From the NCBI GenBank assembly GCA_019894975.1, contig JAGXNO010000006.1, forward strand, positions 1-64,000: 64,000 nt of DNA, in the 5' to 3' direction. This document shows positions 1-64,000 of the stretch, piece by piece; positions within the stretch are counted from its first letter, which is position 1, and each line of letters starts with the position of its first letter. The notes under the pieces are model-generated. The model made no database searches. It saw only the letters and a program-made list of their open reading frames with translations, and was not told the origin of the DNA. The DNA comes from Promethearchaeota archaeon (GTDB lineage Archaea > Asgardarchaeota > Lokiarchaeia > Sigyniarchaeales > SOKP01). The position numbers were made by a program, and so were the translations under genes.

Positions 1-2
1 TC

Positions 3-176
3 TTTAATATTAAAGATATTTTAAAACCACTAACCGAAGTTGAACTTCAAGAGCTTATAGTTGATGATGAGGTTTTAATGGAAAAAGAAAAAAAGGCAAT
101 TGATAATCAAATCAAAAGGATTCAACAACAACAAGAGAATGCAATCCAATTAGAAGACCTCAAAAAGCCAAAATAG
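3..176 (+). CDS. 3' end of a partial CDS running off the window start (coiled-coil tail)
   Basis: Open frame FNIKDILKPLTEVELQELIVDDEVLMEKEKKAIDNQIKRIQQQQENAIQLEDLKKPK* ending in TAG at 174-176. Confidence 0.6.
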   Translation, partial: FNIKDILKPLTEVELQELIVDDEVLMEKEKKAIDNQIKRIQQQQENAIQLEDLKKPK

Positions 177-262
177 ATAATTAAATGTTATTAAAATTTT
201 AACAGTTCAATCTAATTTCTAAGTAGCAAATCTTTAATTAATTTCTAATATTGGATATAAAA

Positions 263-267
263 GAGGT
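263..267 (+). promoter_or_regulatory. Shine-Dalgarno-like GAGGT upstream of the proposed ATA start of the GPN GTPase
   Basis: AAGAGGTTAACTGAT-ATA; GAGGT lies 8 nt before ATA at 276. Confidence 0.5.
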
Positions 268-275
268 TAACTGAT

Positions 276-1052
276 ATATTATTAAATTATATTATAGGTA
301 CAGCTGGAAGCGGTAAAAGTACTCTCACAGGAGAATTAAAGCGGTATGTTCTAAATCGAAATCCAGATATTTCAGCAATTACACTGAATCTTGATCCTGG
401 AGTCAAAACTATTTCTTATACTCCTGACATAGATATAAGGGATTTTATCATCTTAGAAGAGGTTATGGAACAATATGGTTTAGGTCCTAATGGTGGGATG
501 ATTCTAGCATCGGATTTGATGGTTAATTTTTTAGATGACCTAAAAGAAGAAATTGATGAGTATAATCCCGATTGGATATTTGTAGATACTGCGGGACAAT
601 TAGAGTTATTTGCCTTTCGTGAAACTGGACCGTTAATAGCTAGTGCTTTGGGATTCGGCGATGTTCAAAGATCTGTTAGTTTTTTATTTGATTCAAATTT
701 CGTCCTCAGACCAAATGGTTTCATTTCAACCTTACTTTTAGCTGCTTCAGTACAATTTAGGTTTAGGAATATTTCACAAATAAATGTATTGTCTAAGGTG
801 GATATAATTGATGAGGATCAAATAGATATGATTATTAACTGGAGCCATGATTTTCAAGCATTGGCAGATTCAACTAATGAGAGAGAAAAAGGACTCATTA
901 GAGAATTATCCATGCTAGTCTCAGAAGTTTTTGTCCAAATGGGCTCTACAAGTGAATTAATTCCCTGTTCAACAAGAAAAGATGACGGTTTAGACATAAT
1001 ATTTGGACATTTACAGAGAGTTTTTGATTCGGATGAATCAAAATTCTATTAA
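276..1052 (+). CDS. GPN-loop GTPase (archaeal GPN/PAB0955 family); start extended upstream of the ORF-track ATG at 465
   Basis: The frame upstream of 465 encodes YIIGTAGSGKST (Walker A), NLDPG and DIDIRD, followed by LGPNGG, DTAGQLE and SKVD. In-frame TAA at 258-260; no ATG/GTG/TTG between 261 and 464. Confidence 0.9.
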   Translation: MLLNYIIGTAGSGKSTLTGELKRYVLNRNPDISAITLNLDPGVKTISYTPDIDIRDFIILEEVMEQYGLGPNGGMILASDLMVNFLDDLKEEIDEYNPDWIFVDTAGQLELFAFRETGPLIASALGFGDVQRSVSFLFDSNFVLRPNGFISTLLLAASVQFRFRNISQINVLSKVDIIDEDQIDMIINWSHDFQALADSTNEREKGLIRELSMLVSEVFVQMGSTSELIPCSTRKDDGLDIIFGHLQRVFDSDESKFY

Positions 1053-1101
1053 ACTCGCTCAAAATTTAAGAAGCGTCGATTGAATAAATAATCTAAGAAT
1101 C

Positions 1102-2199
1102 ATGAAGATAATCGGACCAATTGCAGGCATAGGTTCAAGATTAAAACCATTTACTTTAAGTAAGCCAAAAGCTTTTTTAACAGTGGCAGGAAAAAAAGTT
1201 TTAGATCATATTCTTGAAAAATTTAGCAATACATTTGACCCAAATACAGAATTAATACTCATCGTTGGATATAGAAAGAGACAAATTACCGAATACATTA
1301 AAAAGAATTATGCAGATAAATTTAAACTTATATTTATTGAACAAGAACCGAGAGGATATTCAGATGACATCCCTTTTTATTGGGGTCTGGGAGAAGCAGT
1401 CTATTTATCCAATATAAGATTTAAAAAACAACATTTTGAAACCAAAGACCAGGATAAAAGAGAAGGCTCTCTTATCTTTTTAGGAGATATGATACCTATA
1501 GATGAGTACTCGTACTTTATGTACCGTTATTTTGAATCTGACATAGATGGGATTATAACCGTAATGGAAGTTCCAAAAGAAGATGCTCATTCTTACGGGG
1601 TAGTGACTATAGATGAAAACGCGGTTATCCAAAAGCTTGTGGAAAAACCAAAAGAATTTATATCAAATTTAGCCATTGCCGGACCATACGCTTTTTCGCA
1701 TTCAGCTACAATGGCACTTTTCACAAATATTAAACGTTATTTAGATAATAAATCAGAAACTAAAAATGAAATATATTTGACTCAAAGCTTACAGGATTTA
1801 GTGGATCAAGGATTTAAAATTGCTGCAGTTCCATTAAAAAAAGGAAACCTCGATTTTGGTAGACCTTCTGAATTACTCAATGGAAATAAATATTTGTTAA
1901 TGCAAACCTCAGTTAGAAAAGAAGACTTTTCAGGATTAAATATAACGTCTGAAAGATCTTTAATAAAAAATCCTGTATATATTGGAAGGAATACAAAAAT
2001 AATAAATTCAGTTATCGGACCCTATGTTTCAATAGGAGATAATTCAAAAATTGAAAATTGCATAATAGAAAATAGCGTTATAGAAGAAAGAACTCAACTT
2101 AATAACATTATTTCCAGAAACTCTATTATAGGTAGTGATGTAATGGTTGAGAATATAAGTAAGGATTATTTAATTATTGGGGATAAAAGCAGATATTAA
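1102..2199 (+). CDS. Sugar-phosphate nucleotidyltransferase (long RmlA/glucose-1-phosphate thymidylyltransferase type) with C-terminal left-handed beta-helix
   Basis: AGIGSRLKPFT..PK, VEKP, DFGRP, hexapeptide repeats (IGPYVSIGDNSKIENCII). Confidence 0.85.
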   Translation: MKIIGPIAGIGSRLKPFTLSKPKAFLTVAGKKVLDHILEKFSNTFDPNTELILIVGYRKRQITEYIKKNYADKFKLIFIEQEPRGYSDDIPFYWGLGEAVYLSNIRFKKQHFETKDQDKREGSLIFLGDMIPIDEYSYFMYRYFESDIDGIITVMEVPKEDAHSYGVVTIDENAVIQKLVEKPKEFISNLAIAGPYAFSHSATMALFTNIKRYLDNKSETKNEIYLTQSLQDLVDQGFKIAAVPLKKGNLDFGRPSELLNGNKYLLMQTSVRKEDFSGLNITSERSLIKNPVYIGRNTKIINSVIGPYVSIGDNSKIENCIIENSVIEERTQLNNIISRNSIIGSDVMVENISKDYLIIGDKSRY

Positions 2200-2326
2200 T
2201 AATTTTCCTCATCAAATTACTTCTAAATAATATAGTTAATTATTAATTTTAGTAAGATTAAAATAGTAATTAATAATATCAAGATTTTGACTATATTAGA
2301 AATTTAAATAATACTTGAGAATAATC

Positions 2327-3709
2327 ATGTCGTATCATATTGCTTTTGATGTTGCTCATAAACCCAGGGGTCGAATTGACGAGAATTTAACTGAACTTCG
2401 AGATCATGTAAATTCAAATGATTTTGTATGTTATAACTTTTTAGAAATTCCAATCACGGAAGAATCACTTATACCCTATGACATATTAGTCTTTGTTTGT
2501 CCTGATTTTTCAAGAATAAACGCAAATGAAGTAACCCAAATTGTAAAATGGGTTAAAAATTCCGGAGGGGGGCTCTTATTATTATCACATGCAGGCGGTG
2601 ATAGAGGTCGTGGGAGTAACTTATCTGAAATTTCAGAGCAGTTTGGTATAATTTTTGAAAATGATCAAGTTTTAGATGAACGAGTAAATTTAGGTATGGA
2701 AAATATTCCTTTAATAAATGTTTTTAATATCCCTCATCCAATTACATCCGAAATAGACACCTTATGTTATAGATCGGGGTGTTCTCTTTCGATAGTTGGT
2801 AGTGGAGCATTCGCGATAGCCGATTCGAATGAAACGTCAGAACCTTTTTCTTGTCCTCTTATATGTGTATCTGAATTAGGAAAAGGAAGAGTATGCTGCA
2901 TTGGAAGTTATGAAATGTTTAGGGATAAAATAGGGGGTGGTTTTCAGTGTTATGATCATCCTAATTTAGCACTAAATATTTTTAAATGGCTTGTTTCGGA
3001 TCACCGAATTGAGCTTAGATCAACCCTAGACATTCCAACACCCCTTTCTCAATCATCTGCACCAATTTCATCTGCTGAAACCCAATCTATATATTCAAAC
3101 GACACATCTCCAAGTACGGGAAGAGCAATTAACATCGATTTTTCTATGAAAATCTCTAAAAAAAGTGAGTTAATAGAATTATTAAAAATATTTCAGAATC
3201 AGATAAATACAATCAAAACTACGATTGACAAGTTAATAGATACTGCAACAGATGCAGATACTGACATTGTAGAGTCTGATCAACTTCTTATTTCTAACAT
3301 AGAAGATCAATATCAAGATAATAAACCTATTACACAAGAAACTCCATCTTTAGAAGATATTACGAGTGAAATCAATAGCATTAGCAATTTAGAAAAAGAC
3401 GAAGAAGGTCTTACATCATTACCGCCCAAACCAGAGAGTTTGGTCCAAGAAGAAGTCGAAGAAACAGGTTTAAAACCAGTACCTAAACTCAAAACAAAAG
3501 ATAAAACCAACAAGGAATTAAAAGATGAAAAGAAGGATTTAGAATCACAACTTTCTTCTGTTGAAATATTGAAGGAATCCATTGACAAAAAGCATTCATC
3601 TGGAAAAATAGATGATGACGAATATTCAAAAAGATCAAAAAAACTAGAGAGTGATACAAAGAAAACAAAGAAAAAGATGGGTGTTATAGATAAGTTATTA
3701 GAAAAATAA
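2327..3709 (+). CDS. GIFT (GldG/IFT52, DUF4350-like) domain protein with low-complexity linker and C-terminal coiled-coil hairpin
   Basis: IAFDVAH, YDILVFVCP, WVKNSGGGLLLL, NLSEISEQFGIIFEND, HPIT, GKGRVCCIGSYEMF, N.ALNIFKWL. ATG at 2327 preferred to TTG at 2315. Confidence 0.65.
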   Translation: MSYHIAFDVAHKPRGRIDENLTELRDHVNSNDFVCYNFLEIPITEESLIPYDILVFVCPDFSRINANEVTQIVKWVKNSGGGLLLLSHAGGDRGRGSNLSEISEQFGIIFENDQVLDERVNLGMENIPLINVFNIPHPITSEIDTLCYRSGCSLSIVGSGAFAIADSNETSEPFSCPLICVSELGKGRVCCIGSYEMFRDKIGGGFQCYDHPNLALNIFKWLVSDHRIELRSTLDIPTPLSQSSAPISSAETQSIYSNDTSPSTGRAINIDFSMKISKKSELIELLKIFQNQINTIKTTIDKLIDTATDADTDIVESDQLLISNIEDQYQDNKPITQETPSLEDITSEINSISNLEKDEEGLTSLPPKPESLVQEEVEETGLKPVPKLKTKDKTNKELKDEKKDLESQLSSVEILKESIDKKHSSGKIDDDEYSKRSKKLESDTKKTKKKMGVIDKLLEK

Positions 3710-3735
3710 ATAACTAAACAAGATACTAGAAAACT

Positions 3736-5058
3736 TCACCCTTTAGGTTTCACAGGGTGTCCTTCCGGGATATACGGTTGGGCATATTTATTTACGATCT
3801 CAAAGAAATCTTTATCACTTACACCCTTAGTAACTTTCTTAAGTTCTTCCTTTATAATTTTGAAGGACTTCCTTAATTCTTCTTTTGAGGTTGTTTCGTG
3901 TTTTTGTTTAACTTCTGTTGAGATTTTTCTTATTATTTCGATAGGAATATCTAAATCTAGAACTTTTAGCTTCTCGTGTAAAGCGTGGGTCACAGATTTT
4001 GTCCCTGAAAATTTTCCCAAATAGAATTTTCTTCTTCTTCCTACCATACGGGGGTTTATTGGTTCATATGTTAGTGGATGAGCCAGAATTGCAGCAATAT
4101 GGAGTCCACTTTCATGGGAGAAGGCATAGTCTCCTACTATAGGTTTATATTGTGATAAAGGTTTACAGAAATATTTTTCACATTGTGCACTTAATTCAGG
4201 TAACTTTGTCAAATCTATTCCTGTTTTTATTCCTATCCTTTCCAATATTGTTGCTACTTCTTCTAAAGCCGCATTTCCCGCACGTTCGCCATACCCATTT
4301 ATACAGGTGTGAGGATATTTACAACCTTCTATAACTCCCGTTATTGTATTTGCTACTGCTAGTCCAAAATCATTATGAGTATGAATACCAATCGGGATAT
4401 TTTCTCTAAGAGGGGCAATTACTTCCTCTTTGATACGTTTAATCAAATATGAGGTTGATATAGGCGTTAAGATCCCAACAGTATCCCCCAAGACTACTCG
4501 TTCTGCTCCTGCTTTGATAGCTGTTTCAAAAACATTTTTTAAATGAACAAAGTCACATCTAGATCCATCTTCAGCAACCCAGTTAATTTTAAATCCATTA
4601 TCTTTAGCATAATGAAGTGCAGTTTCAATTTGATTTAATTGATGATCCGCATTTTGTTTTAATGTTTTTCTAAAGATAGGTGAGATGGGCATGAATATCA
4701 CAATTTCTTTAAGATCTGCGTCTATACATGCATCAATGTCATCTTTCCTCGGTCTGGCAATCCCTAAAATTGTAGATTTTTTAAAGTTTTCATTAACAAT
4801 AGCTTTTACTATTTTTTTTTCTGAATCTGAGACTGCTGGAAAACCTACGGCTATTAGTTTAACCCCAATCTCATCCATCATTTTTGCTAGATGTATTTTT
4901 TCATCGAGAGTTAAATAAACAGTGGGACTTTGTTCCCCATCTCGTAAAGTTTCGTCCCAGATCTCAATTGAATCGGGTAAATCATAGTTTTTTAATGCAA
5001 TCTCATTGTAGTCAATAAGGAGATCCCGAAGTTCCTCCTTTGAGAATTTGTAAGACAT
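3736..5058 (-). CDS. Homocitrate synthase / 2-isopropylmalate synthase family (DRE-TIM), no LeuA regulatory domain
   Basis: DETLRDGEQ, HTHNDFG, GYGERAGNA, HESGLH, YEP; 440 aa. Confidence 0.85.
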   Translation of the reverse strand: MSYKFSKEELRDLLIDYNEIALKNYDLPDSIEIWDETLRDGEQSPTVYLTLDEKIHLAKMMDEIGVKLIAVGFPAVSDSEKKIVKAIVNENFKKSTILGIARPRKDDIDACIDADLKEIVIFMPISPIFRKTLKQNADHQLNQIETALHYAKDNGFKINWVAEDGSRCDFVHLKNVFETAIKAGAERVVLGDTVGILTPISTSYLIKRIKEEVIAPLRENIPIGIHTHNDFGLAVANTITGVIEGCKYPHTCINGYGERAGNAALEEVATILERIGIKTGIDLTKLPELSAQCEKYFCKPLSQYKPIVGDYAFSHESGLHIAAILAHPLTYEPINPRMVGRRRKFYLGKFSGTKSVTHALHEKLKVLDLDIPIEIIRKISTEVKQKHETTSKEELRKSFKIIKEELKKVTKGVSDKDFFEIVNKYAQPYIPEGHPVKPKG

Positions 5059-5204
5059 AGTTTAATCCTTTTTATAATTAATGATAAATAAAATTATGGA
5101 ATACAAATAAATTTCATTTTTAGAAAAAGTATAAAATAGTTAAAAGATAACGTGGAGCCCAAACTTGTGAGTAAGAATTGAAAATCAAACAAAAAAGAAA
5201 AGAA

Positions 5205-5624
5205 TTATTTAATAACGTCTGTAATAAAACAGGTCTCTACAATTTTCACTCCTTTAATTTGTGAGATCTTCTCTTCTATTAAAGGGTTAAATTGTTCTAT
5301 TGAAGGGATTTCAACTTTCATAAATAAACCACAATCACCAGATAGTCTCCAGATATCAGTAATTTCTTCAATGTCTAATAATTCCTTCAAAATCCTTTTT
5401 ATCTCTTTAAAATCTGGTTCTAATTTCACGGTTGCCCTAGTACGAGGTTTATTATCAATTGCATAATCAATTGTGAATTTTCTGATCACACTTTCATTTG
5501 TTAATTTTTTTACTCGTCTTCTAACAGTTGCTTCAGTTTTGCCAACACTCAGAGAAATCTCATTAAAAGACATTCTACTATTATCTTTTAATAATTCTAA
5601 AATTTTCAAATCTACAATATCCAT
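5205..5624 (-). CDS. Lrp/AsnC family regulator (LysM-like)
   Basis: MD.VDLKILELLKDNSR.SF.EIS..VG.TEATVRRRVKKL HTH plus RAM domain; directly upstream of the homocitrate synthase-like gene. Confidence 0.85.
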   Translation of the reverse strand: MDIVDLKILELLKDNSRMSFNEISLSVGKTEATVRRRVKKLTNESVIRKFTIDYAIDNKPRTRATVKLEPDFKEIKRILKELLDIEEITDIWRLSGDCGLFMKVEIPSIEQFNPLIEEKISQIKGVKIVETCFITDVIK

Positions 5625-6005
5625 AATATCGAAATCACGAATTTTTTATATTCTTTTTATAAAAATAATTTCACTTTATTATTAAATATGATGATTATAT
5701 ATATAAAAACTTTAATTATATTCTCAAATTCACTAATTTTATAGCGAATTGAAAATACTATTGTCTGAAAATGGTTATCAATCTATTAATAAAGCTATTA
5801 ATCAATACAAAATCGGAAATTAATATCTTAGATTTGGTGCCTTTATGCGAAAAATAGTTTTTTTATCTCAAGCTGTTTCATAGGAAATTGATCAAAAATA
5901 ATTATAAAGTAAAAATTTTTAAGATGAAATAAATCATAATTTCGTTCAAATATTTAGACGTTAGCTTTAATAAAAAAAAAACTTTTTTATAGAGTTTATA
6001 TTAAA

Positions 6006-6578
6006 ATGATTAATATGGAAAAACTAACAAACAAAGAGTTTATAACACCTACAGTATTAATCGCCAGTGTTTACGCCGTTCTAGTATCTAATTTCTTTAT
6101 GATGGCTTATAGATCGGTACTCGATGCTAATTGGTCATTTTTTACAAACAATAATTCATTAGCTAATATATTAGCTCTTGCTTTTGTGCTATTTATTGTA
6201 ATACTTGTATTATCAATAAAATATACAGAGAAAATTGACAGTAAAATACTAATAACTATAATAATCATCATTACGGGTTTATGTGGATTTGTCGTTACCA
6301 CGTTTTGGACTTTGGAGTGGTTTATGCTTGGTTTTATAGTAGTTGCTTTATCGATTGCCTACCTTACCCCATGTTTATCTAAACTTTCAACTGAAATGGT
6401 GGGACCTGAACCTGAAAAAGATTATTATAAATTGATATTTCCTATTAGCATGATTTTATGGATCGGGATCTCAGTACTCATCTTTTATTTCATAGAGAAC
6501 GAATATGTATGGAGATTTTTTTACATAATTTCGGGTGTTCTTAATATCGCAGGATCATTTATGATTTACAATGTTTAA
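6006..6578 (+). CDS. Integral membrane protein, ~6 TM, resembling one half of an MFS transporter
   Basis: Six hydrophobic segments; terminal WRFFYIISG resembles the MFS TM6 motif. Confidence 0.55.
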   Translation: MINMEKLTNKEFITPTVLIASVYAVLVSNFFMMAYRSVLDANWSFFTNNNSLANILALAFVLFIVILVLSIKYTEKIDSKILITIIIIITGLCGFVVTTFWTLEWFMLGFIVVALSIAYLTPCLSKLSTEMVGPEPEKDYYKLIFPISMILWIGISVLIFYFIENEYVWRFFYIISGVLNIAGSFMIYNV

Positions 6579-6781
6579 TACGTTTGATAATTAATTTAGA
6601 TTTCAAAGTTAATACTAGGTCTAGGTCTGAAAAAAAATTTAGCTATAGGATTAGCTGATTTTTATATCTTCTCTATTTTTTAGTTGAATACTAATTGGTT
6701 TTAAATGATTAAATCGTATCAATAATATTATTAGAAATGTATTAATTCTTCATAATATATTCTATAGATAGAGTTAAAATA

Positions 6782-7582
6782 ATGTCAAAACAAATTCCTG
6801 AAAACGTTAAAGAGTCGTTGAGATCAATAGGTCTTACAGATTACGAAATCTCAATTTATCTCACTTTGATCTCAAAAGGTCCAATGGATGCCCGAGAACT
6901 ATCAGAAGCATCGGGAGTCCCTTATTCTCGTATATATAACATCCTCACTCAGCTGGAAAAGGATAAACTGTTTATAATAAAGGAGGAAGAGTCTCGTCCG
7001 TCTCGTTATTTTGCTAAATCACCAGATGAAGCTCTCATCATTGCAAAAAAACAATATAGTGATAGTTTTAATGAACATTCAGACAAAATTATTCATACTC
7101 TTACCCCGATATACCAATCTCATGATACCCCAATCAAGATCGCGCTATATGTTCATAGAGGTAGAGATGTTTGCATTAATAGAGCTTTATCATTAATAAA
7201 TTTAGCAAAAAATTCAATATACTTTACTTCAACAGAATTTGAATTACTAGAATTATTTTTTGATGATATTAAAAAAGCAAGAGCAAGGGGAGTTACTGAT
7301 ATTAAGCTCCTGGTTGACGCAAATGCTTTAGGAGACAAAAATTTTAAATCATTACTTAAGAAATATAATCAGCTCTGTGAAATTAAGTGGAGAGATCAGA
7401 TTTTTGGTAGTTCTGTTATCATTGATGAAGGTGAAGATGCGTTTATTATCCTTTCTGAAAGTTTCTTTCCAAAAAAAATGTCTTATTTTGGAATTGTAAC
7501 AGATCATGTCGCCTTTGGACCTTCTTCTTTATACTACTATGAATATCTGTATAAAAGCGCAAATGATGCAAAATTAGATTAG
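6782..7582 (+). CDS. TrmB family transcriptional regulator
   Basis: LRSIGLTDYEISIYLTL, ARELSEASGVPYSRIYNIL..L wHTH plus effector-binding domain. Confidence 0.9.
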   Translation: MSKQIPENVKESLRSIGLTDYEISIYLTLISKGPMDARELSEASGVPYSRIYNILTQLEKDKLFIIKEEESRPSRYFAKSPDEALIIAKKQYSDSFNEHSDKIIHTLTPIYQSHDTPIKIALYVHRGRDVCINRALSLINLAKNSIYFTSTEFELLELFFDDIKKARARGVTDIKLLVDANALGDKNFKSLLKKYNQLCEIKWRDQIFGSSVIIDEGEDAFIILSESFFPKKMSYFGIVTDHVAFGPSSLYYYEYLYKSANDAKLD

Positions 7583-7614
7583 TTTATCCAAACTCTCTCA
7601 ATTAAAGATAAGTC

Positions 7615-7869
7615 TTAAAATTTAATTGTAATTGCATTTTCAGGACATGCTTCGACACATTTAAAACAACGGGTGCATACCGAAGGCCAAATTGCTGTAA
7701 TTTTCCAATTCTGTGGATCATATATGTTCGCTTCTTTTTTTTTCAAATCTTCATGGCGTAAAAACACACAAGGATCACATACTTTTAGACATTTAGCACA
7801 TTCCCTGGGATCAACTTTTCCATCTGGTCCGCATTTTGAATAATCAATTTTAATTTTTGTCTTGCCCAT
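7615..7869 (-). CDS. 4Fe-4S ferredoxin
   Basis: CAKCLKVC and CTRCFKCVEACP; SD GGTGA 4 nt before the ATG. Confidence 0.85.
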   Translation of the reverse strand: MGKTKIKIDYSKCGPDGKVDPRECAKCLKVCDPCVFLRHEDLKKKEANIYDPQNWKITAIWPSVCTRCFKCVEACPENAITIKF

Positions 7870-7877
7870 AATATCAC

Positions 7878-8747
7878 CTAGAAATGCCCATCAAATCCTT
7901 TAAATTCTTGTCTTGGTATTAAATTCAAAGCATCATGTTTGCATGCATGACGGCATACTCCACATCCAAAACACTTATTGTAATCAATAATAACCCTACC
8001 AATAGATGGAATATAACGGATAGCATTCCATTGACACATAGAAACACAAGATTTACATCCTTGACAGTTATCTTGATTTAAATTAATTATATATTCTGCT
8101 TTAGACATAATCATTAAATCAAAATCATTCCGTAAACGCAACGCACCACATTCAGGACTTTCGCAATTGCATATCGCATTTATGTATGGATACGGTTGAT
8201 ACCAAACCGTAGAAACCAAACCATTTTTATTATGTTGTTCCATCCTTTCCACAGCTTCTTCACGCGTGATACGATGTGCTCTCTCTTTTGGTATAAATCT
8301 AGGGAGCTTTTCTAGTACTTCTGAAAGTACTCCAAAATTAATACAACTCTGATAATTTATACCTCTCTGCATCTTCCGACACATACAGTAAGTCTCAACA
8401 ATAGGTTCTGCAGCTAATTCGGAAAGAATAATCTGGGCATCTTCCATAGGAATTACCTGCCCAATATGACCATCTGCTCTTATTGGTTTAGGTTTTCTAA
8501 TAGTTCCATGAATCATTCGCTCAACAGTATGACGAAGAATTTTCCCAATAAGTGGCATTTGCAATTTATAACCCAATCCCTTTGATGATAATCCTGCGAT
8601 TTTTCGGATGTAAACCGCTTCAAAATTCATCCACTGCTCAGTTAAATATTCCTGCAAATTATGTTCATCAGCTAGTTGATCTGAATAGTTCCTTGCATTC
8701 ATATACCATTTCTTACCAATTCCATGTTGTGTGCACCACTTACACAT
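7878..8747 (-). CDS. 4Fe-4S dicluster-binding protein
   Basis: CMCR, ICNC, CQGCKSCVSMC, CFGCGVCRHAC. Confidence 0.8.
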   Translation of the reverse strand: MCKWCTQHGIGKKWYMNARNYSDQLADEHNLQEYLTEQWMNFEAVYIRKIAGLSSKGLGYKLQMPLIGKILRHTVERMIHGTIRKPKPIRADGHIGQVIPMEDAQIILSELAAEPIVETYCMCRKMQRGINYQSCINFGVLSEVLEKLPRFIPKERAHRITREEAVERMEQHNKNGLVSTVWYQPYPYINAICNCESPECGALRLRNDFDLMIMSKAEYIINLNQDNCQGCKSCVSMCQWNAIRYIPSIGRVIIDYNKCFGCGVCRHACKHDALNLIPRQEFKGFDGHF

Positions 8748-8901
8748 ATTTTTCCCCTAATTTACAAAACTAATAAGATATTAATTTAAATTAAATATTA
8801 GGTAATATAAAGCTTTTAATTTTCACGAATTTGACTTAAACGTACGCAAACCAATCACAACTCTAAGGAAATTATAATAAAAAGAGTAAAAATGGATTTA
8901 A

Positions 8902-9369
8902 TTATTTCAAAAACGTTCTCTTTCCTAAATAAATAAAAAGCTCTGCTAACTCAAAGATTGTTAAAGGCATTATCATATTAGCCATATCAGTACGAAGTTC
9001 TTCCTTATCTCTGCCGGAAAGGATTAGAGTCCTTATATCTTCAACATAATCATCCATGTTCAAGAATAATATTTCGATTTTATCCACTCCCGTTAGTTCT
9101 TGAATATCCTTATCTAAATGTTCCTCAACATCATTAAGTAGACCTAACTTCAGTTTAGGGCTAATGCCATATCTCATAATAAGCTTGTTCATTTCCTCTA
9201 TAATAATGTTCAAAGATAGATTCCAATCTGCATTTTCCTTATATTTTGGAATTAGAATTTCACTAATTATAATCTCAAAAAGAGTTGTTGGAGCTTTTTT
9301 GTCAAAATCTACTTCTGTGCCCGTACTTAATTTTATCCTTATGGTATCTTCACTCATACCCATTCTCAA
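8902..9369 (-). CDS. Hypothetical helical protein
   Basis: 155-aa ORF with no motif recognised; true start probably ATG at 9363 or 9357. Confidence 0.6.
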   Translation of the reverse strand: MRMGMSEDTIRIKLSTGTEVDFDKKAPTTLFEIIISEILIPKYKENADWNLSLNIIIEEMNKLIMRYGISPKLKLGLLNDVEEHLDKDIQELTGVDKIEILFLNMDDYVEDIRTLILSGRDKEELRTDMANMIMPLTIFELAELFIYLGKRTFLK

Positions 9370-9973
9370 CTTGATTCTAAAATTATGATAATCTCTTAAT
9401 AATTAATGAATTACGATTTAATAAATATTTTTAGTCAGCACAATATTCATTAATGGGGGAAGCCATTTCTAGTATCTCACATCAGTTTCAAGAATTCTTT
9501 TCCAAGAAAGACAATATCTTCTATAGTTTGATTTTAGTATAGGACTTAATAACTTCGAGTAAGTATGGTAGAAAAAGCAAAAAATCGGAAACCATGAATC
9601 TTAAAATTTAAAAAAGAGGAGACGTATTTTTTATTTATCTAATAACAGGGTTAAGGGTTGAGGTATTTAGCCGATTGCTCGACTTTAGGTATAAGAATAT
9701 ATTGTCGTTTCATGGTGTTCCGATCTTTTATTTTAACAATATATGTTGAATTTTTCTACTATTTAAAAATTTCCTTTTTTTCTTATGACAAAAGTGAAAT
9801 GGATCTTAGATCACTCGTTATGAGTTTTACAAAGATATTACCTCTCTAAATCTCTAAACCGTTAAAAAATTAAACAATTATTATGAATAAATTCTACATT
9901 TAAGAAAAGATTTAAATTAAATTAGAGTCTATTTCTATATTAATCCAATTCTTATGAGGAACTAAGAGCCAAA

Positions 9974-10356
9974 ATGGACAATTGTAAGTATTGTGGTCAA
10001 GAACTTCAAGCAAATTGGATTGTGTGTCCTCATTGTAGAACACGGATTTTTGATGAGCGTTATAAACCTAATGATACTCTTTACTTAACACATGATGGAG
10101 ATCCTGATAAAAATATAGGTGGAATTTTGTTGATAGTTGGAGTTCCCTTGTTCTTATTCTCTTTAATCATGCTCATCAGTAATTTATATTGGATGTCATA
10201 TCACTTTCTCAATATGGTAATAGAGGTTTATATGACATAACTGTAGCAATTTCGGGGGGATTATTAATCATTAGTGTAATTATTATATTTTTTGGAATTT
10301 ATTTGAAATTAAAATACAAAAAGGCTACAACCAGATCTAAAATCCGATCCCTCTAA
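9974..10356 (+). pseudogene. Zinc-ribbon membrane protein, apparently frameshifted
   Basis: ORF 9974-10240 has CKYC..CPHC and one TM; an overlapping frame open 10183-10356 encodes a second TM and basic tail (ITVAISGGLLIISVIIIFFGIYLKLKYKK). Confidence 0.55.
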
Positions 10357-10394
10357 TTTCATTTAAATAGAAGGATGTAAGTATTAATTAGCAT

Positions 10395-11588
10395 CTATGA
10401 TTTGTTCAATTTAGGGAGATATTTTTCATTCGAGAGTTCTATAAGAGAATTAGTATAATCAATGATTTTTTTTGCGATTTCAGGATTTCGAAGCATTTGA
10501 ACTTCAACTTTTTCTCCCCTATCCCATAAGAGGTATGGAGTATCTTCATTGGGAATTTCCTTCTTAATTTCTTTGATCCAAGCATCAGGCAGCTCATTTT
10601 CTATCTCTACTTCAAGCATTTTAGCTAAAAAGATAGTCCAGGCTCTTGGAACAACAGATAGTAAATATCCTCCTCCCCCAAATGCAATCCATTTATCTTG
10701 ACAATAATCCTTAGCACTCGTCTTCATAGTCTGGGCTATATCTCGGTAAACCGATAAAGAAAAACCCATCTGTGTCAAGGGGTCGTCAAAATATGTATCA
10801 ACACCCAACTGAGTTATTAAAACATCAGGTGCATACGCTTCTAATAATTTTGGTACTGTTCTCCTAAATAATTTGATAAAAGATTTATTATTGGTTCCTG
10901 GAATAAGAGGAAAATTAATCGAATATCCCTTTCCTTCGCCCTCTCCTGTTTCATTTACAAATCCTGTGCCTGGAAAGAGAAATCTTCCATCTTCATGAAA
11001 CGATATAGTTAAAACGTTAGGATCATCATAAAATAACCATTGAACACCATCACCATGATGACAATCGATATCAACATACGCGATTTTCATATCTCTTTTA
11101 AGAGTTTTTAAATGATGGATAGCCACAGCAATATCATTAAATATGCAAAAACCTGAGGCTTTCTCTCTCGTTGCATGATGAAGCCCACCAGCAGGATTAA
11201 ATGCTATTTTAATCTCTTCTTCATTCCATACTTTATCTGCGGTAATAATACTTCCTCCGGATATTAGAGCAGAAGCTTCATACATTCCTTTGAAAATCGG
11301 ATTATCTCCCGGTCCCAGCCCATAGAGATACGGAGATATTGATCTATCGTTGGGATTTTTACCTAACTTCTCTACAACATCAATATACGTAGGTGAATGA
11401 ACTCTTTCTAACTCTTCTCTGGTCGCCATTCGAGGCTCTAGAAGCTCCAATCTTTCGTTTTCCAATAACTTGAGCTTTTCCATAAGACTATAAGTCAATT
11501 TAAGTCTTAAAGGTCTCAAGGGATGATCTTTCCCGAAATTGTATTTTTGATAGTCTTCGGTATAAATTAGTCCAACTTTATCCACCAT
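10395..11588 (-). CDS. acuC: Histone deacetylase family protein (AcuC-like)
   Basis: HPLRP.RL, GGLHHA, SGFCIFND, DIDCHHGDG, FPGTG, GVD..DDPL, GGGGY. Confidence 0.9.
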   Translation of the reverse strand: MVDKVGLIYTEDYQKYNFGKDHPLRPLRLKLTYSLMEKLKLLENERLELLEPRMATREELERVHSPTYIDVVEKLGKNPNDRSISPYLYGLGPGDNPIFKGMYEASALISGGSIITADKVWNEEEIKIAFNPAGGLHHATREKASGFCIFNDIAVAIHHLKTLKRDMKIAYVDIDCHHGDGVQWLFYDDPNVLTISFHEDGRFLFPGTGFVNETGEGEGKGYSINFPLIPGTNNKSFIKLFRRTVPKLLEAYAPDVLITQLGVDTYFDDPLTQMGFSLSVYRDIAQTMKTSAKDYCQDKWIAFGGGGYLLSVVPRAWTIFLAKMLEVEIENELPDAWIKEIKKEIPNEDTPYLLWDRGEKVEVQMLRNPEIAKKIIDYTNSLIELSNEKYLPKLNKS

Positions 11589-11785
11589 GATAGTAAGTAA
11601 AATTATGATTACTATAAATTTTTTTTACATATTTTATAAGACTCAGTTTCGATATTCATTTATCTCTCTGGAAACTTTGAGAAAAAAATAGTAATATATA
11701 AGAGAACTTGTATTATCAAAATAGCATAGGAAAAAATAAATATGTAAAATATAGTTCATACAAAATTATTTTATTACTCTGAAGA

Positions 11786-12340
11786 ATGAGCGTCACCTTT
11801 CGAAAATTTATAACTCGGGTTGGACAAGAGTCTGAATTTAAACCTCTTAAGAATCAGCTACTCAATTACTTGAAAAAAGAAAGCGAAAACAAGTATAAAA
11901 ATTATCCGAGATTATTAAAACTCATGAAAGATTATTGGCCTCAATATAAAGACCGATCGCGTATATCTCATCTTTTAACTGAACACCATGAGGAAATTTT
12001 TACATTCTATTTGAATAGCTTTTTTCACTTTCGAAAACGAGGGCTTTCATATGAAGATCCAGAAGCACCTACCCCCGTTGATTTTAAATTAGTGTTTAAA
12101 TATCATTATAACTCGGAAGAAATCAAGGTGGTTGAAGATGTAATGAAAGAGTTAAAAATTGAAGCTAATACCGAATCAATTCTCAAACGAGTTTTTATTT
12201 TTGCGGTAAGTTCATTTGGGTATATGGTAGAACAAATTTTTGGAAGACCATTTGCCTTTCAATTTTTTGATATAACCGCAAATCCTCTTCCTAATGACGA
12301 ATGTGAAGTAGTGGCTATAATCTCAGGTAGAGAGCAATAA
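11786..12340 (+). CDS. Hypothetical protein (C-terminus weakly V4R/Bet3-like)
   Basis: 184-aa ORF ending VEQIFGRP...NDECEVV. Confidence 0.55.
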   Translation: MSVTFRKFITRVGQESEFKPLKNQLLNYLKKESENKYKNYPRLLKLMKDYWPQYKDRSRISHLLTEHHEEIFTFYLNSFFHFRKRGLSYEDPEAPTPVDFKLVFKYHYNSEEIKVVEDVMKELKIEANTESILKRVFIFAVSSFGYMVEQIFGRPFAFQFFDITANPLPNDECEVVAIISGREQ

Positions 12341-12351
12341 TAATTGTATTT

Positions 12352-12771
12352 TTATTTTGTCAAAAATGAACCTAAATCCATCATCTCATCACCACGTTGG
12401 ACTTGAATCTTACTTCTTATCCCTTTAGCTTTACGCTCAAGATATATAATAGCATCAAGAGGAATCTGTTTTGGAACACCGCCTCTTTGTTGAATGATTG
12501 CTAATAAATAGTCTATACTTTGAATTACTTCTGGATTTATTAATTCATTATATATTGCTCTATATACATTTGGTTCTTTACCTTTTATACTATTCAAATA
12601 GTTATAAGCTTCTGGAGCTAATACTATTTTAAGCACGTATTCAACTTTATCCGTAATCGAAACAACCCTTTCCTTTACAAGCTCTTGTTGTTTTTTAGCA
12701 TCCATTATAGCTTTCATTTTTTTCATGCGTATTTTGTCTAGCTCGTGTTGTTCTTTATCGCTTTCATTCAT
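12352..12771 (-). CDS. PDCD5-related DNA-binding protein (divergent)
   Basis: ELDKIRMKKM...VLKIVLAPEAYNYL..IK..EP resembles PDCD5 ELEEIRxRRL...LTPEARERL. Confidence 0.55.
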   Translation of the reverse strand: MNESDKEQHELDKIRMKKMKAIMDAKKQQELVKERVVSITDKVEYVLKIVLAPEAYNYLNSIKGKEPNVYRAIYNELINPEVIQSIDYLLAIIQQRGGVPKQIPLDAIIYLERKAKGIRSKIQVQRGDEMMDLGSFLTK

Positions 12772-12925
12772 ATAGGTGATAATCTCCTTTGACCTTATCG
12801 TTTGATATAATAGTTTTGTAATTTCTTCAAATACTTAACGTCTTAATTTGATCAATGGCGCTTAGAATAATAATTTTGTGAAGAACTAATGCTAACTTCT
12901 TATAACTGATCTATGATTTATTTAG

Positions 12926-12931
12926 AAAAAA
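12926..12931 (-). terminator. Oligo-T terminator after tRNA-Tyr
   Basis: TTTTTT directly after the encoded CCA on the minus strand. Confidence 0.6.
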
Positions 12932-13085
12932 TGGTCCCTCCCCCCGGAATCTGGTTGGACCTGACCTAGATCCATATTTCGAGCCGGGGACCGCTCGGTA
13001 ACGGCTGACGTAACTTCATTAGCTACAAGCTTTAGTACGCGATTTTATCTACAGCCGAGCACTCTGACCACTGAGTTAGGGAGGG
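12932..13085 (-). tRNA. trnY: tRNA-Tyr(GTA) with two introns (37/38: 13048-13000, 49 nt; 59/60: 12977-12949, 29 nt), encoded CCA
   Basis: Acceptor CCCTCCC/GGGAGGG + A73 + CCA (C1-G72, archaeal Tyr identity); D-stem ACTC/GAGT; anticodon stem CTCGG/CCGAG with GTA; T-stem CCCGG/CCGGG. Removing both introns gives 76 nt. Confidence 0.92.
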
Positions 13086-13382
13086 ATTGTGTTTTAAAAT
13101 TAAATAATAATATACCTAATTTATTTTTTATGTTTTTAGATTTGGTACCTATACTAACAAAATTTTTTTGAGATTATTTTTGTACCCACAAATATCTTGC
13201 TTTGGTTTAAGAAAACTTCAAATAGGTTTACTTTATAAGAATATTAACCAAAAAATTTCCCAATAAAAAACGCAAAATACTTTTGTTGTGAAAAATTTTT
13301 ATTGATGTAATAAATATTTTTATAAAAAATAAGTACAAATAACTATTACAATTTGAAGTAAATATTTTATTATATCACTATA

Positions 13383-13387
13383 GGTGA
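13383..13387 (+). promoter_or_regulatory. Shine-Dalgarno-like GGTGA overlapping the called GTG start of the E2 gene
   Basis: TAGGTGATTATCATTAGA; the same TAGGTGA precedes the ferredoxin ATG at 7869. Confidence 0.45.
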
Positions 13388-13902
13388 TTATCATTAGAGA
13401 AGAAACAGATTATACTGAAGCTATCGAATCATATAAAAACGAACCGTCGGTTATTTTAGAACCATGGGGTCGAAGTATTGATCACTTACGCTTAACCATC
13501 ATAGGTAAAAAAGGAACTCCTTATGCAGATGGCAAATTCATTTTTGAAATAAAATTTCCAGACAATTATCCATTCGCTCCCCCATATGCTTATGCTGTTA
13601 CCTTAATGTGGCATCCTAATATTGACAGTTCCATTCCACCTGGTAAGCTTAACATTTGTTTAGATTTAATTAATCCTGACCTGGTGGGTAAAGTTGATGC
13701 TAGCACCGGCGCATCTGGGTGGACTCCAAGTAAAACCTTAACTAATATAATCGAAGCTCTTAAGGGCATGATGTTTTACGAAGCTCCGTTTTTTAATCCA
13801 GGAGACCCCTTAAACCATGAGGCAGGAGAGCAGTATTTTCGAGCCTTGAAGAAGTTCGAAAGTAAAGCATCTGATTGGACTAAGAAGTATGCGATGGATT
13901 AG
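13384..13902 (+). CDS. Ubiquitin-conjugating enzyme E2 (catalytic Cys present)
   Basis: GTPYADGKFIFEIKFPDNYPFAPP, WHPNI, NICLDLI (Cys92), WTPS.TL, DPLNHEA. Confidence 0.93.
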   Translation: MIIIREETDYTEAIESYKNEPSVILEPWGRSIDHLRLTIIGKKGTPYADGKFIFEIKFPDNYPFAPPYAYAVTLMWHPNIDSSIPPGKLNICLDLINPDLVGKVDASTGASGWTPSKTLTNIIEALKGMMFYEAPFFNPGDPLNHEAGEQYFRALKKFESKASDWTKKYAMD

Positions 13903-13918
13903 GTAAGGAGCTTAACCC

Positions 13919-13945
13919 TTTTTTTATATTCTATTTTTATTTTTT
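13919..13945 (+). terminator. T-rich terminator after the E2 gene
   Basis: TTTTTTT..TTTTT.TTTTTT 16-43 nt past the stop codon. Confidence 0.45.
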
Positions 13946-14080
13946 AAATTTCAACCTTTATGACTAAAGAAATTTCATAGTTAATATTTTTTTAATTAAT
14001 TAAGCATCCTAAATTCTTATAAACATAGGATACCTATTTTTTTTCAATCAAAGATTATATCATCAAACTACTCTTTAAAT

Positions 14081-14635
14081 ATGAATACTTCAATATTAGA
14101 ACAACTAGGAGAGTTGGAAAGTTACAAAAGTAAAAAAATGACCATATCAGAACGATTCAACTTGGCTTCATTGGATGAAACGATGGATTTAATGCAAGGG
14201 AGACGCGAAATTAATTCTACCCAATTAATTAATGAAGAACCTATTCTATTGCTGATTCTAGCAACTGGTGGGGTACTTCTATTCTCTCACTCTTTTGCTG
14301 ATGAATGGAGATTCGATAGTGAGCTCTTTGGAGTTTTTTTAGCTGCATTAAATTCTATTAGTGACGAAATATTTTCAGAAGGGCTTGATCGAGTCAAGTT
14401 TGGGCAACATACTGTTCTTATGGAATCAATCGCAAATTTTTCAATGTGCTATCTGTATAAAGGGCAAACCTATCTTGCTAAACAAAAATTAACAAATTTT
14501 ACACTTCTTGTCCAAGAGAATGATTCAATAGAAAAAATTCTCGAAAAGTTCGAAAAAACTAGTCAGGTACTTCAATTAAATGACTTTCCTTTTCTTAAAC
14601 CATTAATCACTCAAATTTTTATAGAAAATAATTAA
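14081..14635 (+). CDS. Longin/roadblock-like domain protein (possibly a 5'-truncated remnant)
   Basis: LLLILATGGVLLFSHSF ... LFGVFLAALNSISDEIF ... LDRVKFGQHTVLM: the beta-beta-helix-beta pattern of longin folds. Confidence 0.55.
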   Translation: MNTSILEQLGELESYKSKKMTISERFNLASLDETMDLMQGRREINSTQLINEEPILLLILATGGVLLFSHSFADEWRFDSELFGVFLAALNSISDEIFSEGLDRVKFGQHTVLMESIANFSMCYLYKGQTYLAKQKLTNFTLLVQENDSIEKILEKFEKTSQVLQLNDFPFLKPLITQIFIENN

Positions 14636-14738
14636 GGAAAGTCAAAGGATCATGTTATATTATCAAGCCATCTTTCTTAAATATATATTCCAAATATTTA
14701 AAATAATAAATGGATTAACCTAAATACTCAACCTTATA

Positions 14739-15620
14739 GTGGTTTCATTGATTAAAAAATCAAAGGGATTAAAGACCAAGTTTATCGACAACACTAAATT
14801 TAAGATTTCTGCCTTTAAAGATGATTTAGCTAAGAGATCTATGAAGATAATCCCGAAAATGTTTAAGGGTATTCAAAAAGCTAGGAGAGATTATAAAGAA
14901 GAGATCAAAGACCTACCTCAAGAACTAAAAACTGCTCCAGAGGAATTTTGGGAAGAAATTGTTAAGGAAGCAAAATCCTTAGGGATTGACTTGATTGGTT
15001 TTGCCCCTATAGATGAAAATTTGATCTTCGAGAAAGATTATACTGGCAGTATTGAGTTACTCTATGAAAATGGCATTGTATTAGGGATGGAAATGGATTA
15101 TGATGCCATTAGCACAGCACCTAATCCTCCTGCGGGTTTGGAATCTCTAAGAATCTATGCTGAATTAGGAGAGGCCACAAATAAACTTGCAGATTTCATT
15201 CGGTCTAAAGGATATAGAGTTATTGCGTGCCATCCTTTAGGTGGTCCAATTCTTTATCCTGCTATGGCAGTTAAGGCAAAATTAGGTAAAATAGGAAGTC
15301 AAGGGCTCTTGATCACTAAAAAATTTGGTCCAAGGCAAAGATTATCATTAATATCTATTAATGCCAGACCACTTCCAGAAATAAACCAAGAAGAATTTGA
15401 GATTTCAGAGTTTTGTAAGAAATGTAGAAGGTGCATTAATTTTTGCCCTGTTAATGCTATTTTAGATGAACCTGTGGTTAATGAAAATGGAACTATTACA
15501 CGAATAGATAGTGAAAAATGTTTTGAATATTTCTATGAAACAACCGGCTGTTCTGTGTGTATAGAAAAATGTCCTTTTCACAAAGTAGGGTATAAAGTGT
15601 TGTTTTATAGGCGGATATAA
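14739..15620 (+). CDS. Cobalamin/4Fe-4S reductase of the reductive dehalogenase / QueG family
   Basis: AKSLGIDLIGFA, AVKAKLGKIG, FGPRQRL, FCKKCRRCINFCP, CSVCIEKCPF. Confidence 0.8.
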   Translation: MVSLIKKSKGLKTKFIDNTKFKISAFKDDLAKRSMKIIPKMFKGIQKARRDYKEEIKDLPQELKTAPEEFWEEIVKEAKSLGIDLIGFAPIDENLIFEKDYTGSIELLYENGIVLGMEMDYDAISTAPNPPAGLESLRIYAELGEATNKLADFIRSKGYRVIACHPLGGPILYPAMAVKAKLGKIGSQGLLITKKFGPRQRLSLISINARPLPEINQEEFEISEFCKKCRRCINFCPVNAILDEPVVNENGTITRIDSEKCFEYFYETTGCSVCIEKCPFHKVGYKVLFYRRI

Positions 15621-15628
15621 AAATCTAC

Positions 15629-17227
15629 CTACATAAACGCGATAACCACGTTATACTTTTTTATTTCTGATTCTGCTAATGCTGTTCCTAATGGGCTCAA
15701 AGTAATAACATCATTACTTTTTATTTTTAGAGCAGTCAGTTTTATATCTGGGTCTTTCAATGATGGCATATATGGATTCCAATAGATTTCCTTAGTCATT
15801 GGGTTTGTGATCATCCACAGTTCTGAATCTAGCTTATGTCCTGATATCTCCATTGCCTGAAATATGTAAGCTACATTTGCATCAAAAGGAACTACAATTT
15901 GAACATTTTCTTCTCCCTCTATTTTCCCACAAGCAAGGCAATCCTCTCTTTTTAGAATATTTAAGTGATCAAATTGACCATAAATACCATTATAATTGAC
16001 GTATGAAGGATCCATCGGAGCACCTATATTTCTTCCATTAACTCTAAATAGAAGTTTTAAGGCTTCCTGAGATTCAATGCTAGAGATAACAGAACTAACT
16101 GTTTGTATAGCTGCAATTTTATTCCCTAAAATATTTTCCATTTCCTCAAATTTATAATCTGGACCGAATGTTTCTCTTATGTTTTTCTTCCAATCTTCAA
16201 TTTGGTCATCAGTTAAAGTTTCTCGTTCTTCAATAGGAATGTTTTCATCAAATACTCTTTCTCTTAATTTTTCTAATTCAATTTGGGCTATTCCTTTTAA
16301 CTTAAGTACTTCATCATTTAAATTAAGATCCGGTTTATGTCCATATTTTTTTTCAAATTCCACTTCAGCCTTAATAACGCAATGATTTCTGTTGCGAGGT
16401 AGTCCTTTTAAAGTGCATGCAGCGACTAATTTATCATCAGCAGGAGGAATTGGAACCAAACACCTGTAGCAAGGCGTTTGATCTAAAATTTCAGGTGCAA
16501 ATTTCCAATCAAATACCATTTCAATTTCCTTTCTAATTTTGTTTACTATTGGATCCATTCTTGCACTCTTAATTCGATCAATTTCTTCTTCTAATAACTC
16601 AATTTCTCTTTGAGCTCTAAAATAATCAGGATATTCATTGTCTGATAACTCCCATAATCTTGCTTCTACTAAATTTTCGATTTCAATATCTTTTTTTTTA
16701 TATCTTAAGCCTGCACCTTCAGGAATTACGACTTGTACATGCCCTTCAAAACCAAGTGTTCCACCCTCAACCATGGGTTTTTTCATTCTAAGGCAAATTT
16801 TATTCAAATCTAATCTGGCGTTAAAATTGTCTAAAGCCGCGACAACTACATCTGATTCTTCATATACCGACATAGGTAACTTTTGGAGCTTTTCAAAGTA
16901 AAAATCGATATTTAAATAGGGATTCATTTCTTTTAATCGTTCTGCTGCAACTTCTGCTTTTGGACGTCCCTCATCTCCCGGGCGAAATAACATTTGGCGA
17001 GATAAATTAGAAGTTTCAATGGTATCAAGATCCACTAATATTAATTTGCCTATACCCATGAGAGCGAAATCTTTTGCAATCTCGCAACCTAATGCACCAA
17101 CACCAATAATCAATATACACCCTTTATCAACAACTTCCTGATCCCATCCATCAATCAGCTGTTGTCGAGCATACATACGTGCTTTAACAATATCTTCAAT
17201 CTTTTCGGTCATACTAAAAATCCTCAT
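15629..17227 (-). CDS. Ubiquitin-like activating enzyme E1 (ThiF fold, catalytic-Cys domain, C-terminal ubiquitin-fold domain)
   Basis: YARQ, GVGALGCE, DLDTIETSNLSRQMLF, LDN..AR, CYRC, ACTLKGLPRNRNHC, GNKIAAIQT, CLAC. Probable start ATG at 17212. Confidence 0.92.
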   Translation of the reverse strand: MRIFSMTEKIEDIVKARMYARQQLIDGWDQEVVDKGCILIIGVGALGCEIAKDFALMGIGKLILVDLDTIETSNLSRQMLFRPGDEGRPKAEVAAERLKEMNPYLNIDFYFEKLQKLPMSVYEESDVVVAALDNFNARLDLNKICLRMKKPMVEGGTLGFEGHVQVVIPEGAGLRYKKKDIEIENLVEARLWELSDNEYPDYFRAQREIELLEEEIDRIKSARMDPIVNKIRKEIEMVFDWKFAPEILDQTPCYRCLVPIPPADDKLVAACTLKGLPRNRNHCVIKAEVEFEKKYGHKPDLNLNDEVLKLKGIAQIELEKLRERVFDENIPIEERETLTDDQIEDWKKNIRETFGPDYKFEEMENILGNKIAAIQTVSSVISSIESQEALKLLFRVNGRNIGAPMDPSYVNYNGIYGQFDHLNILKREDCLACGKIEGEENVQIVVPFDANVAYIFQAMEISGHKLDSELWMITNPMTKEIYWNPYMPSLKDPDIKLTALKIKSNDVITLSPLGTALAESEIKKYNVVIAFM

Positions 17228-17349
17228 TTTATCTAAATATATTATTATAATTTAATCATCCAAATATAAACTCTTTCAGTTGTTTAATTAAAGTATAAGG
17301 AATCAGTAAAAATATAATATAATATAGAATAAGAGAAAAATCACAATTC

Positions 17350-20300
17350 TTATTTCTTCTTTTTTTTCTCAGCTTCTTTAATCATTCGTTTTAAGTTATC
17401 CACTTCTTCTCTTTCTTTAGCTTGTTGTAATTTTTCTTGAAAATCTTGTTTTTCTGATTCTTTTGAGCTTAATTCTTTAATAAGCTCTTCTTTTATTTCT
17501 ATCATGCCCCCCATTATTCGTCTAAATTCCTTTGCTTCATGTTTAATCTCATCCTTTTTTTGGAGTTCAGATACCTCTTGTTCTTTTCTTCTTTGTTCAA
17601 TTAAAATAATTACCTCATCGGCTAATCCACTCACTTCTCCAATTGTACCCTTTAATTGTTCATCCTCCTTTTCTCTACGATGCTTTTCTAATTCTCTTTG
17701 GTTATCGAGTTGTTCTTGAATAGTGTTAATTCTTGATTCCTCATTTTCAACCTTCTCTTCGAGGTTCTTAGTATTTTTTATTTCGGTCTCAATATATTTT
17801 ATTTCCTCCAGCCAACCAATTTCCTTAAAATTACTTATAGCTTTTTCAAAACTTTGAAAAGCCTTTTTAAAGTCATGATATGCAGCCCATTTTTTACCTT
17901 CATCGATTAATTTTAACCCTTCATCCTTAATTTCATCCATTCGTTGCCTGTTAATAACTAGCTCCCTATATTGTCTTTCTTGTTCTCTCCTTAGCTTTTC
18001 TTGCTCAAATCTTCTTGCTTTAACATCATCTTGGAAAATCTCATATTCCCTTTGTCTCTGAATTAATGCTTGTTCTTCTAACCGCTTCTTTTCTTGAAAA
18101 TTAATTTGTTCTTGCTGTAAATCTTTGATTAATGCGTTTAGATTATTTATTTCGGGCTCCCATCCAATATTTACGGCTAAAAGATTCCTGGCTTGATTAT
18201 ATAACGAAATAGCTTTATTATAGTCGGGATTTAATTGTTTCAAATATCTTCCTGCTTCTTCTAACATCGAATAAGCGGATTCTCGTATACTTGTTTGTTC
18301 TTGAATGGCTTTTTCTCTTTCTTGAAGGGCTAGTTGTTGGGCTTTTTTCTTTTCCCTCTCTTGTCTTTGTCTTTCTTCAATTAACAATTGTAAATCTTTT
18401 TCTTCTTGGATTTTTTCTAGCTCCCTTTGAAAATGCAATTCATGCATTTCTTCCTTTTGTTTCATTAAATGAGTTACTTTTGTTTTCATACTTCTTATTG
18501 AATCTGTTGGAAAATGCAATTCATTTAAAATTAATTCTGCTTTTCTATAATTTTCTATAGCCTTGGCATATTCAAGATTTTTTAAAAATTCCTCCGCTTT
18601 ATCTAATATCTTGAATGCATCTCGTTTCCTTATTTCAAGATTAGCTTTTAATTTTTCTATTTCTTCAAGCTGAACTTCCTTTGTTTGTAAACTTTCTGTT
18701 TCTCTTCTTAATTCTTCTGCAATGTTTTGTTGGAATTTCCATTCTTCCCTCTCTTTTTGTACTTTATTTTCTAACTCTTTCTGCATTTTTAATTCATGCT
18801 GTCTTTTCCTTTCTTGAACATTTTGAATCATCTCTCGAAGACTTTCAGTTGGAAAAGCTATTTCATTTAAAATAATTTCAGCAGAGCGATAACTTTCAAG
18901 TGATTTATCATATTGAGCTTGATTCATATATAACCCAGCCTTTTCAAGAAGGTCAAAAGCTTCATCTTTTCTTCTCTCCATGTATTCATAATACTTTCTT
19001 CGGTTTTCGAATTCTTTCTGTTTAGTTTTGGTCTTCAACTCATCTATTTGTATGCTCTCAACAATTTTTCTTTGGAACTGTAGTTCTCCCCGTTCATTCT
19101 GTAATTTATTCTCTAACTCTTTCTGTTGTGCTATAATTTCTTCTTTTCGTTTTTCTTGTATTTTACCTATCATTTCTTTAACTGCTCCTGTTGGAAATCC
19201 GATTTCATATAAAATTAGCTCTGCTTGACGATAGGTCTCGATTGCTTGCTCATATTCCCCCTTATTCAATACTATTTCAGCATTTTCCATTAATTTAAAC
19301 GCATCTGTCTTTTTAGTACCAAATAATTTTATTAAATCCTCACGCTTGTGAATTCGGATGTCTTTCTCTGTTAATCTCTTCTTTTCAGTTTGTAGTGATT
19401 CAAAAACTTTCTTCTGAAATCTTTCCTCTTCTTCCTTTTGCTTAAGCATTAATTGCTGTTTCAAATTCTCATTTTCTTCTAATTTCTTCTTCCTCTCTTG
19501 GATCGTTCTAATTGTTTCATTCACTAAATTTAAATAAGGACCAGTCCACCCAATTTCGGTTAAAATTTTAGTAGCTTCATTATATTTACTTAGAGCATTC
19601 TCAAAATTATTTTGTTTAAGTAAGATTTCTCCATCCTCCATAAATTTAAATGCTTCTTGCTGTTTTTTTGAAATTTGGGATGTTATTTCTTTTTGTTTTT
19701 CTACTGATTGAAATTCTTTCACAGCCATTGATTTTTCTTTTTCTTTCTGAAGGTTTATTTGCTCTATAAAAGCGTAATTAGCTTTTTCTTCTTCTATTGC
19801 TTTTTCTAACTCTTTTTGTTGAATAATTACTTTTTCTCTTTTTCTTCTCAAGATATCATTTATAGCTTCTTGAATTATCGGGATCTCATCAATCCATTGT
19901 ATTTGAGCAAAAATATTAGCAATATCGTTATACAACTTGAGTGCGTCATCATATTTTCCTTGCGATAGGAGATCTTGAGCTTGGTCTAATATATTAAAAG
20001 CAAATTCCTTTCTTTCTTCACGGAATGCAATTTCTTCTTCCTTTTTTCTAAGTGTAATTTGTCTTTGCTTGAATTGCTCCCGTTGATTAGAAGTTTCAAT
20101 TGCAATCTGAGTTTGAAAAACTTTTTCGAGTTTTTCTTGTTTTAAAATCTCCTCCACTTCTCTTTGTTTATTTAATTCAGCTTCACGTTTTTTATCTTGA
20201 ACAATCCTGATTGAATTTTGAATTAATTTTATCTCATCATCCCAATGAATTTCTGTAAAAATACTTGATGCCTTCTGATACAATTCAATTGCTTTATCAA

Positions 20301-23300
20301 AATCATTTCTAGAGATACTTCTTTGTGCTTCTTCCAATAAATTAAATGCTTTCTTTTCTTTTTCTTCGAGGATTATCCTAATATCTTCCTGTTTTCTTAG
20401 CTTTGCTTGTTTTTCTCTCATTTTTTCTTGTTCATATTTTACTTTTTCAGAAATCAGTTGCTGAAACCTTAAATCCTCCTGTTCTTTTCTAAATCCTAAT
20501 TCCAATTCTTTTGATCTATTTATTTCTCTTTCTCTTCTTTTTTCTTGGATTTTTTGAATCATTTCTTTAATTAAATCAGTTGGATAGCCAATTTCATTTA
20601 AAATTAATTCTGCTTGTCTATAATTTTCTATTGATTTGTCGTAAAGCCCATGATTTAGTGAATTTTCTGCATTATCCATTATTTTAAAAGCCTCAGATTT
20701 ACGCGTTTCAGCAAAATTTATCATTTCTTCACGTTTTAGAATTTGTATTTGCTTTTCTTTAATCCTATTTTGTTCTGTTTTTAGATAATGCGAAATTTTA
20801 TTCTGAAATTGCTCTTCTTCTTTTTGAAGGGTTAGTTTTGATTCAAATTCAACTTGCTTTACCTTTTCCTCTTCTATCATTTTGTTTTGTATTGTAGAAA
20901 GTGTTTCACTCAGCAATTTTAAATAACCTGATCCCCAACCAATCTCTTTTAGAACATCTATTGCTTTTTGGTAATTTTTTATAGCTTCTTCATATCTATA
21001 GACTTGAACTAAGTTTTCTCCCCCCTCCATTAATTTAAAAGCTTCTTCTTGTTTAGCCAAATTCTGAGTCGATAATAATTTTTGCTCTTCTATCATTTCT
21101 ACATCTCTTAAAACCTCTTGTTTTTCTCTTTCTCTCTGATGCTTTATTTTTTCAATAAAAGTCTTATCATCAACTTCTTTTTTAATTGCTTTTTGTAATT
21201 GTTTTTGTTTAAGAATTAACTCATTCCTCCTCTTTTCCTCAATATCTTGGATTGCTCCTTTCAATAAGAGAATCTCATCCTTCCATTGAATTTGGGCAAA
21301 AATATTTAAAACTTCATAATATATCTCAAGTACGGAGTCGTAATCATTAAGAACTACTAATTTTTGTGCCTCCTCTAGCAACTCAAATGCCTCTTCCTTT
21401 TTCTTTTCTCGGTATGCGATTTCTTTTTCTTTTTCTCTAATTATTAACTCTTTTTTCTTTAGCTTCTCCTGGCGGGTCTTAATTTCAGAAGCTACTAGAT
21501 CTTGAAATCGTTTTTCTTGCTTCTCTCTTTCAAACACTGATTGTATTCTGATTTGTTCCTGTAGAGCAGCTTCTCTTTTTTTATTTTCGATTTCTATTAT
21601 AGAGCTCTGAATCAAATTAATTTCATTTTGCCATTGAGCCTCCGCAAAGAAATTTGTAGCATAATGAAGAATTTCAATAGCTTCATCAAAGTTTCCATTG
21701 TACATTTCACTTTGAGCTTCTTCAAGCAATTTAAATCCTGCTTCTCTTCTTTCTTCACGATATTTTAATTCTTCCTCACGGTCTTTTAAGGCAATATTCC
21801 GGGTTTTAATTTTCTCACGTTCTTGTTTTAAATAATGACTTATCTGTTTCTGGAATGTTTCTTCTTCTTTTTCTTTAGTTATCATTTCCTGCATTCTTTT
21901 TTGTTTCAGAAGATTCTGACTTCTTTGTAGCTCTTCAACTTTTAATACAGCATTTTCAATTAAAGGTATTTCGTCCTTCCATTGAATTTCTGCAAATAAA
22001 TTTGCAGTAGTTTGATAAGCCTGTAAAGCATTATTATAATCTCCTTGATTAATATATTTAATTGCAGAATCTAATGATTCAAAAGCCTCATTCTTTCGTT
22101 GTTCCAAATAAAAAATTTCTTTCTCTTTATCTTTTAAAACAATTTCTTTTTGCTTTAATTGTTTACGTTGCTTATCTAATTGAGTTGCTATTTGTTTTTG
22201 GAATTCGAGTTCTTCTTTTTCTCTATTTTCTAGTTTCTGTTGAATATCGTATGTTTTCTTAAGTTGGGAATTTTTAATTTTTTGTACATTTGAAATAGTA
22301 TTATTAATGTTAGAAGCATAGATTTCCCAACCAGACCCCAATTCCTTTATATAATTTAGAGCTTTTTCATATTCATTGATTGCTTCTTCGAATTTTCTTG
22401 ATTGTAAATTATTATCAGCTTGACTTAGTATCATAAAAAATTCTTTTTCCTTTTTAACCTTACTTTCTCTCTCTTCTTCAAACTGTCGTTTCCGAGTTTC
22501 TAACTCTAAATTTGTGTACTGAATTTCTTCTTTTTGCTTCTTATATATTGAATTTTGTAGAATAGTAAGATCTTTCTCCCTCTTTACTTTCAATTTTTCT
22601 GATTTTTCCTCTTCTTTGAGTTTTGTGTTTACATCTTCTATTAAATTTATAACCGGGCGAATATAAGAGTCCCATTCAATTGATTTAAATAATTCAACTG
22701 CAAGTTCAAAATGTTGTATTGCTTGATTATAATTTTTGTCTCTTTCAGATTTCTTTCCTAGATCTATTAATCTGAAAGCCCTTGCTTGAATTTCTTCTTC
22801 TCTTTTCTTCTTCTCTTCAAATTCAATTAATCTTTCTTTTTGCACTTCTGATTTATCTAGTACGGAATCTCTCTCAGTTCTGCTTAAAACATCCACACTA
22901 GCTTGTTTTTGTTGTAGTTGGAACTTTTCAAATTGATCCTTATCTCTCCTAAGCTTTTCAATGATGATTTTAATGTTTTGGGTTTGGTCATCCCAGCCTA
23001 TTGAATTTAATAACTCTATGGCCCTTTCATAATTCAATATTGCTTTATCAAATTTCCTTTCATTTTCAAATACTTTTGCTTTGTCGATATGAGAAAATGC
23101 GTGATTTTGAGTTTCTTCTTCCTGATTTTTCCTAGAACGATATCGAGCAATCGATTCAGCTTTTTCTTTAGTTGCAATTTCACCAAACATCCCAACAACT
23201 CCAGGTTTTTTATCATCCATTTTTTGAAGAAATTCTTCAGGAGGAGTTAATTCTTGTTGTTGTCGTTGAGAAATTGCTTGTTCTTTCTTTAAGGTATTAG

Positions 23301-23712
23301 AAAGATCTTTAATTTTTAATTTTAAGTTTTCTAACTGAGTTTCAGACCAGCCAGATTGATTTAATAAACTAATAGCAGACAAATATTGTTGAACAGCATC
23401 TTCAAAAAACCCATCAGACTCCAATTTTTTTGCTCCTTCTAATAGAGCAAATGCTTGCTCTTGAAGTTGCACAGATTGAGTCTTCATTTGAGTTTGTTCA
23501 TATAATTTCTCCTGTTTCAAGAAACCCTTTAATTCTTCTACTCTTTCATAAATCTCATCAATTCTATGCATCAAATATCCGCTTTGTTTGAGATATTCTG
23601 CAGCGATCTGGTAATTCGAAATTGCTTCTTCAGCATTTTTTTCTGCTTCAAACTTTTGTGCATTTTCTAAATATTTTAAAGCTTCTTGAGCTAAATCTTC
23701 TGGATTTTCCAT
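17350..23712 (-). CDS. Giant 2120-aa protein of 18 MIT/TPR-like helical repeats joined by E/K/Q/R-rich helices
   Basis: AFxLLExA..x(Y/F)DxAIExYxxAxxI(F/L)xEIxW recurs about every 115-120 aa. Confidence 0.85.
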   Translation of the reverse strand: MENPEDLAQEALKYLENAQKFEAEKNAEEAISNYQIAAEYLKQSGYLMHRIDEIYERVEELKGFLKQEKLYEQTQMKTQSVQLQEQAFALLEGAKKLESDGFFEDAVQQYLSAISLLNQSGWSETQLENLKLKIKDLSNTLKKEQAISQRQQQELTPPEEFLQKMDDKKPGVVGMFGEIATKEKAESIARYRSRKNQEEETQNHAFSHIDKAKVFENERKFDKAILNYERAIELLNSIGWDDQTQNIKIIIEKLRRDKDQFEKFQLQQKQASVDVLSRTERDSVLDKSEVQKERLIEFEEKKKREEEIQARAFRLIDLGKKSERDKNYNQAIQHFELAVELFKSIEWDSYIRPVINLIEDVNTKLKEEEKSEKLKVKREKDLTILQNSIYKKQKEEIQYTNLELETRKRQFEEERESKVKKEKEFFMILSQADNNLQSRKFEEAINEYEKALNYIKELGSGWEIYASNINNTISNVQKIKNSQLKKTYDIQQKLENREKEELEFQKQIATQLDKQRKQLKQKEIVLKDKEKEIFYLEQRKNEAFESLDSAIKYINQGDYNNALQAYQTTANLFAEIQWKDEIPLIENAVLKVEELQRSQNLLKQKRMQEMITKEKEEETFQKQISHYLKQEREKIKTRNIALKDREEELKYREERREAGFKLLEEAQSEMYNGNFDEAIEILHYATNFFAEAQWQNEINLIQSSIIEIENKKREAALQEQIRIQSVFEREKQEKRFQDLVASEIKTRQEKLKKKELIIREKEKEIAYREKKKEEAFELLEEAQKLVVLNDYDSVLEIYYEVLNIFAQIQWKDEILLLKGAIQDIEEKRRNELILKQKQLQKAIKKEVDDKTFIEKIKHQREREKQEVLRDVEMIEEQKLLSTQNLAKQEEAFKLMEGGENLVQVYRYEEAIKNYQKAIDVLKEIGWGSGYLKLLSETLSTIQNKMIEEEKVKQVEFESKLTLQKEEEQFQNKISHYLKTEQNRIKEKQIQILKREEMINFAETRKSEAFKIMDNAENSLNHGLYDKSIENYRQAELILNEIGYPTDLIKEMIQKIQEKRREREINRSKELELGFRKEQEDLRFQQLISEKVKYEQEKMREKQAKLRKQEDIRIILEEKEKKAFNLLEEAQRSISRNDFDKAIELYQKASSIFTEIHWDDEIKLIQNSIRIVQDKKREAELNKQREVEEILKQEKLEKVFQTQIAIETSNQREQFKQRQITLRKKEEEIAFREERKEFAFNILDQAQDLLSQGKYDDALKLYNDIANIFAQIQWIDEIPIIQEAINDILRRKREKVIIQQKELEKAIEEEKANYAFIEQINLQKEKEKSMAVKEFQSVEKQKEITSQISKKQQEAFKFMEDGEILLKQNNFENALSKYNEATKILTEIGWTGPYLNLVNETIRTIQERKKKLEENENLKQQLMLKQKEEEERFQKKVFESLQTEKKRLTEKDIRIHKREDLIKLFGTKKTDAFKLMENAEIVLNKGEYEQAIETYRQAELILYEIGFPTGAVKEMIGKIQEKRKEEIIAQQKELENKLQNERGELQFQRKIVESIQIDELKTKTKQKEFENRRKYYEYMERRKDEAFDLLEKAGLYMNQAQYDKSLESYRSAEIILNEIAFPTESLREMIQNVQERKRQHELKMQKELENKVQKEREEWKFQQNIAEELRRETESLQTKEVQLEEIEKLKANLEIRKRDAFKILDKAEEFLKNLEYAKAIENYRKAELILNELHFPTDSIRSMKTKVTHLMKQKEEMHELHFQRELEKIQEEKDLQLLIEERQRQEREKKKAQQLALQEREKAIQEQTSIRESAYSMLEEAGRYLKQLNPDYNKAISLYNQARNLLAVNIGWEPEINNLNALIKDLQQEQINFQEKKRLEEQALIQRQREYEIFQDDVKARRFEQEKLRREQERQYRELVINRQRMDEIKDEGLKLIDEGKKWAAYHDFKKAFQSFEKAISNFKEIGWLEEIKYIETEIKNTKNLEEKVENEESRINTIQEQLDNQRELEKHRREKEDEQLKGTIGEVSGLADEVIILIEQRRKEQEVSELQKKDEIKHEAKEFRRIMGGMIEIKEELIKELSSKESEKQDFQEKLQQAKEREEVDNLKRMIKEAEKKKKK

Positions 23713-23917
23713 TTTAATATAACTATTTAATCGTGATTTGAATTAAAAAATTACAATTCATTTTCTTACATTAAATTATCCCAACTAAGTAATTAAATTT
23801 TTTATATTGTTATACTTATTTTACCTTAAATACTGAATTGGTCAACTTTTGTTAAAATTATATGAAGATTGAACTCAGATTCTAAAAAAAAAAACATTAA
23901 ACTAACAAAAATAAACG

Positions 23918-25876
23918 ATGGATTTAAAAAATAAAAACATCATCATTAATTTTGAGCCAATTTCAAGAAGGATATTATTATCGAGTGATAAACCATTATA
24001 TGATATCCTTTCAGAAATAAGTGTTCCAATCAGATCTGTATGTGGTGGTTTAGGTACTTGTGGGAAATGTAAGTTATTAATTCAAAAAGGTAAGGAGTTT
24101 TTTATTCCCCCAACCAGCATTGAAAAAAAATCTATAGATCAGAGTGAATTAGAATACGGTTGGCGTTTAGCATGTCAAGCAAAAATAGATGCAATAAAAT
24201 GTAACCTTCTAGAAAAAACAGAATCGTTAAAAATTAGGATTTTTTTACCGAATGAATTACTATTAGAAGATTTTAAAATCCTCACTGGTGGTATGGGCAA
24301 GGGTGTAAAAAGGTTTCCTGCAATAAAGAAATATTATTTAAGTCTTGACAAACCTTCACTAGAAAATCCTCAAGCTGATTTTGAAAGAACTGTTGAGAAG
24401 TTAAAAAACTCTAGTAAGGATTTTAGTAATAATGCTCAATTTGACATTCATTTTGATTTATTAAAAGAATTACCAAATATCTTAAGAAATAATAAAAATA
24501 AGATAACTCTTGCAATACGGAATAATAAAACTATAATTGCATGCGAACCTGCTAACACAGTTGAAGATAATTTTGGAATCGCTTATGATATTGGAACAAC
24601 AACAATAGTAGGTTACTTAATAAACCTAAATAATGGAAAGATTTATGCTGTAGCATCTAATTTAAACAGTCAAACTGCTTATGGGGAAGACGTCATTACA
24701 AGAATAACTTTCATAAAAGATGATAAAGAAAACCTCAATGTCTTGAATTCTGCTGTTGTAAATGATCTAAATGATATTCTACTTAAATTATGCTCTAAAG
24801 CTAATGTTGATCCCTCTCGAGTGTATGAAGCCAGTATTGTGGGGAATTCTGTTATGCATCACATATTTTTGGGTTTAGATCCAACGAATATTGGTTTAAG
24901 TCCCTATGTTCCTGTAATTCAAAAAGGATTAGACATACCCAGTAAAAAATTGAATCTTAATATATCTAAGAACGGAGTTGCCTATATTGCTCCCGTTATA
25001 TCTGGATTTGTTGGAGCTGATACAATCGGAGTTATTCTTTCCTCAAAAATATATAATGAAAAAGATCTCACATTAGCAATTGATATTGGAACTAATGGTG
25101 AGATCATTATCGGAAACCGTAAGGTTCTAGCCGTTGGTTCATGCGCTGCTGGTTCTGCATTAGAGGGAGCTCATATCAGTAATGGGATGAGAGCTGCTGG
25201 GGGTGCAATCGATTCGCTAAAAATTAATCCTAAAACTCTTGATGTAACCTTCTCAACTATAATAGATAAAAAACCTATAGGTATATGTGGATCTGGTCTT
25301 GTAGATGCTGTAGCTGAGATGCTAAAATCTAAAATTCTCACGAGGAGTGGAAATTTTAATAAAGAACTTATTAACCATGAGAGAATAAAAAAAATTGGTA
25401 AAACTTATGAATTTGTTATAGCTAAAAAGGAAGAAACTTCCTTAGGAAAAGAGATCACTATAACTCAAAATGATATCAGACAAATTCAAATGGCAAAAGC
25501 AGCATTCTATTCTGGTACTCGACTTATATTGAAATCCTTGGGTAATAACAACCGTAAAATCAAACAGATATTTTTAGCTGGAGCCTTTGGGAATTATATA
25601 AATGCTAAAAACGCCAAATTTATTGGAATGATTCCGGATATTCCAGATGAAAAAATATATCAAATTGGTAATGCCGCGGGAATTGGTGCACAATATTGCT
25701 TATTAAATGTAAAATTAAGAAATAAAGCAGAACAATTGCTAAAGAAAACTAGCTATATTGAAATTGCAATTAAAAAAGAATTTCAAAAGGAATATGCTGA
25801 AGCCATGTATTTTCCTCATCTTAATCTTGACTATTTTCCTACATTGGTAGAATATAGAAATATTCGAAAAAGATAG
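23918..25876 (+). CDS. ATP-dependent corrinoid reductive activase (RACo/AcsV, ASKHA family) with N-terminal 2Fe-2S domain
   Basis: CGGLGTCGKC, RLACQ, DIGTTT, GEDVITRI, DIGTNGEI, GICGSG, LAGAFGNYI, GNAAG.GA. Confidence 0.9.
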   Translation: MDLKNKNIIINFEPISRRILLSSDKPLYDILSEISVPIRSVCGGLGTCGKCKLLIQKGKEFFIPPTSIEKKSIDQSELEYGWRLACQAKIDAIKCNLLEKTESLKIRIFLPNELLLEDFKILTGGMGKGVKRFPAIKKYYLSLDKPSLENPQADFERTVEKLKNSSKDFSNNAQFDIHFDLLKELPNILRNNKNKITLAIRNNKTIIACEPANTVEDNFGIAYDIGTTTIVGYLINLNNGKIYAVASNLNSQTAYGEDVITRITFIKDDKENLNVLNSAVVNDLNDILLKLCSKANVDPSRVYEASIVGNSVMHHIFLGLDPTNIGLSPYVPVIQKGLDIPSKKLNLNISKNGVAYIAPVISGFVGADTIGVILSSKIYNEKDLTLAIDIGTNGEIIIGNRKVLAVGSCAAGSALEGAHISNGMRAAGGAIDSLKINPKTLDVTFSTIIDKKPIGICGSGLVDAVAEMLKSKILTRSGNFNKELINHERIKKIGKTYEFVIAKKEETSLGKEITITQNDIRQIQMAKAAFYSGTRLILKSLGNNNRKIKQIFLAGAFGNYINAKNAKFIGMIPDIPDEKIYQIGNAAGIGAQYCLLNVKLRNKAEQLLKKTSYIEIAIKKEFQKEYAEAMYFPHLNLDYFPTLVEYRNIRKR

Positions 25877-26128
25877 GAGTATAATTTCAAAAAAAAAATT
25901 AATTTCTATTTTCTTTATGCCACAAGAATGTATAAATTAGGTTTAGAACTATAAAAATTCTGATAAGTATATGTAAAAATATTTAAATTCGGAATTTATT
26001 TTAATTTCAACTAAATCTATAGATAAAAGTAAATAAATTCTTAAATATCATTTACAATAATATTTTATATATATTATCATAAAAAATAATAAATAAAATT
26101 ATTAAAAAATCGACAGGAGTGAAGCTTT

Positions 26129-26656
26129 GTGTCAAGTTTTAAACTGAAAGTACTATTAACTGGCGCGGCTGCCGTGGGAAAAACCAGTCTCGTTCAGCGA
26201 TTTATACGTAACCGTTTCCAAGCAAACTACAAATTAACAGTAGGGGTTGATATCCTCACTAAAGATGTTGAATTTAGATCTGGTGAAATAGCAACGCTTT
26301 CTATATGGGATATTGGAGGACAGCAACGATTTGAATTTATACGGAGTACATTTTACAAAGGAGCAGCTGGGGCGCTCTTGGTGTTTGATTTAACGAGAGA
26401 ACAAACGTATACAGAGATCAGGAAATGGTTGACCGAAATACGTCAGTTTGCGGGAGAAAATATACCATTTGTGTTAATCGGTAATAAGGCAGATTTAGTG
26501 GAGGACGTTGGTGTAGTAATCGATAGAGATGAGGCTAGAGCATTTGCAGAAAATGAAGGGAGTATTTATATTGAATCTTCTGCTAAAACAGGAATAAATG
26601 TCGATGAAGCCTTTACAGAATTAACCCGTCGAATAATAGATTCAAGAATGCAGTAA
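26129..26656 (+). CDS. Rab-like small GTPase
   Basis: GAAAVGKT, TVGVD, WDIGGQQRF, FYKGA, LVFDLT, NKAD, SAKT; SD AGGAGTGA upstream; no C-terminal Cys motif. Confidence 0.93.
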   Translation: MSSFKLKVLLTGAAAVGKTSLVQRFIRNRFQANYKLTVGVDILTKDVEFRSGEIATLSIWDIGGQQRFEFIRSTFYKGAAGALLVFDLTREQTYTEIRKWLTEIRQFAGENIPFVLIGNKADLVEDVGVVIDRDEARAFAENEGSIYIESSAKTGINVDEAFTELTRRIIDSRMQ

Positions 26657-26735
26657 AATCTTAAGTTTTCTTTTTCCCTGTTTTTAATATTGCTATAAAT
26701 CTTAATTTTAAATCAAAATAAAATTAAATTAGTAT

Positions 26736-28145
26736 TCAAGATTCAAATTCTTCATATAAATCATCATGGATAATGTTGATTGCATCAAATAAATTTTCTT
26801 TATCAATAACGATTGATAAGTTTATCTCATTGTAACTTTGAGAAATTGCTTTAACTTTAATATTTTTTTTATCTAAGGCATTGAAAACTTCTGCTTTTGT
26901 TTTATTTTCAAGAATTTTTAATCCTGTTATATTAATAACAGCAACAGATTCCCATTTTATATTGAAAAAATCTGAAAAGAATTTTGAATGATTTAGGGCT
27001 TGAATTGCTTTTTCTGAATCCGTTGCATTAACTATAAATGATGTACTTATTTCAGAAGAACTTTGAGCTACGAAAGATACATTGATTTTATTTTTACTCA
27101 TAGTCTTAAATATTTTTGCTAACACTCCAGGAACATTAACTAAGCTTCCAGAAGTTACCGATACTATAGTAGCAAGTTCAACCGCTGAAATTCCTTTAAT
27201 CTGCTCTCTATTAGTTTCTTCTGAAATTTCAGTAAAATATTCATTTAATGGTTTATCAAAATTTCTAATTTCCAAAGGTATCTTATATTTCTCTATCGCT
27301 TCTAAACATTTTGGATGGAGTACTTTTGCTCCAAAATTGGCAATGTGTTTTGCTTCATCATAATCTAAATTTTTTATAAGAGAGGGCTCAGAGACATAGA
27401 TTGGATTTATCACTAATAATCCATCTACATCTTTCCATAAAATTACTTTGATATTTTTATCATTACCTGTGATATAAAGAGAATGAGCTAGAATTGTAGC
27501 AGTATAATCCGAGCCACCTCTTCCTAAAGTGGTAATATATCCAATTTTGTTTCTACCAATAAATCCTGTGACACAAATCATAATATCTTTTTTAGGATTC
27601 TCTAAAATAGGAAGGATTAATCTTTTAATTCGGAAATTGGTCAAATCATATAAAGGATACGCATTATTAAATTCATCAGTTGTTATCAATATCTTATTTG
27701 CGGGAATATAAACTGAATCTAACCCTTTACTTAAGAGATATTGATTGAAAATATATGTAGAAAGTATCTCTCCAAAACTAAGAACATAATCTCTATAATA
27801 TGGTTCTAATCCAAATTCCTTTATGTCTGCAAATGCATCATCTAACTCACTTAATTTTTCATCAATCCAATCTTTAGCTTTAATATAGTGCTCAGAGTCT
27901 TCTTCAAAAATTTGTTCAATTATATCTATATGCCTCTTTTCGATTAAAGAAATATTTTTATCCGTTATTGTAGCTTCTTCTAAGTTTAGAGCTGCCTTCA
28001 ATAGTAAATCCGTTATCCCGTTTAAAGCTGAAATAACAAATATCTTTTTTACATCCTTATAAATATCAATAATTCTCAATATTTTATTGAATGCGCTTTT
28101 ATCCGTTAGACAAGAACCTCCAAATTTCATAACTATAATAGTCAA
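26736..28145 (-). CDS. lysC: Aspartate kinase with ACT domains
   Basis: VMKFGGSCL, SFGEILS, TTLGRGGSDYTA, WKDVDG, GAKVLHP, SQSYNEINLSIVI. Confidence 0.92.
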   Translation of the reverse strand: MTIIVMKFGGSCLTDKSAFNKILRIIDIYKDVKKIFVISALNGITDLLLKAALNLEEATITDKNISLIEKRHIDIIEQIFEEDSEHYIKAKDWIDEKLSELDDAFADIKEFGLEPYYRDYVLSFGEILSTYIFNQYLLSKGLDSVYIPANKILITTDEFNNAYPLYDLTNFRIKRLILPILENPKKDIMICVTGFIGRNKIGYITTLGRGGSDYTATILAHSLYITGNDKNIKVILWKDVDGLLVINPIYVSEPSLIKNLDYDEAKHIANFGAKVLHPKCLEAIEKYKIPLEIRNFDKPLNEYFTEISEETNREQIKGISAVELATIVSVTSGSLVNVPGVLAKIFKTMSKNKINVSFVAQSSSEISTSFIVNATDSEKAIQALNHSKFFSDFFNIKWESVAVINITGLKILENKTKAEVFNALDKKNIKVKAISQSYNEINLSIVIDKENLFDAINIIHDDLYEEFES

Positions 28146-28256
28146 TTGTTTTAAACACCTCTTTTTTAATCTTTAATTCTTGTAAACTTATATTTTTTTC
28201 AGCTCTCTAATAAAAATTTAAGATAAATTATAATTGATATTTAATTTTGATATCAT

Positions 28257-29129
28257 GTGATTGATCTTCACCTTCATTCAAACAATTCTGATGGCTTAGA
28301 CACCCCTTCTCAATTAATTAATAAAGCGATAGAGCTCAATCTTAAAGCAATTGCGTTAACTGATCATGATACAATTACAGGGTTAAGGGAATTTTTATCT
28401 TATGGGGAAGATAAAGATTTGATTGTTATACCAGGTGTGGAGTTTTCAATACAAGATGAACCCAACAGAGAATTAATAGACATACACATTATTGGATTAA
28501 ATATCGATGCTGATTCAACAAAATTAATAAATTCAATTCAAGATCAATTAAAAGGGAGATTAGAACAAAAAAAAGCAATATGTAGCCGATTAAGAAATGA
28601 ATTTGGATATGTTATCACATTTGAAGAAGTAAGAGAACTTGCAGTTAACAACCTAGTTGGTCGTCCTCATATTGTAGAAATTATGAAAAAAAATAATCCT
28701 TCAATGACCCAAGGAAAATCGAAAAATGACCTTTTTAAAATGATTAGTGTTGGTGGTGAAGCATTCGTGGAGAGAACGACGGAACTAAATTTTGAAGATT
28801 CTATCGATCTAATTAAGGCTGTTGGAGGTATTTCAATTTTAGCCCATCCTGGAATACATGATATATCAAACCATATTAGATTTATTGAATTTTGTGTGAA
28901 TGTTGGATTAGAAGGTATTGAAGTTGAATATCCCTATGCTAAGAATAGGCCTTATTATAACACTGATAAAGCAAAATGGGCACAAGAATATTTCCCAAGT
29001 TACTTTCGTAAAATAGCTGAGAAGTATAATTTAAAAAAGTCCGGAGGATCTGATTATCATGGAGGGGAAAAGGGAATAGAAATTGGAGAGGCACACGTTC
29101 CAGATAGGTATTTAAAGAATTTCATTTAA
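28257..29129 (+). CDS. PHP-domain phosphoesterase (TrpH/YciV-like)
   Basis: DLHLHS..SDG, TDHDT, GRPHI, AHP, GGSDYHG. Confidence 0.9.
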   Translation: MIDLHLHSNNSDGLDTPSQLINKAIELNLKAIALTDHDTITGLREFLSYGEDKDLIVIPGVEFSIQDEPNRELIDIHIIGLNIDADSTKLINSIQDQLKGRLEQKKAICSRLRNEFGYVITFEEVRELAVNNLVGRPHIVEIMKKNNPSMTQGKSKNDLFKMISVGGEAFVERTTELNFEDSIDLIKAVGGISILAHPGIHDISNHIRFIEFCVNVGLEGIEVEYPYAKNRPYYNTDKAKWAQEYFPSYFRKIAEKYNLKKSGGSDYHGGEKGIEIGEAHVPDRYLKNFI

Positions 29130-29170
29130 TTGAAGAATTAGCCTGTTATAATAAGATTTTTATCATCCAA

Positions 29171-30928
29171 TTAATCTTCTAAAAGTTTTTTTAATTCTTG
29201 AATTTGATCGTCAATCTTTTTCTCATATACGCTTATTTTACTCTTTTTCTCTAGTAATTCCTCTGAAGAAATCTCCCCATTAAGTTCTTTCATATCAAAT
29301 TCTAACGTCATCTTATATAGATCGGCTTTTTTTAATTTTAAGTCTATTATTGTTTTTTTCACATGTTCTCTCTGGTTTTTCTCTTGATTCTGTATCTCAT
29401 CTTTTTCAATAGAACCATCTGAAATTACATCTTTTGGTTTTTCAGTAGTTTTTAATAATTCAGATGGGGGGGATGGCTGTTGAATTTTTGGTTCTTCTCT
29501 ATTAATAAAAATTGGAGTAGTTTCAGTAGGTACATTCTTGACATGTCCATATGCGGATGTTGATAATTTGGATTTAGCATCCTTGGGTATATCTCCAATT
29601 CTTTTTGGTCTTATTTTTACCATAAAGTCTTCAGGATTTAATTGCAAACCATCATTCACGTTTTCAACATTTGGTGATTCTATATCAACGGGTTTCTGTG
29701 TATTTTCTGGTGATATTGGTGTTTGATGCTGTAGTGATTGTTCTTCGATTGGGCTTACGGGAGGAAGCCTAGGTTCTGGGGGCTTACTTTTTCCTGGTGT
29801 TTCAATTGAGGTTGGTGGCTTTGATGGTATTACTTTTTCAGTTCTATCTGTTTTTATTGGGAAAGCTGGAGTTGGTTGAGGGGCTCCTACTTGATCCAAC
29901 ATCATTTTAATTTTTTTTGATTTCTCAAAAAATTCCTTTCCTAGAGAGTCATCTCCTAATTCTATACATAAGTCACTAATTTTATCAAAGAGAAATGCTG
30001 CTTTTTCGAAATCAGCGCTTTTTAATGCACCAGTTGCTTCTTCTATAAATTTATCTCTCTCTAATAAAGGTTTTAATAATGGTGAAACCTCTGCGCTCAT
30101 CTCAAGAACATCAGCAATAATTTGAATCATTTTATCTCGATTGCCAGGATCTTTTGCAATCATGGAGTATGACTTCAAACCTAAGATTTTTTCAATTTGA
30201 GTAGGACTTGTGGCTCCTTTTAGATCTTGTTTGTTTCCAATTACCGCAGTGTGAGCATGTGGTGATTGTTCTTTTATCAATTCTAAAAAAAACTTACTTT
30301 TTTCAATATTTTCTAAGGTTGAATCAGTAATTAAAAGAACAGCATCGCTACCCTTTATAAAATTATTCCATAGATAGCTAAATTGTTCCTGTCCCGCAAA
30401 ATCCCATAAATGAAAATGTAGTTTTCCGATTCTTACAGTAGCTATATCACCGGTAATCGTAGGAACATGTTGTACTGGAATTTCTTCGGCCCTGATCAAT
30501 TTGGTAATAGTTGTCTTGCCAACCCCAGAAAAACCAATTAAAGATATTTTGGGACGGAGGTTTTTGTGAATTGAATCTACTATTGGATCAAAAACTTCGA
30601 AGGTTTTAGCGTCAAATCTATGTTGTAATATCTCTTCAAAAAAGTTAATAAATTCCTTCCTACATCTTACTAATTCCTTTTTAATATTGTCAAATTTATC
30701 TGTTAATCCTGTTACAAATAAAACTGTTAAACCTAAACTCTTTTGGGTAATATAAGACACTCTAAATTTGTAATAATCATGGAATTCTACCCTATCTTCT
30801 CCCCGAAAAGATTCATCTTCCATGATTTCGGCAACTAAATAATTTAAGGCTTCATGTTTTAAAGCCTTTCCAAAATGTCTGTAATACAGAAGTTCTTCTC
30901 CCTTATAAATGAAAACCTGTCGTAGTAT
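29171..30928 (-). CDS. Longin domain + Arf-like GTPase + Pro-rich linker + C-terminal helical hairpin; start extended to ATA at 30928
   Basis: 35 extra in-frame codons (ILRQVFIYKGEELLYYRHFGKAL...) above the ORF-track ATG at 30823; GFSGVGKT, PTI, WDFAGQ, NKQDL. Confidence 0.85.
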   Translation of the reverse strand: MLRQVFIYKGEELLYYRHFGKALKHEALNYLVAEIMEDESFRGEDRVEFHDYYKFRVSYITQKSLGLTVLFVTGLTDKFDNIKKELVRCRKEFINFFEEILQHRFDAKTFEVFDPIVDSIHKNLRPKISLIGFSGVGKTTITKLIRAEEIPVQHVPTITGDIATVRIGKLHFHLWDFAGQEQFSYLWNNFIKGSDAVLLITDSTLENIEKSKFFLELIKEQSPHAHTAVIGNKQDLKGATSPTQIEKILGLKSYSMIAKDPGNRDKMIQIIADVLEMSAEVSPLLKPLLERDKFIEEATGALKSADFEKAAFLFDKISDLCIELGDDSLGKEFFEKSKKIKMMLDQVGAPQPTPAFPIKTDRTEKVIPSKPPTSIETPGKSKPPEPRLPPVSPIEEQSLQHQTPISPENTQKPVDIESPNVENVNDGLQLNPEDFMVKIRPKRIGDIPKDAKSKLSTSAYGHVKNVPTETTPIFINREEPKIQQPSPPSELLKTTEKPKDVISDGSIEKDEIQNQEKNQREHVKKTIIDLKLKKADLYKMTLEFDMKELNGEISSEELLEKKSKISVYEKKIDDQIQELKKLLED

Positions 30929-30934
30929 GTTTTT

Positions 30935-30939
30935 TCACC
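30935..30939 (-). promoter_or_regulatory. Shine-Dalgarno GGTGA upstream of the ATA start of the longin-GTPase gene
   Basis: TGGTGAAAAAAC-ATA-CTA-CGA on the minus strand; 6-nt spacer. Confidence 0.55.
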
Positions 30940-30967
30940 AATGGAACATAATTTTCTAATTCTATGA

Positions 30968-31459
30968 TTAACTTGAGACGTGTTTTACAAGATCCTTTAT
31001 AATTGAATATTTGTCTTTCTTTATTTCTCCTTGTTTTATGGTATCTTTTATTTTCATTAATTCTTTGGAAAAATTAAAGACGGAGAAATCTTTTACTCCT
31101 TCATCTATAGTATTCTCGCTTAATTTTTTTAAAAAAACACTAATACTAGGCATAAATTTCGCTAAGTTAACATTTAGATCTAATTTGGAAATCAAAATTA
31201 ATTTCTCAGCAAAGGAAAATAGATAATTATTTTCTTGAGCTTCAAGGGCAAAGGAGTTAATCTGTTTTAAATTTAACTCTTTCGCGATCTCTTTTGAATT
31301 TGAAATCAGTGATAGAATTTTTTGAGGTATAACTTTACCTTTAGAAAATTCTTTAATTTTAGTACCCAATATGATACCATACTTATTTGCTATAGCACAT
31401 TCAGCATTTAAATCCGATTTCAATTGTGTGATAATTTCCTCGTAATTAATTTGACTCAT
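30968..31459 (-). CDS. Roadblock/LC7-like (profilin-fold) protein
   Basis: IITQLKSDLNAECAIANKYGIILGT, three short beta strands and a C-terminal helix; co-directional with the GTPase gene. Confidence 0.55.
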   Translation of the reverse strand: MSQINYEEIITQLKSDLNAECAIANKYGIILGTKIKEFSKGKVIPQKILSLISNSKEIAKELNLKQINSFALEAQENNYLFSFAEKLILISKLDLNVNLAKFMPSISVFLKKLSENTIDEGVKDFSVFNFSKELMKIKDTIKQGEIKKDKYSIIKDLVKHVSS

Positions 31460-31570
31460 AATCTGGTATTAATAATTTTGAATAATTAATGATACCCAAT
31501 TTATTTATATTTATTTGTTATTAAACTCATTATATCATTTAGAAATTGACGAATTAAAAAGCTCCTCAAT

Positions 31571-32368
31571 TTGAAAGTATATAAAACTCATTTTTTAGAA
31601 AAAGAATCTGATATAACTATTATCTCAGAATCCAAAACTGCTATATTAAAAGCGAAGAATGTCTTTTATTTTCATAGGGGAAATTTAGAGAAGTATGTCT
31701 TGAAAAATGATCAATTTTTAACTTCCTTTTCTCCAATTAACGTTAATACAGAATTGAGAATTATTAAAATAATGGCTGTTGCCGCAGAATTATGTGATGT
31801 AGGTCCTATGGCTGCTGTTGCTGGAGCTTTAGCAGACCTCATGCTAGAAGTAATGATAAATCCGGATGAGAAGGAAGGATCTAACTACACCACCGCTAAA
31901 ATTGCTTTAGTTGAAAACGGAGGGGAATTAGCTATAGATTCTATTAAACCGATGAATGTTGCTCTTTTTGCAGGAAATAATGAGTTAAATCTGAATATTG
32001 GGTTTTTAATTGAAAAAAAGGATTGCCCAATAGGTATAGGAACAAGTTCTGCAACTGTTGGACACGCAATAAGTTTTGGACAAGCAGATGCTGTAACTAT
32101 CTTTGCAAAAAACGCAGCTCTCGCAGATGCAGCCGCAACAAAAGTAGCTAATGCTGTAAAAGGTGAAGACATCGAGAAATCAATTAAAGAAGGACTAGAT
32201 ATCGCTGATGATCTTGATGGTGTTATCGGTACTTTTATTAGTAGAGAAGATAAGATTGGTCAAGCTGGAAAACTTCCAAAATTGGTTAAAATTGAAGGAG
32301 ATAAGCGATATCTTTTACGAAAGAAGATAAATGATGAATATCTTGGAGACTTCGAAATTTTTAAATAA
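31571..32368 (+). CDS. UPF0280 / ApbE-like protein
   Basis: VGPMAAVAGALAD, VENGGE, TSSATVGHAISFGQADAVT, LADAAAT. Confidence 0.9.
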   Translation: MKVYKTHFLEKESDITIISESKTAILKAKNVFYFHRGNLEKYVLKNDQFLTSFSPINVNTELRIIKIMAVAAELCDVGPMAAVAGALADLMLEVMINPDEKEGSNYTTAKIALVENGGELAIDSIKPMNVALFAGNNELNLNIGFLIEKKDCPIGIGTSSATVGHAISFGQADAVTIFAKNAALADAAATKVANAVKGEDIEKSIKEGLDIADDLDGVIGTFISREDKIGQAGKLPKLVKIEGDKRYLLRKKINDEYLGDFEIFK

Positions 32369-34643
32369 CCCAAAAAATAGGCGTTTCAGCCCCACCCTCT
32401 GTTTTAGAAGAACAGATTTTATTCAAATAATTAAGACTGTAATATTCTTCTAACTCATCCTGAGACAATTGTCCAAACAGTTCAAAACCCTTATTTATTA
32501 TATAACTCTCTGCAAAAAGAAGATATACATCAGTGTTGTAATCTTCCTTAATTTGTGTTAAAATATTCGTCCCATTTTCGTCAAAGTGATTTTCTGGCAG
32601 GAATAAATCAATTTCATACTTAAGATTATAAAAATTTCCTTCATAGGCTAGTGTCCCATTTGTATCACCATTATAACTATAGTATTTAAACACATTATTC
32701 CAGCCGAATTCTGTAATTAAAACATTCTTATCTGAAGTGTTATTAGAATACCAATTTATCGAGCTAACATCTCTTCTCTTTAAAGTAAAAACATCAAAAC
32801 TAACAGATTGGTAAAAATAGCTGGTTAATAGTGAAAAGGTTACTATAAATAAAACCAGAATTTTCATCTTGGACGTATTTATTTTTCCTAATTTTATTAT
32901 TTTATAGATGTAAGAAATAAATCCAATTACAATTATAGGTGGAATCAAATACAAGATTCTTTGCCAAATTAAGTTGCTTAATATCAGTATATTAAATACA
33001 AATCCTACACCTAAGAGAATAAATAGTCCTAGTGCCCAAATGAATAATAGTTTTCCTTTAGGTTTCTTCTGGAATAATATTAGCCCCCATACAGCAAAAG
33101 CACTCAACATTATGATCTCAGAAATATAAAATATATTAGTTACTCCAATTTCTATCCACATTAAATCCACAATTAATAAGCAAATGGCAATTATTATCAA
33201 AATACTAAAAATAAAGGGAATAATTACTTTATCTTCAACTTTTTTAAAGTAAGGATAGCTCTTTCCTTTAATTACCGATTTAAACCTTCCCTTGGTGAAT
33301 TTAATAGATTTCTGTATTTTCCATAACAAAATCCCCCCAGCTATAGCTCCTACACCTCCAATTAAGAGTAAGTAATACCAAGAAAGACTAAGGGGGATAA
33401 AAAACCAATAGTGTCCACTTCCAATGCCGAAAATATTTAAAATCATAAAAATTCCCATCAAACCAACTGAGAAAATCAAATCGATTCCACGTTTATAATC
33501 CCTTAAGAAATAGATTAAATATAGCCATAAAAAGGAAAATAGAAAGATCATAGAAGTAATCACATGAGTTAATACAGCACTTATAAATATCAAGGAAATT
33601 AAACTATACATCATTAAGATATTTGAAAGGATTTCCTTTTTAGTCGGTCGTTCCAATTTAATGAAATTTTGTAACCTAATATAAAGAAGGAGAAAAATCG
33701 CTAAACATTTAATTAAAGCGGATCCTGAAGGCCAATACTGAAGCATCATGTTAGAAAATCCCAGAGATGAGAACTCAAGAATGAAAACACTAAAAAGAGC
33801 TAGACTTTTTCTTTTAAATATTCTTAGAGTGATTGAGTAAAAGATTATTGCAGAAAGGAAATAGGTATAGATTACAAAATATTTTGGAATGAGTAGATGA
33901 CTTACTCCCGAAAAGAAATTAATAACCGCACCGAAAATGCTAATTCCCATTGTGCTGTGATATCCATTAAGGGGGAGTATATTTTCTTCAGTTATAATTC
34001 TACTGTTAAGGATATGGAGCCATGGATCTGTTCCTACGAAAATACCAAATTTTATTATATTAAGAACACAAATTAAAGAGATAAAACCTACTAATAATAA
34101 TACATTCAGACTTATTTTATTTTTAAGGTATTCTAATATGGTAAACTGTTCTAATCTCTCAATTTTATTAACTTTTAGCTTTTTTGGTCTAATAAATATA
34201 TAGGTTTCATTTTTGAATTCATTGAATACAATATAGCACACAATGATGAAAAATGAGATTAATATCCCATAGAAGAAAAAAAATCCTGATAGTAAAATCC
34301 CTATCCAATATCCAAAATAGCCTAAAAAGATATAAAATGCTGAATTTAAGACAATTGTTAAACCTAATTTTTCAAAAGTTGTAAATCCTCCTTTCTTTAC
34401 AAGTACAAAAAGTAGGGGGTAAGTGGGTAAAAATAATATAATAAAAATTGAACTAAAAATAACAGCAAATTGAAATATTATTTCAAGAATAATAATATCT
34501 GATATCCCTATTATAATATCAAAATTAATTAATCTTAAGAAAACAAATGCTATAGAGATCAATGAAGTTAAGAAGAAAAAGAAATTGCTTCGAGAATAGA
34601 TTAGAAAGAGAATTCTATTAAAGCTTAATCTTCTTTGATTCAA
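32361..34643 (-). CDS. Polytopic GT-C-fold glycosyltransferase-like protein (AglB/STT3-like layout, no WWDxG)
   Basis: More than 15 TM segments, GTDPWLH loop motif, soluble C-terminal domain SINWYSNNTSDKNVLITEFGW. Confidence 0.6.
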   Translation of the reverse strand: MNQRRLSFNRILFLIYSRSNFFFFLTSLISIAFVFLRLINFDIIIGISDIIILEIIFQFAVIFSSIFIILFLPTYPLLFVLVKKGGFTTFEKLGLTIVLNSAFYIFLGYFGYWIGILLSGFFFFYGILISFFIIVCYIVFNEFKNETYIFIRPKKLKVNKIERLEQFTILEYLKNKISLNVLLLVGFISLICVLNIIKFGIFVGTDPWLHILNSRIITEENILPLNGYHSTMGISIFGAVINFFSGVSHLLIPKYFVIYTYFLSAIIFYSITLRIFKRKSLALFSVFILEFSSLGFSNMMLQYWPSGSALIKCLAIFLLLYIRLQNFIKLERPTKKEILSNILMMYSLISLIFISAVLTHVITSMIFLFSFLWLYLIYFLRDYKRGIDLIFSVGLMGIFMILNIFGIGSGHYWFFIPLSLSWYYLLLIGGVGAIAGGILLWKIQKSIKFTKGRFKSVIKGKSYPYFKKVEDKVIIPFIFSILIIIAICLLIVDLMWIEIGVTNIFYISEIIMLSAFAVWGLILFQKKPKGKLLFIWALGLFILLGVGFVFNILILSNLIWQRILYLIPPIIVIGFISYIYKIIKLGKINTSKMKILVLFIVTFSLLTSYFYQSVSFDVFTLKRRDVSSINWYSNNTSDKNVLITEFGWNNVFKYYSYNGDTNGTLAYEGNFYNLKYEIDLFLPENHFDENGTNILTQIKEDYNTDVYLLFAESYIINKGFELFGQLSQDELEEYYSLNYLNKICSSKTEGGAETPIFWVI

Positions 34644-34756
34644 TTATCAATTACCCTTTCAACAAATTTAATTCAAAAATTATCATAAAAAATCTCATAT
34701 CCTATAAAAATATTCATGTAACTGAAATTTTGAAAAACGCATTGAGATATAATCTT

Positions 34757-35893
34757 TCATTTTATTAGATTTTGCATGAACTCTTCCCTGTATTCTTTTA
34801 GAAGTTTTTCTGGTCTTTTTAAGTCTTTATTTTGAGACAAATTAATTTTAATATGGATCAAAATAGGGCCTTTTCCATTTTTAATATAATCCATGCAATT
34901 CAATAATTCTTTTCTCGATTGGATTAAAAAGACGGATTTATAATTACATGCTTTAGCAATTGCAGAAAAATCAATTTTAGGAGAATTTGTTGGTTGACCT
35001 CCTGTAGATTCATGAGCCTCATTATCAAAGATTACATGAACAAAGTTTGATGGAGAATTTTTACCAATTGTAGTAAAAGCACCCATTTGCATAATCACCG
35101 CACCATCACCATCAAATATTATTATTCTTCTGTTTGGTTTTTGGAGGGCTATACCCAACCCAATAGAACTGGCACATCCCATAGATCCAACATTATAAAA
35201 ACTTTTATTGTGATCTAACATTCTTGATACCCTATATCCATATAAGATTCTCGATATATAACCGGTTGTAGAAATTATTACTTCTGTATTATCCAAATTT
35301 TCCATTATCAGGTTAATTACATCCGTTGTAGTAAGTGAGTAATTATTTGATGAGTCCTTATTTATTTTATATTCTTCAAAGAAATTACGACGAAAGACAA
35401 AAGCATAAGGACCTTTATGTTTAGTTAGATAGCTTTTTGCTTTGATTAATTCTCTATCAATAGACTCTAGACTAGGATCTAAGATAACATAAGGAATCTG
35501 AAGTGTATCTAGTAATGGTAAGGTAACCATACCCATTTTCTTATGTTGGGGTGCATCATTTTTTCCGGGTTCTCCACGCCATCCAATCATCAGAAGAATT
35601 GGGATTGAATAAACTTCAGGGTCACATAATGAGGTAATAGGATTAACTGCTTTTCCAAGTCCTGAATTTTGTAGGTAGACAATCCCAATTTTATTTGTAG
35701 ATAAATGGTAACCCGTTGCTAAGGCAATAGCTTCACACTCATTACACGCTATAATATTATTAAGATTTATTGATTTATTTTCTGATAAAAATTTCATAAA
35801 TTCTTTAAAAGTCGAATCTGGGATTCCCGTAAAAAATGTAAATTCATATTTATTTAATGTATTAATAAAATCTCTACAGGATATCATATTCAT
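34757..35893 (-). CDS. aepY: Phosphonopyruvate decarboxylase
   Basis: FFTGIPDS, NECEAIALATGYHLST, QNSGLGKAVNP, IGWRGEPG..DAPQH, GSMGCASS, DGDGA, HESTGGQPT. Confidence 0.95.
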   Translation of the reverse strand: MNMISCRDFINTLNKYEFTFFTGIPDSTFKEFMKFLSENKSINLNNIIACNECEAIALATGYHLSTNKIGIVYLQNSGLGKAVNPITSLCDPEVYSIPILLMIGWRGEPGKNDAPQHKKMGMVTLPLLDTLQIPYVILDPSLESIDRELIKAKSYLTKHKGPYAFVFRRNFFEEYKINKDSSNNYSLTTTDVINLIMENLDNTEVIISTTGYISRILYGYRVSRMLDHNKSFYNVGSMGCASSIGLGIALQKPNRRIIIFDGDGAVIMQMGAFTTIGKNSPSNFVHVIFDNEAHESTGGQPTNSPKIDFSAIAKACNYKSVFLIQSRKELLNCMDYIKNGKGPILIHIKINLSQNKDLKRPEKLLKEYREEFMQNLIK

Positions 35894-35916
35894 TTATTTT
35901 AGTTTATATTCTATTT

Positions 35917-36627
35917 TTATTTATTTAGATAGTTTTTTACTCTTTCTAAATCTTCATGATCATCAATTTCAACACAAAATTCATTGTAATAACATGGTTT
36001 TAGGGTTAGTTCATCTAAAATTTCATTTAAGGCGTCTTCCGCATAACAATTTCGTTTATTATTTTTTATAAAGTTATCAATATGACCTAACCATTTCAGC
36101 ATAAATTCCTTTGATAATTTGTATATTGGGGCTAGAAAAGCAGTATTTTCCCCAAATAGATTTACTCCTATCTTATTTATTCTATCGTTTAAAATATATG
36201 CTTTAAAATCTTTTACTGGGGGGGGGATAATTCTATTTACTAACACACAATCCTCATACTTGGAATCTAATAATAGTTTGACTAAGTTTTGGGAGAATAT
36301 TAAATCCCCATGTGAATATAAAACATCGTCATTTATGATCTCCTTAGCTAAGTATAATGAATATATATAATTCGTTTTATCATATAGTGGATTGTTAACA
36401 TATTGAACGGTAATAAAGGGGTAATTTACCTTAATATGATCTTTAATTTTTTCCTCATGTGGGCCTGTAGGAATTATAAAATTGTTAAATCCAAGTTTGA
36501 TTATATTCCTGAGTTGATGATCTAAAATTGTTGTATTACCTTTTATTTTAATTAGACATTTTGGAGAATTATCTGTTAACGGTGCTAGCCTTTTACCAAT
36601 TCCTGCATTTAAAATTATAACTTTCAT
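35917..36627 (-). CDS. Phosphocholine/phosphonate cytidylyltransferase family (LicC/PntC-like)
   Basis: LNAGIGKRLAPLT..PKCL, NPLYDKTNYIYSL, HGDL, EIDDHEDL. Confidence 0.85.
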   Translation of the reverse strand: MKVIILNAGIGKRLAPLTDNSPKCLIKIKGNTTILDHQLRNIIKLGFNNFIIPTGPHEEKIKDHIKVNYPFITVQYVNNPLYDKTNYIYSLYLAKEIINDDVLYSHGDLIFSQNLVKLLLDSKYEDCVLVNRIIPPPVKDFKAYILNDRINKIGVNLFGENTAFLAPIYKLSKEFMLKWLGHIDNFIKNNKRNCYAEDALNEILDELTLKPCYYNEFCVEIDDHEDLERVKNYLNK

Positions 36628-37769
36628 CTAATTTCATTTATTATATTTTTTAGTTGATTTTCAGTCAATAAACGAGGATTATTTTTTACTCTCTCTGGAT
36701 TAAATCCATTTTTTATTATAATTTCAATTTCTTCTTGAGTAGATACTCCCAAATCGGAAAGTTTTGTTTCTAATCCTATTCTTTTTAAAATGTCATTCAA
36801 TTTTTCTTTAGCTTCAAGAAAGGACTTAGCACCTAGTAATGTGGTTAAATCAGCCATAATATTTTTTACGTAATCAAATCCCCGTGAATCTAGCACATCA
36901 TTTTCATTGACTTCTGAATTGAAAACAATCATCGAAGGTAAAGTCAAAACAACAGCATGACCATGAGGAACTTTAAAATACGAGGTAATTGGATAAGAAA
37001 TTGCATGACATGCAGTAGTTTTCGTTATATTTATTGCCTTACCGGCATAATTGGCAGCAATAGCCATATTATATCTAGAATTTTTATCCGGACCATGAAC
37101 TGCTTTGATTATATTTTCCATAACAAGTTTAATTGCTTTACTTGCATATTCCTTCGACTTCTCTGTAGAATTAACATTCCAATATGATTCTATTCCTTGA
37201 CTTAATGCGTCCATACCCGTGTAAGCAGTTATCCTTTTCGGAAGAGTATATGTCAATTCTGGATCTATAATAGCATAATCCGCGTGAATATATTTTTCAT
37301 CTGCTAATGAATATTTGGTATATCCATCAAAAATTACAGCAAAATGAGTTACCTCACTGCCAGTTCCTGCTGTTGTAGGGATAAGTATTAAAGGTGTAGG
37401 TTGATACTGTATTTTTTTCTTTTTTAAAAGAAAATCTTTAACATTACCCTCATTTTTAGAAAAAACAGCTAAACTTTTACCTATATCTAAAGCAGAACCC
37501 CCACCCATAGCGACAATTAAATCGAAATTACCTTTATTAAAAGAATTAAGTACCCTATTCACACCTTTAACTGTAGGAGTGGGTGATATCTCATCATAGT
37601 GAAATAATTGGCATTTTTTTTCAATTAAACCAAGAACTTTTTTTATATTTTTTTGGGTTAGTGTTGATTTCCCTGTAATGAAAAACACATTTTTGAAATT
37701 ATTTTCCATCAGTATTTTATGAAGAATTTTAATTGAACCGTTTCCAATAAACTCTTTCATATTTGTCAA
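36624..37769 (-). CDS. Phosphonoacetaldehyde reductase (group III Fe-alcohol dehydrogenase, PhpC/FomC-like)
   Basis: GGGSALD, PTTAGTGSE, DALSQ.IES.W, AINITKTT..HAISY, HGHAV, R..NNP; lies between pepM and aepY. Confidence 0.9.
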   Translation of the reverse strand: MTNMKEFIGNGSIKILHKILMENNFKNVFFITGKSTLTQKNIKKVLGLIEKKCQLFHYDEISPTPTVKGVNRVLNSFNKGNFDLIVAMGGGSALDIGKSLAVFSKNEGNVKDFLLKKKKIQYQPTPLILIPTTAGTGSEVTHFAVIFDGYTKYSLADEKYIHADYAIIDPELTYTLPKRITAYTGMDALSQGIESYWNVNSTEKSKEYASKAIKLVMENIIKAVHGPDKNSRYNMAIAANYAGKAINITKTTACHAISYPITSYFKVPHGHAVVLTLPSMIVFNSEVNENDVLDSRGFDYVKNIMADLTTLLGAKSFLEAKEKLNDILKRIGLETKLSDLGVSTQEEIEIIIKNGFNPERVKNNPRLLTENQLKNIINEIR

Positions 37770-37786
37770 TCACTTCATAGAATTAG

Positions 37787-39496
37787 TTAGATTAACTTTT
37801 CAGCAACTTCTATATCTTTCTTCGTATGAATCTCGAACCATCCTTTATGCACTTCCAAAATATCTACTCTAAAACCCCTATCTATTACTTCTTGTATAAG
37901 ATCTATAAATGAAGCATTCCCAAAAGAATCTGCCTCATGGAACATTCCCTTATGACTCAATTTACATTCATGATATATTTTTCTGATAATTTCAACACCA
38001 TATTCAGAGAAATAAGCTATTCCCGTAAATTCGTAATCTGCCATATCCATATTAATACCTCTTCCTATTCTTATGATTTCATTTTCTATTTGATATAAGT
38101 CTCTTGTTTGCTCACTTGGTTTTTTTTTGGTAAGAACTAGTTCAAGATTTTTATCGATTTTGTGTTTATGATAGGTATATGAATTATCTAAAACTAAAAT
38201 TATATCTCCTTTCGAATTTAGAAGATTTTTTATAATCTGTTCATTATATAATATATCTGAATAAATAAAAATAAATCCTCCTTCCATTTCCTCTTCAGCT
38301 TTAAATAGAGAGTGTAAGATATAAAATTTTTCATATTCATCATTATCAATATATTTTGCACCCTCTACAGTGAATTCCTCTTTTTGATATCCCCTAATAA
38401 CAGTTATGTCTTTGATTTTACAATTATTCAATATTTCTATTTGTCTCTGGAGAACAGGTTTATCCCCCAAGACCGTCATAGCCTTGGGAATAGAAAACTC
38501 AGGATCACTACCCGCAGCGGGGATTATTACTTTTGTTGACCCTTTAATATATTTCATATCTTTTTCTTTTACATCTAAGAATCCTACGTCTTTAAAAACA
38601 GTCTTCACAGGACTGCATAAAGACTCTGCTTCAAACGCTCTCTTATTTCTTAGGATGATTGAAGCAGTTTCTTTCATTGCTTTATGAGCCGCTCGTAAAA
38701 GATGGTTAGCATAGATAACGATATTAAACCCGTGCTCCAACAACTCATTTTCCGTAATCGTATTATATGTAGTCGGAACGCAAACAAGAGGTTTCCTAAA
38801 ACCTAGTTCTTTTGATAATTTTTCATATTCTCTTGCAAATTCTAAGATTTCTTTAGGTTCTCTTTGCTTAGAATGAATCATTATACCATCTGCTCCGGCT
38901 CTCAAATACTTTTTAGCTCTATATATAGCATCCTTTAATCCTAAACCCGAAATCAGACTCTCTATTCGAGCTACGATCATGAAATCATCAGAGATCTGTA
39001 CTTCTTTCCCCCTTTTTATTTTTGTAGCAAAGACATCTGGTTCTTCTTGATCTTGAATCGTCCCTCCCTCTAAGCTATTTCGTTTGGGAAATTTTTTATC
39101 TTCAATAATAACCATCGAAACACCCATATCTTCTAAAGCACGAATGAAATATTCGAAATTCGCAGCTTCTCCGCCAGTATCTCCATCAATTATTATTGGT
39201 TTGTTTGAACCATTTAAAATTTGTCTAACAGTTTCGTATCTTGATTCCAATCCAATTAATCCAATATCGGGATATCCCTTAGCAGCACTATCAGTAAAAC
39301 TACTAATCCAAAAACCGTCGAATTCAAGAATTTCATCTTGATGATGTTCTCTTATGTTGTTTGCTATTATTGCACTAAGCCCGTTGTGTACTTCTAAGAT
39401 TTTAACAATCTTTTTGTTGTGAAGTAATTCCTTCAACATTCTTCTTCTTACATGAGGAAGTTTACTGTTTTGTTTTTTGAATTCCATTTTTATCAC
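37787..39496 (-). CDS. pepM: Phosphoenolpyruvate mutase fused to a C-terminal cytidylyltransferase-like domain
   Basis: PepM signature EDKxxxxxNS (EDKKFPKRNS), DGDTGG, ARIESLI, IMIHS, VPTTY, IYANHLLRA; then PAAG..PK, YSDIL, WFEI. Confidence 0.95.
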   Translation of the reverse strand: MIKMEFKKQNSKLPHVRRRMLKELLHNKKIVKILEVHNGLSAIIANNIREHHQDEILEFDGFWISSFTDSAAKGYPDIGLIGLESRYETVRQILNGSNKPIIIDGDTGGEAANFEYFIRALEDMGVSMVIIEDKKFPKRNSLEGGTIQDQEEPDVFATKIKRGKEVQISDDFMIVARIESLISGLGLKDAIYRAKKYLRAGADGIMIHSKQREPKEILEFAREYEKLSKELGFRKPLVCVPTTYNTITENELLEHGFNIVIYANHLLRAAHKAMKETASIILRNKRAFEAESLCSPVKTVFKDVGFLDVKEKDMKYIKGSTKVIIPAAGSDPEFSIPKAMTVLGDKPVLQRQIEILNNCKIKDITVIRGYQKEEFTVEGAKYIDNDEYEKFYILHSLFKAEEEMEGGFIFIYSDILYNEQIIKNLLNSKGDIILVLDNSYTYHKHKIDKNLELVLTKKKPSEQTRDLYQIENEIIRIGRGINMDMADYEFTGIAYFSEYGVEIIRKIYHECKLSHKGMFHEADSFGNASFIDLIQEVIDRGFRVDILEVHKGWFEIHTKKDIEVAEKLI

Positions 39497-39653
39497 TTAG
39501 ACATTCAGTTAGAATAAAATTTTGAAAAATTCTGGTTTAGGGAATGGTTAGAATACCTAAATACATAAATATTAAAAAATTAATTAGTTTTTACATTTAG
39601 ATTGATGTTTTGAATAAAAATAATAGGAAAAAAAAGATTAGTCTATAATATAT

Positions 39654-40967
39654 TTATAAATACTCTTTTCTCTCGGGCAAACTCTTCCAGTCTAATAATA
39701 AAACTAAACCACCTATTAGTGCTATTATTACCCAAAGTAAAAAAGCAGCCCATGATCCCGCTGTGTCAATAAGGGCTCCTGAGGTAAAAGTAGTAATAGC
39801 AGCTCCAATATATCCCCATCCATCGATAAATCCCGTAGCAGCGGAGGCTGCCTTCCGTGTAGCAAATTCCATAGGTATTGTAGAAACTAAAAGTGCATGC
39901 GGTGCAAAATTCAAAATCCCAATTAAAATCAATACAGGAATTCCAAAAACCAAATCAAGAGGGGGAAGTACTGTATAAATTAATAATACTAAGGATAGCA
40001 ATATAAAAAAAGCGCATATTACAGGGATTCTTCTTTTTCCAGCAAATTTATCAGAAATCCACGCACCTAGAAGAACTCCAATCAGACCCCCCAAGGGGTA
40101 GAAAATAGATTTCCAAACACCAAAAATACTCGTACCAGTTACTTCAGGACTGAGTAGATATGGAAGCCAGTCTGTTAATCCATATCTTACCATATTCAAA
40201 CAAAATAAACCAAAAGAAGCAAATAGAACAGTTTTGGTAAATAGAACTGTTTTAACAGTGTACTTAAAACCAACAAATTCATCGTCACGACATTCACCCA
40301 TTACCATTTGACCTTCACATTCTTCTTCGATAGTTGGTAAACCAACCTCTTCAGGAGCATTTCTACAGCGTGCATAAAAATGTATCGCCAAAATCAACAT
40401 GATAATTCCTGGAACTATAAATGAGAATCGCCAATTTAAACTAAGTGACTTAGTAATAACTATTGCAATTATCCAGGATACAACACCCCCCAGTAAATAT
40501 GATGTAGCAAGTCTACTTGACCATTTCCCTCTGTCTTCTGCCGGGTACCAATTAGCGATAGTTTTCACAGAAGGTGCCCATCCCATTGACTGAAAATATC
40601 CATTTAAACCCCAAAACAAGAATGCTACCCATATTAAATCAAATGCAGTTCCCATAAACAAATTGATGACTGAAGATACTATTAATCCTATTGCTATGAA
40701 ACGCCTAGCTCCTATTTTATCACCTAAAAACCCATTAACAAATTGTCCAAAAGCATATGCCAGGAAAAATGTTGTCCCTACTAATCCCATTACAGTAGCT
40801 GAAATCCCATATTCAGACATAATAAATGGTTTCGCAATTGAAATATTAGTACGGCCAATATAGTAAATCATGTAAGTAATCCAAACTGTGAAAAATATTC
40901 GCATTCTCCAGGATTTAAACTGAGATTTTACCTCGGCTTCACTTTTAGTATTTAAATTTTCATTCAT
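39654..40967 (-). CDS. MFS transporter, organophosphate:Pi antiporter family (GlpT/UhpT-like)
   Basis: YYIGRTN, GFLGDKIGAR, NGYFQSMGWAP, NWYPAEDRG, PEEVGLP, AATGFIDGWGYIG. Confidence 0.88.
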   Translation of the reverse strand: MNENLNTKSEAEVKSQFKSWRMRIFFTVWITYMIYYIGRTNISIAKPFIMSEYGISATVMGLVGTTFFLAYAFGQFVNGFLGDKIGARRFIAIGLIVSSVINLFMGTAFDLIWVAFLFWGLNGYFQSMGWAPSVKTIANWYPAEDRGKWSSRLATSYLLGGVVSWIIAIVITKSLSLNWRFSFIVPGIIMLILAIHFYARCRNAPEEVGLPTIEEECEGQMVMGECRDDEFVGFKYTVKTVLFTKTVLFASFGLFCLNMVRYGLTDWLPYLLSPEVTGTSIFGVWKSIFYPLGGLIGVLLGAWISDKFAGKRRIPVICAFFILLSLVLLIYTVLPPLDLVFGIPVLILIGILNFAPHALLVSTIPMEFATRKAASAATGFIDGWGYIGAAITTFTSGALIDTAGSWAAFLLWVIIALIGGLVLLLDWKSLPERKEYL

Positions 40968-40995
40968 TTTCTTTACTCATATTTATATTTGTTAT

Positions 40996-41919
40996 CTATA
41001 TTTTGCCATCTTTTATTAATTGTTGAGCATATTCAAAATCTTCGTCTGTATCCATTTCCACCCATTCTCCTTTTATGTCTACTGAATACATTGGATAACC
41101 TCTGATAATAAGTTCCTCAAGCATATCTGTTAAATATGCCTTTTGTATTGAGGTAGCATCATGGAATCGTCCCTCAAACTTGCATGTCTTATTATATTTC
41201 GCACGATTATAATTGCGCATCAATATTTCTGCTCCTTTTTTTGAAAATTTCCCGAGACCGATGAATTCTCCATGACCAACATCAGGATTATAAAATTTTG
41301 ATAGATGAATGATCTTACCATCTTCTACAATTGCTAACTCAGCTTCATCTGTAGGATGTTTTGTTCTTCCTTCATATCTTTTCCTCCAATCAGTATCTAC
41401 GATAAAACTAAAATCGTAAGGTGAATCCATTAGCTTTTTAACAACATTATCACTGTACAAAATATCTGAATATGTGAAAATAAAACCATCTTTCATTGCC
41501 TCCTCAGCGTAAAATAAAGATTCTAGAATATTATTATTATAATAATCATCATTATCATAGTAGGCAATATTAGGTAAGTCAATTTTATCTTTTTGAAATC
41601 CTCGAACAATAGCAAAATCATCTATACCATTTTGACGAAAAACATCCATTGTCCGTTCAAGGATGCTTTTACCTTCAATTTCTAATAAACACTTTGGCTT
41701 ATATTCCGTTAGAGGTCTTAATCTTGTACTCGGACCTGCAGCTATTATGATTACTTTCATTTCTCTTACTTCCTTTTTTGTTTCATATCGTCTTACAATT
41801 CGCTCTAAAAGCGAAATATGTTCATTAAATTTTTCAGATGTTTTTTTATATCCGATTTCTTTGACACTATCATAAACTTTCTTAATTTCTTCAAGATCAG
41901 AATATTTTTGTTTCGGCAT
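40996..41919 (-). CDS. Phosphocholine/phosphonate cytidylyltransferase with ~50-aa N-terminal HTH-like extension
   Basis: AAGPSTRLRPLT..PKCLL, NNILESL, YSDI, GEFIGL, YLTDML, WVEMDTDED. Confidence 0.85.
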   Translation of the reverse strand: MPKQKYSDLEEIKKVYDSVKEIGYKKTSEKFNEHISLLERIVRRYETKKEVREMKVIIIAAGPSTRLRPLTEYKPKCLLEIEGKSILERTMDVFRQNGIDDFAIVRGFQKDKIDLPNIAYYDNDDYYNNNILESLFYAEEAMKDGFIFTYSDILYSDNVVKKLMDSPYDFSFIVDTDWRKRYEGRTKHPTDEAELAIVEDGKIIHLSKFYNPDVGHGEFIGLGKFSKKGAEILMRNYNRAKYNKTCKFEGRFHDATSIQKAYLTDMLEELIIRGYPMYSVDIKGEWVEMDTDEDFEYAQQLIKDGKI

Positions 41920-42198
41920 ATAATTATCTGAATGGTTTAATAACTTTACAAGTGCATTTACCTATAAAAACTTTTAGGAATTTTATCTTCAAAAGATTTT
42001 TTGGTTATATAGAAAACTATGAAATCTTATATAGGTAAATGGATTAGATTTTCATTTATTTATTAGGTATTCAAATCATTCTTTCCCTAACTTTAAATAT
42101 CTTTTCTTTCTTATTCATTATTTTATAAGAACTCTTAGGAGTGTCAAAAGAAATATTTTATAATTCAATAAGTTTTTCAGGAGAAAAACAAGTATTAG

Positions 42199-43704
42199 TT
42201 ATTTGTAATATTTTCTTAAATGTTTGTTAAAATACAGAGGAAAGTATAATATCCAAACAACTATTTCTTTCCATCTTTGGATCAATTGTCCTCTTCTTGC
42301 AATTATTGATCTTAATACAAATTTAACAAAACCAGTTTTGTTTTTCTGGTCTGACACATCATTTAATTTTGTATCCAGAAAAATAAAACGCTTTGTATAT
42401 TTTCTATTCTTCTTTATTAATTTTTTTAGACCAAATCCCGTTAATCGATTATAAAAAAGTATTGTAATGAATTCCTGGTCTTTCAATAATCCTTGGGATC
42501 TTAAATCTTCTTTTCTTATTATTTGGTTATCTTTCTTAAGATGATCCCTAAGAAATCTCACTAATTGGGGCGGAAATTGATCAGGTATTAAAATTTTTTC
42601 GGATTTTAAGGATACTAACGTACTCTGTTGATAGAGAGTACTTAAGATTGATCCAAAATAACTATAAGCTTCAATCTCAGACTGGAGATAAAACTGATGC
42701 AAATCATTATATATCTCAGGATGCTTCTGACTTACGTCTTTTTTTTCCAAATGATCTTCCTTTAAGTCAAATAACGAGAACTTCCCATTATCATTTAGTA
42801 ATTTCCATCGATCTTCTATTATCATCGTTTTTTTAATTGATTGAAACATTAAATAACAATCTCCTCGAATTTTCCTATTTATATTGACATTAATATTATC
42901 TTCAATCAATTTCTTAAAAGATGTGGATTCTCTTTTATACGTGGGTTTAAAATCTAGATAATCAAGAATTGTCTCCATAAGATCCAAGAGGTATACGCGT
43001 TCTGTGAATACCTTTGGTTTAGATTTAGTAATGCTTTTAGGTAGCTTCATAAATAATGCTGGTTGCATAGAGGACTGATGAATATCATCGAAATGCAGCA
43101 ACTTCGCCTTTTTGTATAAATTCTTATCATAATATCCATGATCAGAATTAAGGATGAAAATTGAATCTTCCCAAAATTCATTTTCCTTCAAATAGCTTAT
43201 AATTTTATTGATGTATAAATTCGCTTTAGGATCACTAGGTCTAAAGAATAAAAAAACAAGATTTTTCTGATTAGGTAAAATTTCTTGGGCAACTTGCATA
43301 AAAAGTTCATAAATTTCCTTACCATCTAACCAATGATCTCCTTGGTATAATTCCTCCACAAAATATGGAGGTAAAATCTCTTTGGTAATTTCTACCTGTT
43401 CTCTTCCGAATATAATTGATTGGATATTGTAATTCTCCCTTTTTAGGGGATAAATGAAATTTTCATGTTCTAAACTTGGCAAGTTTTCTAATGTGCGATA
43501 ATAATCAGGAAAAATATAATAAGGAAATCTGCCCGTTAAAAAGGAAATAAGAGATAAGTTAGTAGAAGGAAATTGAGAAATACAATCTTCGAAATAAAAT
43601 CCTTCATTATCATTTTTTAAAGTCTTATATACAGGAAGTAAACTATGTAAATCTGGTCGTTCATAATTACATATTGAGTCAGTTACAATCCAGAAAATAT
43701 TCAT
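42199..43704 (-). CDS. Alkaline phosphatase/sulfatase superfamily hydrolase or transferase (Thr at the nucleophile position)
   Basis: NIFWIVTDS, FPSTNLSLISFLTG, NSDHG, LLDLMETILD, LFDLKED. Confidence 0.75.
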   Translation of the reverse strand: MNIFWIVTDSICNYERPDLHSLLPVYKTLKNDNEGFYFEDCISQFPSTNLSLISFLTGRFPYYIFPDYYRTLENLPSLEHENFIYPLKRENYNIQSIIFGREQVEITKEILPPYFVEELYQGDHWLDGKEIYELFMQVAQEILPNQKNLVFLFFRPSDPKANLYINKIISYLKENEFWEDSIFILNSDHGYYDKNLYKKAKLLHFDDIHQSSMQPALFMKLPKSITKSKPKVFTERVYLLDLMETILDYLDFKPTYKRESTSFKKLIEDNINVNINRKIRGDCYLMFQSIKKTMIIEDRWKLLNDNGKFSLFDLKEDHLEKKDVSQKHPEIYNDLHQFYLQSEIEAYSYFGSILSTLYQQSTLVSLKSEKILIPDQFPPQLVRFLRDHLKKDNQIIRKEDLRSQGLLKDQEFITILFYNRLTGFGLKKLIKKNRKYTKRFIFLDTKLNDVSDQKNKTGFVKFVLRSIIARRGQLIQRWKEIVVWILYFPLYFNKHLRKYYK

Positions 43705-43893
43705 TATCCCACCGGGCTACGTAATACTGTTTTTACCTAATTCAAACAAAATGTATTTAATTATGAAATGTGTAAAAGAAAATTGTTAAAAAGATAAAAA
43801 GTTAATGTCGTAATTACAATTGAAGAGCTTTACAAGATTATAGCCAATTCGTGCTAGGAGAATTAATCTCCGTAAAAAGTGAGTTAAGATTTT

Positions 43894-44997
43894 TTATTTT
43901 ATCACACATTTTTTATATATATCTAAAACTGTCAATGCACTTTCTTCCCAGGAGTACAACTTTATTCTTTCTAATCCTTTTTTAATTAGAGTCTTTCGTA
44001 GTACTTCATCACTTAGTAATTGAATAATTTTATCTGCTAATTCAGTGGGATCTGAATTGTCTTTTAGGATCAATGCTGAATCACCAACTATTTCAGGAAT
44101 TGCAAAAGCCTTTGATGTAATTACGGGGCACCCACATGCCATTGCTTCTAAATTTGGCATTCCAAAACCTTCAAAAAAGGATGGAAATAAAAACATCTCT
44201 GCATTATTCAAAAGGTTAATAACATCATTAACAGGTAAAAAACCTGTGAAAATAATATTATCGAGGATTTTTTCATTCTTAGCAAATTGTAATACTCGAC
44301 TGTTTTTCCAACCTTTTCCTCCTAGAACTAACATTAAATCTTTTTTTTCTCTATTTATTATAGAAAATGCTTTTAAAATTGTCCAAGGATTTTTTCTTTC
44401 AGAAAATTTGCTTAAATGAAAAATGAAATGAGAATCAATGCCATATTTTTCATTTATCTTTTCAGATTTCTTTTCATAAACTCTAAAATCTTTATCCACA
44501 GCACTATGTGTAAAGAAGACCCTATTCTCTCTTACCCCATACTGATAAGTTACAAAATTTTTACCTGCGTTAGATCCTGAAAAAATATAATCCATCTTTC
44601 TAAAATAAACAGGCTTAATCAATTTCGAATGGATTCTTTTTAATTTATTGAATTGGTCTGGAAAGTAAAGTTCTGCTGCACCACCTCCATGAACAGTGGT
44701 TAGTTTCTTAGGTTTTTTTAACCATACGGGAGAAAGAATAGTTAAAGGGTAATAGTGAAGAATATCAAAATTTTCTTTTTTAAGTTTGAAATGTGCGAGT
44801 AATGGATTCTTTGGGATTATTAATTCTGTAGTTTTTTCATAAATTTCATGATCATTTTTGGAATAATGAATCAGAACGATATTAAAATTTTTATTAAGTT
44901 TTAAGATATGAGATACGAGTTGTCTTAAATGAGACCCACTTCCACTAGTCCCTTGATCTATAGGTCTTGTAAATATTCCGATTTTTGGTTTACTCAT
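43894..44997 (-). CDS. Glycosyltransferase family 4 (MtfB-like)
   Basis: ERKN, FPSFFEGFGMPNLEAMACGCPV, YSWE. Confidence 0.9.
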   Translation of the reverse strand: MSKPKIGIFTRPIDQGTSGSGSHLRQLVSHILKLNKNFNIVLIHYSKNDHEIYEKTTELIIPKNPLLAHFKLKKENFDILHYYPLTILSPVWLKKPKKLTTVHGGGAAELYFPDQFNKLKRIHSKLIKPVYFRKMDYIFSGSNAGKNFVTYQYGVRENRVFFTHSAVDKDFRVYEKKSEKINEKYGIDSHFIFHLSKFSERKNPWTILKAFSIINREKKDLMLVLGGKGWKNSRVLQFAKNEKILDNIIFTGFLPVNDVINLLNNAEMFLFPSFFEGFGMPNLEAMACGCPVITSKAFAIPEIVGDSALILKDNSDPTELADKIIQLLSDEVLRKTLIKKGLERIKLYSWEESALTVLDIYKKCVIK

Positions 44998-45025
44998 AGT
45001 TTTATCAAATCTACAAAAATTAGTT

Positions 45026-45835
45026 CTAATTTACAATCGATTGATGAATTTTGATGACATCCTTTTCAATATTTTTTGCTTTGATTACCATGAATGTGAT
45101 AAATACACCTCCCATGAAAATTACATAAACGATCATAATTGCTTCTAAAATCCAGAATAACGTGAAATATATATACAACAACCAACCAATAAAGAAAATA
45201 GATGTGATCATATGAGTATGACTAAAAGCGTTTGTAAGATTTATAAAGATAGCTTTGATGAGTTTCATCAGGCTCTTTTTAGAGGCTTTTTGTTCTTTTA
45301 ACTCACCTTCTACTTCTATATTTTTATTTATGCTGCTTTTAGCGGAAGCAACAGTGGCTATCTTACGAACTCTCCTTATCCCGATTAAAAAAAACGTTGC
45401 TATAATCCCAAAGAAGATATATAAAAATTCCGAATTGATTTTAAAGATGGAAAACCCAAATGTGAAAAAAAACCAACTTTGGAAAAATAAATGTCCAATT
45501 TCATCATAGTATATTCCCCTAAGTGATGTTTTTTTTTTATATCGAGCAACTTCACCGTCAACTTCATCAGAAATATAGTAAACATATAGTAGGATAAATC
45601 CAATTATTATGAACAAATTATTACCAATCCCAATAAAAATTAAGCCTAATAAACCTATTATAGAACCGGAAATTGTTATAAAATTTGCAGAAATTCGGGT
45701 TTTTACCAAGATCCATGTTATATATTTTGAGATAAAAGTAAAGATTGCATGCCACCAATCTCTTTTAATCTTTCGTTTCTCAAGTTTGCTGCCTTGAATT
45801 ATCTGTTTGAATTCTTTAAAACTTTCTGATGTCAT
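45026..45835 (-). CDS. CDP-alcohol phosphotransferase family membrane protein
   Basis: ISANFIT, DEVDGEVAR-x7-G-x3-D-x3-H. Confidence 0.85.
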   Translation of the reverse strand: MTSESFKEFKQIIQGSKLEKRKIKRDWWHAIFTFISKYITWILVKTRISANFITISGSIIGLLGLIFIGIGNNLFIIIGFILLYVYYISDEVDGEVARYKKKTSLRGIYYDEIGHLFFQSWFFFTFGFSIFKINSEFLYIFFGIIATFFLIGIRRVRKIATVASAKSSINKNIEVEGELKEQKASKKSLMKLIKAIFINLTNAFSHTHMITSIFFIGWLLYIYFTLFWILEAIMIVYVIFMGGVFITFMVIKAKNIEKDVIKIHQSIVN

Positions 45836-45989
45836 TATTTATCTCTTTTTAATTTTATACTTGTTATAATGGGAAATTATATGAAAAATTATTGGTTTTT
45901 TAAATTCTTCAAATAATAAATTTAATTTGAGATTCATTATTTTGTATTTTTAAAAAATACAAATTTAAGAGAAAATTCACGTCGATCCT

Positions 45990-47642
45990 ATGGAACCTGA
46001 GCAACGAGAGAAATTACCGTTAGAGCGTAATACAGAATATAAAAATTTGGCCACGAACACGTTTTATTCATTTTTAATAAATTATGGGTCCCATTTTTTT
46101 ACGCTTGTCTACTCATTTCTTTTAGCGAGATTAATAACAGATGAATCATGGGATTTCTTAATTCTGGCAACTTCTTATATCACAATTATTGTAATAATAA
46201 CATCAATATTACCCCCAGGTTTAAACTATGCATTGAATTATTACATTCCAAGGTATCTAGCCTTAAATCAGAAGTATAAAATAAAATCATTAATCAGAAA
46301 TTCATTAAAAGCAAAATTATCCTTTTTAATACCTGTTTTTATTATTAGTGTTATTGCGTTTAATATGTTTCAGGTTCTTTTTGCTATTAATTTAGAAGAC
46401 AAGATAACACTTTTATATATACTTTCACCCCTTATTATCGTTCATAGTTTGACAAGAATATTAGAATCTATAAACCGTGGTTTTAGTAGATTTAACTATA
46501 ATTTTTTATATTTAATTATGAAAAACTTGATACATATTTTACCTCTTATGATTTTCTTCATTTTTGATATTAATATTACCGTAGAAGGTATTGCCATCAT
46601 TGTAATGATTTCTTTTTTAATTCCATTTATTTTTAATTGTATATCTGTTTCTATATTATATTTAAGGATTAAATCATCTGAAACTAAACAAAACTCATTT
46701 AAAAAGGATATTTCGAAGACTTTTAAATACGGAAGTTATATAGGAATTACTGATCTAATAAATAGAACTTGGAAAGAAACCCAACTTCAAGGTATTGGGA
46801 TTTTTGAGTCAGCAGGGGCAGTCACGGGCTATAATATTGCTATTAATTATCAAAGTTTATCTTTTTATTCTGTTCAGTCTATTAGTATTCCTCTGTTAAC
46901 GTCTTTTACGAGTTTAACAACTAAAGAGAATTTTGATAAAGTAAATAAAATCTATCGAATTGCTTATAAAATCACTCTCTTCTTATTACTAATTATTACA
47001 GGAGCCCTATTTTTTAGTATTGAGTTTTTATTAGACTTTGTCTTTCTAGAAGACCGCTTAATCTATTCGAACATTCTCAGATTATATCTAATCGCGGGGA
47101 TCTTTCAGATTTTAGGAGAATTTATGCAAGCGTTTTTAAATGCTCAGCATAAAGTGAAAATTACGTTGGGGTTGAAAGTTTTTTATATGTTATATTATAT
47201 ACCATTATTTTTTATTGGGCTTATCTATTTTGGCGTAGAAGGGGCCATAGTGCTTGGATTACTACTTGGAAATTTTATTTCTTTAGTTATTCAAATCATA
47301 GTGACCTATAAAATTGGAAAAATCAAATTAAATCTTCAAAAAATTATAACTCAATACCTAATATTTTTCATTTCATTAGCTACAACAATAATCTTAAAAT
47401 CTTTTATATATAAGGATTTAAGTTTAAGACTCATTGAAGATTTAGGGTTAACTCTGTTCAAAAATTTTGATTTTCTGTCTATAGGGTTATTCCTTATACT
47501 TTTTATATTGCTAAATTTAGTATTTAACACGGTTAGTGACACCGATATTAAAAATTTCGAATCACTCTTAAATAAAGAAAGATTTTTAGATAGAGCTTTA
47601 CAAAAAGGTTTAAATGGACTTAAGAAATTTACAAGAGGTTAG
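45990..47642 (+). CDS. Oligosaccharide flippase (Wzx/MOP family)
   Basis: ~14 TM; NTFYSF..LLARL, AVTGYNIA, YFGVEGAIV. Confidence 0.8.
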   Translation: MEPEQREKLPLERNTEYKNLATNTFYSFLINYGSHFFTLVYSFLLARLITDESWDFLILATSYITIIVIITSILPPGLNYALNYYIPRYLALNQKYKIKSLIRNSLKAKLSFLIPVFIISVIAFNMFQVLFAINLEDKITLLYILSPLIIVHSLTRILESINRGFSRFNYNFLYLIMKNLIHILPLMIFFIFDINITVEGIAIIVMISFLIPFIFNCISVSILYLRIKSSETKQNSFKKDISKTFKYGSYIGITDLINRTWKETQLQGIGIFESAGAVTGYNIAINYQSLSFYSVQSISIPLLTSFTSLTTKENFDKVNKIYRIAYKITLFLLLIITGALFFSIEFLLDFVFLEDRLIYSNILRLYLIAGIFQILGEFMQAFLNAQHKVKITLGLKVFYMLYYIPLFFIGLIYFGVEGAIVLGLLLGNFISLVIQIIVTYKIGKIKLNLQKIITQYLIFFISLATTIILKSFIYKDLSLRLIEDLGLTLFKNFDFLSIGLFLILFILLNLVFNTVSDTDIKNFESLLNKERFLDRALQKGLNGLKKFTRG

Positions 47643-47718
47643 AATACTTTATAAAATTTGTACAGTTAATTAATTATTAAAAATTTAATAATTCACTCAT
47701 ATTGGGTTAATCAAGAAA

Positions 47719-48444
47719 ATGAACCAGAATATTCTTAGAAGGCTTTTCAGGATTATCAATAGGTTTAATCCTATAAAGAAATCCCTTCAAAATAAATTTA
47801 ACTTACCATTTAAATTTGTTAAAAATGAATGGTATGTTAATGAACGCATTGTAGAAATCCCTTTTGTTTTAAATCACCTAGAACTTGATGGGAAAGGAAG
47901 ACGCGTTTTAGAATTTGGATGCGCTAGAAGTTATCTAGCCATACAATTAGCTTCTTTAGGTTATAAAGTCGTCGCAATCGATCTTGAAGATTATAGGTAT
48001 CGTCACCCAAATTTAAAGTTTCATAAAATAAACATTTTTGATTTTAACGATGATATTGGATTTGATTATATTACGGCAGTGTCTATAATAGAACATATTG
48101 GTCTTGGAACATATGGGGATAAACCGAGTTTTGATGATATATTTAGAATTTCAACAAAATTATCAGAATTAGTAAAACCAGAGGGTTTAATTATAATAAC
48201 TGTTCCCTTTGGGAAAAAATTTGTCAATAATTTTTATAGATCGTTTACTCATGATGAAGTAAGATCTCTCTTTAAGGATAAGAATTTAAAATTAGTTGAA
48301 GAACAATATTTTCGTAGAAAACAATATAAATATTGGCGAAAGTGCGATTTAGAAGAAGCTTTATCTATTTCTAATACACCAGAGGACCGGGGGCTGACCG
48401 GGATGAATTGTGTGGGGTGTTTTATTTGGAAAAAGATAAGCTAG
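47719..48444 (+). CDS. Class I SAM-dependent methyltransferase (DUF268-like)
   Basis: ERIVEIPF, VLEFGC, AVSIIEHIGLGTYGD, VKPEGLIIITVPFG. Confidence 0.8.
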   Translation: MNQNILRRLFRIINRFNPIKKSLQNKFNLPFKFVKNEWYVNERIVEIPFVLNHLELDGKGRRVLEFGCARSYLAIQLASLGYKVVAIDLEDYRYRHPNLKFHKINIFDFNDDIGFDYITAVSIIEHIGLGTYGDKPSFDDIFRISTKLSELVKPEGLIIITVPFGKKFVNNFYRSFTHDEVRSLFKDKNLKLVEEQYFRRKQYKYWRKCDLEEALSISNTPEDRGLTGMNCVGCFIWKKIS

Positions 48445-48477
48445 AATCAAAAAAATTACGATTTTTTAATTAATTTG

Positions 48478-49446
48478 TTAAACTTTCTCTTTATTTATTA
48501 ACCATGAATAAGTTCTTTGTAATCCTTCGTCAATATTAACTTGAGGGGAAAATCCTAGTAGTTTCTTTGCTTTATCTATATTTGAATGAGTAATATCAAC
48601 ATCTCCTTTCTGTTTTTCAGTATATACAACTTTTTTAGGTTTGTTCGTGACGTTATACATTTTGTTAATTAGTTCATTTACGTTTATTGGTTTTGAATAT
48701 CCTAGATTAAACGCTTCACCCGATGAATTATTCTTCTCCGCAGATAGAATTAAACCTTGTATTATATCAGAAACGTAAGTAAAATCTCTAAGTTGTTCTC
48801 CATCTCCATAAATAACTAACTCTTTATTATGACGGATTAAGTTAAAGAATTTAGCTATCGCCATATCGGGACGACCACGTGGACCATAAACTGTATAAAA
48901 TCTTAAGCTCGTGATAGGTAAATCATATTCTCTAAAATAATAATCAGCATATATTTCACTAGAGAGTTTCGATATAGCATAAGGAGATATTGGTGTTTTA
49001 GGATGTTCTTCATCTACAGGAGTATAAATGGGATTGCCATATACGGAAGAAGAGGAAGCATTTACAACTTTTTTAACATTTTTCGTCACTGCATAATCTA
49101 AAATTTTTACGATACCTAAAATATTGTTTCTCATTACTTCTATTTTATTTTGAACTGAAAATCTTACTCCTGCATGAGCAGCTAGGTGAAAAATAATATC
49201 TATCTCAGGTTCAATTTTCTCGTAGGTTGAATTGTCTAATAAATCACTATTAATTATTTGAAAATCTTTAAAATCTACATTACTCATTCTAACTTCTTCA
49301 ATATACTCTTCTTTCCCTTTATAATAGCGTTCATTAAAGTTATCAATAATAACTACGTAATTTCTATTTACTAATAACTTCTCAAAAAGGTGCGAACCAA
49401 TAAATCCAGCACCCCCTGTAATCAAAATGTTTTTATTTTTTATCAT
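48478..49446 (-). CDS. NAD-dependent nucleotide-sugar epimerase (UDP-glucuronate 4-epimerase-like)
   Basis: TGGAGFIG, HLAAHAGVR, ASSSSVYG, YAISK, LRFYTVYGPRGRPDMA. Confidence 0.85.
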   Translation of the reverse strand: MIKNKNILITGGAGFIGSHLFEKLLVNRNYVVIIDNFNERYYKGKEEYIEEVRMSNVDFKDFQIINSDLLDNSTYEKIEPEIDIIFHLAAHAGVRFSVQNKIEVMRNNILGIVKILDYAVTKNVKKVVNASSSSVYGNPIYTPVDEEHPKTPISPYAISKLSSEIYADYYFREYDLPITSLRFYTVYGPRGRPDMAIAKFFNLIRHNKELVIYGDGEQLRDFTYVSDIIQGLILSAEKNNSSGEAFNLGYSKPINVNELINKMYNVTNKPKKVVYTEKQKGDVDITHSNIDKAKKLLGFSPQVNIDEGLQRTYSWLINKEKV

Positions 49447-49549
49447 GAAATTTGAAGTTTATAGGTAATTTAGAGGACATAAGGAAGAAAACAATATTTA
49501 TGTTATTGAAAATCCAAAAATAATATTTTTTTGTAAAAATACAGAGAAA

Positions 49550-50716
49550 TTAGTCTTCTCCAAGATTATATATCCTTTCAAAATTTCGAATATTATTTTC
49601 CCATAAATAATGATTTTTTATCATTTTCAATCCATTTTCTTTAAATTTACTACTTAGATCATGATTATCTAAAAGGCGTTTTATACACTTTGCATAACAA
49701 TTAAAATTTTCCACTTCACACATAAGTCCATTATTCATATGGCTCACCAAATCTTTTGTGCCCGCAATATTGCTTGTTACTATAGGTACTTGGTAAATCA
49801 TTGCTTCCATTAAGACTCCCGCTAAACCTTCTCCACGGCTTGGGAAAAAAAGAATGTCTGCTTCATTGTAAAAGTTATGTACATCAAGTCTAGAACCTGT
49901 AAATACGAATTTATCGTTTAAATTTAAATCTTTAACCAATTGAATTGCTCTATTTCTTTCAGGACCATCTCCAACTAAAATAAATCTCACGTTTTCATTC
50001 TTAATTAGATTCGCTGTCTTAATAATTAAATCAATACCTTTTCGATTGTTATGAAGACCAACAAATAGAATAATTTTTTCATTCTCCTTTATACCAAACA
50101 TATTTCTGATATTTCTATCAGAAGGTTTAATGTCTAAATCAATGCCTGGAGGTGTGATTCTTATCTTCTTTTGGGGCACTCCCGCTTTTTTTGAATATTT
50201 TAAAAATGACTTTCCATAGATAGATATATAGTTAGAAGCGAAAAAAGCAGTTTTACCTATTGTCTTAAAAAAGATTTTAAAAAAAATGTCCAAAATTGAT
50301 GATGCTTTAAAAGAATAACCTGGGAAAGTATCCATTGTAAGAATTAATATTTTTTTCTTAAAGAAAAGGAGTTTTAATAAGCAAGTAATAAATGTGTTGG
50401 GATAGAAGGGTACCCAAACGTGGATTATATCATTTTCCTTTAAAATTTTCCAACAATTCTTTATAAATCCTAAGTTTGCGGGGATAGGCCATATAAATCC
50501 TGACTTTTTGGTCCATATGGGGTAAGTTATTAAATTAATTCCCTCGAAATCATCATAATGCCTTGTTTTTTCTCTTTTTCCTATGAATTTCTGTCTGGGT
50601 GTTAATATTGATATTTTGTAATCCTTCTCTTTCAATGAGTTCATTATGAAGGAAATTGGTCTTCTGATGTTAATTCCTGGGTTCACATAACAGATTTTTT
50701 TACACTTTTTACTCAT
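49550..50716 (-). CDS. Glycosyltransferase family 4
   Basis: LFVG...RKG, VGDGPE, PSRGEGLAGVLMEAM. Confidence 0.88.
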   Translation of the reverse strand: MSKKCKKICYVNPGINIRRPISFIMNSLKEKDYKISILTPRQKFIGKREKTRHYDDFEGINLITYPIWTKKSGFIWPIPANLGFIKNCWKILKENDIIHVWVPFYPNTFITCLLKLLFFKKKILILTMDTFPGYSFKASSILDIFFKIFFKTIGKTAFFASNYISIYGKSFLKYSKKAGVPQKKIRITPPGIDLDIKPSDRNIRNMFGIKENEKIILFVGLHNNRKGIDLIIKTANLIKNENVRFILVGDGPERNRAIQLVKDLNLNDKFVFTGSRLDVHNFYNEADILFFPSRGEGLAGVLMEAMIYQVPIVTSNIAGTKDLVSHMNNGLMCEVENFNCYAKCIKRLLDNHDLSSKFKENGLKMIKNHYLWENNIRNFERIYNLGED

Positions 50717-50878
50717 AAATAAGAAAAAGAATAAAACTCTTTTTAAATTATCCTTTCAGTATTGAAGGGATTATGAAAGAATAGTGCAAAGAGATAAATA
50801 ATTATTATTTTATATAACGGAATATTTTAACACATATCATAATTTATAAAAAATATTGTCTTAAAGTAATATTTTAAG

Positions 50879-51739
50879 TTGTTTTTAAAAAATTATAGTG
50901 TTTATAAGTTGAAACTAACATCAACCTCTCAGAATTCAAATCTATCGAATAAAAGTATAAAGAATAAAGAGGTTAATTATAAATTCCCGGGATTAAATCT
51001 TGGAGTTGTGATTCCAGCGTATAATGAAGAATTAAACATTGGAAGAACGCTTGATCAAATCCCAAAAAATATTTCAGATAATTTATGTGTTATAGTAGTT
51101 GATGATGGCTCAAAAGATAAGACTTACGAAATTGCAAGTAAATATGATATCACAATCCTTAAACATCCCAAAAATCGAGGTAACGGCGCTGCTACAAAAA
51201 CGGGATTAGAATTTTGTAGAGAAAAGAATTTTGAATTGGTAATTATCCTAGATGCTGATGGACAACATCCACCAAAATATATTGATGATTTTATAACATC
51301 AATCATGGAAGATAGTGTTGAATTTGTTATAGGGAATCGATTTAAACAATATTATAATATGGATGTCAATCGAAAATTATGCTCAAAATTGATGACTGCA
51401 TTCTATTTCTTATTTCTGCATAAAAAAATAGCAGATCCTACAAATGGTTATCGGGCTTTATCTTCCAAATTAATACAAAATATAGAATTTGAATCAGAGT
51501 ATTCCTTGACACAGGAAATGCTTTTTAAAATTTTACCCTATTATAAATACAAAGAGATTCCTATTAAGCTTAATCCGAGAGATAACGGAGAATCTTTTAT
51601 CAAAATCAAGAATTATCTTACAAAGATAGTATTACTCTTTATTAAATTCTATGTTTTTCCAAAAATAAAGAGAATAACTCATAAAATTTTAAGCGAAGAG
51701 TTTAGAAATAGAGTTAAAACGTATTATCTAAAAACGTAA
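50879..51739 (+). CDS. Glycosyltransferase family 2 (DPM1/polyprenol-phosphate glycosyltransferase-like)
   Basis: VVIPAYNEE, VVDDGSKD.T, NRGNGAA, LDADGQH, DPTNGYRA; start uncertain. Confidence 0.88.
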   Translation: MFLKNYSVYKLKLTSTSQNSNLSNKSIKNKEVNYKFPGLNLGVVIPAYNEELNIGRTLDQIPKNISDNLCVIVVDDGSKDKTYEIASKYDITILKHPKNRGNGAATKTGLEFCREKNFELVIILDADGQHPPKYIDDFITSIMEDSVEFVIGNRFKQYYNMDVNRKLCSKLMTAFYFLFLHKKIADPTNGYRALSSKLIQNIEFESEYSLTQEMLFKILPYYKYKEIPIKLNPRDNGESFIKIKNYLTKIVLLFIKFYVFPKIKRITHKILSEEFRNRVKTYYLKT

Positions 51740-51874
51740 TTCAAACTTATATGAATCTTTAATTTTATCTTTTTAAAAATCATTAGCTATTTATTCTCGA
51801 CCTATTGTAAATATTTTTAAGAAGGAAATCTATGTTTCTTATATAGAATTTAACACAGAAATTGTGAGAATAAG

Positions 51875-53515
51875 TTGGATAAAGAAAGAATCCTAAAAGA
51901 AGCCCAAAGAATAGCAAAAGAATTCTCTTTTTGGATGGTTTCTGGTAATATCGCTCATTTATATGGTCATGTTTATGAGACTCCAGAAAAAAATTTTGAA
52001 TTAGAACTAAAATTTGATGAAACTTTTCCAAATAAACCTCCTCAATTGATCTTTCACAAGGAAATTAAAGAATTGCTAGGAGAGATTCATTTAGAGAAAT
52101 ATAATCAATGGAACCCAGAGTTCAAAGTAGTCGATATTATCAAGGAACTAAAATTAAAAATTCAGGAAGCAGCAAATCTTTCAAAGACAGAAATAAAAGA
52201 AGAATTAAGTCCATTAGAAACAGCTGAAGAAAACTATGATGCTTCAGATTCTGAGGAATTTCTTGCTCCTGATCTAAATGAATACCCGGAAGAATTCCAA
52301 CCAGAAGACTATATAACACCCTCAGATTTTAATAACGATTTAATTGATAGCGACCAAACATCGACAACTTTCTCAGAAGATAATAAGATCGAATCATATC
52401 AAGAACCAATTTTTGATGATACGGAACAACTAAGTTTAGAATTGACTACAGAATTAGGAATAATTCAACAAGAATATGCTTATGACCAAAAAGGGTCATC
52501 TGCTGCTGATATTAATGTTTATATTACAATTACGCTCTCAAAAACTTTTATTATCTCTTTAAATTTTACAAATTTTCCAGAAAAACCCTTAATATCCCTG
52601 CCAGACGAAGTTAAAAATATTTTGATAGATCCAGAAAAAACATTAGATACTTTGAAAAATTGGAATTCTAAAAATCCAGTACATATTATTGATATTATCC
52701 GTGAATTGGAAAGGAAGCTCTATTTTATCAAGGAAATAGAATCTCAATATAAACACATTTCTGGTGAATATCAGTGTGAAAAAATTCCCGATAGTTTAAC
52801 ATCTGTTAAGGTCCATTTACTCACTTACGGTTTCAAGGAATATCTGGTAGTATTAGATCTAGAGCCCTATCCCAAACCCCCTATTATTGAATTACCATCT
52901 GAACTCCAGCACATTATTAATGTTCCCATCTCTGAGCTAAAATCATTCCATAGCTGGATTGAAAACGAGACAGATGCAGTGGAAATTATTAGAGAGATCT
53001 CTTGGCTAGTAGATAAAAATTCTAGAATTAATTTTGAGATTGATTTATTGAAAGACCATTATAAAAACATTAAGTATGACCCCATTACCGCAATTCTTCT
53101 TGTTGAAATGAAGGGAAAAATGAAAACAGAAGATCTCACATTTGAATTTCAAATTAATTTACCTCCTGATTATCCTATGAAAGTACCTGATATAAAAGTG
53201 GTAAATGAATTTGAATTAGAAGCCCATGAGAAAATAAAAAATGATTTACATGCTTCTTTTGATGACTTCTTTAAGGAATGGACACCCTTTAGTTATCTTG
53301 TTGATTTATTTAATTTAGTTTCTAAGAAAATATTCGAAGTATCCGTAGTATCGTGTGTTATTTGCCACAAAATTGAATGTCCAAGTTGTACTAAAAAGAT
53401 AGCGGGAGATGATAGTTGCCATACAGAATGCCCACATTGTAATAGAGCATATCATCGCCACTGTTGGGAACAAACTATACAATCATTTGGCAAATGTGGT
53501 TTTTGTCTTAGATAA
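51875..53515 (+). CDS. Tandem UEV/RWD (inactive E2-fold) domains plus C-terminal C4HC3 RING-like finger; putative E3 ligase
   Basis: Four (F/Y)PxxP motifs (FPNKPP, FPEKP, YPKPP, YPMKVP), each followed by W..(V/L)..II.E helices; C-terminal CVIC, CPSC, CPHC, HRHC, CGFC. Confidence 0.75.
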   Translation: MDKERILKEAQRIAKEFSFWMVSGNIAHLYGHVYETPEKNFELELKFDETFPNKPPQLIFHKEIKELLGEIHLEKYNQWNPEFKVVDIIKELKLKIQEAANLSKTEIKEELSPLETAEENYDASDSEEFLAPDLNEYPEEFQPEDYITPSDFNNDLIDSDQTSTTFSEDNKIESYQEPIFDDTEQLSLELTTELGIIQQEYAYDQKGSSAADINVYITITLSKTFIISLNFTNFPEKPLISLPDEVKNILIDPEKTLDTLKNWNSKNPVHIIDIIRELERKLYFIKEIESQYKHISGEYQCEKIPDSLTSVKVHLLTYGFKEYLVVLDLEPYPKPPIIELPSELQHIINVPISELKSFHSWIENETDAVEIIREISWLVDKNSRINFEIDLLKDHYKNIKYDPITAILLVEMKGKMKTEDLTFEFQINLPPDYPMKVPDIKVVNEFELEAHEKIKNDLHASFDDFFKEWTPFSYLVDLFNLVSKKIFEVSVVSCVICHKIECPSCTKKIAGDDSCHTECPHCNRAYHRHCWEQTIQSFGKCGFCLR

Positions 53516-53672
53516 AAGCCTCAACCAATAACTACAAAATGAATTACAAGTCCATAATTCATTCTATTTTATTACTTCTTAAATTTACAGATCTTTACCT
53601 TTAAGATTATATTCTTTACATTAAATTTTTTAGTTTAACCATCTTATAATAAACATTCATATTCATAACAAG

Positions 53673-56600
53673 ATGATATACTTGGAATTATTAGAAAAAA
53701 AGCTAGATCTACTAAAATTAGAAGAAAAAATATTGAATTTTTGGAATGAAAAGGAGATCTATGCAAAAATTAGGGAAAACGAACAGGGAAAAGAAACTTG
53801 GAGATTTATAGATGGACCCCCATACACCACAGGATCTATTCATTTAGGAACAGCTTGGAACAAGATTCTCAAGGATTATCTTATAAAATATAAAAGAATG
53901 AGAGGGTATAAGGTTACAGATACTCCTGGTTATGATACTCATGGATTACCAATAGAAGTACAAATGGAAAAACAGTTGGGAATAGATAACAAACAGCAAA
54001 TTATTGAGTATGGTGTAGATAAATTCATTACGAATTGCAAAGAATATGCTCAGAAGAATTTAAAAATAATGAATGATCAATTCAAAAGGTTAGGATGTCT
54101 TTTCTGGGATTGGGAAAACCCCTATATCACCTTTAAGAATAGTTATATTGAAGGAATTTGGTGGACTTTGAAAAAAGCGTGGGAAAATAAATTGCTTATC
54201 CAATTTTATAAACCTCTGAATTGCTGCCCCCGATGTGCAACGGCTCTTGCCAAGCATGAACATGAATATAAAAATGTTATTGACACTAGTCTTTTCCTTA
54301 AAATTAAATCAACTGAAATGGACGATACTTATTTTATCATCTGGACAACAACTCCATGGACATTAGTCGCTAATGAGGCAATAATGGCAAATCCTATTGC
54401 TGAATATGCAAAAGTGAAAATTGAAGATTTAGATGAATATTGGATTTTATCTAAAGCATCATTAGTACATTTAATTTCAGGAGAATTGGGTTACAAATAC
54501 AAAATCGTAGAGAATTTTATTGGTGAAGATTTGGAAGGGATGAGGTATGTCCATCCTTTAATAGAAGAGGTCCCATTTCAGAAGGAATTAGAAAAACAGA
54601 GTGATAAAGTCCATACAATTATTTTATCTGAAGAGTATGTTTCAGCTTCTGAAGGTGTTGGATTAGTTCACTCAGCCCCAGGACATGGTCCCGAAGATTT
54701 TGAAGTAGGAGTAGCTAATAATATCCCGGTCTTCAATCCCGTAGATATAAGAGGTAGATATACAAAGGATGCCGGGATTTATGAGGGAAAATTTGTGTTT
54801 GATGCTAATGAAGAAATATTAGACTTATTGAAAAAAAAAGAGACTCTCATATTTACAAGTGAAATTGAACATGAGTATGCTCATTGTTGGAGATGTGATT
54901 CAAAATTAGTGTATAGAGCTACCAACCAATGGTTTTTTAAAACAGAAAGCATTGTATCAGATTTATTAGAAAAAAACAGTGAAATCTACTGGGTTCCAGA
55001 TTGGGCAGGAAATAGATGGTTTAAAAGTTGGTTAAGCAGTTTAAAGGATTGGTGTATCTCTAGACAGCGATTTTGGGGTGTACCTCTGAGTGTATGGATT
55101 TGTGATGATGAAAATTGCGGCGATATTACTGTAATTGGCTCCTCTAAAGAGTTAAAGGAATTATCTGGAGAGATTCCTGAAGATCTGCATCGACCTTGGA
55201 TTGATCAGGTCACTTGGAAATGTAAAAAGTGCGACAAGGGTACAAAAAGGAGGATTCCAGATATTCTAGATGTGTGGTTAGACTCTGGTTCTGTAATGTG
55301 GGCTGCCCAAGAAGTTTATGATGGAAAAAGTCATTATGATACGTGGATTCCTGCTGATTTCATCCTTGAGGGAAAAGATCAAATTAGAGGTTGGTTTAAC
55401 ACATTACTATGCAGTGCAATGGTATCATCTGGGCGTAAAAATTATAACGCGTGCTATATGCATGGATGGACGTTAAGAAACAAACAAAAAATGAGTAAAT
55501 CCAAAGGAACTCAGATCCTTCCTGAAAATCTAATTGATGGCTCATTAGAAGAGTTGGCAAAAAATAAGTCTTACTCTAAAATAAAGGGAATTGAGACCTT
55601 TCGTCTTTATTCTATAGGCGTAACCCAACCTGGTCGTGATTTTAACTTCAGTACAAAGGAATATGCTGATACATATAAGGTAATCAATACAATATGGAAT
55701 GTATTTGTATACGCAGGTGAAAAATTGAGTCTAGCAGAATATGATCGCTCTAAGAATAAGGTTGATGAGAATTCTCTGAATCTATTAGATAAATGGGTCA
55801 TTTCAAGGTTACATTCTACGATTAAAAGAGTCACTGAATTATCAGATGAGTATAAGCTCCCCTGGATCACAGGTGAACTAAGAGAATTCATTATTAACGA
55901 TATTAGTAGATGGTATATCATGCTAAATCGAGAAAAGTTAGATATTTATTCTGAGAGTCCCGATAAATTCATGGTTATGACTGTGTTATTTGACCTTTTA
56001 TTGAAAGTTATACTCCTTTTAGCTCCAATCAATCCAATGTTAACTGAGGAAATTTACCTTAAAATGTTCAAACCTTATATGACTTCAATTGGACTAAAGG
56101 AAACTGAGAGTATTCATTTACAGAATTGGCCCATTTTTCAAGAAGATAAGATTAATTTAGACTTAGAAGACCAAATGTTATTTACTAGAGATTTAATCGA
56201 ATTAATACGTGCTCTAAAAGAAGATAATAAAATCAGACTCAGGTGGCCGAATAAAAAGATAATAATCGAACCAAAAGAGGGGATGCCTGAATTAACTTTT
56301 CCTGAGATTATTAAACAAATTGGAAATGTGAAAGAATTAGAAATAAAGGATTCTGTAAAGAGTAATAAAAATCTTGTGCAAGCTGAATCAAAATATTGCA
56401 CTATATATTTGGACATTAGCCTCGATGAAACTCTTTTAGCTGAACGTGTAGTAAATGATTTGGTGAGAAACCTTCAATTCTCTCGTAAAAAGAACAATTT
56501 CAAAGTCGGAGAAAAGATTGAATTATCTATTGGTACAAATATAGAATATTTAAATGAATATATTAAGAAAAATAGAGATACTATTTCAGATAAAGTCACT

Positions 56601-56819
56601 GTTCAGAAACTTGATATTATTGAAGGAGAATTACCAAAAGATGAAAAAAAGGTTTTTGGGGAATTAAACTTATGCCCCAATAGTAATTGTTCTGCTTCAT
56701 TGAAAGAAAACATCATCACTAAACTCGAAAAAGATAATGATATTAATTGTCCCTATTGTGGTATGAAGTTAAAAATGGATAACATCAGACCAATAACCTT
56801 TAGTTTTCTCAAAGTATAG
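53673..56819 (+). CDS. ileS: Isoleucine--tRNA ligase (archaeal type)
   Basis: DGPPY, HLGTAWNK, GYDTHGLPIE, WTTTPWTL, DWCISRQRFWG, EGKDQIRGWF, KMSKS. Confidence 0.97.
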   Translation: MIYLELLEKKLDLLKLEEKILNFWNEKEIYAKIRENEQGKETWRFIDGPPYTTGSIHLGTAWNKILKDYLIKYKRMRGYKVTDTPGYDTHGLPIEVQMEKQLGIDNKQQIIEYGVDKFITNCKEYAQKNLKIMNDQFKRLGCLFWDWENPYITFKNSYIEGIWWTLKKAWENKLLIQFYKPLNCCPRCATALAKHEHEYKNVIDTSLFLKIKSTEMDDTYFIIWTTTPWTLVANEAIMANPIAEYAKVKIEDLDEYWILSKASLVHLISGELGYKYKIVENFIGEDLEGMRYVHPLIEEVPFQKELEKQSDKVHTIILSEEYVSASEGVGLVHSAPGHGPEDFEVGVANNIPVFNPVDIRGRYTKDAGIYEGKFVFDANEEILDLLKKKETLIFTSEIEHEYAHCWRCDSKLVYRATNQWFFKTESIVSDLLEKNSEIYWVPDWAGNRWFKSWLSSLKDWCISRQRFWGVPLSVWICDDENCGDITVIGSSKELKELSGEIPEDLHRPWIDQVTWKCKKCDKGTKRRIPDILDVWLDSGSVMWAAQEVYDGKSHYDTWIPADFILEGKDQIRGWFNTLLCSAMVSSGRKNYNACYMHGWTLRNKQKMSKSKGTQILPENLIDGSLEELAKNKSYSKIKGIETFRLYSIGVTQPGRDFNFSTKEYADTYKVINTIWNVFVYAGEKLSLAEYDRSKNKVDENSLNLLDKWVISRLHSTIKRVTELSDEYKLPWITGELREFIINDISRWYIMLNREKLDIYSESPDKFMVMTVLFDLLLKVILLLAPINPMLTEEIYLKMFKPYMTSIGLKETESIHLQNWPIFQEDKINLDLEDQMLFTRDLIELIRALKEDNKIRLRWPNKKIIIEPKEGMPELTFPEIIKQIGNVKELEIKDSVKSNKNLVQAESKYCTIYLDISLDETLLAERVVNDLVRNLQFSRKKNNFKVGEKIELSIGTNIEYLNEYIKKNRDTISDKVTVQKLDIIEGELPKDEKKVFGELNLCPNSNCSASLKENIITKLEKDNDINCPYCGMKLKMDNIRPITFSFLKV

Positions 56820-57071
56820 GATTGATTATTTGTATTTTTTTTTATTCAATTTTAACGAGTTGAAATCTAAGAGATTCTCTCTAATATACAACTTATTTCG
56901 ATATTTTTGACAAAGTTATCAATTTGAATGAAATTCAAATTAGAGGTGTTTTAGAGTTTGCAATTGTGAATTTTTTGAACTGAATATCTTGTAGAATTAA
57001 AACTACGAACGTAAAATACTCACTCAATCATATGTGAAAACATTTAAATAAATAAATGTTAAATATATATT

Positions 57072-59147
57072 ATGTCTAGTAAATCTAAATTAATAACTGC
57101 AATTGTATTACTAGCCGTTGGTGCTGGTTTAATACCAACTGGTCTTGTAACAAACGATTACCTACGAGATCAAGTCTACGATGGAGTCCCTGAAGCTATG
57201 CTTAAGATTAAAGCTGATGCGGTTCCGGGTTTAGAAGATAAGATCCCGGTTTTAGGACTACCTGATATACTTAAGGGTGTTTTTGACCTAGCCTCTGCTG
57301 GGGTGGAACCGCTATTAAAAGTAAAAGCAACTCCTGACTCGTTATTGGGTTTAAAAGCTGAGATAGAAGGACAATTATTGGGTATAATTAACTTCGCAAC
57401 ATTAGCGCAAGGTATGGCCTTTGCTTTTAACACATTGAATGTATCCGTAGGACCAGCAGCCGCTTTAGACACATTCTTTAATAATGCTACGTATGCAGAT
57501 CCTTACATATCTTTACCTAGTATTGCTATGATTGTGACAAATTTGAGTTATTCACTTGCTGCGGCACAAGCATTATTATTTGATGGTATCTACGATGGGT
57601 CTTTTGTTAATCCATGGGGTTTACCTAGCAATACTGTTATGGGAATACTTGAGGAAATGGAATTCGGTACTGGAGCAAGCAACTTTTATACATTTATGGG
57701 AAATGCTTGGTATTGGAAATATGTAATAGGACCCTATTCTTACCCAATGGATTCAGCGATGTATTTATACAACGCTACAGAAGCACAATTACTATCAATA
57801 ACCGCTGGAGGTTATATGGATTGGGCATTTGCAAATTGGGTTCCCGGCGCGTTTGCAGCAACTTTTGGGATAACTGTTGCGGAAGCTCTTTCTACAGGTT
57901 TTTATCGACAATGGGCAAATGCTACATTTTTCGATGATGGAATCGATATTGGAGCATTTCTTGGTATTTCTGAGCTTAAGGGATTTGAAGTCGGGCTTCC
58001 TGATCCTACAAATATATCTATTGCAACTTGTATAGATCTATGGAATGTCTCACACCCATTATCATTTACAAATGAAAATGGATTGATGGACTGGTTAGAT
58101 GCGGGTCTTGGGGATACTGACTTACAAACGACATTAATGACAACATTTAGCCTTACACCAACTCAACTGACAATGATAATTACGTGGTTAAGCAATTTCA
58201 TTGACAATGTCACCCCTGCGTTAGTATTAGACGCAACCGGACAGACAGTAAGCCAACTTGCTACCTTAGCATTCTATGAACAATGGGCGAATGGTACCAT
58301 ATTTGGCGAAGTTGTTCTCCCTGATGGCTTTCTAGGTGAAATTGATGCTTCCTTCGGCGGAGCAGCTTACTTTGAAATAGGATTACCTTCACCAAGTGGT
58401 TTATCATTAGCTGAATGTATAAACTTATGGGATGTATTTAATGACAAAACATTCTTTTATGGTCCCAGTTTCACGAGTGTATGGTTACCTGCTTTGATGG
58501 GTGGTCCAACAACCGCTATTGAAACATACTTTTTGGTTAGTGCGGGTGAGGCAGCTGACCTTGTAACTTGGTTACGAGCTTTCGCAGATATGACAGGTGA
58601 TCCTGCCACTAGTAAAGCAGCCATGGTGCTCGCTTATGACTATGGTCAAACAATAACACAAATTGCTACAGCAGCGTTCTATGAACAATGGTCCAATGGA
58701 ACCATTAATGGTGACGATGCTCTTCCAGATGGTTTTCTAGCTGAAAGAGTACCGCCTATTTATGGGCCACCTTACTTTGAGATTGGTCTAAGCTTTTCAG
58801 CAACTCTAACACTTACTCAATGTGCAGCACTTTGGAATGTAAATAGTGAATATTCCTTAGTAACTGTAAGTGGCATTCATAAATGGTACAAAGCAGCAGA
58901 AGGAAACACGATGTATACAACACTGGCAACACAAAATGGTGGCTTAAATTTTGTTCAAATGGGTGCAATTTTAGAGTGGCTACCCGTATTCAGAGATGTA
59001 ATCGTGAATATTCTAGCTGAGGACGATAAGAATTTACCTATGGAACCATATGATTTAGGTCAGACTTTAGCAATCAGTTTAGGTGCTGGGGGCGGAGCTT
59101 TAGCTGCTTTAGGCGTAGTACTACTTATACTTTCTAGGAGATCATAA
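57072..59147 (+). CDS. Surface protein anchored at both termini, with three ~130-aa internal repeats
   Basis: N- and C-terminal TM helices; repeats FYxQW(A/S)NxT...FE(V/I)GL...C..LW...W.A...WL..F; many NxS/T sequons. Confidence 0.8.
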   Translation: MSSKSKLITAIVLLAVGAGLIPTGLVTNDYLRDQVYDGVPEAMLKIKADAVPGLEDKIPVLGLPDILKGVFDLASAGVEPLLKVKATPDSLLGLKAEIEGQLLGIINFATLAQGMAFAFNTLNVSVGPAAALDTFFNNATYADPYISLPSIAMIVTNLSYSLAAAQALLFDGIYDGSFVNPWGLPSNTVMGILEEMEFGTGASNFYTFMGNAWYWKYVIGPYSYPMDSAMYLYNATEAQLLSITAGGYMDWAFANWVPGAFAATFGITVAEALSTGFYRQWANATFFDDGIDIGAFLGISELKGFEVGLPDPTNISIATCIDLWNVSHPLSFTNENGLMDWLDAGLGDTDLQTTLMTTFSLTPTQLTMIITWLSNFIDNVTPALVLDATGQTVSQLATLAFYEQWANGTIFGEVVLPDGFLGEIDASFGGAAYFEIGLPSPSGLSLAECINLWDVFNDKTFFYGPSFTSVWLPALMGGPTTAIETYFLVSAGEAADLVTWLRAFADMTGDPATSKAAMVLAYDYGQTITQIATAAFYEQWSNGTINGDDALPDGFLAERVPPIYGPPYFEIGLSFSATLTLTQCAALWNVNSEYSLVTVSGIHKWYKAAEGNTMYTTLATQNGGLNFVQMGAILEWLPVFRDVIVNILAEDDKNLPMEPYDLGQTLAISLGAGGGALAALGVVLLILSRRS

Positions 59148-59170
59148 AAAACCAAATAATTTCAAAAAGA

Positions 59171-59199
59171 TTTATTTTTTTTTATTATTTTTTATTTTT
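59171..59199 (+). terminator. T-rich terminator region between convergent genes
   Basis: TTTATTTTTTTTTATTATTTTTTATTTTT after the stop at 59147. Confidence 0.45.
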
Positions 59200-59220
59200 A
59201 GTCTTATGCTCTGATTGAAC

Positions 59221-60261
59221 TTAAGTTCTTTTTTCAAAATATTTTAGCCAATACTTATACATTTCTTTAAGCGTTGTTTCAATAGGGGTAATTGGAACCC
59301 AACCCAAATCTTCTTTTATCTTAGTATTGTCTCCTATAACTATATCTTCATCGGTTTTTCTAACTTTTTGAGGTGTATTCTTTATAACTTGTATTTTTTC
59401 TTTAGAAAAACTTAATATAATATCTAAAAGTCTGCGAATTTGAATTTTTTTATTCGAACATACATTATAAGTTTCTCCAGGTTTCCCCTTTAACGCTGCA
59501 AGCCATATTGCTTCTTTCGAATCTTTAATATCTGTGAAATCTCTATAAGGGTTTAAATTCCCAACTTGAATAATAGGTTCACTCTGTCCTAATTCGATTT
59601 TAGCTACTTTCCTTATAAAATCTGAAGGTGCATCATTAGTTCTTCGAATACCTGTTTGATTAAAAAATCTGAGATTAATAATCTCAATTCCAAAATTAAT
59701 ATAATATTGACGAGCCAATAATTCAGTGGCAATTTTACTAATACCATATGGATGGATTGCTAATAGAGGATCATCCTCTTTCAGTGGTCGGTTGAGTTGA
59801 ACGCTGGTACCATACTCTGCGCTCGTACAAGCAGTTACAACTCTCGTTTTTAATTTAAATTTTTTAATAGACTCAAAAATATTTATTGTTCCTATGATAT
59901 TGGTTTTAATTGTTTCGATAGGTTCTTCCCAAGAACGTAAAATATAGGGTTGTGCTGCGAAATGAAATAGAATATCTGGTTCTACTTTTCTTATAATTTT
60001 TTCTAATAGAGTCGCATTCTTTATATCACACTCAAGGAGTGTAAATCTCTTATTAGCTGTTGGTATTTTAATTAATTCTCCGTGGAATTCTAACTTGTCA
60101 TCATCTATAAAATTCAATTTGTTGTTGGTATAGTGAGATAAGTCTCTATACTCTTGATTTGGGCGATCTATACCATAGAGTGCAATATTTTTTGTCATAC
60201 AAAAATCGGTTAAATGAGACCCAATAAAACCGTTTACTCCGGTAATAAGAATTTTTTCCAT
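59221..60261 (-). CDS. GDP-mannose 4,6-dehydratase / GDP-4-keto-6-deoxymannose reductase-like SDR
   Basis: TGVNGFIG, HFAAQ, TSAEYG, PYGISK, GNLNPYRDFTD. Confidence 0.8.
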   Translation of the reverse strand: MEKILITGVNGFIGSHLTDFCMTKNIALYGIDRPNQEYRDLSHYTNNKLNFIDDDKLEFHGELIKIPTANKRFTLLECDIKNATLLEKIIRKVEPDILFHFAAQPYILRSWEEPIETIKTNIIGTINIFESIKKFKLKTRVVTACTSAEYGTSVQLNRPLKEDDPLLAIHPYGISKIATELLARQYYINFGIEIINLRFFNQTGIRRTNDAPSDFIRKVAKIELGQSEPIIQVGNLNPYRDFTDIKDSKEAIWLAALKGKPGETYNVCSNKKIQIRRLLDIILSFSKEKIQVIKNTPQKVRKTDEDIVIGDNTKIKEDLGWVPITPIETTLKEMYKYWLKYFEKRT

Positions 60262-60290
60262 TTCTCTTCACAGTTGTTATTTTTGCTATT

Positions 60291-61424
60291 TTATTTCAAT
60301 AAATTTTTTTCTTTAAGTTCTTTAAAGGCACTTTCAGTCTTATCTATAGATACATTTCCTTGTAATTCAATCCATTTAATATATTCTTCAATTCCTTGTT
60401 TAAAAGAAACTTTTGGGTCATAACCTAACGTGTTTTTAATTTTTGAAATATCTGCTACACAATGTCTTACGTCTCCAACTCTATATTGTTGATTATAGAT
60501 GGGTTTTAATGTAGGATTAATTTTGTCTGTTATTATTTCTGCTACTTCTCGAATAGTTATTGGGATCCCTGTACCAACATTAAAGATCTTACCATTAGCT
60601 GCTTGATTGTTTAAAGCTAATAGTGAAGCCTGACATACATCACTAACATTGACGAAATCTCTCGATTGTAAACCATCTTCAAAAACAATTGGATGATTGC
60701 CGTTCAACAATCTTGAACTAAAAATCGAACAAACACCAGTATAAGGATTTGATAGAGCTTGTCTTGGTCCATAAACTAAAAAATATCTCAGGATAGCAAT
60801 ATTTATGCCAAATACCTCCCCAATCATCAAACTCATTTCTTCTTGAACTTTCTTTGATAAAGCATAAATAGAACTAGGATCATAGGGCGTGTTTTCGTCC
60901 GTAAGAGCAGGTTTTACTTTACCTCCACAATCGGGGCAATTTAACTCCCAATCTTTCTTTTTTAACTGATTAGGAAGTCTTAATTTAGGATAAATTACCC
61001 CGCATTTAGGGCAAAGAGCTTTTCCGTCGCCATAAACTGTATTAGATGATGCTATTATAACCTTTCTTATATTATGTTCTGAATTAACAAGAATATTGAG
61101 TAGATTAGCCATACCATTAATGTTATTATCAATATAATTACTAATTTGATACATAGATTGTCCTACTCCCACCCTTGCAGCTAAATGGAATATAATATCA
61201 TTTGATTTAACCACTTCTTCAAATTTTTCATAATTGGTTACTGAACCTCTGATGAACCGAGCTTCTTTATTCAAGTAATCTGGAAGATTATCATTCTTAC
61301 CGTGAACCTGCTCCTCTAGTTGATCATAGACAGTAACAACATAATCGGTATTTTCTATCAAGAAATCAACTAAATGGGATCCAATGAATCCTGCCCCACC
61401 AGTAATTAAAATTTTTTTTGCCAT
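60291..61424 (-). CDS. NAD-dependent epimerase/dehydratase with inserted CxxC..CxxC zinc ribbon
   Basis: TGGAGFIG, VGVGQSMY, CPKC..CPDC, YALSK, SNPYTGV, EDGLQSRDFV. Confidence 0.85.
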   Translation of the reverse strand: MAKKILITGGAGFIGSHLVDFLIENTDYVVTVYDQLEEQVHGKNDNLPDYLNKEARFIRGSVTNYEKFEEVVKSNDIIFHLAARVGVGQSMYQISNYIDNNINGMANLLNILVNSEHNIRKVIIASSNTVYGDGKALCPKCGVIYPKLRLPNQLKKKDWELNCPDCGGKVKPALTDENTPYDPSSIYALSKKVQEEMSLMIGEVFGINIAILRYFLVYGPRQALSNPYTGVCSIFSSRLLNGNHPIVFEDGLQSRDFVNVSDVCQASLLALNNQAANGKIFNVGTGIPITIREVAEIITDKINPTLKPIYNQQYRVGDVRHCVADISKIKNTLGYDPKVSFKQGIEEYIKWIELQGNVSIDKTESAFKELKEKNLLK

Positions 61425-61599
61425 AAAAAAAATATCTCTAAATTTATAGCTTTAAATAGTTTATAAGATTTGATTTAAAATAAGGAATTTGATAATACAA
61501 TTAATAATTCGTTGAGAATTCAACATTAATGAGTTAATTCAGTTATATTAAATTATAAAGAATAAAACTAATTAATCTTAATTTCATTAATAAATTAGA

Positions 61600-62571
61600 A
61601 TGAACTTTAAAGAAAAGAATGTATTGGTGACGGGGGCAGCAGGATTTATAGGAAGTAACTTAACTATAGAGTTAGTTAATTTAGGTGCCAATGTAATTGG
61701 TTTTGACAATTTATTCAATGGTAGAATCGAAAATATAGAAGAAATTTTAGAAAATAAGTCCTTTAAATTTATTAAAGGAGACATAAGAGATTTTAATTTT
61801 TTATTAGAAGTATTTGAAGGTATAGATATAATCTACCATGTAGCTGCTTTTACAAGTGTTCCCCAATCAGTTCTAATGCCCGAATCTTGTAATGATGTTA
61901 ATGTAAATGGTACTCTAAATGTATTAAATGCTGCTAGGAAAAGGGATATTGAAAAAATTATATATTCTTCAAGTTCTTCTGTTTATGGAGATACTCCTAC
62001 TCTTCCCAAAAAAGAAGATATGCCAAGACATCCCATCTCTCCCTATGGAGTATCAAAATTAGCTTGTGAAGGATATATGCAAGTTTTTCACAAAATCTAT
62101 GGTTTAAGAACTTTATCTTTACGATATTTTAATGTTTTTGGACCAAGACAAAAAGATTCACCTTATAGTGGAGTCATTGCCATATGGCTTGGAAGATTAC
62201 TTAATAATAAAGATTTAATAATATTTGGAAATGGAGAACAATCTAGAGATTTCACTTACGTAAAAGATGTTGTTCACGCTAATCTACTAGCTGCAGAACA
62301 AGGCATCTCGGGAGAGATTATAAATATAGGAGCAGGTGCTCCAATCACCTTATCAAATTTAGCAAAATTAATGTTAAAGTTGACAAAAAAAGAAAAGTTA
62401 AATATAAGTTATACGGATACTAGGTCTGGGGATATTTTTCATAGTTATGCAGATATTTCTAAGGCGAAAGAACTCTTAAATTTTCAACCAAAATTTAATC
62501 AAGAAGAAGGACTTAAAGACTACTTTAATTGGTACTGTCATAAATATAAAGTTAGTTTAGATCTGAACTAA
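61600..62571 (+). CDS. UDP-hexose/UDP-HexNAc 4-epimerase-like SDR
   Basis: TGAAGFIG, SVPQS, SSSSVYGD, PYGVSK, LRYFNVFGPRQ..SPYSGVI. Confidence 0.88.
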   Translation: MNFKEKNVLVTGAAGFIGSNLTIELVNLGANVIGFDNLFNGRIENIEEILENKSFKFIKGDIRDFNFLLEVFEGIDIIYHVAAFTSVPQSVLMPESCNDVNVNGTLNVLNAARKRDIEKIIYSSSSSVYGDTPTLPKKEDMPRHPISPYGVSKLACEGYMQVFHKIYGLRTLSLRYFNVFGPRQKDSPYSGVIAIWLGRLLNNKDLIIFGNGEQSRDFTYVKDVVHANLLAAEQGISGEIINIGAGAPITLSNLAKLMLKLTKKEKLNISYTDTRSGDIFHSYADISKAKELLNFQPKFNQEEGLKDYFNWYCHKYKVSLDLN

Positions 62572-62619
62572 CTTGGTTAATGCAAGAAAATATCTTATCT
62601 TTTTGATAGTTATTAGCTA

Positions 62620-63150
62620 TTATGGTAGAAAACCCATTTCATTCAACGACTTTAAAATAATTTTTTTACTTTCTTCAACTGTCTGTTTATCCGTTTCTAC
62701 AACTATATCCGCATTGTCAGGATCTTCGAAAGGATGGTCAATCCCTGTAAAGTCTTTTATCTCACCTGCTCGTGCTTTCGCGTACATTCCTTTTACATCT
62801 CTATTTTCACATTCTTCAATAGAGCACCTAACATAAACAAGAATATAATTCTCGATTTCATTTCGAGAATATGCTCTTATCTTGTTATAAGGAGAAACGA
62901 AAGATGCAAGGACAGCAACCCCATTACGAGATAGTAATTTTGCTACAAAAGTCACTCTTTCAATATTCATATTTCGATCTTCTTCTGTAAATCCCAAATC
63001 TCTCGTTAAACTCTTTCGAACGATATCACCATCCAATCTTTCAACTTTCATTCCTTTCTTTTTCAGTTCATCAGCTAGGACATCTGCCAGTACAGTTTTT
63101 CCAGAACATGGAAGTCCGGTAAACCATAACGTAAACCCTTTATGTTCCAT
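62620..63150 (-). CDS. cysC: Adenylyl-sulfate kinase
   Basis: WFTGLPCSGKT, LDGD.VR, DLGF..EDR, RDVKGMYAKARAGEI..FTGIDHPFE. Confidence 0.95.
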   Translation of the reverse strand: MEHKGFTLWFTGLPCSGKTVLADVLADELKKKGMKVERLDGDIVRKSLTRDLGFTEEDRNMNIERVTFVAKLLSRNGVAVLASFVSPYNKIRAYSRNEIENYILVYVRCSIEECENRDVKGMYAKARAGEIKDFTGIDHPFEDPDNADIVVETDKQTVEESKKIILKSLNEMGFLP

Positions 63151-63167
63151 TCTATATTTTACCTCTT

Positions 63168-63998
63168 TTATAAATTAATTACATTTCCTTCGAAATCTAA
63201 TGGTATTTTTACACCTAAAATGTTCAAGGAAGTAGGTGCTATGTCTAAGATACTTCTTTCTCCTAAATCTTTTCCTATCTTCTTTTTTGGATCAAAAATT
63301 ATATAAACTCCATGCCAGTCATGAACAGCATCATCAGGGCCAGTATCATTCTCATCAAGATACATTGAATCATACCCCACTGTTCCTGCTGATCTCCAAT
63401 TTAAATTATCAAAATATACTAATAAATCAGGAGCATCTCCACGAATAATTTCGTATAATTCTTCCGGTTTGTACACTTTTGTATTCATAGGTTTTCCATT
63501 AGCATCCTTAATAGTCTTTAATTTTTTTGCGATTTCATTTCGAATGGTTTCATAATCTTCTTCTTTGATTATACCATTAATCTCTCTTCCTTCTAAATTC
63601 AAGAAAATTCGAGCATAATATCCTCCCCAACCCCAAGCATAAGTATTATCCCAATCTATATCAGCATTTTCAATTCTAGTTTTAGATTGTGGTTTAGTTT
63701 TGAATTTTAATAATCCTAATTTTTCTAAAGCCATATTTACACAGATTAATCCTTTCATGGCCTTAGCACCATGATCAGATACAATCATTACTGATGTCTC
63801 TTCGTTTAATAATTCCAATATTTCTCCAATTTCATTGTCTAAGTATGAATAGTACTTTTTCATCTCATTTTCGAATATATTACCCTCCTCATATTTTGGA
63901 TGCTCTTTATCATAGAATTTCCAAAAAGCGTGATGAAATCTATCTAAACCAATAATTACAAAATGAAAGTAATCCCATTCTTTTGTTTGTAGTAAGTA
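63168..63998 (-). CDS. Alkaline phosphatase family / type I phosphodiesterase (5'-partial, runs off the window)
   Basis: Frame stays open above the ORF-track ATG at 63863 to the window end (WDYFHFVIIGLDRFHHAFW); VSDHG, DDAVH, ILDIAPT. Confidence 0.85.
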   Translation of the reverse strand, partial: YLLQTKEWDYFHFVIIGLDRFHHAFWKFYDKEHPKYEEGNIFENEMKKYYSYLDNEIGEILELLNEETSVMIVSDHGAKAMKGLICVNMALEKLGLLKFKTKPQSKTRIENADIDWDNTYAWGWGGYYARIFLNLEGREINGIIKEEDYETIRNEIAKKLKTIKDANGKPMNTKVYKPEELYEIIRGDAPDLLVYFDNLNWRSAGTVGYDSMYLDENDTGPDDAVHDWHGVYIIFDPKKKIGKDLGERSILDIAPTSLNILGVKIPLDFEGNVINL

Positions 63999-64000
63999 TC

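Follow-up and report, generated by a model that had tools for sequence, protein, structure and literature searches.

A giant protein of Loki-type Asgard archaea with 18 MIT-like bundles on long helices, a candidate length-defined scaffold

Introduction

In both eukaryotes and archaea, MIT domains act as adaptors by which enzymes are brought to ESCRT-III polymers. They are found in Vps4/CdvC, NRBF2/Atg38, MITD1, katanin p60 and spartin, and in tandem in calpain-7, ULK3 and Vta1, and these proteins combine one or two MIT domains with an effector such as an AAA ATPase, a protease or a kinase. We know of no protein with more than two MIT domains. The protein described here shares with them the asymmetric three-helix bundle of ~70 residues, but has 18 copies of it, no effector and no other Pfam domain, and the third helix of each unit is predicted to continue for a further ~45-50 residues before it becomes the first helix of the following unit. 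Taken singly, all of its units score below the Pfam cut-off, and MIM binding is putative.

Three other kinds of elongated protein resemble it in part. Spectrin, alpha-actinin and dystrophin are chains of three-helix bundles, with the final helix of one bundle extending into the opening helix of its successor, and spectrin also forms a long rod with super-repeats (repeat of ~106 aa, compared with ~116 aa here). However, spectrin helices are ~30 residues long and fully packed, whereas the bundle helices here are 17-25 residues long and the model leaves ~45-50 residues of the connector unpacked. Sequence similarity is lacking too, the Spectrin family being absent from the Pfam matches at E up to 0.1. 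The ER/K helices of myosin VI, myosin X and caldesmon are, like the connectors, long, free of Pro and Gly, rich in E/K/R/Q, predicted to stand alone and to fix a distance, but the connectors lack the very high proportion of E/K/R and the scarcity of hydrophobic residues that mark this type. Nebulin and titin rulers and golgin tethers share the definition of length in whole modules or blocks, the specialised ends and the four-unit super-repeat; the giant protein is not homologous to them and the likeness is one of layout alone. Such a protein appears to be undescribed in Loki-type Asgard archaea, and the full-text literature searched, including a 2024 ESCRT survey (PMC11188069), contains no mention of a poly-MIT protein.

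Gene and repeat layout

The window analysed is a stretch of 64,000 nucleotides from a Promethearchaeota archaeon, and the gene under study is as follows.

17350..23712, (-) strand: giant gene, one ORF of 2120 aa (254.8 kDa), Cys-free, all-helical, 18 MIT-like units

The protein has no Cys and 14 Pro residues. The first-pass annotation had reported neither a transmembrane segment nor an enzymatic motif, and we agree with it on both points, because the maximum Kyte-Doolittle 19-mer is 1.18 and the Pfam scan gave no enzymatic domain. No RING or UBA-type domain was returned by the same scan. A RING-type E3 rod was therefore ruled out, since the protein is Cys-free and no RING domain was found.

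The 18 units that had been counted before were recovered by two methods, a scan for the motif and an HMM trained on the units. They start at residues 8, 84, 202, 309, 422, 539, 656, 772, 888, 1005, 1119, 1235, 1351, 1468, 1582, 1696, 1810 and 1929, so that units 1 and 2 are spaced by 76 aa and the later ones by 107-119 aa. From the N-terminus, the parts are:

23275..23691, (-) strand: units 1-2 (residues 8-146), close-set (76 aa); in sequence, unit 1 is the one closest to Vps4 MIT domains
23110..23277, (-) strand: non-helical linker between units 2 and 3 (residues 146-201), with a conserved KPxVVGMFG motif
21748..23109, (-) strand: units 3-6 (residues 202-655), corresponding 1:1 with units of the 14-, 16- and 20-unit forms
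20359..21747, (-) strand: units 7-10 (residues 656-1118), copy 1 of a four-unit super-repeat and the segment modelled
18970..20358, (-) strand: units 11-14 (residues 1119-1581), copy 2 of the super-repeat
17740..18969, (-) strand: units 15-18 (residues 1582-1991), corresponding 1:1 with the four C-terminal units of the 14-, 16- and 20-unit forms
17353..17739, (-) strand: C-terminal domain of ~130 aa, helical, ending in an amphipathic polybasic tail ..DNLKRMIKEAEKKKKK

Units 11-14 match units 7-10 unit-for-unit with 41-46% identity. The correspondence to the 25-unit form is less clear for units 3-6, and at the C-terminal end a clear mapping was obtained for the last three units only. In the linker between units 2 and 3, which is among the few sites with indels, F176 and G177 of the motif are invariant in 59 orthologues. 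The polybasic tail is kept in every length class and in the sister-family relative, and is conserved across the order. An ESM-Atlas feature search with the C-terminal 136 residues gave scores of at most 0.81 and was uninformative.

Fold of the units

When the whole protein was compared with Pfam, MIT (PF04212) was the best family (89.8 bits, E = 1.2e-25), against 55.2 bits for TPR_2 (3.5e-15); TPR_1 also matched (7.6e-10). Taken singly, 9 of the 18 units match Pfam MIT at E < 0.01, and the best of them, at 24.4 bits, is below the gathering score of 30 bits, which none of the 18 reaches. A phmmer search of all PDB sequences with unit 1 returned MIT domains only, including those of Sulfolobus Vps4/CdvC (2w2u, E = 3.8e-4) and human VPS4A, and the resemblance of this unit to Vps4-type MIT domains that had been pointed out earlier is thus borne out. 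Two 457-aa proteins of the same genome that matched in the MIT search were considered as Vps4 and rejected on their printed sequences.

The AF2 model of unit 7 alone (pLDDT 91, pTM 0.76) is an asymmetric antiparallel three-helix bundle of ~70-80 residues, as in MIT domains, with helices at 2-24, 28-44 and 48-76. MIT domains dominate the Foldseek list for this model, with TMq values up to 0.78; NRBF2 (4zey) gave TMq 0.77 and rmsd 1.4 Å, and the Sulfolobus CdvC MIT domain (2w2u) 0.68 and 1.8 Å. Similarly, the top two VIA matches were NRBF2 (Z 11.6, 2.7 Å, 73 aligned) and yeast Vps4 MIT (Z 11.1, 1.9 Å, 71 aligned). For this unit, MIT domains lead in the per-repeat comparison that had been proposed as a check, although TPR fragments follow closely, trailing by 1-2 Z units in VIA. 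The ESM-Atlas shape matches are TPR-type segments, and the unit profile matches designed consensus TPR proteins via the GDYxxAIxxYxxA motif. We conclude that the units are MIT-like three-helix bundles. Because TPR fragments score within 1-2 Z units, the fold as modelled is not exclusive to MIT and is indistinguishable from 1.5 TPR.

A TPR solenoid consists of at least three contiguous stacked repeats of 34 residues, whereas the motifs here are spaced by 107-119 aa. In the AF2 model the bundles are isolated and do not stack, so that the packing into an ordinary TPR solenoid that would have spoken against the first reading did not appear.

Connectors and the predicted rod

The connectors between the units are 45-57 residues long and nearly free of helix breakers (Pro 0.3%, Gly 0.7%). 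They consist of E 19.6, K 16.0, R 8.4, D 2.7 and Q 12.8%, which makes ~47% charged residues, together with ~25% hydrophobic residues (range 22-30%), and they carry a near-invariant ExxFQxxI motif, in which the Phe is conserved in 90% or more of aligned units. Column identity is 0.65-0.70 in the connectors and 0.65-0.81 in the bundles. The E/K/R/Q-richness described before is thus real, but because of the charged and hydrophobic contents, the ExxFQxxI motif and the position-wise conservation, the connectors are not the plain ER/K spacers they had been taken for. Since the connectors carry conserved positions, the true repeat is the entire module of ~116 aa, bundle plus connector.

A four-unit AF2 model of units 7-10 (pLDDT 83, with the five models spanning 69-83; pTM 0.30) has helices at 48-140, 164-229, 281-373 and 399-480, and shows no packing between units. 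The helices at 48-140, 281-373 and 399-480 run on between repeats as in spectrin. In the predicted monomer, a single helix of ~93 residues comprises helix 3 of one unit, the connector and helix 1 of the following unit, and the connectors are predicted as continuous, contact-free helices like those of the ER/K type, with pLDDT of ~80-90. This continuity predicts a segmented rod, not a solenoid. When the model was compared with the PDB using Foldseek, no match was obtained at E up to 0.001, and long TPR solenoid proteins superimposed only with rmsd of 50-60 Å. The modelled helices have a sole break:

21070..21099, (-) strand: predicted hinge (residues 872-881) in the linker after unit 8, pLDDT < 50

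The sequence of this hinge is conserved, and a second hinge is predicted after unit 12 by sequence likeness. From helix geometry, we infer ~11 nm per repeat and a total rod length of ~0.2 µm. A hydrophobic content of ~25% is atypical for stable single helices, and a partner strand may be needed. The connectors gave only weak Fourier power at 3.5 residues as a heptad signal, and no canonical coiled coil was found in them.

Conservation and length classes

The alignment of orthologues contains a long region of fixed length.

17362..22401, (-) strand: indel-free span (residues 438-2117), with zero gap columns in 61 orthologues

These 61 orthologues are 49-83% identical and show no indel over 1,680 residues; every indel of the full-length alignment is located before residue 438 or within the last three residues. 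In addition, 60 orthologues were gap-free over 481 columns. The protein's own N-terminal linkers, which do have indels, served as the internal control; E1 orthologues were dropped for this purpose because they are 79-91% identical within the genus and are not a matched control. The connectors therefore act like helices whose length is under constraint, a behaviour compatible with a ruler or a spacer.

Length itself varies in whole blocks. The classes have 14, 16, 18, 20 and 25 units, other genera carrying 14, 16, 20 or 25, and in every class the repeat is 113-119 aa long, mostly 114, 116 or 117. The end units are orthologous 1:1 and the classes differ by expansion of central A/A/B/C blocks.

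A probable scaffold or spacer

We consider the protein a non-enzymatic cytoplasmic rod of 18 MIT-like bundles on continuous helices, most likely a length-defined multivalent scaffold or spacer (probability of about 0.55). In such a rod, each connector would join helix 3 of unit n to helix 1 of unit n+1 as one continuous helix, with hinges after unit 8 and, from the likeness in sequence, after unit 12. The N-terminal end would be specialised by the tandem MIT-like pair and the VVGMFG motif, the C-terminal end by the conserved helical domain and the polybasic amphipathic tail, and the centre would be a variable number of spacer blocks. The regular knobs and the exposed ExxFQxxI motifs of the connectors may dock helical motifs of partners or of other copies of the rod.

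Docking among copies is the core of an alternative that we regard as unlikely, in which the protein is a self-assembling cytoskeletal element. Its ExxFQxxI connector helices would dock into the MIT-like grooves or the connectors of neighbours, which would yield two-stranded rods, bundles or a lattice, by analogy with super-repeat elements such as spectrin and nebulin. The highly conserved Phe and a sparse hydrophobic stripe on an otherwise exposed helix, connectors too hydrophobic for a classical ER/K helix, the zero-indel rule, which fits an exact intermolecular register, the four-unit super-repeat and the spectrin-like continuity of helix C into the next helix A are all consistent with it. 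However, the heptad periodicity is not coherent and Pfam gave neither a spectrin nor an intermediate-filament match.

Neighbouring genes

The neighbouring genes considered are located on both sides of the giant gene:

13384..13902, (+) strand: E2 (UQ_con) gene, in the same syntenic block
15629..17227, (-) strand: ThiF/E1-like gene, 532 aa (Pfam ThiF 4.5e-58), a neighbour by family-level synteny
17228..17349, (-) strand: spacer between the giant gene and the E1 gene, 122 nt, AT-rich, read from sequence only
23918..25876, (+) strand: RACo gene, divergent from the giant gene, an equally conserved and functionally unrelated neighbour
26129..26656, (+) strand: Ras-like GTPase gene, 175 aa, whose orthologue also adjoins the sister-family poly-MIT gene

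As the first-pass annotation stated, the giant gene is directly upstream of E1, which lies on the same strand, 122 nt further on. The spacer has a T-rich run past the stop codon and TATA-like runs ahead of the E1 start. This arrangement raises the idea of a multivalent MIT scaffold that binds the MIM tails of ESCRT-III and couples them to conjugation by the adjacent E1 and E2. The units are MIT-like, with Vps4-type MIT domains as the sole PDB matches of unit 1; E1 is next to or near the giant gene in 5/5 other loci examined of the same GTDB family, with E2 within ~9 kb in 4/5; and the 217-aa ESCRT-III of the genome ends in an amphipathic, putatively MIM1-like helix. However, RACo and aspartate kinase, which are unrelated, are as syntenic as E1 within the family, and in 3/5 of the other loci (16-, 20- and 25-unit lineages) E1 is separated from the giant gene by an S8 peptidase gene of opposite orientation. 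In the sister family, the E1 orthologues of three genomes (48-51% identity) are encoded either on a different contig or 30 kb away from the poly-MIT relative. E1 adjacency is therefore conserved in one GTDB family only, as judged from the five other family loci and these three genomes, and the gene order is a family-level one; the proposed synteny check thus went against a linkage of wider meaning. Moreover, the ESCRT-III (contig C131) and Vps4 (contig C153) genes of the genome are away from the contig of the giant gene, whose product has neither Cys nor a RING or UBA-type domain. A complex prediction with units 1-4 (alignment A4) and the C-terminal 68 residues of ESCRT-III scored 0.10 (mark 0.32) and counts neither way. 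The link to E1 and ESCRT is thus weak, and we think this coupling quite improbable. From the scaffold or ruler proposed in the first-pass annotation, the part that agrees with the isolated MIT-like bundles and the length-constrained connectors stands, but the coupling to ubiquitin-like modification or ESCRT-III is not supported.

The gene order on the other side raises the possibility that the protein serves the adjacent Ras/Rab-like GTPase as an effector platform or as a tether of the golgin type; the conserved polybasic amphipathic C-terminus would anchor the rod, and GTPase-binding sites would lie along it. In both families of the order, the orthologous GTPase gene (64-72% identity) and the poly-MIT gene are 0.4-5 kb apart, while the other neighbours differ, and the paralogue on contig C87 also has a Ras-like GTPase gene ~1.5 kb away. 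Nevertheless, because the genome has ~70 Ras-family genes, adjacency by chance is estimated at ~0.2 per locus, and no membrane-targeting domain was recognised in the giant protein. We hold this reading to be very unlikely.

Similarly low is the likelihood we attach to a more speculative idea, that each ~116-aa module is self-complementary, with an MIT-like receptor and an exposed, amphipathic and MIM-like ExxFQxxI helix in the connector, so that rods would zip in exact register into two-stranded filaments or a lattice, their length set in four-unit quanta and the tail serving as an anchor. An ordinary TPR solenoid acting as a generic protein-protein interaction array is hardly tenable, for although the TPR_2 and TPR_1 matches, the GDYxxAIxxYxxA motif and the TPR-type segments of ESM-Atlas favour it, the motifs are 114-119 aa apart, not 34, and the predicted bundles sit isolated on long helices, to which solenoid proteins fit poorly.

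Implications and distribution

If the self-complementary module were true, the protein would be a new cytoskeletal polymer of Loki-type Asgard archaea on the MIT-MIM principle. The scaffold or spacer that we favour bears on the diversification of MIT-type recognition before eukaryogenesis, on the means by which archaeal cells that have long protrusions gauge or span distances of at least 100 nm, and on whether such scaffolds were by then already connected to small GTPases or ubiquitin-like systems. As a natural design, it also lends itself to building a rigid protein ruler that has addressable sites.

The protein is present in nearly all searched genomes of one Loki-type Asgard family, and more distantly related poly-MIT proteins are found throughout the order. 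In a search of sequencing runs, the stretch was carried by DNA contigs only, from sediment, permafrost and subsurface metagenomes. When four distant poly-unit relatives were scanned with Pfam for an effector domain, TPR families alone were returned in all but one protein; the 2547-aa protein from Promethearchaeum syntrophicum has extra N-terminal matches to DUF4904 and Bc2l-C_N.

Repeat structure of the giant protein

Window positions 17350-23712 (-) read as one 2120-aa ORF, the annotated start of which is supported because 59 orthologues open with the same MxNPExLAQEAL. The product (254.8 kDa, pI 5.65) lacks Cys and has just 14 Pro. With 1.18 as the highest hydrophobicity score of any 19-mer, it has no TM segment, and a Pfam search found no enzymatic domain, in agreement with the first-pass annotation.

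Features of the window discussed in the text
17350-23712 (-), giant gene
23110-23277 (-), linker between units 2 and 3 (residues 146-201), with KPxVVGMFG
17353-17410 (-), C-terminal amphipathic polybasic tail (last ~19 residues)
15629-17227 (-), 532-aa ThiF/E1-like gene (E1)
26129-26656 (+), 175-aa Ras-like GTPase gene

The 18 repeat units counted in that annotation were confirmed: a motif scan found 16, inspection by eye with a string search added the other two, and an HMM derived from the units recovered all 18. The period is 107-119 aa from unit 3 on, and units 1 and 2 are 76 aa apart. The connectors between units, described previously as E/K/R/Q-rich helical spacers of ~55-60 residues, are indeed E/K/Q/R-rich and predicted to be helical, but measure 45-57 residues, or 14 in the case of units 1 and 2. 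Charged residues make up about 47% of them and hydrophobic residues 22-30%. In the whole-module alignment, a mid-connector Phe (ExxFQxxI/V) is kept to much the same degree as the helix 1 core Phe. Column identity among 60 orthologues was 0.65-0.70 in the connectors versus 0.65-0.81 in the bundles. The connectors are more than featureless spacers, and because they carry conserved positions of their own, the true repeat is the ~116-aa module of unit plus connector. Self-assembly of the rods via a connector motif is conceivable given the conserved Phe, but we regard it as rather unlikely; no clean heptad signal was found in the connectors. Units 7-10 and 11-14 share 41-46% identity unit for unit, compared with 15-30% for most other unit pairs, and represent duplication of a four-unit block.

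Identity of the units

With the whole protein as query, MIT was the best Pfam family (89.8 bits, E 1.2e-25), and TPR_2 scored 55.2 bits. When units were scanned singly, MIT matched 9 and TPR_2 5 of the 18, none of them at the 30-bit cut-off. The unit profile matched designed consensus TPR proteins through a common GDYxxAIxxYxxA motif and, among natural single-domain chains, the MIT domains of Sulfolobus and human Vps4. The proposed resemblance of unit 1 to Vps4-type MIT domains was borne out, since this unit on its own had no PDB-wide matches other than MIT domains (2w2u, E 3.8e-4; VPS4A).

Unit 7 was modelled with AlphaFold2 from 70 sequences at high confidence (pLDDT 91, pTM 0.76), and MIT domains came top of its Foldseek list, with the weak E-values typical of helical domains this small (NRBF2, TMq 0.77-0.78, 1.4-1.7 Å; archaeal CdvC, TMq 0.68, 1.8 Å). 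VIA re-alignment ranked the NRBF2 (Z 11.6) and yeast Vps4 (Z 11.1) MIT domains first and TPR fragments such as those of LGN and CHIP next (Z 9.6-10.2), and an ESM-Atlas shape search returned TPR-type segments within larger proteins. In our reading the units are MIT-like isolated three-helix bundles. Their fold is inseparable from that of 1.5 TPR repeats, and it is by standing alone that they are MIT-like.

Predicted architecture

Units 7-10 (residues 648-1128) were modelled together from 60 orthologues (pLDDT 83; pTM 0.30, a low value expected of an elongated object). In each unit helix 1 has ~23 and helix 2 has 17 residues, and helix 3 extends unbroken through the connector to become helix 1 of the following unit (model helices 48-140, 281-373 and 399-480). 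The sole break, at model residues 225-234 (protein 872-881), lies in the S/T/Q-containing connector past unit 8; the connector after unit 12 is of the same character. Because helices are otherwise unbroken across connectors, units are nowhere packed on each other, and TPR solenoids align only at rmsd 50-60 Å (MIT domains locally at 2-3 Å), the protein is predicted to be a segmented rod with knobs and neither a flexible string nor a solenoid. From helix geometry, we infer ~11 nm per module and a total length of roughly 0.2 µm.

Conservation of length

A protein search found 199 relatives, and all those with an organism name were Loki-type Asgard MAGs. Their lengths fall into sharp classes of 14, 16, 18, 20 and 25 units, the 18-unit form being limited to one genus.

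Matches to the giant protein in 301 genomes of the phylum
Own GTDB family: 62 of 68 genomes, strong matches
Sister family, same order: 6 of 7 genomes, weak matches only
All other families searched: 0 of ~225 genomes

Within the 18-unit genus, 60 orthologues (49-83% identity) align without gaps over 481 columns, and the full-length alignment of 61 sequences has zero indels across residues 438-2117. Indels are found before residue 1, at 145-163, 242-287 and residue 437, and in the last three residues. Since 145-163 and 242-287 are non-helical linkers, indels do occur and are tolerated in non-helical chain, and their absence elsewhere suggests that length and helical register are under selection. 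Across genera, repeats measure 113-119 aa, mostly 114, 116 or 117. Units 1-7 (1-8 in two forms) and the last four map one to one onto the 14-, 16- and 20-unit forms; in the 25-unit form clear mapping is limited to three units at each end. Central A/A/B/C blocks grow or shrink, so that, for example, taking one block from the 18-unit form gives the 14-unit form.

The C-terminal ~130 residues are kept in all length classes. The tail, [DE]x[IL]x[KR]M[IL][KR][DE]A..K.KK, is common to the 14- to 25-unit forms and a sister-family relative of 1165 aa, and could serve in membrane binding or as a MIM-like element. Near the other end, the conserved KPxVVGMFG lies in the one linker that is clearly non-helical and indel-tolerant, where F176 and G177 are invariant in 59 orthologues; it is a candidate short linear motif. 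We favour, at a probability of roughly 55%, a multivalent rod of defined length that has specialised ends and would act as scaffold or spacer. The earlier proposal of MIT-like bundles on length-defining helices is supported and sharpened by the MIT-top fold matches, the predicted rod and the indel-free core.

Gene neighbourhood and the ESCRT/E1 model

The first-pass annotation further proposed that the protein couples ubiquitin-like modification to ESCRT-III or cytoskeletal polymers. E1 lies 3' of the giant gene on the same strand after a 122-nt gap, and a RACo gene is upstream and divergent. Farther out on one side are the 175-aa GTPase, aspartate kinase, a PHP protein and a 550-aa Arf-like GTPase; on the other are a ferredoxin-like gene, E2 (UQ_con, 2e-25) and histone deacetylase. 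Five other family loci (14, 16, 18, 20 and 25 units) share the order aspartate kinase, Ras-like GTPase, giant gene, E1, HAD hydrolase, with RACo upstream in four and E2 nearby in four. Because the giant and E1 genes also lie on the same contig and strand, within a few kb, in eight or more additional genomes from the genus, the adjacency is conserved within the family.

Nevertheless, RACo and aspartate kinase, which have no conceivable link to a rod, are just as conserved in their adjacency as E1. An opposite-strand S8 peptidase gene separates the giant gene from E1 in the 16-, 20- and 25-unit lineages (loci L002/L003, 18809-20290; L005, 17011-18522; L006, 15697-17247), excluding an obligatory operon. 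The E1 orthologue (48-51% identity) of three genomes from the sister family sits on a different contig or 30 kb off. In the window, the 122-nt spacer, judged by sequence reading only, contains a T-rich run and TATA-like runs. Together these observations weaken a functional link. The genome's one Snf7-family gene at E below 0.01 (C131:102247-102897), its recognisable ESCRT-III gene, and its only clear Vps4_C match (C153:93643-93768 (-), L031, in a 211-aa frame ~0.5 kb from the contig end) are on contigs other than that of the window. The Vps4 gene may be cut at the contig end, and this MAG probably has its ESCRT cluster divided over more than one contig. Given the peptidase insertion, the unlinked sister-family E1 and these separate contigs, gene context does not support the ESCRT/E1 model, which we consider improbable.

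A GTPase-linked tether is slightly less probable still: the sister-family poly-MIT gene lies 0.4-5 kb from an orthologue of the 175-aa GTPase (64-72% identity), but with ~70 Ras-family genes in the genome, chance adjacency is estimated at roughly 0.2 per locus, and the link is a lead only.

IS605 OrfB/TnpB-like genes occur within the syntenic block in L002 and L005. Six matches to E1 orthologues in the genus (L034, L035, L036, L045, L053, L054) include one in-frame stop, and three span ~10 codons beyond the query; alternative start sites or a short insertion close to the 5' end could account for this. The present genome also encodes a pair of 457-aa paralogues at 44% identity (C153:79673-81043 (-), L014; C5:2292-3662 (-), L009). 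Both combine a Cys cluster at the N-terminus with MIT/TPR-like units at the C-terminus, and they are not Vps4.

Other poly-MIT proteins

Searched against 1.84 billion representatives, the 116-aa module profile matched 874 proteins at E<=0.001 and 77 at E<=1e-30, many holding 8-25 modules; among ten looked up, all named ones were Promethearchaeota or Lokiarchaeota. Cultured Promethearchaeum syntrophicum has a matching 2547-aa hypothetical protein with N-terminal Pfam matches to DUF4904 and Bc2l-C_N. Literature searches found no publication describing this giant family. The present genome encodes a second, divergent poly-MIT protein of 1633 aa (C87:176333-181246 (-); L007, L008, L010) with 7-9 recognisable units, one of which is the genome's best single match to Pfam MIT (31.3 bits); its gene is ~0.6 kb from a proteasome alpha subunit-like gene (identified by eye) and ~1.5 kb from a Ras-like GTPase gene. 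Rods of MIT-like modules thus recur among Loki-type archaea. The 1165-aa sister-family relative has ~7 units; in genome G213 (L025 4155-7652 (+)), its N-terminal half has S/T/Q/P-rich linkers, not helical connectors, which hold repeated YKP(T/S)F..T.Q.DY motifs and are probably disordered.

Follow-up and report, generated by a model that had tools for sequence, protein, structure and literature searches.

The window, by which we mean the whole 64,000-nucleotide stretch of DNA analysed, contains nine co-directional open reading frames (ORFs) on the minus strand between positions 34757 and 45835. The ORFs lie where the initial annotation had placed them, and profile and PDB matches agree with the families it had assigned. 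With the two genes that bound them, they are as follows.

32361..34643, minus strand: unk760, a membrane protein with about 14 hydrophobic (TM) segments; island boundary
34757..35893, minus strand: Ppd, phosphonopyruvate decarboxylase (TIGR03297; PF02776 and PF02775)
35917..36627, minus strand: NT236, LicC/PntC-like nucleotidyltransferase (PDB 1JYK, 6PD1)
36624..37769, minus strand: Fe-ADH, candidate phosphonoacetaldehyde reductase of the PhpC/FomC type (PF00465 and PF25137)
37787..39496, minus strand: PepM, PEP mutase with a fused C-terminal PF12804 nucleotidyltransferase-like domain (TIGR02320, EDKxxxxxNS)
39654..40967, minus strand: MFS437, MFS carrier of the organophosphate:Pi antiporter type, GlpT/PgtP/UhpC-like (PF07690)
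40996..41919, minus strand: NT307, LicC-like nucleotidyltransferase with an intact signature (PDB 1JYK, E 7.3e-15)
42199..43704, minus strand: Sulf501, cytoplasmic sulfatase-fold protein (weak match to PF00884)
43894..44997, minus strand: GT4 glycosyltransferase, partner of CAPT269 (PF00534, 130.7 bits)
45026..45835, minus strand: CAPT269, divergent CDP-alcohol phosphotransferase (DxxDGxxARx8GxxxDxxxH; PDB 4O6M)
45990..47642, plus strand: Wzx/MOP-type flippase (PF01943 and PF01554; 11 hydrophobic segments); one boundary of the variable island

Intergenic gaps of 157, 279 and 189 nt divide the locus into sub-units. The setting is one of glycan genes, with the flippase, GT4s, an AglJ-like GT2 and an epimerase around the cluster; annotation recovered every flanking gene reported earlier (flippase, methyltransferase, epimerase, GT4 and GT2). 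The synteny of the flippase is kept in congeners. The unk760 protein has no match in Pfam, NCBIfam or PDB and is found with paralogues in 48 of the 54 congeneric genomes compared; it is not phosphonate-specific. The Asgard origin of the DNA is borne out by its close relatives, which are named Promethearchaeota/Promethearchaeia MAGs. A mis-binned or chimeric contig, envisaged in the initial annotation, is opposed by these relatives, by the Asgard-type genes on the 103-kb contig that carries the locus, and by the recurrence of both locus and flanks in more than 10 congeneric MAGs, which argues against mis-binning despite an estimated genome contamination of 8.55%.

The four genes at 34757-39496 (PepM, Fe-ADH, NT236 and Ppd) form a module predicted to lead from PEP through phosphonopyruvate (PnPy) and phosphonoacetaldehyde (PnAA) to 2-hydroxyethylphosphonate (HEP). 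PepM scores 349-351 bits against TIGR02320, for which the curated equivalog cut-off is 319.55. The motif EDKxxxxxNS, which tells Ppm from the isocitrate-lyase superfamily's other members, reads IEDKKFPKRNS in this protein. Both the motif and the Asp ligands can be aligned with PDB 5UNC and 1M1B and are invariant in A1, and residues E132, D133, K134, N140 and S141 show no variation across 14 Asgard sequences. Ppd scores 424.4 bits (TIGR03297 cut-off 312.5), matches both ThDP domains, and is syntenic with PepM in every Asgard core locus examined. The family identities and the PepM motif can thus be read directly from the sequence.

The top NCBIfam match of Fe-ADH is TIGR03405, at 207.6 bits and under the cut-off of 423.7. 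HEP as the product therefore rests on context, because the enzyme scores below the PhpC-type equivalog cut-off; known PhpC enzymes are highly divergent (PMC13576164). The gene is kept beside PepM and Ppd in bacteria as well as in the two Asgard fusion types, and at L047 and L048 a class-V aminotransferase stands in its place, giving an AEP-type variant. This conserved synteny and the aminotransferase swap make Fe-ADH a candidate enzyme of the PhpC/FomC type producing 2-HEP. A search of the whole genome gave no PhnW-type AEP transaminase (best match 31 bits, cut-off 400.8), which extends to the genome an absence first noted for the window. The route from PEP to HEP by PepM, Ppd and Fe-ADH proposed at the outset is thus supported in silico.

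Nucleotidyltransferases of the LicC/PntC group were recognized by the signature GxG(T/S)Rx4-8PK, which includes the catalytic Arg and Lys (PMC6697681). Both NT236, in the canonical form GxGxR...PK, and NT307 carry this signature. The best PDB matches of NT236 are LicC 1JYK (E 3.7e-12) and PntC 6PD1 (E 1.3e-7), and the gene is found in nearly all Asgard core loci; it is likely a HEP cytidylyltransferase, with the preference for CTP inferred, as for the other nucleotidyltransferases of the locus, from likeness to LicC/PntC. These enzymes lend in silico support to the suggestion that the product undergoes nucleotidyl activation. The domain fused to PepM (PAAGSDPEFSIPK) lacks the signature: its P-loop is non-canonical, with a shortened loop and without the Arg of GxG(T/S)R...PK, and the missing Arg is a property of the whole fusion subfamily. 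The degenerate P-loop of this domain weighs against the reading proposed below. A Fom1-type bifunctional CyTase-PepM is ruled out for this protein, as the domain is a C-terminal PF12804 and not an N-terminal PF01467. The Fom1-like layout, with N-terminal PF01467, is seen in other Asgard lineages, including Ca. Lokiarchaeum ossiferum.

Precedents for such a pathway exist in several known systems. In fosfomycin biosynthesis in Streptomyces wedmorensis, Fom1 (CyTase-PepM), Fom2 (Ppd) and FomC (Fe-ADH) carry out the same order of chemistry, PEP to PnPy to PnAA to HEP to CMP-HEP, and PepM is fused to a nucleotidyltransferase domain in both systems (PMC6697681). However, the present fusion is a C-terminal PF12804 with a degenerate P-loop where Fom1 has an N-terminal PF01467 CyTase, equivalents of Fom3, Fom4 and FomD are absent, and the context is one of glycan genes and not of antibiotic tailoring. 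The bacterial Pnt clusters with PntC, from Treponema denticola and Atopobium rimae, place LicC-like nucleotidyltransferases beside Ppm and Ppd (Rice et al. 2019, PMC6697681), and they share with the present locus Ppm-PF12804 fusions and a product bound for the cell surface (PMC6697681). The characterized PntCs use AEP, whereas the present locus has Fe-ADH where a transaminase would stand, the genome contains no LicD-type transferase, and the host is archaeal. Nucleotidyl activation and the fusion of PF12804 or PF01467 domains to Ppm are established tailoring logic for phosphonates (PMC6697681).

Among archaea, a phosphonate product has been isolated for one pathway only, that of methylphosphonate in Nitrosopumilus maritimus (PMC8942020, PMC8931226). 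Its cluster resembles the present one in having Ppm, Ppd and an alcohol dehydrogenase leading to HEP. Presumably it also contains nucleotidyltransferase and sulfatase-family genes. In N. maritimus MpnS makes methylphosphonate from HEP, whereas neither MpnS nor HepD was seen in the present window, as judged from its annotated ORFs: none of these looked cupin- or dioxygenase-like, and no ORF inside the cluster is unassigned. We take the present host to be an anaerobe, in which an O2-dependent step would be unlikely. No paper in the literature searched links Asgard archaea with phosphonate synthesis, and within that literature the earlier statement that a biochemical description is lacking in this group stands. 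The locus is a known kind of pathway in a new host, a Loki-type Asgard archaeon.

Enzymes of the PhpC type also serve in HEP degradation (PMC13576164), and AepP, a relative of the GlpT-like carriers, imports 2-AEP (PMC8316502); imported HEP could accordingly be oxidized by Fe-ADH as a source of phosphorus. However, a motif-complete PepM and a Ppd are present. The genome contains no phosphonatase PhnX above cut-off and no C-P lyase (PhnJ), and these absences, together with that of PhnW, make a catabolic role unlikely; we regard it as improbable in the extreme.

The phosphonate genes are not peculiar to this genome: of 400 Asgard genomes sampled, 42 have a PepM that scores above its cut-off. The core of four genes (PepM, Ppd, Fe-ADH and NT236) is shared by the two Asgard fusion types and occurs in about 10% of these genomes, including that of the cultured Ca. 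L. ossiferum. Four locus states are found at the same site among congeners. The core is accompanied by CAPT, GT4, Sulf501, NT307 and MFS in 14 genomes of the genus; Sulf501 is the sole accessory gene, with CAPT and GT4 missing, in 3; the accessory set occurs without the core in at least three (G002, G015 and G215); and in the remaining state PepM is decayed. The nine genes therefore do not form the single obligate, "complete" system first described. They are two modules, which can be found apart from one another in congeners, and this modularity and the co-occurrences given below are features of the genomes themselves.

The core of L. ossiferum has no glycan locus around it and adjoins the gene of a NUDIX hydrolase, which indicates that a surface fate is not universal. 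This arrangement, the early steps shared with Fom1, Fom2 and FomC (PMC6697681), and the MFS carrier in the locus would suit a diffusible phosphonate, secreted by the carrier after a transient CMP-HEP stage of the kind seen in fosfomycin biosynthesis. However, no radical-SAM methyltransferase, epoxidase, ATP-grasp enzyme or peptide ligase was found in or beside the present cluster, the locus is set between the flippase and glycan genes, and in other lineages the partners of the core are glycan phosphotransferases. A diffusible product is, in our judgement, very improbable for this genome.

The second module (39654-45835) comprises NT307 with MFS437, Sulf501, and CAPT269 with GT4, and would serve in head-group handling, also where the first module is absent. 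MFS437 scores 245 bits against TIGR00881 and 192 bits against glpT, each under its cut-off, and is separated from NT307 by 28 nt. It is present in 19 of the 54 congeners, 5 of which lack PepM. NT307 has a LicC-like P-loop and is a paralogue of the domain fused to PepM (33% identity over 257 aa, E 1e-42); it is invariably paired with MFS437, also in PepM-less loci and in L. ossiferum. A carrier of the GlpT type implies a cargo that is already phosphorylated or phosphonylated. MFS437 may bring organophosphates or phosphonates into the cell for activation by NT307. The Lic system of Streptococcus pneumoniae (LicB import, LicC cytidylylation, LicD transfer) is similar in that the module combines a carrier, a LicC-like enzyme and a proposed transferase that would place a small head group on a surface polymer, and in that the module also occurs without endogenous synthesis. 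It differs in that the carrier is of the GlpT type, there is no kinase and no LicD, and the proposed transferase has a sulfatase fold.

The two modules could be mere neighbors in a variable glycan island, with MFS437, NT307, Sulf501, CAPT269 and GT4 adding an ordinary phosphate ester taken up from outside (glycerol phosphate or phosphocholine, for example) and HEP being used by an enzyme elsewhere. The accessory module stands alone at the same site in the three genomes named above, and the RefSeq label of the L. ossiferum NT307 homologue is "phosphocholine cytidylyltransferase family". Against this, Sulf501 accompanies the core in every PepM-positive congener (17 of 17), and as the lone accessory gene in the three genomes without CAPT and GT4; L. 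ossiferum, a member of another family, likewise has NT307 and MFS beside the core; and neither TagF nor LicD was found elsewhere in the genome. Adjacency without a functional connection appears unlikely to us.

CAPT269, separated from GT4 by 28 nt, has no Pfam match at E 1e-3, PF01066 included, and matches AF2299 (PDB 4O6M) at E 4.9e-5. The canonical motif is D1xxD2GxxARx8GxxxD3xxxD4, in which D4 is the proposed catalytic base. CAPT269 keeps D1-D3 and the G, A and R, but D4 is His, and the protein falls outside the canonical motif; His at this position is the family norm (116 of 126 motif-bearing proteins). CAPT269 is best called a divergent relative of the CDP-alcohol phosphotransferases.

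These features could point to a phosphonolipid. CAPT269 would join HEP to an archaeal lipid, from CMP-HEP and a lipid alcohol or from CDP-archaeol and the HEP hydroxyl, and GT4 would glycosylate the head group. CAPT269 combines a CDP-alcohol phosphotransferase motif with hydrophobic segments, and it matches AF2299 and archaetidylinositol-phosphate synthase best. Pairs of CAPT and GT4 recall the logic of PI synthase and PimA, and a distant Asgard family has a His-type CAPT two genes away from a type-B PepM. CDP-OH transferases are also the mark of a known bacterial phosphonolipid group (PMC8942020). However, the CAPT(His)-GT4 pair turns up again in unrelated loci: the large His-type family pairs with GT4 (and RtcB) in glycan loci without PepM, which leaves little specific support for a phosphonolipid. 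In addition, CAPT is present in congeners without PepM, and in three congeners the core stands without either CAPT or GT4. CAPT269 is thus a poor choice as the phosphonate-installing enzyme, and we doubt that a phosphonolipid is made. Of the acceptors first proposed for HEP, ether lipids and S-layer/N-glycans, it is the glycan that agrees in silico with the surface-glycan island.

Sulf501 is the element common to all locus states. Its AF2 model (pLDDT 89.7) retrieves S1 sulfatases in Foldseek at E 1e-16 with 12-17% identity. A formylglycine (S1) sulfatase is excluded, as the site has no C/SxPxR and reads F-P-S-T-N-L-S, lacking the Pro and Arg. D9, S47, D188 and H189 are invariant and T48 nearly so; in the model, the helix that follows the second strand has S47/T48 at its N-cap, where the nucleophile of an LtaS/EptA-type enzyme is expected. 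Enzymes of this type combine a Thr or Ser nucleophile with Asp/Glu and Asp-His metal ligands, roles for which S47/T48, D9 and D188-H189 are candidates. The protein has no TM segment and no signal peptide, and its catalytic fold begins at residue 2; it departs from the architecture of an LtaS/EptA-type transferase, having neither the N-terminal multi-pass membrane domain nor an extracytoplasmic catalytic domain. The family yielded only 58 matches, every named one an Asgard MAG or marine sediment, and as judged from these matches it is Asgard-restricted.

In other Asgard lineages TagF-like (PF04464) or LicD genes lie beside the core in the place of Sulf501. TagF-like proteins and LicD are known families of CDP-alcohol-dependent glycan phosphotransferases. 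The exclusivity of Sulf501 and TagF/LicD reflects a handful of evolutionary events in related genomes. Because it always occurs with PepM in congeners and is replaced elsewhere by TagF-like or LicD genes, Sulf501 is the best candidate in the locus for a phosphonyl transferase. It is also kept in genomes without PepM and therefore lacks specificity for phosphonates; hydrolase activity, or a different group as substrate, is conceivable.

Taken as a variable surface-glycan decoration island of two separable modules, the region would make HEP, and NT236 would most likely turn it into CMP-HEP. Sulf501, with Ser/Thr at the nucleophile position, would move the CMP-activated head group onto a lipid-linked glycan, and the neighboring Wzx-type flippase would then flip the decorated product. 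We consider this reading modestly probable; HEP, CTP and the glycan acceptor are its presumed elements, and the role of Sulf501 is the most conjectural of all. One HEP-glycan ester is documented, as far as the account in PMC8942020 goes, in the exopolysaccharide of Stackebrandtia nassauensis and Glycomyces (Yu et al. 2014, via PMC8942020). Within that account, HEP ends up as a glycan ester, the fate that we propose here, whereas the host is an actinobacterium; the likeness drawn is one of product fate.

As a tentative and speculative extension, we suggest that Sulf501 would be the founding member of a new class of phospho(no)transferases: cytoplasmic proteins of sulfatase fold in which Ser/Thr, rather than formylglycine, is the nucleophile and which transfer CMP-activated head groups to lipid-linked glycans. 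What is transferred could be HEP of endogenous origin, supplied through NT236, or an imported organophosph(on)ate supplied by MFS437 and NT307. If true, this class would supply the long-missing transfer step of phosphonoglycan synthesis. HEP still has its hydroxyl free after transfer, so that even a poly(HEP) chain resembling teichoic acid is conceivable as the product.

The minus strand at 34757-45835 carries nine ORFs in head-to-tail order, whose identities were assigned from Pfam, NCBIfam and PDB sequence searches. These searches bore out both the nine co-directional genes and the families proposed for them in the initial annotation. The flanking genes named there, encoding a Wzx-type flippase, a methyltransferase, an epimerase, a GT4 and an AglJ-like GT2, are likewise all present.

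Genes of the island
45026-45835, minus strand: CAPT269, divergent CDP-alcohol phosphotransferase
43894-44997, minus strand: GT4, glycosyltransferase of family GT4
42199-43704, minus strand: Sulf501, sulfatase-fold protein
40996-41919, minus strand: NT307, LicC-like nucleotidyltransferase
39654-40967, minus strand: MFS437, GlpT/PgtP-like MFS carrier
37787-39496, minus strand: PepM-NT, PEP mutase (PepM) with a fused C-terminal PF12804 domain
36624-37769, minus strand: Fe-ADH, Fe-dependent alcohol dehydrogenase
35917-36627, minus strand: NT236, LicC/PntC-like nucleotidyltransferase
34757-35893, minus strand: Ppd, phosphonopyruvate decarboxylase

Three further NAD-dependent sugar epimerase/dehydratase genes lie within 59221-63998 of the window, followed by an APS kinase gene (62620-63150) and an NPP-type phosphodiesterase gene (63168-63998, running past the window end). 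This gene set suggests that sulfation is also supported by the same glycan region. Between an isoleucyl/valyl-type tRNA synthetase gene and the sugar dehydratase genes is a 691-aa ORF (57072-59147) with no match in Pfam. The neighbor bounding the island opposite the flippase, unk760 (32361-34643, 760 aa), combines some 14 hydrophobic segments with a soluble C-terminal part and contains an invariant loop motif, GTDPWLH; it returned nothing in Pfam, NCBIfam or PDB sequence searches. It was dropped as a phosphonate-specific component since it is carried by 48 of 54 congeners, often with paralogues at 41-44% identity. The protein may be a GT-C-like enzyme; its AF2 model, at a mean pLDDT of 51.5, is of too low quality to rely on.

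The source genome is a MAG of 3.9 Mb (95% complete, 8.55% estimated contamination), and the window sits on a 103-kb contig. Several independent studies supplied the MAGs, named Promethearchaeota or Promethearchaeia (Loki-type Asgard), in which close PepM relatives occur. Identical gene order and flanks are seen in over ten genomes of the genus, some of them with contigs near 270 kb. Mis-binning was rejected on this synteny across many MAGs, and mis-binning or chimerism across the region, against which the initial annotation had cautioned, is very unlikely given both lines of evidence.

The four-gene core (PepM-NT, Fe-ADH, NT236 and Ppd) is predicted to produce 2-hydroxyethylphosphonate (HEP). 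PepM scores 349 bits against an equivalog cut-off of 319.55 and bears the diagnostic EDKxxxxxNS motif; Ppd scores 424 bits against a cut-off of 312.5. Across Asgard genomes the invariant set consists of PepM, Ppd, Fe-ADH and an NT236-type nucleotidyltransferase. Fe-ADH is only the top one among several comparable Fe-ADH matches and does not reach the PhpC-type equivalog cut-off; its assignment is based on conserved synteny and on the class-V aminotransferase that takes its place in one genus of the window's family (g21, loci L047 and L048). By gene content, the g21 cluster is a predicted AEP-type variant of the Asgard cluster. In these two loci the core is surrounded by up to three TagF-like genes. 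A search of the window's genome found no AEP transaminase, in agreement with its reported absence from the window, no phosphonatase above cut-off and no C-P lyase PhnJ; these three results point to a biosynthetic cluster with HEP as the expected product. No unassigned or cupin-like ORF was found in the cluster or the annotated window.

The distribution of PepM, a check proposed at the outset, extends to 42 of 400 sampled Asgard genomes above cut-off, including 33 of 134 in the window's family and 16 of the 53 other members of its genus. In the window's family PepM carries the C-terminal PF12804 domain, and in other Asgard lineages it has the Fom1 layout, with an N-terminal PF01467 cytidylyltransferase as its fusion partner. 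Both forms correspond to the two major Ppm (PEP mutase) fusion classes already catalogued in bacteria (PMC6697681). The two fusion types form separate clades in the PepM tree; its sampling is biased towards the query and it is rooted at the midpoint, so it was used only for this separateness. Candidatus Lokiarchaeum ossiferum (closed genome, 6,035,313 bp) has the Fom1-like form, and its core adjoins homologues of NT307 and MFS437. The three elements lie outside any glycan locus, so the fate of HEP in this cultured organism may differ; neighboring genes encode a NUDIX hydrolase, an alpha/beta hydrolase and a pterin-binding protein. Public annotation already names the L. ossiferum gene PEP mutase, and close homologues are annotated in Woesearchaeota and Nanoarchaeota. 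Apart from close Asgard loci and bacterial PepM domains, a single-protein contig scan brought up nothing, and no Nitrosopumilus locus was among its results.

PntC activity depends on a GxG(T/S)R...PK signature, as Rice et al. demonstrated (PMC6697681), and both NT236 and NT307 retain it. NT307 and the PepM-fused domain are paralogues, sharing 33% identity across 257 residues. In the fused domain (37787-38536) the loop is shortened and the signature Arg is absent, the sequence reading PAAGxDPxFxxPK. The shortened loop and the missing Arg are shared by all members of the subfamily checked, including a Chloroflexota sequence, and this domain may have no activity or may act in another way. NT307 also has a 53-residue N-terminal extension ahead of the nucleotidyltransferase fold, which is conserved in some orthologues (307-310 aa) and missing from others (254-257 aa); it may reflect a start-codon question or an extra small domain.

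The initial annotation described a complete, single locus. This description did not hold, as two separable modules, the core and the five accessory genes, occupy the same site in congeners. Intergenic gaps of 157, 279 and 189 nt divide the island into four units, CAPT-GT4, Sulf501, NT307-MFS437 and the core, and these gaps together with the separable locus states led us to reject a single nine-gene operon. Among 54 genomes of the genus, PepM is found in 17, Sulf501 in 22, MFS437 in 19 and CAPT269 in 16. One chromosomal site, extending from the flippase to unk760, is found in four states.

States of the island site in the genus
State A: the window's complete gene set; 14 genomes
State B: Sulf501 and core only; G011, G207 and G223
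State C: CAPT, GT4, Sulf501, NT307 and MFS437, without PepM, Fe-ADH, NT236 or Ppd; G002 (100% complete, 146-kb contig), G015 (no GT4 seen) and G215
State D: 78-residue PepM remnant, with a sulfotransferase gene adjoining Sulf501 at the site of the decayed PepM; G024

In the PepM tree, with its biased sample, State B cores group with other genera and not with full-state cores, a grouping that suggests State B arose by replacement rather than by simple deletion.

CAPT269 retains D1 to D3 of its motif and has a His at D4. The same His occurs in 116 of 126 motif-bearing proteins among the best 150 representatives of its relatives, so it is no private oddity of CAPT269. Sampled relatives on long contigs have a GT4 neighbor, often an RtcB paralogue, and lie in glycan loci without PepM. 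In L101, L102 and L104, the His-variant CAPT lies between an RtcB paralogue, a member of an RNA-ligase family and an unexpected presence here, and a GT4, in glycan loci that also contain STT3, PMT_2 or radical-SAM genes. Within the genus, CAPT is missing from three core-bearing loci and present in core-less ones. Of the earlier proposal that HEP is installed on lipids or glycans, the glycan setting is borne out; the phosphonolipid reading is possible but gains no specific support from CAPT, which is separable from the core and belongs to a His-type family found in PepM-less glycan loci.

MFS437 falls in the organophosphate:Pi antiporter group and is always paired with NT307, 28 nt apart. A GlpT relative, AepP, imports 2-AEP in Pseudomonas (PMC8316502). 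As the pair persists without PepM, its simplest reading would be import and activation of an external phosphate ester or phosphonate, which parallels the logic of the Lic pathway.

Sulf501 is present in every PepM-positive congener (17 genomes). In other genera of the window's family a TagF-like CDP-glycerol glycerophosphotransferase adjoins the core, and in a distant Asgard family the core lies beside two LicD genes, a flippase and a His-type CAPT. To our knowledge, TagF and LicD are the two families known to move phospho-alcohols from CDP-activated donors to glycans; neither was found in the window's genome. The AF2 model of Sulf501 has an S1-sulfatase fold (pLDDT 89.7) and matches S1 sulfatases in Foldseek (E 1e-16, 12-17% identity). 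At the sulfatase C/SxPxR position the protein reads F-P-S-T-N-L-S; D9, S47, D188 and H189 are invariant and T48 nearly so, and neither a membrane segment nor a signal peptide is predicted. The replaced motif, with the other properties of the protein, argues that Sulf501 is not a sulfatase. A family search gave only 58 hits, the named ones all from Asgard MAGs or marine sediment metagenomes, and BLAST against the ORFs of 19 bacterial PepM loci returned nothing. The most distant relative, P0058, is at a contig end and its context is uninformative. Some islands contain the core, some only the core and a single further gene, and some lack the core, a pattern that singles out the Sulf501 family; of the proteins considered, Sulf501 is the strongest candidate for a transferase acting in the cytoplasm on CMP-activated head groups. 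The comparison of Sulf501 with TagF/LicD as partners spans a small number of independent events, some genomes have Sulf501 but lack PepM, and the protein may instead be a hydrolase.

The Asgard core matches the early chemistry of Fom1/Fom2/FomC in fosfomycin biosynthesis. The methylphosphonate cluster of Nitrosopumilus maritimus reportedly also contains sulfatase and nucleotidyltransferase genes. The core corresponds to the HEP branch, to which 8.5% of ppm neighborhoods belong (PMC8942020), and among known strategies activation by a nucleotidyl group predominates (PMC6697681). In bacteria, ppm neighborhoods with CDP-OH transferases and sulfatase-family genes have been described (PMC8942020), and the same source documents HEP on a glycan in Stackebrandtia. 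No paper on phosphonate synthesis in Asgard archaea was found in the literature searched, consistent with the initial annotation. On balance, we lean towards a model, drawn from gene content, in which HEP is synthesized, activated with CMP and then used to decorate a surface glycoconjugate; we are more confident of the HEP core and less so of the role of Sulf501.

We know of no phosphonate-attaching enzyme from any organism. The within-genus island states make the uncharacterized Sulf501 family a concrete transferase candidate, which could be a new component if this role is confirmed. The HEP core is found in about one tenth of sampled Asgard genomes, and because cultured Candidatus Lokiarchaeum ossiferum is among them, a direct test of biomass by 31P NMR or mass spectrometry is possible now. 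Cell-surface phosphonates withstand phosphatases and alter surface charge. The pathway logic is not new; what is added is a surface-chemistry trait in the Asgard archaea, the lineage closest to eukaryotes.

Follow-up and report, generated by a model that had tools for sequence, protein, structure and literature searches.

A probable and previously undescribed candidate ligase of Asgard archaea laid out like human FANCL

A 546-residue protein encoded in the Asgard archaeal DNA that we analysed (one stretch of 64,000 nucleotides, the window) is probably a so far undescribed candidate ligase with a layout like that of human FANCL. Its four tandem folds of the UBC superfamily are followed by a C-terminal RING-like finger. 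We consider it moderately probable that this protein serves an Asgard ubiquitin-like conjugation system as a RING-type E3, either by itself or as the E3 subunit of a complex. The gene, its parts and its conserved neighbour are listed below, with the supporting evidence in brackets.

51875..53515, plus strand: whole gene, a single open reading frame of 546 codons plus stop, with a TTG start
51875..52192, plus strand: module 1 (residues 1-106), pseudo-E2/UEV (Pfam UQ_con, Rad6 alignment, VIA, column counts)
52193..52420, plus strand: acidic disordered linker (residues 107-182, 76 residues; composition, pLDDT below 50)
52256..52297, plus strand: short conserved linker motif (residues 128-141, EFLAPDLNEYPEEF; family consensus EY.TPDLNAYP)
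52421..52723, plus strand: module 2 (residues 183-283), UBC/UEV-like fold without Cys (AF2, hhalign)
52724..53053, plus strand: module 3 (residues 284-393), UBC/RWD-like fold (AF2, double-RWD alignments)
53054..53344, plus strand: module 4 (residues 394-490), RWD domain (Pfam RWD, VIA)
53345..53512, plus strand: RING finger (residues 491-546) with 12 conserved ligands (conservation, profile matches to RING-H2 ligases and to RBX2, APC11 and RBX1)
53673..56819, plus strand: isoleucyl-tRNA synthetase gene, ileS (Pfam), a conserved neighbour for which no functional part is claimed

The tandem E2-like folds and the family

The TTG start is credible because the homologues share the N-terminus M-D/E-K-E/Q-R-I-L. 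All 315 homologues come from Asgard metagenome-assembled genomes and are 57-100% identical over their full length. Full-length matches occur in 126 of the 134 genomes of the same taxonomic family, and every one of the seven families that were sampled in the class has such matches. The 546-residue family is conserved in one Asgard class, and the source labels of the homologues suggest a Lokiarchaeia-type class. Other genomes carry shorter relatives of 370-440 residues with three folds, and Asgard proteins that combine dead E2 folds, RWD folds and a RING occur with two, three or four folds; in several classes their genes stand beside those of E1 and E2. Our limited search of the literature on Asgard ubiquitin, RWD and RING proteins found no description of this architecture, which is weak evidence of its absence there. 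The single earlier mention that we found, for Asgard archaea, is of ‘an RWD-like domain’ and nothing more (PMC6601020).

Residues 33-99 of module 1 match Pfam UQ_con above its cut-off (E 1.1e-10). Rad6/UBE2A chains also match the module, with a VIA Z of 10.5 to UBE2A. In the Rad6 alignment, the column of the E2 catalytic Cys holds His72 (GEIHLEK in module 1 and GEICLD in Rad6), and the homologues have Gln, Asn or Ser in this column. Module 1 contains no HPN motif, and in the column counts of the homologue alignment no column within residues 1-490 reaches 40% Cys. The missing Cys and the missing HPN motif rule out module 1 as an active E2. A preliminary description of this DNA had claimed an N-terminal UEV lacking both, followed by an acidic linker, and our data bear this out. 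In the linker (residues 107-182), Asp and Glu make up 33% of the residues and Lys and Arg together number just two. Its length varies among the homologues. At least 13 of 18 full-length homologues retain the EY.TPDLNAYP motif, in a linker that is otherwise not conserved.

Three further UEV/RWD-like units had also been claimed, and they are found. In the AF2 model, residues 183-283, 284-393 and 394-490 each form a helix, a β-meander and a helix, that is, UBC/RWD folds. The full-length model has a pLDDT of 79.6, and the model of residues 183-546 reaches a pLDDT of 88.1 with a pTM of 0.74. A long and highly conserved helix (residues 368-393) links module 3 to module 4. Module 4 is recognised by the Pfam RWD model (residues 363-482, 34.7 bits against a cut-off of 22.8, E 2.2e-8), which is found in 33 of 36 homologues, and it keeps the YPxxxP motif of RWD domains (Y433-P434...P438). 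VIA scores for this module are highest with RWDD1 (Z 11.8), GCN2 (11.2) and the RNF25 RWD (11.1), and overall the matches to RWD and E2 domains have Z values of 10-12.

The modules also resemble one another. In hhalign comparisons, module 1 matches module 2 with an E of 1.3e-20 and module 2 matches module 3 with an E of 2.7e-21, and each of modules 2-4 is significantly similar to the others and to module 1. Internal duplication gave rise to the four tandem UBC-superfamily folds, which have lost both the catalytic Cys and the HPN motif. Each of modules 1-3 has its closest relatives in the other two (E 1e-16 to 3e-21), which points to a duplication inside the archaeal lineage.

The C-terminal finger

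The twelve ligands of the finger are C494, C497, C502, C505, C515, C519, C522, H527, H529, C530, C541 and C544. Ten of them follow the spacing C494-x2-C497, C502-P-S-C505, x13, C519-P-H-C522, x4, H527, x2, C530, x10, C541-G-F-C544, exactly as the preliminary description had given it. In 36 diverse homologues, seven of these ten are invariant, and conservation of the remaining three is at least 90%. Position 529 is His or Cys in 156 of the 157 sequences that have the extra Cys, and Asn or Ala where that Cys is missing. The ligand order of a C4HC3 core is present, together with four extra ligands. Conservation of twelve ligands implies three zinc ions, and a third zinc site is therefore predicted. 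The earlier label of a C4HC3 RING thus fits the core of a RING-like finger, but a plain C4HC3 finger it is not.

A profile of the RING region alone matched Pirh2 (7e-6) and Arkadia (1e-5), then RNF165 and EL5, and further RBX2 (5.4e-4), APC11 (1.1e-3) and RBX1 (1.5e-3); the listerin RING scored 0.013. Every match from Pirh2 to APC11 comes ahead of the first PHD finger in the ranking, and RBX1 is level with the next PHD fingers. Among the relatives, Pfam zf-RING_2 (up to 9e-5) and Prok-RING_1 (3.8e-6) give matches below their gathering scores. AF2 predicts a helix between C530 and C541, as in RING domains. By sequence, the finger is closest to active RING-H2 ligases, and not to PHD fingers or to the FANCL RING.

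The preliminary description had raised the possibility of a PHD or treble-clef finger. We regard it as extremely improbable that a treble clef of the PHD, C1 or another type is present here as a reader of peptide, lipid or nucleic acid, without a role of the protein in conjugation. The C-x2-C-x4-H-x2-C spacing is PHD-like, the PHD fingers of MLL3 and DPF3 and the C1 domain of PKC-delta are among the weaker profile matches (6.6e-4 to 1.7e-3), and Pfam C1_1, RH_dom and zf-HC5HC2H weakly match a few relatives. However, Pirh2, Arkadia, RNF165, RBX2 and APC11 precede any PHD in the profile ranking, and the scores of PHD and C1 domains are about 100-fold worse than those of RING-H2 ligases. The central helix after C530 and the genomic linkage of the family to E1 and E2 genes, described below, also argue against a reader.

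Within the RING group, the finger shares features with RBX1, RBX2 and APC11, namely the twelve ligands, a Y-H-x-H-C motif and an additional His that varies together with the extra Cys. We take its ligand order to be the same as that of RBX1 and APC11. The second Cys pair lies at profile position 15-16, where the plain RING-H2 matches begin; the alignments to RBX2, APC11 and RBX1 already begin upstream of it, at position 6-8. Pfam zf-rbx1 matches three relatives. Unlike the RBX-type fingers, however, the archaeal finger has the spacing C-x2-C-x4-H at ligands 3-4 instead of C-x-H-x2-H, and it is fused to RWD folds and not cullin-bound; the E-values are also modest.

In other Asgard proteins, with β-helix or LRR domains, a finger that is 50-60% identical forms the C-terminus. 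A β-helix or LRR domain followed by a C-terminal RING is the usual build of substrate-recognising RING ligases. The sequence of the finger deviates at a few positions from that of usual RING ligases. In the profile alignment, the residue that follows the last Cys is Leu, against Arg in Arkadia and RNF165, and an Arg after the last RING Cys is the usual ‘linchpin’ that activates the E2~Ub conjugate. The last ligand pair is CGFC and not CPxC, and Trp531 directly follows C530; both are presumably atypical for RING-E2 contacts. Activation of an E2 may consequently be weak or absent.

The Leu and the CGFC pair would also suit a non-catalytic scaffold or ubiquitin-binding adaptor, in which the dead E2 folds assemble a complex, as in BRE/BABAM2 or the kinetochore RWD proteins, and the RING is structural or dimerising. 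We judge this alternative rather unlikely, since the nearest sequence relatives of the finger are active ligases and the same finger is fused to LRR and β-helix recognition domains. It has further points in its favour among the structural matches and gene neighbourhoods below.

Resemblance to FANCL and other eukaryotic proteins

FANCL is the E3 of the Fanconi anaemia core complex, represented in the PDB by 9a0j_L, 7kzp_L, 3k1l and 3zqs. It has about 375 residues, comprises an ELF domain, a double RWD and a C-terminal RING, and acts with UBE2T in the core complex on FANCD2-FANCI. Among the Foldseek matches in the PDB, FANCL came first and BRE/BABAM2 second, with listerin after them. The best PDB matches are to full-length FANCL (9a0j_L, E 1.9e-8; 7kzp_L, E 7e-7; about 405 columns). 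The archaeal protein shares with FANCL the order of its parts, first UBC-superfamily folds without Cys and then, at the C-terminus, a finger whose core is C4HC3. Modules 3 and 4 together superpose on the FANCL double RWD (3zqs) with a TM of 0.64 and an rmsd of 4.6 Å over 204 columns; VIA gives a Z of 9.5 over 174 residues with an rmsd of 7.2. The Z of the Knl1 double RWD is at least as high (10.4-10.8 over 173-177 residues), so the double-RWD feature is not specific to FANCL.

Whole-chain superposition on FANCL gives a TM of only 0.24-0.25 with an rmsd of 15-17 Å, and the VIA Z of 8.1 is below those of generic RWD and E2 matches. With a whole-chain TM near 0.25, only the domain order and the single and double domains match, and not the quaternary arrangement. 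FANCL has exactly three folds, whereas the 546-residue protein has four and a 76-residue linker. Sequence identity is 12-14% and the domain orientations differ. The finger carries the predicted third zinc site, and the archaeal gene has no Fanconi pathway context. Pfam FANCL_C did not match residues 480-546 at E <= 10, nor the gene at E <= 1 in the genome scan. The FancD2 Pfam model was silent in this genome, but its control was equally silent everywhere, so this search carries little weight.

A true homologue of FANCL by descent, either an orthologue or a direct precursor, would be a monoubiquitin ligase in DNA repair. FANCL as the top Foldseek match over the whole length would fit such descent, as would the shared order of three UBC-like folds and a finger with a C4HC3 core, and the 370-440-residue relatives are close to FANCL in size. 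Relatives also give weak matches to FANCL_d1 (2e-4, in 2 of 36, none in the 546-residue protein, which has a Cys-less UBC fold at the corresponding position) and to FANCL_C (1.2e-3, in one relative, G122). We nevertheless think that such a homologue by descent, with that role in DNA repair, is very unlikely. The low whole-chain scores and identity, the failure of FANCL_C on the 546-residue protein, the predicted extra zinc site and the missing DNA-repair context all argue against it, as does the closeness of modules 1-3 to one another, which indicates duplication in the archaeal lineage. The four internally duplicated folds further argue against a one-to-one match with ELF plus double RWD. Orthology to FANCL is not supported. 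The FANCL-type organisation claimed in the preliminary description therefore stands for the order of folds and the top structural match, but not for the number of folds, which is four by duplication, or for the FANCL Pfam models, which miss the protein.

Other eukaryotic proteins share parts of the design. In listerin (Ltn1) and RNF25, an RWD domain is likewise followed immediately by a C-terminal RING. Foldseek matches listerin (8aaf_e, 3.6e-4), and module 4 has VIA Z values of 7.9-8.5 with the Ltn1 RWD and 9.4-11.1 with the RNF25 RWD. Unlike them, the archaeal protein has extra pseudo-E2 folds, and it lacks a HEAT-repeat body. BRE/BABAM2, a tandem-UEV scaffold of the BRISC and BRCA1-A complexes around a JAMM deubiquitinase, shares the tandem Cys-less UBC folds (Foldseek 6gvw_C, E 1e-6 to 2.4e-6; VIA 6h3c_C, Z 8.7 over 270 residues), and Pfam BRE matches 4 of 36 relatives (6e-5). 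Its place as second-best Foldseek match and these Pfam matches favour a scaffold. So does the best single-domain VIA match, which lies in a chain of the SEA complex (8adl_C, Z 11.4); in SEA and GATOR2 subunits, RWD domains occur together with RINGs whose main role is in assembly. However, BRE has two folds and no RING, whereas the archaeal protein has four folds and a conserved RING, and its relatives associate with E1 and E2 genes.

Genomic links to conjugation genes and proposed function

An E1 and an E2 at 13-17 kb of the window had been proposed as partners of the 546-residue protein in a complete cascade. Both are present by Pfam.

13384..13902, plus strand: canonical E2 of 172 residues, candidate partner (UQ_con 2e-25; HPN and catalytic Cys kept)
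15629..17227, minus strand: E1-like activating enzyme of 532 residues (ThiF 4.5e-58)

The shorter three-fold relatives provide the genomic link. They adjoin E1, E2 and JAB genes and lie directly upstream of an E1 in four genomes (G128, G129, G126 and G127). The gene order in G128 is three-fold relative, E1, E2 and JAB, and the G128 E2 is 63% identical to the window E2, compared with 34% to the other E2 of the window's genome. The 63%-identical orthologue of the window E2 shares an operon (L040) with a three-fold relative, and in L040, L052, L053 and L054 the E1 that follows the relatives has the window E1 as its closest match. In another class, the gene of a protein with UEV, RWD and RING and an E1 gene are arranged tail-to-tail, and an E2 gene comes next after the E1 gene. 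Ubiquitin genes were not found near three distant homologues (P0124, P0126 and P0143).

The L040 operon also holds a JAB protein with a coiled-coil tail, and a vWA-RING protein is encoded nearby. This set recalls BRCC36, BRE and MERIT40 and would again fit a scaffold, but the relatives stand directly upstream of E1, with E2 following in one genome.

In the genome studied here no ubiquitin-system gene is in an operon with the 546-residue gene, which stands next to a GT2 glycosyltransferase gene and ileS. The ileS gene adjoins the orthologues in four other genomes and lies one gene away in a fifth. The E1/E2 pair of the window is about 35 kb distant, and the genome also carries a second Ubl-E1-E2-JAB operon and a small RING-H2 protein (L037:2848-3156). 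Candidate Ubls are encoded at G000:C55:13239-13430 and on C84, which also carries an E2 (G000:C84:51074-51547). Five genomes without the family keep the E2 orthologue, four of them single-contig. This rules out strict co-occurrence of the family with the window-type E2 and indicates that the E2 does not depend on the 546-residue protein. The proposed completion of a cascade with this E1 and E2 thus draws support from relatives in an operon with the same types, but it is too strong for this genome, given the distance, the separate operons, the second system with its small RING-H2 protein, and the E2 kept without the family.

The predicted complex of the RING with the E2 (13384) gave a weak score of 0.44, against 0.00 for the best control. 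The runs agree in at least 82% of contacts and the partner pLDDT is at least 86. For this score, 58 of 80 solved complexes reached the mark, as did 2 of 110 mismatched pairs, counts that hold only roughly for a RING-E2 pair; among those that passed, only 7 of the 80 solved complexes, and both mismatches, had scores of 0.60 or below. Because RING and E2 form a textbook pair, likeness to solved complexes may account for the pass.

In the putative ligase, the RING would recruit a charged E2~Ubl. The best candidate for this E2 is the one encoded at 13384, which the E1 encoded at 15629 would charge. As a rigid block, the three RWD-like folds of residues 183-490 may position a substrate or partner, by analogy with the FANCL double RWD, which positions FANCD2-FANCI. 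The N-terminal UEV, tethered by the acidic linker with its EY.TPDLNAYP motif, could bind ubiquitin or a partner non-covalently. Archaea are already known to have RING proteins whose genes lie next to those of E1, E2 and JAB, namely Caldiarchaeum srfp (PMC5654768) and a Helarchaeial RING E3 (bioRxiv 10.1101/2023.07.25.550441), which were shown to work in E1/E2/RING cascades in vitro. Unlike the present protein, these are small and single-domain, and none has been described with tandem pseudo-E2/RWD folds.

Ubiquitin, E1, E2 and small RING proteins are familiar components of Asgard archaea. By contrast, E3 designs with several domains, from which the eukaryotic system draws its specificity, have so far been treated as eukaryotic inventions. 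The family described here is archaeal and conserved, and its members are RING proteins with several domains. To our knowledge, dead E2/RWD folds followed by a RING are otherwise seen in FANCL, listerin and RNF25. The operon context names candidates for the cognate E1 and E2, and all the parts are small soluble proteins, so the proposed activity is testable. It is a quite improbable proposal that the Asgard family of dead E2, RWD and RING proteins is the archaeal stock of the eukaryotic RWD-RING ligases and scaffolds (FANCL, listerin, RNF25 and the RING subunits of GATOR2/SEA). If true, this ligase design would be older than eukaryotes and would not have been assembled independently. The family bears on the origin of RWD domains and of RWD-RING ligases.

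A pseudo-E2 array ahead of a zinc finger

The target gene is a single open reading frame:

51875-53515, + strand, 546-aa protein, TTG start

The TTG start is credible because homologues begin with the same residues. Database names within the family are hypothetical, 'E2 variant' or 'ubiquitin-protein ligase'. Pfam gives two matches above cut-off, UQ_con (residues 33-99, E 1.1e-10) and RWD (residues 363-482, E 2.2e-8), and a weak one, Prok-RING_1 (residues 499-534). In a comparison with solved structures, the first module aligns to Rad6/UBE2A. In this alignment the HPN motif is absent and the E2 catalytic Cys position is taken by His72, which is Q, N or S in 36 diverse homologues. Across residues 1-490, no column conserves a Cys in these homologues, even at 40%. 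The UQ_con match and the His72 alignment bear out the preliminary description of one reading frame opening with a Cys-less, HPN-less UEV. The acidic linker it described is also present: residues 107-182 are 33% Asp+Glu and are predicted by AlphaFold2 to be disordered. A conserved motif inside this otherwise variable linker, EFLAPDLNEYPEEF (52256-52297; consensus EY.TPDLNAYP), may act as a docking peptide or in autoinhibition.

AlphaFold2, run with a 36-row alignment, gave a pLDDT of 79.6 for the whole chain, and a pLDDT of 88.1 with a pTM of 0.74 for residues 183-546 alone. Four helix/β-meander/helix modules are predicted (1-106, 183-283, 284-393 and 394-490), the last three matching in this model the three UEV/RWD-like units described after the linker. 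Long helices link module 2 to module 3 and module 3 to module 4, and after module 4 comes the finger, where a helix separates C530 from C541.

Foldseek ranked full-length FANCL first in the PDB (9a0j_L, E 1.9e-8; 7kzp_L, 7e-7; ~405 aligned columns) and BRE/BABAM2 next (6gvw_C, 2.4e-6), the two proteins proposed for comparison in the preliminary description; listerin (8aaf_e, 3.6e-4) and Drosophila FANCL (3k1l, 4.5e-4) were also matched. The whole-chain TM against FANCL is only ~0.25, so the order of domains is held in common but their packing is not. In an independent VIA search, single modules matched generic RWD and E2 domains with Z of 10-12 (RWDD1, GCN2, RNF25, a SEA-complex chain, UBE2E1), and modules 3 and 4 together matched the double-RWD proteins Knl1 (Z 10.4 over 173 aa) and FANCL (3zqs, Z 9.5 over 174 aa). 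Longer matches were found to BRE (Z 8.7 over 270 aa) and FANCL (Z 8.1 over 258 aa).

Module-against-module hhalign on slices of the family alignment gave E values of 1.3e-20 for modules 1 and 2, 2.7e-21 for 2 and 3, 1.6e-16 for 1 and 3, and 1e-7 to 7e-13 for module 4 against the others. Modules 1-3 are therefore mutual nearest relatives, which fits one UEV-like unit expanding within the archaeal lineage. The FANCL-type organisation proposed earlier holds for domain order and Foldseek rank, but the internal duplication argues against a one-to-one match with ELF and two RWD lobes, and FANCL's own RING model did not match the protein in a Pfam profile search. We consider it quite unlikely that the protein is a FANCL orthologue.

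The C-terminal RING finger

The Cys/His spacing in the preliminary description is exact. Twelve positions of the finger are conserved (C494, C497, C502, C505, C515, C519, C522, H527, H529, C530, C541 and C544); among the ligands first assigned, seven never vary across the 36 diverse homologues and the other three persist in 90% or more of them. Of 247 retrieved proteins surveyed, 157 have the full ligand pattern, and position 529 in these is H (153), C (3) or S (1); it is N or A in the few members lacking the extra Cys pair or C515. This covariation of position 529 with the extra Cys indicates a third zinc site. Of the two N-terminal Cys pairs, C502/C505 may be the one used by the canonical RING site, as the spacing in minimal members favours it. 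Both the order of the ligands and the Y-H-x-H-C motif presumably resemble those of RBX1/APC11, in which a third zinc site is inserted into the RING-H2.

A RING-only profile searched against PDB sequences matched the RING of Pirh2 (7e-6), Arkadia (1e-5), then RNF165 and EL5, together with RBX2 (5.4e-4), APC11 (1.1e-3), RBX1 (1.5e-3) and listerin (0.013). The RBX/APC11 alignments set in ahead of the second Cys pair, at position 6-8 of the profile, whereas those of plain RING-H2 domains begin at position 15-16, the second pair itself. The best PHD (MLL3) and the best C1 domain (PKC-delta) scored 6.6e-4 each, behind Pirh2 and Arkadia; that the finger is a PHD/C1-type reader is highly improbable.

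Some distant relatives (P0145, P0147, P0161, P0164) have a further RING-like finger at their N-terminus (C-x2-C ... H-x-C ... C-x2-C), giving the layout RING, pseudo-E2 folds, RING (alignment A1, columns 1-120 and 330-400).

Distribution and genomic setting

The 315 word-search matches, every one from an Asgard MAG, had full-length identities of 57-100%. Shorter forms of 350-460 aa without module 1 were added by an exhaustive HMMER search over 1.8 billion representatives. When 400 genomes of the phylum were scanned with a profile, full-length matches (E < 1e-80) were confined to the window's class, where they turned up in 7 of 7 families sampled and, for the window's own family, in 126 of 134 genomes; outside the class, matches were single- or two-domain. 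The protein is dispensable: the family is absent from five genomes, and four of these are single contigs.

The target is flanked by a GT2 glycosyltransferase and ileS:

53673-56819, isoleucyl-tRNA synthetase (ileS), direct neighbour of the target

L044, L045 and L047, from three genera of the window's own family, keep this adjacency. In another family (L038) ileS is divergently oriented beside the orthologue, and at locus L026 it lies one gene away from a 40%-identical orthologue. We read the arrangement as retained synteny, though it may reflect co-regulation. The L026 orthologue is directly preceded by a gene for a small GTPase of the Arf/Rag/Roc type and by an overlapping ORF of 100 aa (L026:6763-7943).

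The preliminary description paired the target with two genes ~35 kb away:

13384-13902, E2
15629-17227, - strand, E1

Adjoining the E1 gene is a 2120-aa Glu/Lys-rich, highly repetitive protein (17350-23712, - strand) carrying repeated TPR-like 'A..Y..A...F..I.W' units.

An E1 lies directly downstream of a three-fold relative, a shorter homologue with three UBC-like folds and a RING, in four genomes (G126-G129) of two other families of the class. The order in G128 is the relative, E1, E2, JAB-with-coiled-coil, and beyond these another ThiF gene and then a protein combining vWA and RING:

L040:9359-16368 (G128:C6), operon; JAB/MPN with long coiled-coil tail; second ThiF gene 275 aa, - strand

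Its E2 shares 63% identity with the window E2 and 34% with the other E2 of the window's genome, and its E1 is likewise closer to the window E1. In G122, from a different class, a 293-aa UEV+RWD+RING protein (weak FANCL_C match, 1.2e-3) is tail-to-tail with an E1 gene, with an E2 gene just beyond. Adjoining this set is a gene whose 240-aa product combines an M48-like HExxH peptidase region with a RING at its C-terminus (L062:459-1181, - strand; G122:C157).

The window's own genome has a second compact operon on contig C84:

L036:4065-10604, Ubl 111 aa, E1 411 aa, E2 175 aa, JAB 270 aa

A 390-aa protein without a Pfam match also belongs to it, and two more Ubl-domain genes lie upstream. The association in relatives supports the proposed pairing, but the layout of this genome does not. 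The further idea that the target completes a cascade is weakened by the second operon, a 102-aa RING-H2 protein on contig C77, a total of four E2-type genes, and the retention of the window-type E2 at 70-93% identity in genomes without the target family.

Predicted E2 contact and proposed role

The RING (alignment A3, three zincs) was predicted in complex with the window E2 (alignment A4), alongside three controls. The complex reached 0.44, against 0.00 for the best control, with a partner pLDDT of at least 86 and runs agreeing in at least 82% of contacts. The prediction tool rates this as weak support. Among solved complexes 58 of 80 reach the mark, as do 2 of 110 mismatched pairs, with 7 of the 80 and both passing mismatches at or below 0.60, although these counts are only rough here because our own alignments and zinc were used. 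The contact suggested earlier thus stands above its controls but within the zone of both passing mismatches, and the pass may reflect likeness to well-represented solved RING-E2 pairs.

In the profile alignment, the residue after the last Cys is Leu, not Arg, opposite Arkadia and RNF165. The last pair is CGFC, not CPxC, and Trp531 immediately follows C530. Judged by RING-E2 contacts in general, these features are atypical for an activating RING. They bear on the main rival, a BRE- or GATOR2-like scaffold in which the RING is structural. The G128 operon brings together tandem UEV, JAMM-with-coiled-coil and vWA, which in eukaryotes make up the component set of BRISC/BRCA1-A (BRE, BRCC36/Abraxas, MERIT40). 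We regard this scaffold as unlikely, though less so than FANCL orthology or a PHD/C1-type reader.

The target is probably a RING E3 with substrate- or partner-docking folds. The analysis establishes the folds, the loss of catalysis, the zinc ligands, the kinship to RINGs and the operon association, from which E2 binding, ligase activity, ubiquitin binding and a substrate are inferred. In this model, the finger would recruit a charged E2, and the rigid three-fold block (183-490) would dock a substrate or partner, helped by the highly conserved helix between its modules (REI.WLVDKNSRINFE) and by the pre-RING helix. The tethered N-terminal UEV, with the linker motif, could bind ubiquitin or a partner.

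Archaea are already known to have E1/E2/small-RING cascades, and such cascades have been reconstituted (PMC5654768; bioRxiv 10.1101/2023.07.25.550441), and an RWD-like domain in Asgard archaea has been mentioned in passing (PMC6601020); in the literature searched we found no description of a tandem pseudo-E2, RWD and RING protein.

Other Asgard proteins end in the same finger, at 50-60% identity:

P0179, P0182, P0184, P0186, P0195, right-handed beta-helix (NosD-like) proteins with C-terminal three-zinc RING
P0201, LRR protein with the same C-terminal finger

Fusion of such a finger to recognition domains is the usual build of RING ligases. These fusions suggest that Asgard archaea have a family of RING ligases built from modules, in which the recognition domain varies.
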